A stretch of DNA of 33,953 nucleotides, from IMG/VR virus record IMGVR_UViG_3300030330_004825, positions 1 through 33,953 of that record. The stretch is one strand, 5' to 3'. How positions within the stretch are numbered: the first letter of the stretch is position 1; the number at the start of each line of letters is the position of its first letter. The translations under genes and the position numbers were made by a program. Below the pieces are notes generated by a model. The model had not been told where the DNA came from. It did not search any database and worked only from the letters and a program-made list of their open reading frames with translations. Shown piece after piece: positions 1 through 33,953 of this stretch. The stretch comes from a virus. Lineage: Duplodnaviria > Caudoviricetes.

Positions 1-1
1 T

Positions 2-99
2 CATTATAGCTATATTAATGATAAAGAGGCTTATTTGGCTAAATATGTGGCTCTGGGAGAGCAATACGCAGAAAAAGAGGATAATATAGGCCTACGAAG
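2..99 (+). repeat. Terminal direct repeat, left copy (assembly circularity overlap)
   Basis: 98 nt identical to 33856-33953; base 1 (T) differs from 33855 (C), a synonymous GAT/GAC change. Confidence 0.97.
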
Positions 100-1663
100 C
101 TTTTCAAGAGTTCAAGTGGCCTTTAATCTAATAAATAAATATTTAAATGAAGAAAAAATATCTAAACCTAAAATTTTAGACTTTGCATCTGGAATATGTA
201 ATGAAGCTGTCCAGATGGCTAATAATTTTGAAGCAGAAGTTCACGCAGTCAATATCTCGGAAGCCGAACATGAGCTTGGAGAAAAAATGATAGAAAAATT
301 TTTAAAGAAAGGTGAAGTCCAGCAGATAACTGCCGATTCTCCAGAAAGTTTAGATCATAAATATGACATATTATTTCTAGGGGAAATCTTGGAACATCAA
401 CCTAACCCTAAAAAATTTATCGAGGAGTTTGACCATGTTTTGAAAAAGGGCGCTTTAGTAGTTATAACTGTTCCTTATGGTTTATGGGAAGATGGAAGGC
501 ACGCTCACCTTTGGAATTTTGAAAGATATGACTTAAATTTAATATTTGAGAAAAAAGATGAGGTACAGACTCAAATGGTCAGCGGGGCGTTTAATCATAG
601 TAAACAGGATGCTTTAGGCTGGTGGGTTATAAGCTATAAAGAAAATGGTAAGCCTTGTCAGGAAGTTGATTTTGAGAGAAAACTTTTAGTGCAAAATCCA
701 AGAGAAACTGTTTCTGTTTGTATGATTGTCAAAGATGAGGAAAGTATGCTCCACAGATGTTTAAAATCAGTTATGCCTATAGCCGATGAGATAATTATAA
801 ATGATACTGGATCAACAGATTCGACTGTTGAAATAGCTAAACAATACGGAGCCAAAATAATAAAAGGTGATTCTCCTTTAGAGGTTGGGTTCGATGTAGC
901 TAGAAATGAAACTATAAGTAAAGCAAAAGGCGACTGGATTTTCTGGATAGATGCTGACGAGGAGTTAATAGATAACACTAATGTTTTTAAATATCTTCGA
1001 CCAAATTTATTTAATGGATATTCTATAAAACAACATCATTTTACTGTTGATGCAGGTGAGCAGAAAATAGACACACCTATTAGATTATTTAGAAATGGTC
1101 AAACCATAAGATTTTATGGACGTATACATGAACATCCAGAGTTAGAAGGAAAAATGAATCAAGGTGTTGGAGCATCAACCATATTAGGTGATGTTCATAT
1201 AGCCCACGATGGTTATTTAGCAGAGTCTAGAAGACGAGGAAGATTTCACCGAAATATTAATCTAATGAGAAAAGAGTTTGAGGAAAATCCAGAAAGATTA
1301 TTAACTCAATTTCTGATGCTAAGAGACTATGTTCATGAATCCAGATACGAATGTGAACAAAACCAAGGACAACCAACTCCCTATGCTTTGAAATGCTTAG
1401 AAGCTGCAGTCCAAATATGGAAGGATAAGTTTTCAAGCACACCAAATAATTATGTTTTAGATGCATTGATGTTTTATTCTGAAGCTCTAAGAGTGTTAAA
1501 TAGAGGTCTGGAATATAGATTTAACATCAATGTAGGTAAACAGAATGTACAGCCTGAACGCACTGATCTAGTAGCAAGATTCGAGACTCCAGAGGACTTT
1601 GTCAATTTTATAAAAATGACAATAAACGATAAAGCCGAGCCACACGAAGGCATTTTTGCCTAA
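2..1663 (+). CDS. 3' part of the origin-spanning glycosyltransferase fusion: class I SAM methyltransferase + GT2 (GT-A) + helical/TPR-like tail
   Basis: ILDFASG SAM motif, EILEH and VITVP motifs; SVCMIVKDEE, DTGSTD and IDADE (DxD) GT2 motifs; in frame with the ORF starting at 32656 across the circular junction. Confidence 0.9.
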   Translation, partial: HYSYINDKEAYLAKYVALGEQYAEKEDNIGLRSFSRVQVAFNLINKYLNEEKISKPKILDFASGICNEAVQMANNFEAEVHAVNISEAEHELGEKMIEKFLKKGEVQQITADSPESLDHKYDILFLGEILEHQPNPKKFIEEFDHVLKKGALVVITVPYGLWEDGRHAHLWNFERYDLNLIFEKKDEVQTQMVSGAFNHSKQDALGWWVISYKENGKPCQEVDFERKLLVQNPRETVSVCMIVKDEESMLHRCLKSVMPIADEIIINDTGSTDSTVEIAKQYGAKIIKGDSPLEVGFDVARNETISKAKGDWIFWIDADEELIDNTNVFKYLRPNLFNGYSIKQHHFTVDAGEQKIDTPIRLFRNGQTIRFYGRIHEHPELEGKMNQGVGASTILGDVHIAHDGYLAESRRRGRFHRNINLMRKEFEENPERLLTQFLMLRDYVHESRYECEQNQGQPTPYALKCLEAAVQIWKDKFSSTPNNYVLDALMFYSEALRVLNRGLEYRFNINVGKQNVQPERTDLVARFETPEDFVNFIKMTINDKAEPHEGIFA

Positions 1664-1685
1664 TAAATAAAGAGTTATTTTCTAG

Positions 1686-1754
1686 TTGACAAACACAGTC
1701 CGCAAGCTATAGTTTGGTATGCTTAAAGTTTATAGCATAAGGAGAAGCAAGATG
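1686..1754 (+). promoter_or_regulatory. Sigma70-like promoter + 5' hairpin + shared RBS box (cassette 1)
   Basis: TTGACA 1686-1691, 16 nt, TATAGT 1708-1713; TATGCT/AGCATA stem 1718-1739; GGAGAAGCAAGATG 1741-1754. Confidence 0.8.
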
Positions 1755-1985
1755 AAAGAAACAAAAGGAAAAAAACTTGCAGAAATTCATGAAGAATTCA
1801 TGGAAGCAGGAGCAGACTTACGATTTGCTACAAAAGAACATAAAAAAGTAATCGAAAGTCCCCTGGCTTCAGATACAGAAAAAGAGTTATCAGAACGAAT
1901 TCTAGATTTAATTTCTGAGATGCTTGAAGAAAAAACAGCAAAAAGTCTTAAAGCAACTGAAGCTGTACTAAAAAGTGCAGATTAA
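1752..1985 (+). CDS. Hypothetical helical protein (77 aa), early-type cassette
   Basis: ATG at 1752 follows a strong SD; the track's 1719 start lies inside the leader hairpin. Confidence 0.75.
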   Translation: MKETKGKKLAEIHEEFMEAGADLRFATKEHKKVIESPLASDTEKELSERILDLISEMLEEKTAKSLKATEAVLKSAD

Positions 1986-2002
1986 AAAATAAAAAGGAGT
2001 TA

Positions 2003-2039
2003 GCCAGTCTCCACAAAACTGGCAAGGAGAAACAAAATG
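2003..2039 (+). promoter_or_regulatory. Hairpin + shared RBS box
   Basis: GCCAGT/ACTGGC stem 2003-2023 followed by AAGGAGAAACAAAATG. Confidence 0.7.
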
Positions 2040-2567
2040 CAAAACAATAATTACATAGAGGGAGCAGAGCTAAAAGCTTTTAAAGCTACTCAAAAACTAA
2101 GCAGAGAAACTATCCACTTCACTGCTAAAATATATTATAAAGGAAAACACATAGCTGATGTTTTCAATGACGGGGGCGGAGGCTCGCATCAGATTGACAT
2201 GATAGATTATGAACTTGGTCAAGAGATGAAAAAAGAGATTCTAAAATTACCTCTTTATGAGTTTAGCAAAGAATTTGCCACACCTTGGGACTGGGAACTC
2301 TGGATAACTCAAGAGGTTAGCAAGCACTTATTACAGGAAGATTATAAGAGTGCGCTGAGAACTATGAAAAAGAAACTTCTACTTTATAACGAATATGACA
2401 ATGAATTTTACACTTTTGCTAAACTTCCTGGATTAGATTATGAATCAGAGAAAACTAAAAAGATGGCTTATAAAGAATTTGGCAAAGAATATCAAATTCT
2501 AAACTATATGAGCAAAGAAGAGGTTAACGAAATACAACGCAGTCACAGAGATAGACTGTATAAATAA
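2037..2567 (+). CDS. Hypothetical phage protein (SRET..F.A.IY..GK.IA...NDG.GG motif)
   Basis: 176-aa ORF with a strong SD; motif seen in uncharacterised phage proteins. Confidence 0.8.
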   Translation: MQNNNYIEGAELKAFKATQKLSRETIHFTAKIYYKGKHIADVFNDGGGGSHQIDMIDYELGQEMKKEILKLPLYEFSKEFATPWDWELWITQEVSKHLLQEDYKSALRTMKKKLLLYNEYDNEFYTFAKLPGLDYESEKTKKMAYKEFGKEYQILNYMSKEEVNEIQRSHRDRLYK

Positions 2568-2572
2568 ATTTT

Positions 2573-2650
2573 AGGGCAACGAGTTAAAGACACATCCGAG
2601 AGGGTAAAGGTGGTTGCAAACATCAAGGTCGCTGGGTTGCCCTTTTATTT
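2573..2650 (+). ncRNA. Candidate structured RNA/terminator (multi-branch, GNRA loops)
   Basis: AGGGCAAC 2573-2580 pairs with GTTGCCCT 2636-2643, then a T tract; internal ATCC-GAGA-GGGT and GGTG..GCAA..CATC hairpins. Confidence 0.5.
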
Positions 2651-2676
2651 TGTCGCCTCTATGATAAAATAAAAAT

Positions 2677-3174
2677 ATGCCAACCTATACAAACGTAAAT
2701 AATGTTTTAGAGCTTTATCCACGAATCGGAAGTTATTCTGTTATTACTTCCGCAACTCTAGCTTTTAATATTGACCAGGCAGAAAACGAAATTAACGGCT
2801 ATTTGAGCAATAACTACACATTACCCTTCTCTTCCAGCCCTCCGATGATTACAACTTTAGCGACTGAATACACAGTCGTAAAAATATTATTAAGATTTTT
2901 TACACAAGAGGTTGGCTCTAGAAACGACTATGTTAGCGAAAGACGCAACTATGTCTTTGATATGCTAGATAAAATAAATAGTGGAGATATCGGTCTTACA
3001 ACTTCATCTGGTGATTTAATAACTTATAACTCTGGAGATACTATTTTCTCTAACACTATGACTTATGATCCCACTTTCACTATGCTAGATGAAACTTTAC
3101 AGCAGATAGATTCCGACAGATTGGATGATGAATTTGATGCTGTAAGCGACCAAGAATATAATCCTTATTACTGA
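2677..3174 (+). CDS. Head-tail adaptor, Mu gp36/DUF1320-like
   Basis: Y..., I..AE.EINGYL...YTLP, L..I..G pattern; position after the head genes. Confidence 0.75.
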   Translation: MPTYTNVNNVLELYPRIGSYSVITSATLAFNIDQAENEINGYLSNNYTLPFSSSPPMITTLATEYTVVKILLRFFTQEVGSRNDYVSERRNYVFDMLDKINSGDIGLTTSSGDLITYNSGDTIFSNTMTYDPTFTMLDETLQQIDSDRLDDEFDAVSDQEYNPYY

Positions 3175-3596
3175 TGTCAGTTAAAATAACAGGTGTTACT
3201 AAAGTGACTAACATGGTTAAGCAAGTTAGAGTTGCTATATCTAAAAACACGGCTTTAAAGCAGGCAGGCGTTTTAATAGATAACGAGGTTATTCGTTATT
3301 TCATCCAAGGAGGTAATCCAACACGAGGTGGAGCTTGGAAACCAAATAGTCCTGCAACAATAGCCTTGAAAGGAAGCAGTCGACCTTTAATTGATACAGG
3401 CGTTTTAAGAGCTAGCTTTAGAGCTAATGTCACAGGCAACACTTTGAAATTTGGGACACCTGTTGAATATGCAAGAGTTAATGAAGAGGGTGATGGTGTT
3501 CCACAAAGACCTATGTTGCCATCGGATGCAAAAATAATTGAAATAATAAAAAAGCAGTACAATAATTTAATTGATAATATCAATAAAAGGGGATAA
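3174..3596 (+). CDS. Virion morphogenesis/neck protein (Mu gpG-like)
   Basis: WKPNSP.T...KG..RPLIDTG.LR.S, GT.V.YA and P.RP.L motifs. Confidence 0.8.
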   Translation: MSVKITGVTKVTNMVKQVRVAISKNTALKQAGVLIDNEVIRYFIQGGNPTRGGAWKPNSPATIALKGSSRPLIDTGVLRASFRANVTGNTLKFGTPVEYARVNEEGDGVPQRPMLPSDAKIIEIIKKQYNNLIDNINKRG

Positions 3597-3604
3597 GATA
3601 AAAT

Positions 3605-4045
3605 ATGGCCATAATCGACTATCTAGCAGTAGAAAACGCTGTTAAAGATTTACTTGCAGCTGATAGCGACACATCTAGCTTTACAGTTTTAATAGAGCCA
3701 GACTTTGCTGTTAGATCGGATTTTTGCCCTTGCGTCTTGATCTATTTAGATAGCTACGATTCACCAATAGAGGATGAGCTTATTGGTGGCGCTAAGCCTA
3801 TGAGAACGTTTTTGACTCTTGAAATTTGGTGTTATGACTTTAGTTTAGATAATTTGCAAGGCGCAACCGCAAGAGATGTTATGTTAGGAAAGGTAAAAGA
3901 AGTGTTAAAAAATAGTAGAGATTTAAATGGAACTTGTTTGAACACAGCTTTTTTAGGAGGCAACTTTGATAATCAAAAAGAGACAAGTGGATTAGGTTTT
4001 TTAAAAGGTGTCTCTATAAAATTACAGTGTGAAGTACGTGAGTGA
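3605..4045 (+). CDS. Putative tail terminator/completion protein
   Basis: 146 aa, acidic; syntenic position between neck and tail tube. Confidence 0.6.
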   Translation: MAIIDYLAVENAVKDLLAADSDTSSFTVLIEPDFAVRSDFCPCVLIYLDSYDSPIEDELIGGAKPMRTFLTLEIWCYDFSLDNLQGATARDVMLGKVKEVLKNSRDLNGTCLNTAFLGGNFDNQKETSGLGFLKGVSIKLQCEVRE

Positions 4046-4106
4046 TTGCCAAAACACAAAAAAGCAGGCAAAATAAAAGTAGTAGAGTGTGATCTACAAG
4101 GAGTAA

Positions 4107-5066
4107 ATGATGGGTTACGGAATAGGTGGTTATATATCACTAAGTAAACAAAACAGCGCAGGAACAGCAACAACAAATAGAGTTTATATTCCTTTCAAAA
4201 GTGAAAGTTTAACAGAAAATATAGAACAATTACAATCAGAAAATATTTTAGCTAGATTTGACAATCCTAACACTTTAGAGGGTGTTGGAAATATAACTGG
4301 CGATATAGTCTTTGAGCCACATCCTATATATATAGGTCATTTCCTTAGAGGTGTCTGCGGAGGCGTTAGCACTACTTTTTCATCATCTAAAGCTATTCAT
4401 GAATTTTTGCCTGTTCAAACTGACTTTGATGATATTGTCACATTACCTCCTTATACTATAGAAGTTTATAAATCTATAGGATCAGCTTATCAGTATGTGG
4501 ATGGGCAAATTCACACTCTTGCTCTAAATATAACAGGTGGAGCTATTATGGAATGTACAGCGACAGTTCATGCTAGAACAGTTAATCACGTTGCTAAAGC
4601 CACAACTAGTTATATTGATGCCGATCCATTCACTTGGAACGAAACATCCCTTTCAGTAGGAGCAACTGGGAATGGAGAGTTTGAGTCAGCCACTATTACA
4701 ATAACAAATCCTATTGAGGGAGTTGTCACTTTAAACGGCACTAAAACAGAAGCTAAATTAAAAAGGTCTGGCTTTAGAACAATAACTATCAATGGCGACC
4801 AAGATTTTGCAAACCAGACTGAATATAATGCTTTTAGACAACAATCTAGAAGACGATTCATTTTTTCAATAACAGGAGACAGCATCGGTGGAGGTAATAA
4901 TAATTTTATATCTATTGATGCTCCGCAAGTTAATTACACATCCTTTGCTTTTCCTATAGCAGGAGCTGGCAGAATAACAGCATCCTATGAAGGAAACTGC
5001 GAGTTTGATACATCATCAAGCTATGCCGCTAGGATAACAGTACAAAATACACAAACCGCTTATTAA
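4107..5066 (+). CDS. Major tail (tube) protein
   Basis: Ser/Thr/Gly-rich beta protein with YIPFKSESL and G.I.GDI motifs; directly precedes the chaperone and tape measure; start may be ATG 4110. Confidence 0.8.
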   Translation: MMGYGIGGYISLSKQNSAGTATTNRVYIPFKSESLTENIEQLQSENILARFDNPNTLEGVGNITGDIVFEPHPIYIGHFLRGVCGGVSTTFSSSKAIHEFLPVQTDFDDIVTLPPYTIEVYKSIGSAYQYVDGQIHTLALNITGGAIMECTATVHARTVNHVAKATTSYIDADPFTWNETSLSVGATGNGEFESATITITNPIEGVVTLNGTKTEAKLKRSGFRTITINGDQDFANQTEYNAFRQQSRRRFIFSITGDSIGGGNNNFISIDAPQVNYTSFAFPIAGAGRITASYEGNCEFDTSSSYAARITVQNTQTAY

Positions 5067-5077
5067 AGGAGAAGCCC

Positions 5078-5344
5078 ATGAAGCTCGAAATAGCAGATAA
5101 ATCTGTTGAAATAAAACAAGCAAAAGCCAAACATATTCTTGTTATAGAACAAAAACTTAACAAGCCAATATCAAAAATTGGTAGCGATCCATCTTTTAGC
5201 GACTTATTCATCATTTTTTCTGTGGCTGTCACAGCTAATGACTCAACTATTACTGATGACTGGCTAGAAGAAAATGTTGGATTTGAACTCATGCCAAAAA
5301 TGGCGGAGGTCATTCAAGCTTTTTTGGAAATTCCTCAAAGCTAG
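5078..5344 (+). CDS. Tail assembly chaperone (gpG-like)
   Basis: 88 aa between tail tube and tape measure; slippery site near the 3' end. Confidence 0.75.
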   Translation: MKLEIADKSVEIKQAKAKHILVIEQKLNKPISKIGSDPSFSDLFIIFSVAVTANDSTITDDWLEENVGFELMPKMAEVIQAFLEIPQS

Positions 5345-5490
5345 ATAAAAACTTTTATCAAATAGTCGATTTATTTGGTAGTGAATATGGCTGGACTATA
5401 GAGACTATAGAGAACTTAACAGCTGATGAAATACAGCAGTTAATACACATAATAAATAAACGTAATAGACAATCTATTAAGAGACAGTAA
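5320..5490 (+). CDS. -1 frameshift extension of the tail chaperone (gpGT-like, about 137 aa total)
   Basis: T TTT TTG heptamer at 5320-5326; the -1 frame is open to TAA 5488-5490 and reads GNSSKLDKNFYQIVDLFGSEYGWTIETIENLTADEIQQLIHIINKRNRQSIKRQ. Confidence 0.75.
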   Translation, partial: FFGNSSKLDKNFYQIVDLFGSEYGWTIETIENLTADEIQQLIHIINKRNRQSIKRQ

Positions 5491-5499
5491 AATATAACT

Positions 5500-7410
5500 A
5501 TGGCCAACAATATTGAAATAATTATCAAATCTATTGACCAGTCAACAGCTGTCTTAAAAAAAGTAGAAAAAAACACAAGTCAACTATCACAACAGACAGA
5601 TAAGTTAAAAAAATCAAACGAAGAGGTAACTAAAAGTTTTAGTGTTTTAAAAACAGCGGCCATGGCTTATGCTGCTTTTTTAGCTGGAACATTTATTAAA
5701 GATTTAGTATCTGTTGGGCAGCAAATAGAAAGCCTGCAAGTAAGACTGAATGCACTTTTTGGCTCAACTGAAGAGGGCGCTAAAGCTTTCCAGGTGATGA
5801 CAGACTTTGCCAGCAAAGTTCCTTTTTCTCTGGAACAGATTCAGATGGCTTCAGGAAACCTTGCAGTTGTTGCTGATGATGCAGATGATCTAGCTAAATT
5901 ATTACAGATAACAGGTAACGTTGCAGCTACAACAGGGCTTGACTTTAGAACGACAGCTGAACAAATACAGAGGTCTTTTTCTGGTGGTATAGCTAGCGCT
6001 GACATATTTAGGGAAAGAGGCGTTAGGGCTATGCTAGGTTTCGAAGCTGGAGCAACAGTTTCAATAGAGGACACTATAGCAGCTTTTGAGAGAGTTTTTG
6101 GTGAAGGTGGCGAATTTGGAAAAATGACAGACAAATTAGCAAACACCTTTGAGGGTACTCTGTCTATGATTGGGGACTCTGTTTTTAATTTTAAAAGAGT
6201 TATTAACGAAGGGTTTTTTGCTGCAATCAAAGATAATGCACAAGGCCTTTTAAATTTTTTACAAACTAACGCTACAGAAATAGAAAACTTTGCTAGGGTA
6301 GTAGGAACTATTTTAGGACAAGCTGTTAACATATTAGGCAAAGCCTTTGCGATAGTTGCCGATAATGCTGAATTATTACTCAGAGCTTTAGGAGCTCTTA
6401 TTGCTTTAAAAATTGGTAGTTTATTTATCAAATTAGCTCTTGCGATAAGAACAGCAACATTAGCTATGATTAGTTTCAATCTTGCAACTAAACAAAACAT
6501 TTTTTTTGCTATAACTGGTTTATTAATAGCTTTTATAGACAAAATCATTGAGGCTGCTAAATTTTTAATTGATTTAGCAAAAATCTTTTTTGATCTAAAT
6601 GAACAAATGAGAGACACTGAGAAGACTTTAAAAGGTGTCAAAGATGGAGCTGAAAGCGTAGGTGGGAGTTTAGATGGATTAAAAGATAAACCAAATATTG
6701 TGGCTGAAGCATTCAGCGGTGGTTTTAAAGAAGTAATTGAAAGTACTATGGGCTCTGTCGAAACAATAGTCACTGATACAGGTAGAGCTTTTGCACAAAG
6801 TTTTGTCGGAGCTGTCGATGCAGTTGGCGTGGCTTTTGCAGATATGGTTATAGCTATGGACTTTAGCAAAGAAGCATTTAAAAACATATTCAAAGATATG
6901 GCAAGAGAAGTAGTTAGACAAGTTGCAATAATGATAGCTAGATTAGTTGCTTTAAAAGCTATGCAAGTTGCAGTGGGTATGCCTGCTGGCGGAGGTGGGG
7001 GAGGATTTTTATCACAGATTCCTATAGTCAGAGATATCCCAATCATTGGTGGATTGTTTGCTAAGGGAGGAGTAGTTGAAGGTGGATTGAAAGGTTTACC
7101 ATCATTTGCTAATGGTGGTGTGACAACCCAGCCTCAGTTGGCTTTAATAGGAGATAATCCTAATAATAGAGAAGCTGTTGTTCCTTTGCCAGATGGACGT
7201 TCTATTCCTGTTAGTTTGCAAGGTGATGGCGGTGGAGTGCAAACTATAGGGACTATAAATATTTTGCCAAACGCAAATCTAGATCAGGCGCTAATAGATA
7301 AACCTATGTCTTACTGGAAAAACTTCACAGAAAGCAAAATTTTACCAGCTCTTAATTCTCTAGGAAAAAGCGGAGCGACCACAACTTTAAACTTCAAGGA
7401 GTCTAGATAG
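5500..7410 (+). CDS. Tape measure protein
   Basis: 636 aa, Ala/Gly-rich and helical; FAS.VPFSLEQI domain, hydrophobic middle, FA.GGVV and EAVVPLPDGRSIPV C-terminal motifs. Confidence 0.92.
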   Translation: MANNIEIIIKSIDQSTAVLKKVEKNTSQLSQQTDKLKKSNEEVTKSFSVLKTAAMAYAAFLAGTFIKDLVSVGQQIESLQVRLNALFGSTEEGAKAFQVMTDFASKVPFSLEQIQMASGNLAVVADDADDLAKLLQITGNVAATTGLDFRTTAEQIQRSFSGGIASADIFRERGVRAMLGFEAGATVSIEDTIAAFERVFGEGGEFGKMTDKLANTFEGTLSMIGDSVFNFKRVINEGFFAAIKDNAQGLLNFLQTNATEIENFARVVGTILGQAVNILGKAFAIVADNAELLLRALGALIALKIGSLFIKLALAIRTATLAMISFNLATKQNIFFAITGLLIAFIDKIIEAAKFLIDLAKIFFDLNEQMRDTEKTLKGVKDGAESVGGSLDGLKDKPNIVAEAFSGGFKEVIESTMGSVETIVTDTGRAFAQSFVGAVDAVGVAFADMVIAMDFSKEAFKNIFKDMAREVVRQVAIMIARLVALKAMQVAVGMPAGGGGGGFLSQIPIVRDIPIIGGLFAKGGVVEGGLKGLPSFANGGVTTQPQLALIGDNPNNREAVVPLPDGRSIPVSLQGDGGGVQTIGTINILPNANLDQALIDKPMSYWKNFTESKILPALNSLGKSGATTTLNFKESR

Positions 7411-7784
7411 TGAGTATGTTATTAGGATTGCCTAATTCTGGATACGTAACCTTAGATGATACAGCTCAATATGGTTATGAATTTAGCAGAGTTTTAGATA
7501 AAAAAGACATAAGAACAACTGGTGGAAAATTATTCACTTATATAGTTCCTGATGGTCAGTATAGAAGATTTACGATCCCAGCAACTTTTGTTAACTCATC
7601 AGATAGATCGGTCATAAACAGTTTTTTTGTCACTGGAACAGATATAAGATTTATTGAAGATGATACTTTTGCAAATAGTTTTTTCACTGTTAGGATAGTG
7701 GGCATAGAAGAGCCTTTCCAAAATTATGTAAAACCTTATTTTAGACAGTTGTATCAAGGAACTATTACTTTGGAGGAAGTGTGA
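7410..7784 (+). CDS. Putative distal tail protein
   Basis: 124 aa directly after the tape measure, ends ...GTITLEEV. Confidence 0.55.
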   Translation: MSMLLGLPNSGYVTLDDTAQYGYEFSRVLDKKDIRTTGGKLFTYIVPDGQYRRFTIPATFVNSSDRSVINSFFVTGTDIRFIEDDTFANSFFTVRIVGIEEPFQNYVKPYFRQLYQGTITLEEV

Positions 7785-7867
7785 ACAAAAAATTTTGGTT
7801 AGGAATTTTCTGCTATTTTACTGGATTGGTTTGTTTAGTTCAAGGTTTTTGGTTAATATTTTATTAA
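7781..7867 (+). CDS. Small hydrophobic peptide (28 aa), not in ORF track
   Basis: GTG start overlaps the upstream TGA, GGAGG at 7772-7776; MNKKFWLGIFCYFTGLVCLVQGFWLIFY. Confidence 0.45.
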   Translation: MNKKFWLGIFCYFTGLVCLVQGFWLIFY

Positions 7868-7897
7868 TGTTATAATCATAAAGAGGTTTAATTTAGC

Positions 7898-8296
7898 ATG
7901 GCACACATATACGACACTTTTAGACAATTTTTAGCTAACGGAAGCGTTAATCTTGCTACGCAAACTATAGGTATTACTTTAGTTAACACTACTCTTTATA
8001 CTTTTAATGCTGCACACGATCATCTTAATGACATCCCTGTGGCTGCTCGAATAGCATCGACCTCTTTAACTAATGTGCAAGTTTCATCTGGACGTTTAGA
8101 TGCTGATAACATAACTTTAACAGTTGCAGCAAACTCATCTATTAATGGTGTTGTTTTATTTGTTAGCACAGCTAATTCAAGCACATCACCTTTGATGTTT
8201 ATACAATCTGAGGGGGCGACTTTTCCAGTTAATCCAGATGGAGGACAGATAAATATCACTTTCCCTTCTAGTGATCCATTTATATTAAAAATCTGA
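7898..8296 (+). CDS. Minor tail/structural protein
   Basis: G.VNL...TI.I.LV....YTF...H..L.D and DA.N.T motifs typical of a common phage tail protein family. Confidence 0.65.
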   Translation: MAHIYDTFRQFLANGSVNLATQTIGITLVNTTLYTFNAAHDHLNDIPVAARIASTSLTNVQVSSGRLDADNITLTVAANSSINGVVLFVSTANSSTSPLMFIQSEGATFPVNPDGGQINITFPSSDPFILKI

Positions 8297-8799
8297 TGGC
8301 ATTACAAGGGTTAGTAGAAGTAGGAAGTGTAATACAAGTTGTAACATCTAACAAAACAGATACATTTACAACCACATCACCAGCTGAAACAGCTTTTGTA
8401 GACACAGGTCTAAGTGTTTCAATCACACCAAAATTTAGTAATAGTAATATTTTAATTTTATGGAATATGTGTATTGGAGCAACTGCTGATAATGTAACGT
8501 ATATGAAATTACAAAGAGGAACAACTGATATATTACTTGGGGATGCTTCAAGCACTAGAATTAGAATGTCACAAGGACAGGGTGGTGGTTATGCCAGTAA
8601 TTTATGGAAAATTGATGTTGCTGCTGGTTCATTTTTAGATTCTCCAGGAACAATCGCTGCAACAACTTATAGATGGGTTTGGGCAAGTAACGGCTTCGCC
8701 ACATCAACTATGAATAGAAGTGGTCGTGATCATACAACCACAAATGATGAGGATGGTAGAACTGTATCAACAATAACAGCAATAGAGGTAGCAGGATAA
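8296..8799 (+). CDS. Tail fibre/RBP domain protein (paralog of 9113-9736)
   Basis: G.V.QVV...K.DT, D.GLSV.ITP, LDSP and STITAIEVAG motifs. Confidence 0.7.
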   Translation: MALQGLVEVGSVIQVVTSNKTDTFTTTSPAETAFVDTGLSVSITPKFSNSNILILWNMCIGATADNVTYMKLQRGTTDILLGDASSTRIRMSQGQGGGYASNLWKIDVAAGSFLDSPGTIAATTYRWVWASNGFATSTMNRSGRDHTTTNDEDGRTVSTITAIEVAG

Positions 8800-8812
8800 A
8801 AGGAGATAAATT

Positions 8813-9109
8813 ATGACAGATATAATATCAGCAATTTTAGCTTTAGATCCAAATGCACAAGTAAGTGTTCATGGGGAAACTTTAGATGGAATCACTTGGC
8901 ATGATGGCAATCCGAACAATATTACTGATGAGCAGATAACTGCTAAACAAGTAGAATTAAAAACAATCTATGATTCTTTACAATATCAAAGAGATAGAAA
9001 AAAAGAATACCCAAGCATTGAAGACCAATTAGATGACTTGTATCATAATGGTATTGATGGTTGGAAAACAACTATTAAAGCAGTAAAGGACAAATATCCA
9101 AAGGAGTAA
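8813..9109 (+). CDS. Fibre-associated small protein (probable chaperone)
   Basis: YQRDR..EYPSI.DQLD.LYH..IDGWK..IKAVKDKYPK motif, typically found downstream of fibre genes in marine phages. Confidence 0.7.
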   Translation: MTDIISAILALDPNAQVSVHGETLDGITWHDGNPNNITDEQITAKQVELKTIYDSLQYQRDRKKEYPSIEDQLDDLYHNGIDGWKTTIKAVKDKYPKE

Positions 9110-9112
9110 ATA

Positions 9113-9736
9113 ATGGCAATAGCAGGAGCGATAGGGATCATTGGAGCAAATGAAATAGAAGATGGCGCTGTAACAAATGATAAATTAGCAGGAAGTATTG
9201 CAAATGATAAATTAGTTAACGATAGTGTTATAGTTAATGGAACATCAATAGATTTGGGTGCTTCAGAAACTATAACTGCTGGTAAAATTTTACAAGTAGT
9301 AAATTCAATTAAGACAGATACATTATCTAGTGCAGGTGCAGGTGCATGGAATGATATTGGTTTATCTGTTGCAATTACACCATCATCTACATCATCTAAA
9401 ATTTTTGTAAGTGTTTCTGTAAGTGGTTCATTAAACAATTCTAATACTTGGTTAAAAATTTTAAGAGGTACAACAGACCTAGGTTTGGGTGATGCTGGTA
9501 GTTCAAGACTAAGATGTACTTTTGGTAATTTGTATCAATATGGAGATGCTAACATTATGAAAACACATAGTTATCAACTGTTAGATTCACCATCAAGCAC
9601 ATCAGAACTTACTTACAAAGTGCAAGTTAGAAGTGCGGCAAATACATACTACATTAACAGAAGTGTAAATGACACAGATAGTGTAGACCATGGTAGAGCA
9701 TCATCATCAATAACATTAATGGAGATAGCAGGATAA
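9113..9736 (+). CDS. Tail fibre/RBP domain protein
   Basis: I.DGAVT..KL repeats, then GKILQVV, GLSVAITPSSTSSKI, LDSPSSTS.LTYKVQ and SSSITLMEIAG. Confidence 0.75.
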   Translation: MAIAGAIGIIGANEIEDGAVTNDKLAGSIANDKLVNDSVIVNGTSIDLGASETITAGKILQVVNSIKTDTLSSAGAGAWNDIGLSVAITPSSTSSKIFVSVSVSGSLNNSNTWLKILRGTTDLGLGDAGSSRLRCTFGNLYQYGDANIMKTHSYQLLDSPSSTSELTYKVQVRSAANTYYINRSVNDTDSVDHGRASSSITLMEIAG

Positions 9737-10161
9737 TGCCAGTAGCAGGAAGAATAAATAGAATAGAAGATGGAGTAGTCACTACAAATAAAATTGCTGA
9801 TGCAAGTGTAACAAAAGCAAAAACCGAAGATGCAATAAAAGAAAACATTGTCCTTGCATGGGTATCTTTTAATGGAACTGGGACACCAGCTATTGAAGAT
9901 GATTTTAACGTTTCAACTATTACAGATAATGGCAATGGTGACTACACAGTAAATTTCACGAATAATTTACCCAACGATGATTATTGCTGTGTTGGTATGT
10001 CGATGAGAGATAGTGATAATATTTCTGCTTTATGTATGAAAGGAGATGCAAACCCAGCAAGTTTTAAAAGAGTTGAATCAGTTAGATTATCAAATAGAGA
10101 CAACGCAAATAACGCAGTTGATTGCTCTAATGCGTCAATAGCTTGTTTTAGCACATCGTAA
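9736..10161 (+). CDS. Tail fibre tip-like protein
   Basis: AWVSFNG.G......FNVSTITDNG.GDYTVNF motif. Confidence 0.7.
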   Translation: MPVAGRINRIEDGVVTTNKIADASVTKAKTEDAIKENIVLAWVSFNGTGTPAIEDDFNVSTITDNGNGDYTVNFTNNLPNDDYCCVGMSMRDSDNISALCMKGDANPASFKRVESVRLSNRDNANNAVDCSNASIACFSTS

Positions 10162-10192
10162 AAGGTATAATTTTAGAAGGAGTGTTTAGTTT

Positions 10193-10648
10193 ATGGATCG
10201 TGATAAAGAAGTGATTATTTGGAATAGTGAAGAAACTGGTCATATCGCAATAACTATTGTAGCTCAGGGTTGTCCACTATCAGATGAAGAAATAATTGCA
10301 AAAGATGTGCCAACTAAAAATTTTAAAGTGATAAAACGAACAGAAATAGATAAATTAGACCAAAGATTTGTTCCAAATGCTTTTATTTGCGATGAAAACA
10401 TGAATCCAGTAGTTGATCTAAAAAAAGCAAAAGAAGTATGGCGAGATAGAATAAGAATAAAAAGAGTCCCAGTATTGCAAGCGCTAGACGTTGAATATTT
10501 AAAAGCCTCCGAAAAAAATGAGGATACATCAGAAATAACAGAAAAGAAACAACAATTAAGAGATTTGCCACAGAGTTCAGGTATTGATAAAGCAAAATCA
10601 ATTGAAGATTTGACTAAGGTCTGGCATAATCTATTAGGAGAAAAATAA
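10193..10648 (+). CDS. Tail fibre assembly chaperone-like protein
   Basis: IR..R...L..LDV.Y.KA.E and KQ.LRDLP motifs. Confidence 0.7.
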   Translation: MDRDKEVIIWNSEETGHIAITIVAQGCPLSDEEIIAKDVPTKNFKVIKRTEIDKLDQRFVPNAFICDENMNPVVDLKKAKEVWRDRIRIKRVPVLQALDVEYLKASEKNEDTSEITEKKQQLRDLPQSSGIDKAKSIEDLTKVWHNLLGEK

Positions 10649-10649
10649 T

Positions 10650-10970
10650 ATGGCACAAACTGTAGTGGCAACAGGAGCTCAGGCAATTAGTGGAACCACC
10701 ACTGTATTCTCGACCGCTGTTGCTGGAATTTATTCTGCACTTATAGACTTAACACCAATGGTTAGCGGAGCTAATATTAATATAAACGTTAATAATTGTA
10801 CAATAGTTGCATCAGGTCACAAAACAGTCACCAGAGATAATTTTTCTGGCGTTCAGGCTGAGCCACTTTTTTTCATGCCGCCGCAACATACAAATAAAGG
10901 ATTGAGTATCACTATTGTTTTAAGCAGCGGTAGCGGCCCAACTGTGCCTTTCGAAATAACTCAGTTCTGA
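10650..10970 (+). CDS. Small beta-rich structural protein
   Basis: 106 aa, Thr/Ser/Gly-rich, in the tail region. Confidence 0.6.
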   Translation: MAQTVVATGAQAISGTTTVFSTAVAGIYSALIDLTPMVSGANININVNNCTIVASGHKTVTRDNFSGVQAEPLFFMPPQHTNKGLSITIVLSSGSGPTVPFEITQF

Positions 10971-11000
10971 CACTTTTTAATTTTAGTATATAATTAGAAT

Positions 11001-12641
11001 ATGCTAGGAAGTTATGCAAGTACTTTTTTAAGTCAAGTCACATATCACTTTATTCCTTTAGACAAAAAATCAAGGACACCAGGCTTAGAGGAGTTTTCAC
11101 TATATTACACTAGTCTGCCTGAGCAACATAACACAATAAAATTAGGCTACTGGCACAAAAATCCATACTTAAATTATAAAATAATAGGCGAAACAGGGAT
11201 TCAGGTAATCGGTGTTGATCTAGAAAGCCAAGTCGGAAGTTTAGGATTAAATAAAATATTATCTCCCACAGGAGTAGATTTAGAAACAACTGTTGGCGAC
11301 TTGACTGCTCTCAAAGCTATAAATATGCCAGGTGTCGATGCAGAAACTGAAGTCGGCTCGGTCTTCATAGATGTGGCAGTAAACTCTGTGTGCAGAACAG
11401 GTCATGAGCTCACTAATTTCTTTTTGGCTCAACAGCAAAAAACTAACCCAGAAAGTATTGTTAGACAATTTACTTTTAACAATTCTATTCTTAGTTCTAG
11501 GGTTACAGAATATTCTTCGGTGACTAGAAATTATAAAGAAGTTGTAGCTGGTGGTTTTAGTGTTAGATTAGAAAATGCTTCAAAATTAATGAACGAAATT
11601 ATCGAAGATAGAACAAAGTTTAGAAAAGATGGAGAGATTTCCTATGGATATCAGTTTAATCCAACTCATATTGATTTTGGATGTGTGGGTAAAGGAGAAC
11701 TTATAGAGGTTGATTATGACCAAGCAGAAGTGAATATGCAGTTTAAAAATAAATTAGATAATCTTTCTGAAATTAAAGTCTCAACAGATTTAACTTCTAG
11801 GCAGGGGGCAAGCTTTGTTGGATCAGTTTATAATCCTGCCGATCTAACTTTTGATATATTAACTAGCAACTCTTATGGAGCACAATTAGATAACACCACA
11901 TCTCCAGCTAATGCAGATATAAATTATAATAGCTGGCTAGATTGGAAAAACTCTTTAGGCTCTGAGTCTATTGTTGTTCAAGCGTTTTTCCCAGTCGATT
12001 TAGATTATGTGAGAGCTCTACAGGGTATAGCTGAAACAACAGACTCAGCTATTTATGTCGAGTCAAACAACAAACTAACATTTTTAAGAAAAATAACAGG
12101 CGCAGAGAGTTTTAGCGCCACAGTGAATGATGAGGACATTATCTCTATAACAGCTAAAGGTGATGCTTTTGATATGGCTAACGAGTTTACTGTTCCAATA
12201 TCGTTCACAGTAGCATCTAACAGCGTTACTGGTTTTAGACAAACTATAACTTTTCAAAACACAGCATCTGTGAACAGTTTTGGTAAAATATCAAAAACCA
12301 CAACACAAAATGTGATTTGGTATGTAGATTCAGCTAGTGCTTTAAATTTAGCTCAAAGAATAGTTGGTCGTAGACGAAGACCAGAGGTAGCTCTAACAGT
12401 TAAAACTCCTTTAAAATATATGCAGCAACAACTGGGTGATTTAATTTTTGTGACACACGATGCATTAAATTTAAACGATGAGCCTTTTACTATGATTGGT
12501 CAGACTATAGATATTATGAATCAAACTATAACTATGGATTTATCAGTTGGACACGGCCTTGCGATAGCAAACTTGATTATTTTTGAACTTGACGATGCAG
12601 AACTAGGAGTGCTAGATTCTAGCGCTGGATTATTAGCCTAA
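11001..12641 (+). CDS. Putative tail tip/hub protein
   Basis: 546 aa; C-terminal S...FG...., A..LA.RI, LGDLI.V pattern typical of hub proteins; GVDLE-like repeats near the N-terminus. Confidence 0.55.
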   Translation: MLGSYASTFLSQVTYHFIPLDKKSRTPGLEEFSLYYTSLPEQHNTIKLGYWHKNPYLNYKIIGETGIQVIGVDLESQVGSLGLNKILSPTGVDLETTVGDLTALKAINMPGVDAETEVGSVFIDVAVNSVCRTGHELTNFFLAQQQKTNPESIVRQFTFNNSILSSRVTEYSSVTRNYKEVVAGGFSVRLENASKLMNEIIEDRTKFRKDGEISYGYQFNPTHIDFGCVGKGELIEVDYDQAEVNMQFKNKLDNLSEIKVSTDLTSRQGASFVGSVYNPADLTFDILTSNSYGAQLDNTTSPANADINYNSWLDWKNSLGSESIVVQAFFPVDLDYVRALQGIAETTDSAIYVESNNKLTFLRKITGAESFSATVNDEDIISITAKGDAFDMANEFTVPISFTVASNSVTGFRQTITFQNTASVNSFGKISKTTTQNVIWYVDSASALNLAQRIVGRRRRPEVALTVKTPLKYMQQQLGDLIFVTHDALNLNDEPFTMIGQTIDIMNQTITMDLSVGHGLAIANLIIFELDDAELGVLDSSAGLLA

Positions 12642-12660
12642 CTATAGTATATTTAAAATT

Positions 12661-13119
12661 ATGGCTTTCAAAGAATTCTCATATACTGTTGGTCAAAAAT
12701 TAACAAGCACAGTGTTAAATAATAATTATAGTAATTTTGGCGAAATAGCCAAGACACCTGAAACAGAAGGTCAAGTTTCTAATGATCCTTTTTTTGTAGG
12801 CAGAGCTGTTAAGACTGCTTATTTTCATGGGTTAGGTCACAATTTAAAAATTTTTTCAGAAAACATATCCTCGTTTACTTATCCTAGTGTTGGAACTTAT
12901 CAAATAAATTATGCTGTGAATTATCAGACTGCTAGACACTGCATAACATTTGCTGGCGTTAAGGATGGCGTTGCTGAGGGCAGAAATTTTCAATTTGGTT
13001 GTCAGAGTCAGACGAGCAGTCAATCGACTATATATTGGCGAGCTAGTGATAGTGGAAACACAGATGTGGCTCAGTGTAAATTTGGTGTTTTCATGGGATA
13101 TCCTTCAAATGGCGTTTAA
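12661..13119 (+). CDS. Short fibre/RBP paralog 1
   Basis: MAF..FSY.VGQKLTS..LN anchor + NISSFT....GTYQINY. Confidence 0.65.
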   Translation: MAFKEFSYTVGQKLTSTVLNNNYSNFGEIAKTPETEGQVSNDPFFVGRAVKTAYFHGLGHNLKIFSENISSFTYPSVGTYQINYAVNYQTARHCITFAGVKDGVAEGRNFQFGCQSQTSSQSTIYWRASDSGNTDVAQCKFGVFMGYPSNGV

Positions 13120-13570
13120 TCTTCCAACTTTTCTTTTTCAAGACACTTTAACTGCTTCGGCTATGTCATCAGTGGCAAGTTGTTTTCAAGCTTTTGCTGA
13201 TGGTGAAACTGGGAGTCCTTTTATGCCAAGCAGAGCTCATGCTATAGTAAATTATGATAGTAGCGGGATAAATTTTTCACATAATATTAGTTCTGTAACT
13301 AGAACATCACAAGGGCAATATACGATAACTTTTTCTAGCATTTGCTCTTTATTTGTTGTTGACTCAGTTTCAGTCCCATCATTGTATGCTTTAGGAAATG
13401 CACATGACACAACTAATGAAAATGCTCTTGTAGTTTATTCCATGTATTTTCATACAGAAACAGCAAGCAGCTTTAAAGTTGTTCATCATAATTTTCGAGA
13501 GTCTAGTCATGGCTTTCATGATCCAGTGTCGGCAACGGCAGTATTTTTTAACACGGATGTGAGTTCATAA
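13109..13570 (+). CDS. Short fibre/RBP paralog 2 (153 aa)
   Basis: True start is probably ATG 13109 (MAFNLPTF..LTAS.M); NISSVTRTSQGQYTITF. Confidence 0.65.
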   Translation: MAFNLPTFLFQDTLTASAMSSVASCFQAFADGETGSPFMPSRAHAIVNYDSSGINFSHNISSVTRTSQGQYTITFSSICSLFVVDSVSVPSLYALGNAHDTTNENALVVYSMYFHTETASSFKVVHHNFRESSHGFHDPVSATAVFFNTDVSS

Positions 13571-14001
13571 TGGCATACAATCTTTTATCATTTTCATCAG
13601 GGGAAGTTTTATCTAGCAGTAAGATGAATCTTTTACAGGCTAATTTTACAACTTTAACAGAGCAGAATAGTGGAACACCTAGAGTCAAGTTTTTGCCCAG
13701 GGCTTGGTTTAGCATGACAGCCTCTGGCACTTTGCCTGCTTTGCAATATAACTTTTCTTCAGTTACAAGAACAGCTTTTGGGAAATTTCAAGCAAATTTC
13801 GACTCGACCTTAGTTATGTCTGGAACTTATGGGGCAACCTGGGGCTTTGAGTTTGGAGCAGGTCATTCTTCTAATGTCATAGGAAATATAACGTTATTTA
13901 CTATGGCAAGCACATTTATTAAATTTAAAGGACGTAATGCCAACACATCTTCATCAGGAGACACAGAATTTCCGATGTCGATAATAATTTGGCAGGAATA
14001 A
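13570..14001 (+). CDS. Short fibre/RBP paralog 3
   Basis: MAYNLLSFSSGEVLSSSKMN anchor; RAWF and NFSSVTRTAFGKFQANF. Confidence 0.65.
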   Translation: MAYNLLSFSSGEVLSSSKMNLLQANFTTLTEQNSGTPRVKFLPRAWFSMTASGTLPALQYNFSSVTRTAFGKFQANFDSTLVMSGTYGATWGFEFGAGHSSNVIGNITLFTMASTFIKFKGRNANTSSSGDTEFPMSIIIWQE

Positions 14002-14019
14002 AAAAGGAGGGATATTATT

Positions 14020-14178
14020 ATGTGGACAATTTTAGATCGCCTAAAAGAGCCTAGCACGTATGCAGGACTCAGTGTTTTAGCTTTGATTTTTGTCAGTGAA
14101 GAACAGTGGCAAATTATTTCTACTGCTTTAGCATCAGTTTTTGCACTAGCATCTATGATTTTAAAGGAAAAGAAATGA
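14020..14178 (+). CDS. Holin-like membrane protein (52 aa), not in ORF track
   Basis: AGGAGG SD; MWTILDRLKEPSTYAGLSVLALIFVSEEQWQIISTALASVFALASMILKEKK has two hydrophobic segments, an RLKEPST.AGL motif and a basic tail. Confidence 0.75.
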   Translation: MWTILDRLKEPSTYAGLSVLALIFVSEEQWQIISTALASVFALASMILKEKK

Positions 14179-14420
14179 AACAAATGATTGCTAATATTAT
14201 AAGTGATTTAATTAGTAAGGGACTTGCTTTTCTAGCGGAGTGGATGAATAAGCGTAAAGTTAGGAAATTAGAGGAGCAGGTCTCAACCCTGGAAACTAAA
14301 ATTAAAATTTTAGAACACGAAAAAAAAAAGGCACAAAAAATTCAAGATTGGAAATATAGAGTAAAAAATAAAGAGCAGGAGTCTTTGGCAAAAGAGTTAA
14401 ATAAAATTAGAAATGAATAG
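14175..14420 (+). CDS. Possible inner spanin-like protein (N-terminal amphipathic segment + coiled coil, 81 aa)
   Basis: ATGA overlap with the holin stop; the track's 14106 start is unlikely. Confidence 0.45.
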   Translation: MKQMIANIISDLISKGLAFLAEWMNKRKVRKLEEQVSTLETKIKILEHEKKKAQKIQDWKYRVKNKEQESLAKELNKIRNE

Positions 14421-14562
14421 AAAAAACTATAAAGCTATAGTAGATCATCAACGCAAAGATAAAAAAACTTCTATCGCTAGCAGAAAAAGTAGAATAAAAA
14501 CCTCATCTATGAATAAAAATAAAAAAAATAGCTATAAAGCTTATAGAGGACAGGGCAAATGA
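14413..14562 (+). CDS. Small very basic protein (49 aa), not in ORF track
   Basis: MNRKNYKAIVDHQRKDKKTSIASRKSRIKTSSMNKNKKNSYKAYRGQGK; KKTSI, SSMNK and YRGQG motifs recur in marine phages; overlaps both neighbours. Confidence 0.7.
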   Translation: MNRKNYKAIVDHQRKDKKTSIASRKSRIKTSSMNKNKKNSYKAYRGQGK

Positions 14563-14855
14563 GGCAACATCGCATTACAGGGCATTTAAGGGGGTTTCTG
14601 TGGCCTCAAACCTTAAAATGGGGCATAACCCTTACTATAGTGGTCTTTTCGCTTTTTTCCTGCACTTATGGCGTTAGTTTTTCCAAAAAAGCAGTTCCAA
14701 AGCTAGAATATCACGAAATTGAGTTTGAATCTTGCCAACCAGAGATATCTGGATATTTATGTGTAAAAAATAACGATGCAATAAAATCTGTGTTAGACTT
14801 TAAGAACTGCCAAGAGCAAAATAAATTATTAAGAGAGATATTAGATGGAAAGTGA
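14559..14855 (+). CDS. Predicted lipoprotein (possible outer spanin)
   Basis: Hydrophobic stretch ending in the lipobox-like LFSC; additional Cys residues. Confidence 0.5.
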   Translation: MRQHRITGHLRGFLWPQTLKWGITLTIVVFSLFSCTYGVSFSKKAVPKLEYHEIEFESCQPEISGYLCVKNNDAIKSVLDFKNCQEQNKLLREILDGK

Positions 14856-15108
14856 AATGCTTGCCATGCTAGCTCAAGCTCCAGCCTTAGTTGTTATAGT
14901 CTGGCTAGTGATGAAACAAAATGGCAATGGTAATGGAAACGGAAACCAAGAACTCATCAGAGCCATTGCTAGGTCTTTAGAAAAATTAGCGGATGCCCAA
15001 AGAGAGGCAAACCAAATTGCAGATAAACGTGCAGAGGGATTTGAAAGATGGGTGGAGCTTCAAAGGACTCAGTGCCAACAACAATTCACATCAAGAAACC
15101 AAAAGTAG
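14845..15108 (+). CDS. Membrane-anchored coiled-coil protein with NG repeat
   Basis: ALVVIVWLVM TM segment, NGNGNGNGN linker, helical C-terminus. Confidence 0.6.
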   Translation: MESEMLAMLAQAPALVVIVWLVMKQNGNGNGNGNQELIRAIARSLEKLADAQREANQIADKRAEGFERWVELQRTQCQQQFTSRNQK

Positions 15109-15431
15109 ACTGGTCTGATTATCTTCTAGAACAAATAGTAAATTTTGGCGGTCTTCCAGAAATACCAATTAGAGAATATAAATTTCACCCGACGAGAAGA
15201 TGGAGATTTGATTTAGCTTTTATAGATCATAAATTAGCTATTGAAATTGAAGGAGGAGTTTGGATAAGAGGTAGACATACTCGTGGAAGTGGTTTTATTA
15301 GTGATATGGACAAATACAACAATGCTGTGTTACTATCTTGGTATATGTTAAGGTTTACACCTAACGACGTTAAAGTTGGAAAAGCGCTCCAGACCATCAA
15401 TAGCTTTTTCAAGGGAGAGTGTGTTGAATGA
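15048..15431 (+). CDS. PD-(D/E)xK endonuclease (Vsr/DUF559-like)
   Basis: EYKFHPTRRWRFDLAF...LAIEIEGG.W..GRH.RG.GF..D..KYN motif; start uncertain. Confidence 0.8.
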   Translation: MGGASKDSVPTTIHIKKPKVDWSDYLLEQIVNFGGLPEIPIREYKFHPTRRWRFDLAFIDHKLAIEIEGGVWIRGRHTRGSGFISDMDKYNNAVLLSWYMLRFTPNDVKVGKALQTINSFFKGECVE

Positions 15432-15630
15432 TGTAGATTTTCGAATTTGCATTAACACTTTATATGATTTGTTGCTTAAATTAAATTTTCGTACCCGCAC
15501 TATTAAGGATCAAGATGTCCAAATAATCATGAGGCAAGTTTTTGAAATCATGCAGGATATTAACGAGCATTACTATCAAAGCGACAGAGATAGTGTTAAG
15601 GTAGCGAATGAAGAAAAAGACATACACTAA
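15376..15630 (+). CDS. Hypothetical protein
   Basis: Fills the gap between nuclease and phosphoesterase; real start probably near 15421-15424 after GGGAG. Confidence 0.55.
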   Translation: MEKRSRPSIAFSRESVLNDVDFRICINTLYDLLLKLNFRTRTIKDQDVQIIMRQVFEIMQDINEHYYQSDRDSVKVANEEKDIH

Positions 15631-16402
15631 TAGAACAGTATTTTTGAGCGATATCCATATCCCTTACCAGGATAAAAAAGCTCTGGCACTGGCTATGGAA
15701 ATTATCAAAGATTTTATGCTTAAAGAAGATGACACCATAATTCTTGGTGGTGATCTAGTGGACTATTATCCTATAAGTTCGTTTAGTCCTGATTTAACAA
15801 ATTCAAATATAGATATAGAACTTTTTGAAACAACTGAGTTTTTAAATGATTTAAGAAAAATTGCATCAAAAGCAAATGTTATTTACTTCGAAGGAAATCA
15901 CGAACAAAGGATGCAAAAAAAAATAATGTCATCATGCAGTGCATTAGCTCCATTTTTGAAAAATAAATTATCAATCCGTGAATTATTAGAGTTTAGAAAA
16001 TTTAACATAAGAGAAGTTAAAACACCATTCAGTAGAAAAAAGAAATTGTATTTTATGCACGGTCATGAAAAAAGAGGTTTTATAACACCAAAACATATTG
16101 CTCACGTACATCTAAATTATACAAATAGAAATATTATAGTTGGTCATCATCATAGATTTGATATGTTCATAACAACACAAATGGATGGTTCATTATTAGG
16201 CGGCTGGTGTAACGGATGTTTATGTGATCTAACACAAATGCCAGATGGACTTTACACAGCATTCGATTCATCACAGCGTGGTTTTACTGTTGTTCACGAA
16301 AAAGGAAATGGATTATTTAGTGTCGACCAACATCTTTTCATACCAAACAAACAAAAAGGTTATGATTGTTTAGTTGCGGGAAAAGAATACGTTAGTCCAT
16401 AA
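15608..16402 (+). CDS. Calcineurin-like metallophosphoesterase
   Basis: SDIH, GGDLVD, GNHE, HGH and GHHH motifs. Confidence 0.9.
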   Translation: MKKKTYTNRTVFLSDIHIPYQDKKALALAMEIIKDFMLKEDDTIILGGDLVDYYPISSFSPDLTNSNIDIELFETTEFLNDLRKIASKANVIYFEGNHEQRMQKKIMSSCSALAPFLKNKLSIRELLEFRKFNIREVKTPFSRKKKLYFMHGHEKRGFITPKHIAHVHLNYTNRNIIVGHHHRFDMFITTQMDGSLLGGWCNGCLCDLTQMPDGLYTAFDSSQRGFTVVHEKGNGLFSVDQHLFIPNKQKGYDCLVAGKEYVSP

Positions 16403-16740
16403 AATTTAAAAGACAATATTTCAGCAATCTTTGATGCATGTTTTGTTCTTGCTTTCTTACGATAACTATCAGCTAACCATTTACCTTTGAGACCAACCTT
16501 AGAGCTTAAACCTTCCCAACTAAGTTTTTGTTCTTGTCGTAAAGAATTAACTATCATCCAAAAATCATCAGTGGTATAAGTGTATTTTTTTCTGTTCTCT
16601 TCTGCTAGCCTTGTTATTTCTGAAATATTTTTTTTATACAGCCGATGAATATATTGTTTTGAACATCCATATTCATCAGCAATCTTTTGAAAAGATTTTC
16701 CTTCTCTGAATCTTTTGTCAGCTATATCTTTAATATCCAT
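16360..16740 (-). CDS. HTH transcriptional regulator (two HTH-like segments)
   Basis: GKSFQKIADEYGCSKQYIHR and LRQEQKLSWEGLSSKVGL; only credible minus-strand gene; divergent from the early promoter; ATG 16740 preferred. Confidence 0.7.
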   Translation of the reverse strand: MDIKDIADKRFREGKSFQKIADEYGCSKQYIHRLYKKNISEITRLAEENRKKYTYTTDDFWMIVNSLRQEQKLSWEGLSSKVGLKGKWLADSYRKKARTKHASKIAEILSFKFYGLTYSFPATKQS

Positions 16741-16744
16741 GCCT

Positions 16745-16774
16745 CTAAAATATAACAAAGATTTTATTTGTCAA
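16745..16774 (-). promoter_or_regulatory. Leftward promoter for the HTH gene
   Basis: Minus-strand TTGACA (16774-16769) followed by TGTTATATTTT. Confidence 0.5.
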
Positions 16775-16814
16775 ATATTATAAAAGCCCTTTAGATAAAG
16801 GCTAATACTAGCAG

Positions 16815-16886
16815 TTGACAATATATGCCCACATTATATAATCTTACTATGCTTTTTATTTATAGCATAAGGAGAAACAAAAGATG
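16815..16886 (+). promoter_or_regulatory. Consensus sigma70 promoter + 5' hairpin + shared RBS box (main early operon)
   Basis: TTGACA 16815-16820, 16 nt, TATAAT 16837-16842; TATGCT/AGCATA stem 16848-16869; GGAGAAACAAAAGATG. Confidence 0.85.
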
Positions 16887-17204
16887 CAGAGACAGAGATT
16901 ACCAAAGTCTGATCTAACTGAGAAGCTCAGCTTGACTGATCTTAAAAATTTAGAGGACGAGATGGAATATATTTTATCCACTAACAACCAAAATTTTACA
17001 AGGGAGATAGTTTTTACCTACCAAGACAGAGTGGGGCTAAGCATTTATGTGGCTAATAAAGACATGGACATAGCTACCATGATGCACGAGGCCGAGCCAC
17101 TTTATAAGGTTAGATGCAAATTTATACACGCTAACTTATACGCTAAGATGCTAGGGATAACAAAAATAATACATATTAAACATCATTTTAGGAGTGTGAC
17201 ATAG
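16884..17204 (+). CDS. Hypothetical early protein
   Basis: 106-aa ORF with a strong SD. Confidence 0.75.
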   Translation: MQRQRLPKSDLTEKLSLTDLKNLEDEMEYILSTNNQNFTREIVFTYQDRVGLSIYVANKDMDIATMMHEAEPLYKVRCKFIHANLYAKMLGITKIIHIKHHFRSVT

Positions 17205-17205
17205 G

Positions 17206-17682
17206 ATGGCTTACCTAAAACGAAAAATAAAAACTGACCTGGCTAGGATTAGAGGCGACTACATATTTAACGATGGCGGTCGCCATAAATATTTTAAATT
17301 TAAAAAAACAGATGACTGCGTGGTCAGAGCGATAGCCATAGTCAGAGAGATGGATTACAAAAAAGTGCTTCACGAGATAACAGATTATTGTTTACAATAT
17401 GGAGCACCCTTTAGCTCAAAACTTATTATAGAAAAATATTTAGAAGCAACTGGGGCAATAAAACACAAAGTTAAACACCCTAAAGGTAGAAAAGCCAGAC
17501 CTAAAGATTTACCAAATGGTCGATGGATAACTAGCATGGCTCACCACCTAAGTGCAGTCATAAATAAAGTTCCTCACGACACTTGGAACACATCGGACAG
17601 GATGGTTTATACTTACTGGGGCTACCCTAAAAAACCAAAAGGAGGTGAAGACCATGAAGAGTTTCGAAACACACAAGCTTAG
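17206..17682 (+). CDS. Conserved phage protein, possible Cys-His peptidase-like fold
   Basis: DCVVRAIAI....Y..V and HLSAV.....DTW motifs. Confidence 0.6.
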   Translation: MAYLKRKIKTDLARIRGDYIFNDGGRHKYFKFKKTDDCVVRAIAIVREMDYKKVLHEITDYCLQYGAPFSSKLIIEKYLEATGAIKHKVKHPKGRKARPKDLPNGRWITSMAHHLSAVINKVPHDTWNTSDRMVYTYWGYPKKPKGGEDHEEFRNTQA

Positions 17683-17947
17683 TCTTTTAGTAGATGAGTA
17701 TCGTGCGCTCTCTCCCCAAGCCAAGCAGTGGGTTAAGGATAGGCACAGAAGTAAAAAACCCATCGAAATAAAAGAATGCAAATTTTGTTATAACGAAGGT
17801 TTTACAGAACACGCATTTGGCGAAGATGACTTTGAAAAAGAAATTTGTGAACATTGCGATAGCTTAGAGGTTAAGACTGCAATAAATATCCAAGATTGCA
17901 TCCATAACCTTTTTCAATATATGGCTATTAGATTAAGGAGGCATTAA
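17645..17947 (+). CDS. Hypothetical zinc-finger protein
   Basis: CKFC...CEHC; GGAGGTGA SD favours ATG 17654. Confidence 0.65.
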   Translation: MKTMKSFETHKLSLLVDEYRALSPQAKQWVKDRHRSKKPIEIKECKFCYNEGFTEHAFGEDDFEKEICEHCDSLEVKTAINIQDCIHNLFQYMAIRLRRH

Positions 17948-17948
17948 A

Positions 17949-18131
17949 ATGTATTTTCAAATAAGCTGTCTCAAATACTCTAGTAGATGGGACGGAAAAA
18001 GAAAAGGCTCAGGGTTTTTTAGAGATATGCATGATAAAAACCCTAAAGGCATGAAAAAGAAAAATAAAAACTCTGCTGAGTCAAGGAGAAAAAATGGCAC
18101 GGGAGGTAGGAAAAAAAATGAGTCAATCTAA
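17949..18131 (+). CDS. Small basic hypothetical protein
   Basis: AGGAGG upstream; Lys/Arg-rich, SRRKNG.GGR motif. Confidence 0.45.
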   Translation: MYFQISCLKYSSRWDGKRKGSGFFRDMHDKNPKGMKKKNKNSAESRRKNGTGGRKKNESI

Positions 18132-18315
18132 ATTTAATAAAATAAAGAATGATGATTTAAGAAGTCTATTGATGCGTTTAGATGCTGTAGCTATGAGTAA
18201 CAGTCATCTATGGAACACAATCATAGAAAAACAACAAAATACAAACGACATGTTAAGGAGGTTATTAAACGATGTCAGAAAACGCAAAACAAACAATAAT
18301 ATCGAAAGTGACTAA
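18094..18315 (+). CDS. Hypothetical protein
   Basis: Short helical ORF; GGAG-type SD before both 18094 and 18118. Confidence 0.6.
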   Translation: MAREVGKKMSQSKFNKIKNDDLRSLLMRLDAVAMSNSHLWNTIIEKQQNTNDMLRRLLNDVRKRKTNNNIESD

Positions 18316-18688
18316 AACCAGTCCATATGGATTCCAACTTGAATCTTTAGGTGACTCGTGGGTTAATTATGGAAAATTTTATGAGGGCGATAAGAATATA
18401 CAGGCTGGTCAAGAGTTAGTCGTGAATTGCACTAAGGTTGGTGATAAATATTATGTTAATCATATAGATCAAGGTGTTAAAGAAAACCCAGATAAGGCTG
18501 TTCAATATTTAGCTAATGACTTGGACACGCTTGAAATTCAACGTGATCCAAAGCAGAGGTTAATAGTTGCGCAGACAGCTCTTAAAGCTGCCAGTGAACT
18601 GTGTTCCGATGTGGTATCAACAAAAAAGGCGATGGCTGAACTTTATAATGAAGTGTGGCGATTAGCAGAGAGCGAGCCAGGTGAATAG
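18272..18688 (+). CDS. Possible ssDNA-binding (OB-fold-like) protein
   Basis: Aromatic-rich beta N-terminus (YG.Q......WVNY, KYY) and KQR.IV.Q.ALKAA helix; precedes the initiator. Confidence 0.45.
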   Translation: MSENAKQTIISKVTKTSPYGFQLESLGDSWVNYGKFYEGDKNIQAGQELVVNCTKVGDKYYVNHIDQGVKENPDKAVQYLANDLDTLEIQRDPKQRLIVAQTALKAASELCSDVVSTKKAMAELYNEVWRLAESEPGE

Positions 18689-19349
18689 AAATAAACCTAA
18701 TTATTATGGAATTATTCCTGCATCAGTTAGGTATGATCCAGAAATTCCTCATTTTGCTAAATTAATTTATGCAGAGATATCTGCATTGAGTAATAAAGAG
18801 GGATTTTGCTGGGCATCCAATGACTATTTTGCTTATGTTTTTGAAACAACTGCAAGGACTGTTCAAAGAGCTATTGAGGCTCTAGAGGCTCGAGGCTACA
18901 TAAGACGCCATATAGAGAATAAAACCTCAAGAAAAATATACATAAATATGACAGAAGTGTCACCTCCCTATGACAATTTTGTCATGGGTACTAACGACAA
19001 AAAAGTCGTACATAATAATACAAGTAATAATAATATAAATAATAATATAGCTTTTGAAAAATTTTGGAATATTATTAAAAAGAAAAAAAATAAAAATGAT
19101 GCTCGCAGGGCATTTGCAAAAATTAAGTGTGATTTAAAACCCGAGGAGCTTGCCGAAAGATATAACATGCAATTTAACACGAAAGATGCAAAATATGTGC
19201 CTTATCCCTCTAGGTGGCTTAGAAATGAATCTTGGAACGAATCTGCAGATGAGGAGAGGACACCTAATAATTTTTATAGAGGGGAGAAGATTTACAGAGA
19301 TGAAAAAGGGTTTATTATATCTAAGGAGGAACATGATAAATTAAATTGA
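18681..19349 (+). CDS. Phage replication initiator / replisome organiser (N-terminal HTH)
   Basis: YY.IIPA.VRYD, AKLIYAEI.ALSNKEG.CWASN.YFA and FE.FW..., PSRWL..E.W motifs. Confidence 0.85.
   Translation: MNRNKPNYYGIIPASVRYDPEIPHFAKLIYAEISALSNKEGFCWASNDYFAYVFETTARTVQRAIEALEARGYIRRHIENKTSRKIYINMTEVSPPYDNFVMGTNDKKVVHNNTSNNNINNNIAFEKFWNIIKKKKNKNDARRAFAKIKCDLKPEELAERYNMQFNTKDAKYVPYPSRWLRNESWNESADEERTPNNFYRGEKIYRDEKGFIISKEEHDKLN
18948..19050. repeat. Probable replication origin: three palindromic 16-mers + AT-rich tract
   Basis: ATGACAGAAGTGTCAC 18948, ATGACAATTTTGTCAT 18970, ACGACAAAAAAGTCGT 18994, then an AAT-repeat tract. Confidence 0.75.
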
Positions 19350-19383
19350 AAAAGGAGGTCGTTGGTATTAAACTAACTAGAGT

Positions 19384-19602
19384 ATGACAGACACAGAGGT
19401 ACAAGATACTCTTCTTAGCGATTCAGAAATTGCCACTAAATTAATAGCAGAAGCATTAAGAATATATTTGCCTCGCTACGTGGATGCAAAACTTTTACCT
19501 AGGCATAAAGCTATAGGACAAGAGTTGCAATCTAAGTATGAGGAAAAATATTGCAAAATACTATCTAAAAAAAATTTAGCGGGCGTTGGATATGCTGAGT
19601 AA
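19384..19602 (+). CDS. Hypothetical protein
   Basis: 72-aa ORF within the operon. Confidence 0.6.
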   Translation: MTDTEVQDTLLSDSEIATKLIAEALRIYLPRYVDAKLLPRHKAIGQELQSKYEEKYCKILSKKNLAGVGYAE

Positions 19603-20107
19603 AAGAGAGCCAGAATATTTAAACAACTTAATTGAAAGCCTTAGAAAAATAGACATCGCTCTTCTAAAGGGAAGACTTGAGCGTGGTCATATATTGTTAA
19701 TTTTGAAAGAAGAGAAACAATATGTAGGTTATGAAGGTTGGGTATCTACTTGGGATGACTTTTTAGATGTTATTTCAGTAGATAGAGAAACCGCACGCCA
19801 GGATATAAAAGTCTATGAAGAGTTCCATGTTTATTTATCTGAGCGACACGATCTAATATCTAAATGTAAATATGAAAGGTTAGTACGATTGCTTCCTTTA
19901 TTAAATAAAAAGCAAAGCAGCAAATCATCGGTCATTGACCTCCTTGAAATGGCCGCAAGAAGTAGTCGTACTGACTTCAACAATAATGTGAGAGAGCTAA
20001 AAGGTCAAACACCCACAGATACTTGTGATCATAAAAAAACTATAATTTTAGAAAGGTGTACAACTTGTGGCTTTACTTTTAGACGGAAGGACTTAGAGCT
20101 TGAATAA
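19586..20107 (+). CDS. Hypothetical DNA-binding protein with C-terminal Zn ribbon
   Basis: G..L..LKE...Y......TW.DFL; C.H.......C..CG. Confidence 0.6.
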   Translation: MDMLSKREPEYLNNLIESLRKIDIALLKGRLERGHILLILKEEKQYVGYEGWVSTWDDFLDVISVDRETARQDIKVYEEFHVYLSERHDLISKCKYERLVRLLPLLNKKQSSKSSVIDLLEMAARSSRTDFNNNVRELKGQTPTDTCDHKKTIILERCTTCGFTFRRKDLELE

Positions 20108-20684
20108 AATAATACTAGATTTATGTGGTGGCACAGGCTCTTGGAGTAAACCATATAAAGAAAATGGCTATGATGTTAGAGTTATAACTTTGCCCGATAA
20201 CGATGTTAGAGATTATGATCCACCTAAAAATGTTTATGGAATACTGTCTGCTCCACCATGCGACCAGTTTTCTTTTGCTAAAACCACAGGCGAGCCTAGA
20301 AAATTATTATCAGCCTGGAGCGTAGTAAGAGCCTGCTTAGATATAATAGCTAAATGTAACACTATAGAAACTCCCTATGCTAAAAAGACAACTCTAAATT
20401 TCTGGGCTTTAGAGAATCCTAATGGCTTGCTGAAGAGATTTTTGGGCAAACCCACATATGAATTCAACCCTTATGATTTTGGCGATGGCTATAAAAAGAA
20501 GACTTATCTGTGGGGCTGGTTTAAAAACCCAGTAAAAAAACCTATAGAGTGTAATAATGTAAAGTTTGATAGAATGAAGTCTAAAGACATACATAGTGAA
20601 TATTATGGTATTTTAACAAGAAAAGAAAGACGAGCTATAACTCCTAAAGGGTTTGCACGAGCTTTTTTCGAGGCTAACAGATGA
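20100..20684 (+). CDS. DNA cytosine-C5 methyltransferase-like protein (compact)
   Basis: ILDLCGGTG (motif I), APPC (IV), LENP (VI); ends R..TP.GFA.AF. Confidence 0.8.
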   Translation: MNKIILDLCGGTGSWSKPYKENGYDVRVITLPDNDVRDYDPPKNVYGILSAPPCDQFSFAKTTGEPRKLLSAWSVVRACLDIIAKCNTIETPYAKKTTLNFWALENPNGLLKRFLGKPTYEFNPYDFGDGYKKKTYLWGWFKNPVKKPIECNNVKFDRMKSKDIHSEYYGILTRKERRAITPKGFARAFFEANR

Positions 20685-20998
20685 GATATATAGAGAACGA
20701 TAAAATAATTATAAGTCATAGTTTGGAATATTTAGATTATGTCAGAACTTTAAATTGTTGTGTAACAGGCAGTTCTATGTCAGAGCCACATCACTTGGAG
20801 GCCTTAGGTATGGGCGCAAACAGAAAAAAACCAAATATGAAGCATTTTACTTGCGTGCCAGTATGCAGAGAAATACACACAGAGCTCCACGCTAAGGGCA
20901 TACATTATATGCAGGAGAAGTATCGTATTCAGTTTTGGCAAGAGGCATTTTATATATTAGCTAAATGGTTAATCACTAAAAAAGAGATTATAAGTTGA
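20681..20998 (+). CDS. HNH-like nuclease, DUF968/Ref-like
   Basis: YL.YVR.L.CCV.G....PHH and VPVCR..H.E.H motifs. Confidence 0.7.
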   Translation: MRYIENDKIIISHSLEYLDYVRTLNCCVTGSSMSEPHHLEALGMGANRKKPNMKHFTCVPVCREIHTELHAKGIHYMQEKYRIQFWQEAFYILAKWLITKKEIIS

Positions 20999-21022
20999 CA
21001 TTAGTTTACACGGAGGACTGTT

Positions 21023-22243
21023 ATGGACGTAGTATTAAAAAATATAAGTGAGGTCATACCTTATGCTAGAAACCCACGTAAAAACCAGGCGATAGACAAA
21101 GTCGCTGCATCTTTAAAAGAGTTTGGTTTTAGACAACCTATAGTGGTTGATAAAGAGATGGTTATTATAGCAGGACACACAAGATTTGCAGCAGCGCAGA
21201 AATTAGGCTTAAAAGAAGTCCCTGTGCATATAGCTGATAATATGACACCTGGACAGGTTAAAGCTTATAGGATAGCCGATAATCGAGTGGCACAGGACTC
21301 GGAGTGGGACTTAGCTATGCTTAACACAGAATTTACTGATCTATTAGATATAAATTTTGACTTAGATGTTCTGGGCTTTGATCCTAAAGAGCTAGAAGAT
21401 TTAATTGTCGATAAAGAAGGATTGACTGAAGATGATTGGACTCCTCCAATACCGCCTGAGCCACAGACTAAAGCGGGTGATTTATATATACTAGATAAGC
21501 ACAAACTTTTATGTGGCGATGCAACCAAAACCGAAGATGTCAGTAAATTGATGGGCGATAACCTAGCCGATCTTATAGTGACCGATCCTCCCTATAATGT
21601 TGCGTATGGAGGGGGCAGAGCGGCCCTTTCTAGCGCTCCTGGGGCTAGAGTTAAGGCACATGGGGCTATTATGAATGATGATATGACACCAGATGAGTTT
21701 AATATATTTATAGATAAATGCTTTGATAATTATCACAAATATTTAAAAGACCTGGCGTCAGTTTATGTTTTTCATGGTGATTCTAAGACCGAGGCAAAAA
21801 TAACGTTTGAAACTTATTTTGCAAAATATTTCACTAAGTCTTGCACACTTATTTGGAATAAAGGCTCAGCAGGTTTAGGATATAGTGATTATAGACCATC
21901 ACACGAGCCAATTTTATATGGTTGGAAAAAAGGAAAAGGCTCGCACTATTGGTGTGGCGACAAAACTAAAAAGACTGTTTTAGATTATAGCAAAGGCAAC
22001 ACTAGGGATTATGTGCATCCTACACAAAAGCCTGTCGGAATACTAACAGAATTAATAAAGAATAGTTCTAAAGGGCAAGATATAGTTATAGACTTTTTCT
22101 CTGGCTCTGGAAGCACTCTTATAAGTTGTGAAAAATTAGACAGAGTCTTTTTCGGATTAGAATATGATCCAAAATACTGCGATGTGATAATTAAAAGGTG
22201 GGAAGATTTTACAGGGAAAAAAGCTAAACTTGTACAAGACTAA
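21023..22243 (+). CDS. ParB-like N-terminal domain + N6A/N4C DNA methyltransferase (beta class)
   Basis: PYARNPR, FGFRQPIV and IIAGH.R; TDPPY precedes HPTQKP and DFFSGSGST. Confidence 0.92.
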   Translation: MDVVLKNISEVIPYARNPRKNQAIDKVAASLKEFGFRQPIVVDKEMVIIAGHTRFAAAQKLGLKEVPVHIADNMTPGQVKAYRIADNRVAQDSEWDLAMLNTEFTDLLDINFDLDVLGFDPKELEDLIVDKEGLTEDDWTPPIPPEPQTKAGDLYILDKHKLLCGDATKTEDVSKLMGDNLADLIVTDPPYNVAYGGGRAALSSAPGARVKAHGAIMNDDMTPDEFNIFIDKCFDNYHKYLKDLASVYVFHGDSKTEAKITFETYFAKYFTKSCTLIWNKGSAGLGYSDYRPSHEPILYGWKKGKGSHYWCGDKTKKTVLDYSKGNTRDYVHPTQKPVGILTELIKNSSKGQDIVIDFFSGSGSTLISCEKLDRVFFGLEYDPKYCDVIIKRWEDFTGKKAKLVQD

Positions 22244-22263
22244 AAAAGGTTTATATTAATTAT

Positions 22264-22641
22264 ATGAGAACACCAAAAGTTAGTGACGAAAAATTAGCAG
22301 AACTATTATTAAAATATAATGGTATCAAAGAAGTTACGGCTAGAGCTGCAGGGATGTCCAGACAAAATTTACATAAAAGAATAGCTAACTCAGAGCTCCT
22401 TCAAGAGTCTGCATCCGAAGGCAAAGAGCGAACATTAGATTTAGCAGAGGCCAAACTAATTCAAGCTCTTAATAGTGGTGAGAACTGGGCTATAAGATTC
22501 ACGCTTGAAAAATTAGGTGGTGAAAGAGGTTATGCCTCCACACATAATGTGAATCAAAATAGTAAAGTCATCAATATTATTGAAGTGCCAGAGTTGAGTG
22601 CCTATGAGCCAAGCATTGATGAAATTAAAGACCTCAACTAA
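22264..22641 (+). CDS. Terminase small subunit (probable)
   Basis: N-terminal HTH (TARAAGMSRQ), DLAE.KL and AI.F.L...G..RGY; immediately upstream of TerL. Confidence 0.75.
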   Translation: MRTPKVSDEKLAELLLKYNGIKEVTARAAGMSRQNLHKRIANSELLQESASEGKERTLDLAEAKLIQALNSGENWAIRFTLEKLGGERGYASTHNVNQNSKVINIIEVPELSAYEPSIDEIKDLN

Positions 22642-23971
22642 CAGCATATGGAAGCCAACCAAAAAGCAGCTTGAGTTTCTTAAAACAGGAAACATCTTTG
22701 AAGTTGCTTATCTAGGCGGGGCTGGTTCAGGCAAGTCATCTGTTCTACTTATTGATGCGTGTAGACAGATGATGTACCCAGACGCTAAAGCAGTAATATT
22801 TAGAAGAACAACTCGAGAGCTTAGACAGCTTATAGATTATAGTTTTAAAATATATAAAGAATTAGGAGCTATATTTAAAATCCAAGAGTCCTGTTGGATA
22901 TTTCCTAGCGGTGGTAAAATATTCTTTTCGCATATGGAAACTGAGATGGATAAGTTTCAACACGATGGACAAGAATATTCTGCTGGTGTTTATTTTGATG
23001 AAATAACACATTTTAGTGAATCCCAATATCTTTATCTTCACTCTAGAGCCAGGAGTACAAATAAAAACGTTTTTCCTAGAATAAGATGCACTGGCTCACC
23101 TGTGGGAAAACATATAGATTGGATTAGAAAAAGATTTATAAAAAATGGAGCTTATGTTATACATAGAGATGAGGACACTAATTTATCTAGATTATATATT
23201 CCTGCAACCTTAGATGATAATCCTTATCTAATGCTGAATGATCCACAGTATGAATCTAGATTAAAACTGCAGGGCAACAAATTATACCAGGCTTTAAGGT
23301 TTGGTGACTTCTCTCAAATAGAAGGTGTATGCTTTCCTGAAATAACTCAGCATCATATTTTGGATAGTTTCACACCCACTAGCGGTCAAACAATCATTAG
23401 AGGTTTTGACTGGGGTTTCACAGCGCCATTCGCAACTCTGTGGTTAGCTGAAACACCTGATAAAGATTTAGTGGTCTTTAAGGAATGGATAGGAACTAAA
23501 GATGGAGACAATAAAGGGCTAATGATGTCTGCTGACCAAGTTGCTAAAACTATAAAAATTATAGAAGAAAAAAATAACATAGCTCCATACTTTGCGCCTA
23601 GTGATCCAGCCATTTGGGGAAAGCAAAATGTTGGTGATTCTATTGGTGAGATATTTCAAAATAACGGGTTGCTTATGGAACGAGCAAATAACGATCGTAT
23701 TATGGGAACGCAACAACTTCATATGAGATTGACTATTAATGATCTAACTTCAAAACCTAAATTATTTTTTACCAAAGATTGTCCTATAACTTTGCAGGCG
23801 ATGCAAAATATACAAGTGGACAAAAGAAATCCAGAAGTATATGACACCACAGGCTTTGACCACCCTGTGGATGCTTTGCGCTATGCGGTGATGGCCAAAA
23901 CCCTTATACAGGGCGATGTTTACGAGCCAGAGTCTTTTGGTGAAAGAGAGACCGATAGCCAAATCTTTTAA
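22598..23971 (+). CDS. terL: Terminase large subunit
   Basis: GGAGSGKS Walker A, YFDE Walker B, GFDWGF and DH..DALRY nuclease motifs; start may be 22604 or 22619. Confidence 0.95.
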   Translation: MPMSQALMKLKTSTNSIWKPTKKQLEFLKTGNIFEVAYLGGAGSGKSSVLLIDACRQMMYPDAKAVIFRRTTRELRQLIDYSFKIYKELGAIFKIQESCWIFPSGGKIFFSHMETEMDKFQHDGQEYSAGVYFDEITHFSESQYLYLHSRARSTNKNVFPRIRCTGSPVGKHIDWIRKRFIKNGAYVIHRDEDTNLSRLYIPATLDDNPYLMLNDPQYESRLKLQGNKLYQALRFGDFSQIEGVCFPEITQHHILDSFTPTSGQTIIRGFDWGFTAPFATLWLAETPDKDLVVFKEWIGTKDGDNKGLMMSADQVAKTIKIIEEKNNIAPYFAPSDPAIWGKQNVGDSIGEIFQNNGLLMERANNDRIMGTQQLHMRLTINDLTSKPKLFFTKDCPITLQAMQNIQVDKRNPEVYDTTGFDHPVDALRYAVMAKTLIQGDVYEPESFGERETDSQIF

Positions 23972-23972
23972 G

Positions 23973-24045
23973 TTGACAAAGTATGCCTATAGTATAGTAT
24001 GTATAGTGTAGCCTAAATAAACAAGCTACAAGGAGAAACAAGATG
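23973..24045 (+). promoter_or_regulatory. Sigma70-like promoter + 5' hairpin + shared RBS box (cassette 3)
   Basis: TTGACA 23973-23978, 16 nt, TAGTAT 23995-24000; TGTAGC/GCTACA stem 24007-24030; GGAGAAACAAGATG. Confidence 0.8.
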
Positions 24046-24282
24046 CATATAGCACTAAAAAAATTAAAGGAAGAACAACTAAAAGATTTTTCAATACAAG
24101 ATCTATTAGATTTATCTTTTTACCTTAAAGAGGATTTATCAGAAGTAACCAAAAATGATTACAAAGATTATGATGAATATGAAAGGTATGAAAAGAAGCA
24201 AATAAAAATAAAAACTAATTTAGATTTAGTTTATGACTTATATGCTAGAAAGCTAGTAGAGGAGAAACAAAATGAAAGATAG
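24043..24282 (+). CDS. Hypothetical protein
   Basis: 79 aa, strong SD. Confidence 0.75.
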   Translation: MHIALKKLKEEQLKDFSIQDLLDLSFYLKEDLSEVTKNDYKDYDEYERYEKKQIKIKTNLDLVYDLYARKLVEEKQNER

Positions 24283-24613
24283 AATTAACTTACCAGACGA
24301 GATTATTAAGATGAATAACTTCGAAGACCTTATGAGACTGCAACTACACTTTGAAATATTAAAGGATGCTTCCTGGAACATGACAGGGGACGATTTTTGG
24401 ACTTACTGCATGAAGCCTTGGAAAGAAGGAGTCTACGACTCTTACACCACAGAGAAATTCTTAATTTTTCAAAAAAACCCAATAGACTATATAACTAGCT
24501 TATCGGGAAACGCCTTGTATCATACTTTAACAGGATTACAAAAATGGTACGAATGGAGGCAGGTAAGAATAATTAACAGAGTAAAAGTAAATTTATATGA
24601 GGTGAAAAAATGA
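24272..24613 (+). CDS. Hypothetical protein
   Basis: 113 aa, preceded by GGAGAAACAAAATG. Confidence 0.75.
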   Translation: MKDRINLPDEIIKMNNFEDLMRLQLHFEILKDASWNMTGDDFWTYCMKPWKEGVYDSYTTEKFLIFQKNPIDYITSLSGNALYHTLTGLQKWYEWRQVRIINRVKVNLYEVKK

Positions 24614-24849
24614 AGGACAAATTTTTTATAGAATTAGAGTTTGAGTTTGATGAAGATGACGATAATAATGAAATCTTTATAAACTGGGTGACTGCGAAAA
24701 AAAATTATTTAGTAAAAAAAGAACAAAAAGAAGTAAATTTAGATAATTTTAAAAACGCTTTACTTAGACACCTTCATGATTTTTTGCATGACGACTTAGG
24801 ATGCAACTATAAATTAACTAGAATGGGAGGTAAAAGAGAACAAGGATAG
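24610..24849 (+). CDS. Hypothetical acidic protein
   Basis: GAGGTG SD, ATGA overlap. Confidence 0.65.
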   Translation: MKDKFFIELEFEFDEDDDNNEIFINWVTAKKNYLVKKEQKEVNLDNFKNALLRHLHDFLHDDLGCNYKLTRMGGKREQG

Positions 24850-25515
24850 ATGGGACATTTTAAAAATTTAGCTCTAGAGAAAGAAAGAAAATCTCTAGAG
24901 CTTTTTTGTGGAACAAAAAGCTTTACTAAAATTGCATCTAACTTTGGTTTTGAAACGATGACTCTAGACTCTGAGGAAGAGTTTTCTCCAGATATATGTT
25001 GCAATATTTTAGATTTTGATATAGAGATGCTTGACGGTTTTAAACCAGATGTAATATGGGCAAGCCCTCCCTGCACTAAATTTAGCGTTGCATCTATGGG
25101 ACATCACTGGATAAAAGAAGGCGAAGTAAGAACACCTAAAAGCCAGGGGGCTGTAGAAGCTATTAAAATTATTGTAAAAACAGTTGAAATAATAAAGGCT
25201 CTTAAACCTAAATTTTTATATATAGAAAACCCTAGAGGTATGCTTAGAAAATTAGATTTAATCCCTTGGCCTAAAGTCACTGTAACTTATTGTCAATATG
25301 GCTTCACTTATATGAAACCAACTGATATTTGGTCTAATAATTATAGCTGGCAAAGATGGCACGCTAAATCTTGCAAGTATGGTGATCCATGTCACGAGCC
25401 TGCGCCTAGGGGCTCAAAGGCGGGCATCCAGGGATTAAAAAGTGCAAAAGAAAAGGGTGTTATTCCACCCAATCTAATAAATGAAATTTTAGTATCCACG
25501 GAGCAACTTTTATGA
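24850..25515 (+). CDS. Second DNA cytosine-C5 methyltransferase-like protein
   Basis: LELFCGT (I), WASPPC (IV), IENP (VI), YCQYG...KPTDIW. Confidence 0.82.
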   Translation: MGHFKNLALEKERKSLELFCGTKSFTKIASNFGFETMTLDSEEEFSPDICCNILDFDIEMLDGFKPDVIWASPPCTKFSVASMGHHWIKEGEVRTPKSQGAVEAIKIIVKTVEIIKALKPKFLYIENPRGMLRKLDLIPWPKVTVTYCQYGFTYMKPTDIWSNNYSWQRWHAKSCKYGDPCHEPAPRGSKAGIQGLKSAKEKGVIPPNLINEILVSTEQLL

Positions 25516-25730
25516 TTTTTTACGAAGTATCGTTTGCTGAAATAGAAAAACTGTTTCCAGAAGCAACTCATGAGGAACGACTGATTGCTTATTATTTTAT
25601 GCATTTCACTCCATCTAGGCATAAAGAGATAGGCAATCTGCACTTGTCTTATGAGGTTGCTATGAGACATATGTTTGACTGGGCGCAGTATTTTAAGTCT
25701 ATTAATAAGTATACAGGCAAGCGTCATTAA
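25512..25730 (+). CDS. Hypothetical protein
   Basis: GGAG SD, ATGA overlap. Confidence 0.6.
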   Translation: MIFYEVSFAEIEKLFPEATHEERLIAYYFMHFTPSRHKEIGNLHLSYEVAMRHMFDWAQYFKSINKYTGKRH

Positions 25731-25741
25731 GGTATATTCTT

Positions 25742-25793
25742 AGAGGGTGGCTAATCTAACCTAGATTTTGTTTCTCCAAACATGCCACCCTTT
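25742..25793 (+). ncRNA. Candidate trans-acting antisense sRNA against the shared early RBS
   Basis: AGAGGGTGGC/GCCACCCTTT closing stem, inner AATCTA/TAGATT hairpin, ATTTTGTTTCTCC (25765-25777); TATATT at 25733-25738 just upstream. Confidence 0.6.
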
Positions 25794-25834
25794 CTGATTG
25801 ATTTTATAACTTTATTCATTTACTATTTATTCAA

Positions 25835-28666
25835 ATGGCTGTGCTCGACGATTTCGTTAAAATATTTCAAGAAGAAACTAAACCAGAGATGTCTGAACTT
25901 GCCGCATCTGATTATTCTTTATATAACAAAAATGGTGAAATAGCGCCATATAATCCAGATACATTAGTTGGTAGAAAAGGCCTTTATATGTACGACCAGA
26001 TGAGGATTGATGATCAGGTAAAAGCTTGCTTAACTCTTAAAAAGTTTGCAACTTTAGCTCCTAGTTTTCAGATTATACCTGCCTCGGATGATAGTCAGGA
26101 TATAGAAGTTGCTGAGTTTGTAGAATATTGTTTCGAAAAGATGCAAGGAAATATGACTGACACAGTTTTAGAAATTATGACAGCCTTGGACTTTGGTTAT
26201 TCAATATCCGAAATAAATTATAAAGAATTTGACACGGGAATCCACAGAGGTAAAATAGGGCTTAAAAATATCAAAACTAAACAGCCTCATTACTATCAGT
26301 TTGTTATAGATGAATACTCTAACCTTTTAGACGATGGTATTTTATACCAGGGCAGGGGTTTAGAAGAACGATATCCAATTAATAAATTTATAATATTTAG
26401 TTATCAAAAAGAGTTTGGCAATCATTATGGAACATCAGATTTAAGACCTGCTTATCGAGGTTATTGGTCAAAAGATGTCCTTATAAAAATGTGGAACATT
26501 TATTTAGAAAGATTCGCTAACCCAACAGTTTTAGGGAAGTATAAAACTAATGATCCATCTGCAAGAAACTCTTTAAGAAATATTTTAGATAACCTTACTG
26601 CTAAAACATCTATTACTCACAGGATGGATGAATTTGACATCCAGCTTTTGGAATCTGGTAGAAATGCAACTAACGACTTTGAAAGAGCGCTTAATTTTTA
26701 TAATAAATCTATTGCCAGGTCTATTCTTATTCCAGATAGACTTATGGCCGAGGGTGACACTGGCGCTTATGCGCAGGCCAAAATACACTTTGATGTTTTT
26801 CTATTTGTTATACAAAAACTCAGGTTAGATATCGAAGAGAATGTGATGCAACAACAATTAATAAGAAGATTAGTTGCATATAATTATTCTAATGTTGAGA
26901 GTTTGCCGATGTTTAAGTTCAACCCTATGACAGACGAACAAAAATTCCAGCTTAATAGTTTGTTTATAGATGCAGTTCAAAAAGGTGTTATATCACCTAC
27001 TCTTGAAGATGAAAACATACTTAGACAGAATCTTAACTTCCCAGAAAAAGATATTGAGCCAGACACACCAGAAAATCAAATAACAGAAGAGGCCGACGAG
27101 GAAGAGATAGCAGATATTTCAGAAAACAGTTATTCACAAGTTGATCTAAGGCCGACAAAAGAAATGCAGGCAGAAGGCGAGAGAGCTTTAGAATGGAGGA
27201 GAGAGTTTGGTAGAGGCGGAACTGAGGTAGGAATAGCTAGAGCTGCTCAACTTAAAAATAGAGAAAATCTTTCACCTAGCACTGTTAAACGTATGAAAAG
27301 CTTTTTTGCTAGGCACGAAGTTGATAAAAAAGCAAAAGGTTTTCGAGTAGGCGAAGAGGGCTATCCTAGTAATGGTCGCATAGCTTGGTCTATGTGGGGC
27401 GGAGATGCTGGTCAAAGATGGTCAAATTCTAAAGTGGATGAGCTAGAAAGAAAAAGCGCCAGCAATCAGCAAGACGCAAAAGAATATCAATCCGCACGAG
27501 ACAAAACCTTACAAAATAAAGTTGATAAGCATAATGAAAAATATGGAAACACAAAAACTAAAAAAACAAATTTAAGGACACTTCGTTCTGTGTATAATCG
27601 TGGGATTGGAGCCTATAGAGGGAATCCCAGTAGCGTTAGGCCAACAGTGACTTCTAAAGAGCAGTGGGCTATAGCTAGAGTTAACTCTTATCTTTTTGCT
27701 TTACGCAACGGCAGATTCCGTAGCGGCAAGCACGACACAGACTTATTTCCTAAAGGACATCCTTTATCTAGTAAAAAAAAAACTAACTCTTATCAATATA
27801 GACCAAGTGGCGCTGAGAGAAGAGTCAACTTTAAAAAAATAGCTAATGATCTAGAAACTCTCGAAACTAGGTTTTTAGATCAGGCTAGAAAAGTTATGCT
27901 TAAACAACAAGATGGTGTGATAAAATACGTTGAAAATAAAATGAAAAAACAAGCTTTAGACTTCAAAGCAGTCGAAAACTTAGAGCTTAAAAATAAAGGT
28001 GAGCTTAAAACAGTTTTTCAAGATGGGTATAAAGCATCTTTTGATGTAGGCAAGGAAACTGCTGACAAAGACCTTCCTAAAAATTTTGCAACTGCCGACG
28101 TCGGTGTTGGTCTGTCGACAGCTGAGTTAGAATCCTATTTATTAGGCGAAGCTAGGTTCGAAGTGCAGGAAATAGTTAATCAACTTAACCCACGAGTTCG
28201 TCGAGTTTTGCTCGATGGTATAAAAACAGGAAAATCAACTAGCGATATAATTAAAGGTATCACAGGGGCTTTTGCTCCTTTCGTGGCCGATGGAACAGAA
28301 ATATCTGTGAGCACTGGTCGTGAACTAGAGGCTTATAATTTAAGAACTATCACTAGAACTGCTACGTTAGGCGCATACAATTTTGGTCGTAGATCAAGAT
28401 ATGAGGATAAAGATTTAGAGGGTTTTGTTTTAGGTTATAAGGTTTCACCAGTGTTAGATGAAAGAACATCTGATATTTGTAATCAGATAGCCCTAGATAA
28501 CGTGCAAATTAAAATAAACGATAAAGAATCTATATCTAGATTAACACCACCGCTACACTATAATTGCAGAACTATTTTAGTCCCTCTTACACCTGAAGAT
28601 GAGCCAATAGCTTTTTCTAATCAGGAGGTTTTAGGTAAAATAAAAGGTCTAGTGAAGGTTGTATGA
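25835..28666 (+). CDS. Portal (DUF935/Mu gp29-like) fused to two inserted domains and a C-terminal MuF head morphogenesis domain
   Basis: GYSISEI, YG.S.LR..Y, W..YLERFA.P..LGKY and G.YA.A.IH portal motifs; C-terminal DERTS.IC and PPLHYNCR MuF motifs; single 943-aa frame. Confidence 0.88.
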   Translation: MAVLDDFVKIFQEETKPEMSELAASDYSLYNKNGEIAPYNPDTLVGRKGLYMYDQMRIDDQVKACLTLKKFATLAPSFQIIPASDDSQDIEVAEFVEYCFEKMQGNMTDTVLEIMTALDFGYSISEINYKEFDTGIHRGKIGLKNIKTKQPHYYQFVIDEYSNLLDDGILYQGRGLEERYPINKFIIFSYQKEFGNHYGTSDLRPAYRGYWSKDVLIKMWNIYLERFANPTVLGKYKTNDPSARNSLRNILDNLTAKTSITHRMDEFDIQLLESGRNATNDFERALNFYNKSIARSILIPDRLMAEGDTGAYAQAKIHFDVFLFVIQKLRLDIEENVMQQQLIRRLVAYNYSNVESLPMFKFNPMTDEQKFQLNSLFIDAVQKGVISPTLEDENILRQNLNFPEKDIEPDTPENQITEEADEEEIADISENSYSQVDLRPTKEMQAEGERALEWRREFGRGGTEVGIARAAQLKNRENLSPSTVKRMKSFFARHEVDKKAKGFRVGEEGYPSNGRIAWSMWGGDAGQRWSNSKVDELERKSASNQQDAKEYQSARDKTLQNKVDKHNEKYGNTKTKKTNLRTLRSVYNRGIGAYRGNPSSVRPTVTSKEQWAIARVNSYLFALRNGRFRSGKHDTDLFPKGHPLSSKKKTNSYQYRPSGAERRVNFKKIANDLETLETRFLDQARKVMLKQQDGVIKYVENKMKKQALDFKAVENLELKNKGELKTVFQDGYKASFDVGKETADKDLPKNFATADVGVGLSTAELESYLLGEARFEVQEIVNQLNPRVRRVLLDGIKTGKSTSDIIKGITGAFAPFVADGTEISVSTGRELEAYNLRTITRTATLGAYNFGRRSRYEDKDLEGFVLGYKVSPVLDERTSDICNQIALDNVQIKINDKESISRLTPPLHYNCRTILVPLTPEDEPIAFSNQEVLGKIKGLVKVV

Positions 28667-28839
28667 CAGCCACTAATTCGATAGCCTCATACACTCAAAA
28701 TCACTTATTTGCAACACAAATTAAAAATAATGCATTTAGATGTTTGAAATGCAACAAATTATTAGCTAAAATAAACTCTAAGGGACTTCTCGCTGGACAA
28801 ATAAAATGTCCAAGGTGTGGTCAGATAAATGAGGTTTAA
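28663..28839 (+). CDS. Mu Com-like zinc-ribbon protein (58 aa), not in ORF track
   Basis: ...FRCLKCNKLLAKINSKGLLAGQIKCPRCGQINEV matches the Com pattern RC..CNKLL...I.CPRC; ATGA overlap with the portal stop. Confidence 0.8.
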   Translation: MTATNSIASYTQNHLFATQIKNNAFRCLKCNKLLAKINSKGLLAGQIKCPRCGQINEV

Positions 28840-28841
28840 GG

Positions 28842-30560
28842 ATGCCATTTAAAACTGAACATGCTGCAAGAATCCAAACCACTTCTGGTGTGACAAATAT
28901 TAGAAGGGTAAAAGGCCTCGATGACGGTGTAAGTGCCATAGTTGGGACTAAAAACGGAAAGGGTGTTGAAGTCAGCATCCGATTCGACAAAACGAAGTTC
29001 TCAGAAACTCGAGCAAAAAAATGGCTTGAGGATAATAATTACAAGCCAATAAAATTTGAACCAGCTATTTCTGGTCAGGGAGATTACAAAATGCCTTATC
29101 ACACAGATAAAAAAAAGAAAGAGAAGGACATGATGGAGGAAGAAGAAAAAGAAATGGAAATACCAAATCCTAATTCTCCAGATAAAATGCAAAAAGAAAA
29201 ATATGCAATGGATGACCTCTACACCAATAGAGAAGAAGCAGAAAAAGCTGCTCCAGCTATGGGTTTAGAAGGCTCTCACACTCATCAACATAGAATAGAT
29301 GGAGAAAATGTTGAGTTCTTTATGCCTGGTAAAAATCATGAAGAGTATCTAAAAGCTAAAGCAGAAATGGAAGCTAAGCAAAATGAAGATAAAGAAAAAG
29401 ATATGATGGATAAAGACAGAGAAGAAAAAATGGAAGATGAAGATAAAAAGATGGAAGATGAGGATGAGAAAGAAAAGAAAATGTCTAAAGGTGAAGATTG
29501 CGATTGTGATAATGATATAGAAGTTTGTGATGATAGTTGCGAAGATGATCCTAAAAATTATGATTATAATCAAACTTTTAATATAGATGGCGTTGAAATT
29601 TTCTCCACTGGTGTTTGGAATGGAGATAAATATGCCAAAAAAGATTTAGAGGCTATGGTGACTAACTTTGGTAAAACAGGGTTTGAGCCGCCTATTAAAT
29701 TAGGTCATAATGAAGACCAACCAGAAATGAAAGATGGCGAGCCAGCATTAGGCTATATAGACAAAATATATACTGCTGGCAACAAATTATTAGCAGATTT
29801 TAAAGAAATTCCACAAGTTTTATACGATGCTATGAAGCGTGGAAATTATAAAAGAGTTAGTTCTGAGATTTATTGGAACTACACAAACAATGGCTCTGTA
29901 CTTGATAGAGTTCTGAAGGCTGTTGCTATACTTGGCACTGAGATTCCAGCGGTTACAAATCTTGAAGCAATCGAGAATCTGTACGCAAAATCTGATGAAA
30001 GCCAGGGCGAAACTAAACTATATTATTCACCCAAGGAGAGTGAGCTTATGGAAAAAGATATTACGAAAGAATATCAAGCTTTACAGGATAAAATTAAATC
30101 CTTAGAAAAAGCTAATGCCGTAGCAAACGAGGAACTCGAAAAATCACGCACAGAGAAAAAAGAAGCATTGATCAGCCAATTTATTTCTGAGCAGAAAAAA
30201 GAAGGTAAAATATTACCATCATTCGAAAAACAACTGTTTGCGCTTTTAAGTTCCACAACTGATAAAAAAGTTTATAGTTACTCAAAAGATGATGAAACTA
30301 TAGAATTATCACAAAGAGAACTTTTACAAGAAGTAGTTACTAAACTACCAAAATTAATTGAGTTTGCAGAGATATCTGCAGAAGGCGAGTTTATTATCGA
30401 TAGACAACCTTATAATAGAGCAGGGGACGAAGTTGATAGAAGAGCCCAGCTTTATATTAAACATGGCAAAGTTGAAAAGTATGAAGACGCTGTCAGGTTG
30501 GTTTTAAAAGAAGATAAAGACCTACACACAGAGTATGCAAACGAACAAGTACAAAAATAG
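28842..30560 (+). CDS. Capsid maturation protease/scaffold (Mu gpI-like) with long N-terminal extension
   Basis: VEIF.TG.W, PIKLGH, PALGYI, YKRVSSEI and AVAILG...PAV..L motifs; C-terminal coiled-coil scaffold. Confidence 0.8.
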   Translation: MPFKTEHAARIQTTSGVTNIRRVKGLDDGVSAIVGTKNGKGVEVSIRFDKTKFSETRAKKWLEDNNYKPIKFEPAISGQGDYKMPYHTDKKKKEKDMMEEEEKEMEIPNPNSPDKMQKEKYAMDDLYTNREEAEKAAPAMGLEGSHTHQHRIDGENVEFFMPGKNHEEYLKAKAEMEAKQNEDKEKDMMDKDREEKMEDEDKKMEDEDEKEKKMSKGEDCDCDNDIEVCDDSCEDDPKNYDYNQTFNIDGVEIFSTGVWNGDKYAKKDLEAMVTNFGKTGFEPPIKLGHNEDQPEMKDGEPALGYIDKIYTAGNKLLADFKEIPQVLYDAMKRGNYKRVSSEIYWNYTNNGSVLDRVLKAVAILGTEIPAVTNLEAIENLYAKSDESQGETKLYYSPKESELMEKDITKEYQALQDKIKSLEKANAVANEELEKSRTEKKEALISQFISEQKKEGKILPSFEKQLFALLSSTTDKKVYSYSKDDETIELSQRELLQEVVTKLPKLIEFAEISAEGEFIIDRQPYNRAGDEVDRRAQLYIKHGKVEKYEDAVRLVLKEDKDLHTEYANEQVQK

Positions 30561-30570
30561 GAGATAAATT

Positions 30571-30930
30571 ATGTCAGATAAAACAATGATAACAATGATC
30601 GCAAATGAAGACCTTGACACAGCTCAGTATAAACTTGTTAATGTCGATGGCGATAATGGTGTTAAATTAAGAGTCGCAGCTGGAGCTCCAGGACTTGGTA
30701 TCTTAGATAACAAGCCAAAATCAGGTGAAGGCGCAACTGTTATAACACAAGGTGTTACTAGAGCCTTTGCTGGAGCAGCAGTTACAGCTGGGCAATTTTT
30801 AACATCAACTGCTAGTGGAACATTTACTAACGCTACTAGTGGACAATATATAATGGGCAAATCCATCACAGGTTGTGCATCAGGAAGTTTATTCCTGCTA
30901 GATGTGCAGCATAATGGATATAGAGGATAA
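30571..30930 (+). CDS. Capsid decoration/cement protein
   Basis: 119 aa, Gly/Ala-rich, GIL.NKP..GE.ATV...G....AGAAV.AG motif; directly before the MCP. Confidence 0.75.
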   Translation: MSDKTMITMIANEDLDTAQYKLVNVDGDNGVKLRVAAGAPGLGILDNKPKSGEGATVITQGVTRAFAGAAVTAGQFLTSTASGTFTNATSGQYIMGKSITGCASGSLFLLDVQHNGYRG

Positions 30931-30952
30931 AAAAATTTAAAGGAGATAAAAA

Positions 30953-31900
30953 ATGCCAATAGTATCAAGAGACGTACATATTGATAGACCTTTGACAAAC
31001 CTAGTCGTTGGGTTTGAGCCACAAGGAACAATAGTACAAAATTTTTTACCGATCATAAATGTTAATAAACAAAGTGATCTATATTTTAAATACGACAAAG
31101 GTGACTTCTTTAGATTGCCAAGCACAACAAGAAGAGCGCCTAAAACTAAAGGTAGAACAGTGTCATTTAATGTTTCATCTGAAGCTTATTTTGCAAAAAA
31201 TTATGCTTTAGTAGATGAAATGGATTATGAAACACTAGTTAACCAAGATGATCCGTTAGACCTTAGAGCTAAATCAGCAAGAAATCTTGTTAATTTACTT
31301 ATGCTAGACATGGACAATAGAGTTGCATCTCAAATTCGTTCCGTATCTAATATGGGAAGTGGAGCAACTGTATCATCTAAATGGAGTTCTAAAACAGCTG
31401 GAACAAGTGATCCTTTCGGAGACATTGCAACAGGTAAAAACTTCATTAGGTCAAGCACAGGTTATGACGCTAATACAATCATCTTTGGTAGAACAGCGTA
31501 CAATGCTTTATTAAAACATGCTGATATTCTAGATAGAATTAAGTTTGTACAAAGAGGTGTTGTAACTTCTGATTTATTAGCTGCTCTATTCGATGTTGAA
31601 AATGTCTACATTGGAAGCTCTATCATCAATGGTGGAGAAGAAAATCAGGCAGACTCTTTCACAGACGTTTGGGGTGGAGACACTATTATCGGAAGATTTT
31701 CACCAGCTGATGCTGATGGTCGTGATCCATCTTTAATGTATGGATTCAGATGGACTAACCCACTTTTCGGTGCTCCTATGGGTGTCGAAACTTGGTCTGA
31801 TCCTGACCACAGAAACTTTGATAATATCAGAGTTCAGTATTACCAGGACGAAAAAATTACAGCAAAAGAATTAGGCTATGTCCTAAAAGATTGTGTGTAA
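30953..31900 (+). CDS. Major capsid protein
   Basis: HIDRPLTN, LP.I.V.KQSD.Y, W......SDP..DI and N.I.FG...Y.AL..H motifs; 315 aa. Confidence 0.88.
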   Translation: MPIVSRDVHIDRPLTNLVVGFEPQGTIVQNFLPIINVNKQSDLYFKYDKGDFFRLPSTTRRAPKTKGRTVSFNVSSEAYFAKNYALVDEMDYETLVNQDDPLDLRAKSARNLVNLLMLDMDNRVASQIRSVSNMGSGATVSSKWSSKTAGTSDPFGDIATGKNFIRSSTGYDANTIIFGRTAYNALLKHADILDRIKFVQRGVVTSDLLAALFDVENVYIGSSIINGGEENQADSFTDVWGGDTIIGRFSPADADGRDPSLMYGFRWTNPLFGAPMGVETWSDPDHRNFDNIRVQYYQDEKITAKELGYVLKDCV

Positions 31901-31906
31901 ATTAAT

Positions 31907-31940
31907 ACTTAGGGGGACTGCTTCTGTAGTCCCTCAAGTT
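31907..31940 (+). terminator. Hairpin after the MCP (terminator or 3' stabiliser)
   Basis: GGGGGACTGC-TTCT-GTAGTCCCTC stem-loop extended by ACTT/AAGT; weak U tract. Confidence 0.6.
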
Positions 31941-32070
31941 AAACCCTCTAAATTAAAAACTAATACCGATGTGCAACTCGCACAAATTAGAAAATATCAA
32001 AAAGAACAAAAAGCAAAAAGAAATTTTTGTTTATTCACAAAAATTAGTATATATTAAATAAGTAAAGGAC

Positions 32071-32134
32071 GTGCAAGGGATGCAAGATGATTGCTAAGCG
32101 CAGAAAGCTAGGTGACTAGCACTACCCTTTGCAC
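32071..32134 (+). ncRNA. Candidate three-way-junction RNA upstream of the HNH gene
   Basis: GTGCAAGGG/CCCTTTGCAC closing stem, GCAA-GATGA-TTGC and GCTAG-GTGA-CTAGC (GNRA) hairpins. Confidence 0.5.
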
Positions 32135-32143
32135 AGATTGCCT

Positions 32144-32674
32144 ATGAGTGACAGAGAAAGGTGGCGACCAACGCAGTATCCAGATTATATGGTTTCCGAT
32201 AAAGGAAGAGTTAAATCTTTAAAACTTTATAAAGGAAAACACTTTCGCATATTAGCACAAAACCCAGATAAAGACGGATATATGTCTGTGACTTTATATC
32301 CCAATAAAAAATATATCAAGAAAAAAGTACATAGATTAGTGGCAGAAGCATTTGTACCAGGTCGAACTAAATTAAAAAAATATGCCTGTCATAAAGATGG
32401 TAATAATCAAAATAATCATTGGTCTAATTTGAAATGGGCAACACCAAGAGAAAATGTCCTAGATATGAAAAAACATGGTACCAATAAACAGTGGTGGACA
32501 TCTGAAAGAAATGTTGCTAGAAAATTAAAACTACAATCAATAAAAAGAATTAAAAGGATCCTCAAAGAGGATAAATCGTGGGGCATACAATCTAGGCTTG
32601 CTAGAGAATATAATGTAGCGCCTAAAACAATAAACGATATAAAGAGAGGCAAAAATTGGAAAGATGTAATTTAG
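32144..32674 (+). CDS. NUMOD4-HNH homing endonuclease with C-terminal HTH
   Basis: W.....P.Y.VSD.GRV.S (NUMOD4), VHRLVAEAF, HKDGN..NN...NL.W.T..EN; ATG 32144 or TTG 32129. Confidence 0.9.
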   Translation: MSDRERWRPTQYPDYMVSDKGRVKSLKLYKGKHFRILAQNPDKDGYMSVTLYPNKKYIKKKVHRLVAEAFVPGRTKLKKYACHKDGNNQNNHWSNLKWATPRENVLDMKKHGTNKQWWTSERNVARKLKLQSIKRIKRILKEDKSWGIQSRLAREYNVAPKTINDIKRGKNWKDVI

Positions 32675-33953
32675 ATATAGCTATTTTTTGTGCAGGGATG
32701 GAACTTAATCCGAAAACACTTCAAGATAAATCTTTAGGAGGTAGTGAAACCGCAGGTGTTTCTATGGCACATGAGCTTGCTAAATTAGGCCATCATGTGA
32801 TTTTATTCTGCAACACTAATGAAGAAATTATGCACGATGGTGTTAGATATTTGAATGTTGACAAATTTGAAGCCTATGTTAGCTCCTGTCCTCATGATGT
32901 TTTTATAGGGCAAAGAATCCCAGATATTTTTCGTGCTAAATTAAAAAGTAAAATAAATATTTTATGGCAGCATGATGTTGCTCAAAAAAGCCAGAGAGCG
33001 TCTTTTCATGGTTGTTTGTGGAACTTAGATAAAGTTTTTTGTCTTAGTGATTGGCATATAGATCAATATAAAAGTATTTATAATATTGATGATGATAATA
33101 ATTTATTTTTTAAGACTTCTAACGGCATAAAACTAATTCCTAAACCTAAAGAAAAAAATAGGCAATCAAAAAGGCTAGTCTACACTAACAGACCTGAAAG
33201 AGGTCTTGACAATTTATTATTTAATATTATGCCAATCTTGTGGAAAGCCGATCCAGAGATAGAGTTATGTCTAGCAGGCTATGATAACACACATCCAGAT
33301 ATGGCGGCTTTTTATAACCAGTGCTACGCTAAAGTTGCTGAATATAAAAGCCAGGGATTCAAAATTGCGCATCTAGGAGCTTTAAACAAAAAAGAGTTGT
33401 ACGAGCTATATAAAACCTGTCAATTATATGTTTATCCCACGGCATTTCACGAAACAAGTTGCATAACGGCTATGGAAAGCCAGATGTGTGGTGTTCCCAT
33501 GATTACATCGCATTTGGGAGCTTTACCAGAAACTTTAGATCATAAAGGCAATAAATTAATTTTTGAAGATTACAAAAGAAATGAAAATTATAACAAAGAA
33601 TTTGCAACTGCTGTACTAGACCTTTTAAATAATCCAAAAGAAGTTGACAAAATGCGTGAGGTCTGTTATGAAAAAGCAAAAATTTATGACTGGTCTAATG
33701 TTGCCAAACAATGGGATAAATTATTTATAGATATTTTTAAAGAAAAAACAGCTAATAAAAATAGACTAGCCAAGCATCTTTATGAAAGAGAAGATATTAT
33801 GGCGCTATCAGAGTTAAATAGAGGCGATTTAGCGCACTCAGATGATTTAATCGACCATTATAGCTATATTAATGATAAAGAGGCTTATTTGGCTAAATAT
33901 GTGGCTCTGGGAGAGCAATACGCAGAAAAAGAGGATAATATAGGCCTACGAAG
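32656..33953 (+). CDS. 5' part of the origin-spanning fusion: GT4 (GT-B) glycosyltransferase, not in ORF track
   Basis: I translated an open frame from TTG 32656 (SD GAGAGG) to the end: LGGSETA, LAKLGH.V, W.HD, RPERGL and ETSCITAME (EX7E); it continues into 2-1663, 953 aa total. Confidence 0.9.
   Translation, partial: MERCNLDIAIFCAGMELNPKTLQDKSLGGSETAGVSMAHELAKLGHHVILFCNTNEEIMHDGVRYLNVDKFEAYVSSCPHDVFIGQRIPDIFRAKLKSKINILWQHDVAQKSQRASFHGCLWNLDKVFCLSDWHIDQYKSIYNIDDDNNLFFKTSNGIKLIPKPKEKNRQSKRLVYTNRPERGLDNLLFNIMPILWKADPEIELCLAGYDNTHPDMAAFYNQCYAKVAEYKSQGFKIAHLGALNKKELYELYKTCQLYVYPTAFHETSCITAMESQMCGVPMITSHLGALPETLDHKGNKLIFEDYKRNENYNKEFATAVLDLLNNPKEVDKMREVCYEKAKIYDWSNVAKQWDKLFIDIFKEKTANKNRLAKHLYEREDIMALSELNRGDLAHSDDLIDHYSYINDKEAYLAKYVALGEQYAEKEDNIGLR
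33856..33953 (+). repeat. Terminal direct repeat, right copy
   Basis: Identical to 2-99. Confidence 0.97.

Follow-up and report, generated by a model that had tools for sequence, protein, structure and literature searches.

The ribosome-binding sites (RBSs) of non-structural genes in Cluster K mycobacteriophages carry 13-bp Start-Associated Sequences (SAS), and four K1 phages contain a single reversed SAS site that is not tied to a gene start (PMC3203893). The text available from that 2011 study left open whether RNA or protein binds SAS, and the accessible parts of reports from 2024-2025 still term these sequences ill-defined (PMC11373665, PMC12699233). As far as the available text of four sources goes, SAS/ESAS of Cluster K and of Microbacterium cluster EF are characterized by an over-conserved RBS box that is found at non-structural genes, in one orientation, and with a single reversed copy (PMC3203893, PMC7302621, PMC11373665, PMC12699233), features that are shared by the phage DNA analysed here. 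SAS differ from the box of this phage in sequence, host phylum and G+C, and the likeness is one of analogy, not homology. Cluster K also displays 17-bp ESAS inverted repeats, according to the available text of PMC3203893, whereas our phage has a different box with a short hairpin or pseudoknot upstream.

The window, i.e. the whole stretch of 33,953 nucleotides under analysis, holds the genome of an uncultured tailed phage, circular and essentially complete, with a terminal repeat of 98 nt, a G+C content of ~35% and nearly all genes on the plus strand. Protein family matches identify portal, protease, capsid, tail, terminase and replication initiator genes, and three strong sigma-70-type promoters (1686, 16815 and 23973) open three cassettes between the structural blocks, whose early genes are mostly orphans. 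Matches of the portal protein to named phages are distant (at most 34% among the 20 matches listed; 415 of 415 below 60%), and the names of capsid homologues are uninformative as to host. The sole convincing minus-strand gene (16360-16758) is HTH-like and points away from the strongest early promoter; outgroup relatives have comparable divergent genes at the same place. Directly after the portal gene lies a Com-like zinc-ribbon gene (28663-28839; PHROG 'translational regulator'), and relatives have a comparable 58-aa gene after the portal; the Com-like product may be a protein partner in the control of translation. For many late genes (2677, 5500, 7898, 11001, 12661, 22264 and 25835), the start seems to be leaderless, with a -10-like hexamer 6-8 nt 5' of the ATG and no Shine-Dalgarno (SD) sequence. 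At the end of early cassette 1, a 7-bp GC stem surrounds ~55 nt and is followed by a U run (2574-2650); the wider region folds no better than shuffled sequences. The features on which the argument bears are listed in Table 1.

Table 1. Positions of the features discussed; coordinates are those of the window unless a locus is named.
Feature	Position	Strand	Remark
Sigma-70-type early promoter, cassette 1	1686..1713	+	consensus 11/12
Target box 1	1741..1753	+	cassette 1 lead gene, ATG 1752; 13 bp, two G·U
Predicted H-type pseudoknot	1996..2023	+	ends 2 nt 5' of target box 2; covarying stems kept in relatives
Target box 2	2026..2038	+	gene 2037-2567, second gene; 13 bp perfect
Sigma-70-type early promoter, cassette 2	16815..16842	+	consensus 12/12
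Target box 3	16871..16882	+	replication cassette lead gene 16884-17204; 12 bp
Sigma-70-type early promoter, cassette 3	23973..24000	+	consensus 10/12
Target box 4	24032..24044	+	lead gene 24043-24282; 13 bp, one G·U
Target box 5	24261..24273	+	gene 24272-24613, second gene; 13 bp perfect
Candidate promoter of the RNA	25710..25738	+	putative; weak -35; -10 TATATT at 25733-25738
Structured RNA element, predicted small-RNA body	25742..25793	+	10-bp closing helix around two weak hairpins
Anti-RBS segment	25765..25777	+	CUCC (25774-25777) as exposed tetraloop, likely pairing seed
Separate candidate promoter, leaderless portal message	25798..25826	+	putative; -35 at 25798, -10 at 25821, ATG 8 nt on
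Portal/head-morphogenesis gene	25835..28666	+	directly downstream of the element; without SD; not a predicted target
Reversed-SAS hairpin loci, Cluster K	L282 29871-29883 (Anaya); L285 28836; L297 1183 (Adephagia); L288; L295; L296

The element directly upstream of the portal gene folds at -18.6 kcal/mol (z -4.55), a stability reached by none of 200 shuffles. A preliminary description made from the letters of this DNA had credited it with a closing stem of 10 bp, and 10 possible pairs, one of them G·U, are indeed present around an interior of 32 nt; the TATATT box reported just upstream is also in place, next to a poor -35. The same description had put most of the 13-mer complementary to the RBSs in the loop. 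This does not hold, since the predicted ensemble leaves only CUCC and U25768 unpaired, the remainder lying within two weak hairpins. CUCC is unpaired at 0.94-1.00 and opening the whole 13-mer costs 3.8 kcal/mol, and the motif is thus better seen as a seed loop on a weak hairpin than as an open loop. A descriptor scan returned this element and no other in the window, with no match in 10 random sequences. Intrinsic terminators (GC stem, 3-8-nt loop, at least 5 U) look different from the element, which has a long interior and a run of 3 U and was not called by the scan. Rfam gave no match at the element; its two weak matches in the window at E<=1 are unrelated and lie elsewhere.

The 13-mer GGAGAAACAAAAT occurs exactly at 2026-2038 (+), at 24261-24273 (+) and, within the element, at 25765-25777 (-), while an exact antisense copy on the plus strand has an expected count of 0.0006 under an order-2 Markov model. 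The box recurs with one mismatch at 16871 and 24032 and with two at 1741. Both the exact reverse complementarity to two boxes and the pairing over 12-13 nt at the three others (two G·U at 1741, 12 bp at 16871, one G·U at 24032) had been correctly noted before. When 53 start regions were ranked by accessibility-corrected energy, the five sites took ranks 1-5, as the preliminary description had predicted, with -8.2 to -10.6 kcal/mol against -5.2 for the next one; 44 of the 53 yielded no passing helix, and no site outside the five boxes pairs equally well in the whole genome. The five best complements are found 1.5-24 kb from the element in window coordinates. No Pfam match was obtained for the five target genes, nor any PHROG match for four of them or for the 1752 gene, which was scanned separately.

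Some details of the preliminary description need amendment. The targets had been presented as lead genes of their cassettes, which applies to the three that follow the promoters at 1686, 16815 and 23973 and not to 2037 and 24272, which are second genes; the box at 1741 belongs to the ATG at 1752 and not to that at 1719. The late starts at 8813, 30571 and 30953 do bear GGAGAT, as described. Deviations of the boxes had been said to be A-to-G changes tolerated by wobble, a pattern that is found in this genome and is lost across the clade, where the single deviations are A>G 5, A>T 4, A>C 1, C>A 7 and C>T 1; a clade-wide wobble bias was accordingly rejected.

The stem-loop is found just 5' of the portal gene in 23/23 close viral relatives, next to unrelated upstream genes, and its loop reads GTTTCTCC in 16/23 and is another pyrimidine loop in 7; further loci with the element were retrieved from metagenomes. 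As MAFFT failed to hold both stem arms in register, pairs were counted in a hand-set 8-bp register over 18 distinct elements, excluding L013 as well as L224, a near-duplicate, and only a sequence model was built, which recovers no type other than GTTTCTCC and passed over L013, the phages with variant loops and the outgroup. In this register, 138/144 cells of the closing stem are paired and changes on both sides affect 5/8 stem columns. Helix-internal G·U outnumber A·C by 18 to 2 in the same elements, a ratio biased upward by the G·U-permissive search that picked the stems; such an excess fits an RNA of the plus strand, not a DNA palindrome. In the window alone, folding does not tell the two strands of the element apart (-19.5 kcal/mol for the minus strand), so the argument about the strand rests on the relatives. 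A -10-like hexamer stands 5-10 nt 5' of the stem in 13/18 elements (exact TATAAT in 6/18, with a weak -35) and 19-23 nt 5' of it in the other five. The portal start, which lacks an SD, would be served by a promoter-like site distinct from this one. Pattern searches were less productive: a scan of viral contigs for the stem start and loop yielded, apart from a single known element, mainly ordinary start sites read on the reverse strand, and the descriptor scan across relatives failed to pick up the G006 element and returned six additional matches that are probably spurious. Taken from sequence, the element is real, conserved, as the preliminary description had expected of its loop and stem, and biased to the plus strand, and it very probably is a structured RNA.

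The exact copy of the box on the minus strand could also be read as a DNA-level operator for an HTH protein or as the decayed RBS of a lost minus-strand gene, the latter having been put forward in the preliminary description as a finding that would overturn its own proposal. In the L022/L005 lineage, an ATG does follow the reversed box and opens 26-32 codons. A usable start codon is missing in 10/12 cases, with an ATG behind the reversed box in 2/12 and a GTG with a frame of 3-7 codons in 2/12, and a conserved minus-strand gene was rejected because no frame is conserved there. Besides, stem changes are compensatory or G·U, the orientation is always antisense, the matches start exactly at the SD and the loop changes follow SD types. 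We consider both forms of this explanation highly improbable.

In a portal tree of 32 rows, the 19 phages with the pre-portal element form one clade (100/98), and the 13 others lack it at this position. Most outgroup phages carry instead a GC stem with an anti-SD interior directly 5' of the replication initiator gene (12 distinct sequences). Conversely, no element was seen at the pre-initiator position in 10 pre-portal phages, and none is present at the pre-portal position in the portal outgroup. This mutual exclusion suggests that the element behaves as a movable unit; homology of the two positions is deduced from anatomy and mutual exclusion, not from alignment. That it takes its own -10 box along makes it less likely to be a cis leader of the portal gene. 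No element was detectable in G003, a relative whose genome is complete. A scan of intergenic regions passed over the element of the window owing to its coding filter. Second stem-loops with anti-SD-like interiors were noticed in G005 (L055, near its start) and in L223 (about 8913-8980), and some phages may carry two such RNAs.

The position of the element invites a purely local explanation, in which it would be the terminator or 3' stabiliser of the upstream cassette, its loop pairing with start sites within its own transcript, or an attenuator of the initiator gene. It stands at the end of cassette 3 with a short run of U behind it, two of the five targets belong to that cassette, and the initiator RBS just downstream is often complementary in the outgroup. 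Three targets nevertheless belong to separate transcription units, at a distance of 9-24 kb in window coordinates; the only gene upstream of the element in L020 and L222 carries an RBS that does not match, and the boxes are elsewhere; and several outgroup phages have a further promoter-like site between the element and the initiator. With the -10 hexamer of its own and an interior unlike that of a standard terminator, action in cis is quite unlikely.

If the RNA acts in trans, its loop should fit the start sites of the phage that encodes it. Start sites of the form GGAGAA[AG]C account for 31/128 in GTTTCTCC-loop phages, 2/62 in variant-loop phages and 1/132 in the outgroup, which serves as a 'different loop' group because most of its members carry an equivalent pre-initiator element. 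In L223, whose loop ends with ACCUCC, GGAGGTA is found at 5/18 sites compared with 0/128 in GTTTCTCC-loop phages. In the same vein, four GGAGGTCA sites match the loop of G004, and the lead gene of G012 matches over 9 nt. The fit was quantified by crossing 20 loops with 20 genomes, using the mean of the best three start sites, double centring and permuted pairs. Own loop-genome pairs outperformed permuted ones (p=0.001 over 15 loop types, 0.013 among 8 pre-initiator phages and 0.03 among 6 pre-portal phages), values to be read in the light of related, non-independent lineages, of several loci that are partial genomes and of start codons chosen by SD-likeness, which biases the counts. The co-variation of loop and box that the preliminary description had proposed to look for is therefore visible, with some loops fitting their own phage poorly (L225 rank 12/20, L273 13/20, L032 14/20, L232 10/20). 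On the whole, the targets of the RNA are probably start sites of its own phage.

Some early genes are preceded by a compact predicted pseudoknot of the H type, which has an A-rich loop and stops 0-2 nt short of the SD. Such pseudoknots precede 14/256 start sites in phages with the pre-portal element, compared with 1 in shuffled sequences and 0/171 in the outgroup, again counted as a different-loop group, and both of their stems covary (SDs at L001 6044, L005 1095, L219 9126, L232 7574 and 7816, L223 8374 and L225 9597). They recall the pseudoknot in the leader of T4 gene 32, as mentioned in the accessible text of PMC3014915, but precede unrelated genes and, in the window, have no Rfam match.

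A like element is present in an unrelated phage family with different genes. Its stem-loop, which has a -10 box (L300 about 6469-6517, minus strand; L304 18984-19032), carries a loop that matches one start site of the same family over 14 nt, AUG included. This family (L298-L314) harbours a hypervariable array of small genes, each of which starts with GGAGAAACAAAATG, the same box as here (e.g. L305 3756-4405 and L298 958-1595); these genes are shuffled between genomes ahead of a conserved nucleotide-kinase-like gene, and the box may be a recombination joint. Up to four genes per fragment bear the GGAGAAACAAAATG box, the loop of the family fits another start site, and no antisense copy of GGAGAAACAAAATG was seen in fragments up to 72% complete, no complete genome having been found. 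A box can thus occur in the absence of a loop that fits it. In another unrelated phage, L315 (G037 10000-29900), the minus strand bears six copies of the box GGAGAAAC, most of them after a repeated promoter-like leader, and no antisense copy of GGAGAAAC was seen in the 20 kb examined.

These boxes bear on the idea that the RNA is a general anti-SD agent directed mainly against messages of the host or of co-infecting phages, the box being merely a favoured strong RBS or a recombination joint. The identical box on the shuffled cassette genes of the unrelated family, with no matching loop, speaks for it, as do the pairing of the RNA of the window with starts of that family at about -14.8 kcal/mol, the L225, L227 and L273 loops that have no strong targets of their own, and the ordinary anti-SD ACCUCC in many outgroup loops. 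It accounts poorly for the significant preference of loops for their own genome, for a pairing of 12-13 bp that extends far past the SD core and for a box frequency that follows the loop type, and we regard it as improbable.

The genes predicted as targets differ between phages; those of the relatives encode, among others, an amidoligase, a protein with DUF932 and the replication initiator. Because the targets are unrelated genes that vary in this way, the antitoxin-like role offered by the preliminary description as an alternative finds no support, and a type I antitoxin was rejected. Late genes are largely spared: only 2/102 of their SD-bearing starts pair at -10 kcal/mol or better, compared with 74/277 for other genes. 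Foreign loops at the same cut-off give 3.7% for late and 11.8% for other genes, which indicates that late avoidance is partly general while the excess on non-late genes is specific to the own loop. An SD core is absent from 103/205 late genes and 163/398 other genes. The sparing of late genes lends indirect support to the early-to-late switch that the preliminary description had suggested.

It is well established that RNAs covering an SD sequence block translation initiation. We propose as a rather likely explanation that a trans-acting small RNA occludes the RBSs of early genes and so serves as an early-gene brake under which late genes would still be translated. A promoter of its own, of the host sigma-70 type, would make an RNA of ~55 nt, whose GC-rich closing stem would protect it and lead to its accumulation. 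The exposed CUCC would seed on the GGAG core and zip to 12-13 bp over the spacer up to the AUG. Exclusion of the 30S subunit by this pairing would then brake the synthesis of early and replication proteins, and late genes would escape because they are leaderless or bear GGAGAT. The central idea of the preliminary description, an RNA that pairs with early RBSs, thus came through the computational checks, stripped of its antitoxin alternative and of its general wobble argument.

The reversed SAS of Cluster K lends itself to the same analysis. In 6 of the 14 Cluster K phages examined (Anaya, CrimD, Adephagia, Niklas, Nanz197 and Enkosi; only the right halves being used for Anaya, CrimD, Pixie and TM4), it forms the loop of a GC-rich stem, with a mean unpaired value of 0.94-0.99, compared with 0.11-0.84 when this 9-mer is placed at 14 control positions of Anaya. 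The anti-SAS loop is absent from TM4, Pixie, Keshu, Marshawn and Yuna, K2/K3 lacking it, and AnnaSerena has 10 SAS and no reversed copy. The loop is degenerate in Amohnition, Amgine and TClif, and Amgine retains consensus SAS sites. A 171-nt stretch around the reversed SAS finds matches in 150 phage records. In Adephagia, the reversed SAS lies between genes 92 and 93, a gap in which late transcription appears to start according to the available text of PMC11373665. In Nanz197 (L296 1-169), an annotated reverse transcriptase gene stands directly 5' of the gap with the anti-SAS hairpin. As a hairpin loop situated in the right-end gap, at the apparent origin of late transcription, the reversed SAS makes the idea testable in culturable phages on M. 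smegmatis, and by analogy it would likewise be the counterpart of the anti-RBS loop of the window.

The same RNA and the same pairing could also serve another purpose, that of an immunity or copy-number repressor, similar to c4 or CI, which would keep a carrier or plasmid-like state quiet. The initiator gene is a predicted target (at -10 kcal/mol or better) in 5/8 pre-initiator phages and in L232, the promoter looks host-read and could be constitutive, the divergent HTH gene adjoins the main early promoter, and c4 and CI RNAs are described as acting in this manner in the accessible text of PMC5320573 and PMC4825925. No integrase was found among the 55 plus-strand and 3 minus-strand proteins scanned in the window, nor any capsid relative in genome_contigs; the sparing of late genes would count most with the RNA around while late genes are expressed; and the Cluster K analogue sits at the apparent start of late transcription. 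A repressor of this kind therefore seems unlikely to us.

Returning to the early-gene brake, the recurrence of box and loop in separate phages opens a broader perspective that we advance only tentatively. An RNA-addressed regulon may have evolved repeatedly, in which an extended RBS box tags dispersed early and replication genes and one stem-loop RNA silences them all at the early-to-late transition, with no protein repressor involved; the SAS of K1 phages would be the same device, and new genes would join by gaining the box. The shut-off of early genes is poorly understood in small phages that lack a polymerase or sigma factor of their own; T4 relies for it in part on the protein nuclease RegB, and one RNA reading a shared address box on dispersed starts would, if true, be an RNA-only solution. 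It would also supply a mechanism for Start-Associated Sequences, and it gives a sequence-only rule for finding such RNAs together with their regulons.

To conclude, the element can be placed among the RNA and protein regulators described in other phages. No report of a phage RNA complementary to a box common to its own dispersed early genes was found in the literature covered, most subscription journals being outside its scope, and the element was not found among the candidate RNAs in six supplementary files of PMC10690425. The predicted outcome resembles that of T4 RegB, which, in the available text of PMC3014915, inactivates early messages at GGAG SDs with an A-rich extended consensus and spares late ones. 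RegB is in contrast a protein endoribonuclease, its family gave no match in the PHROG scan of the window, and the box found here departs from its consensus at positions 7-8. The CI RNA of P4 is, as far as the accessible text tells, also a small phage RNA that silences replication genes of its own phage by pairing (PMC4825925), but it acts by premature termination through flanking seqA and seqC in one transcript, whereas the element complements start sites in separate transcription units. It resembles RBS-blocking small RNAs in general by a predicted exposed seed that can pair with RBSs far away (-8.2 to -10.6 kcal/mol net). The closest parallel is the c4 RNA of phages P1 and P7 (RF01695), a phage-encoded, trans-acting structured RNA whose loops occlude RBSs and in which changes of loop and target set specificity, as described in the available text of PMC5320573 and PMC2864571. 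c4 consists of three stem-loops (P1-P3) over about 77 nt with a 5' end made by RNase P, while the element has one closing stem, a variable interior and a length of 38-114 nt; c4 targets the antirepressor message via its a' and b' loops, while the element is directed to dispersed unrelated early genes sharing a box, and the protein scans of the window gave no match to the antirepressor family. Membership of c4 or of any Rfam family was rejected, no covariance model matching at the element. The working feature of c4, i.e. an RBS-occluding loop that co-varies with its targets, is found here computationally. With its computationally supported pairing to several RBSs, the predicted RNA can be regarded as a variation on the trans-acting antisense RNAs of phages that work like c4.
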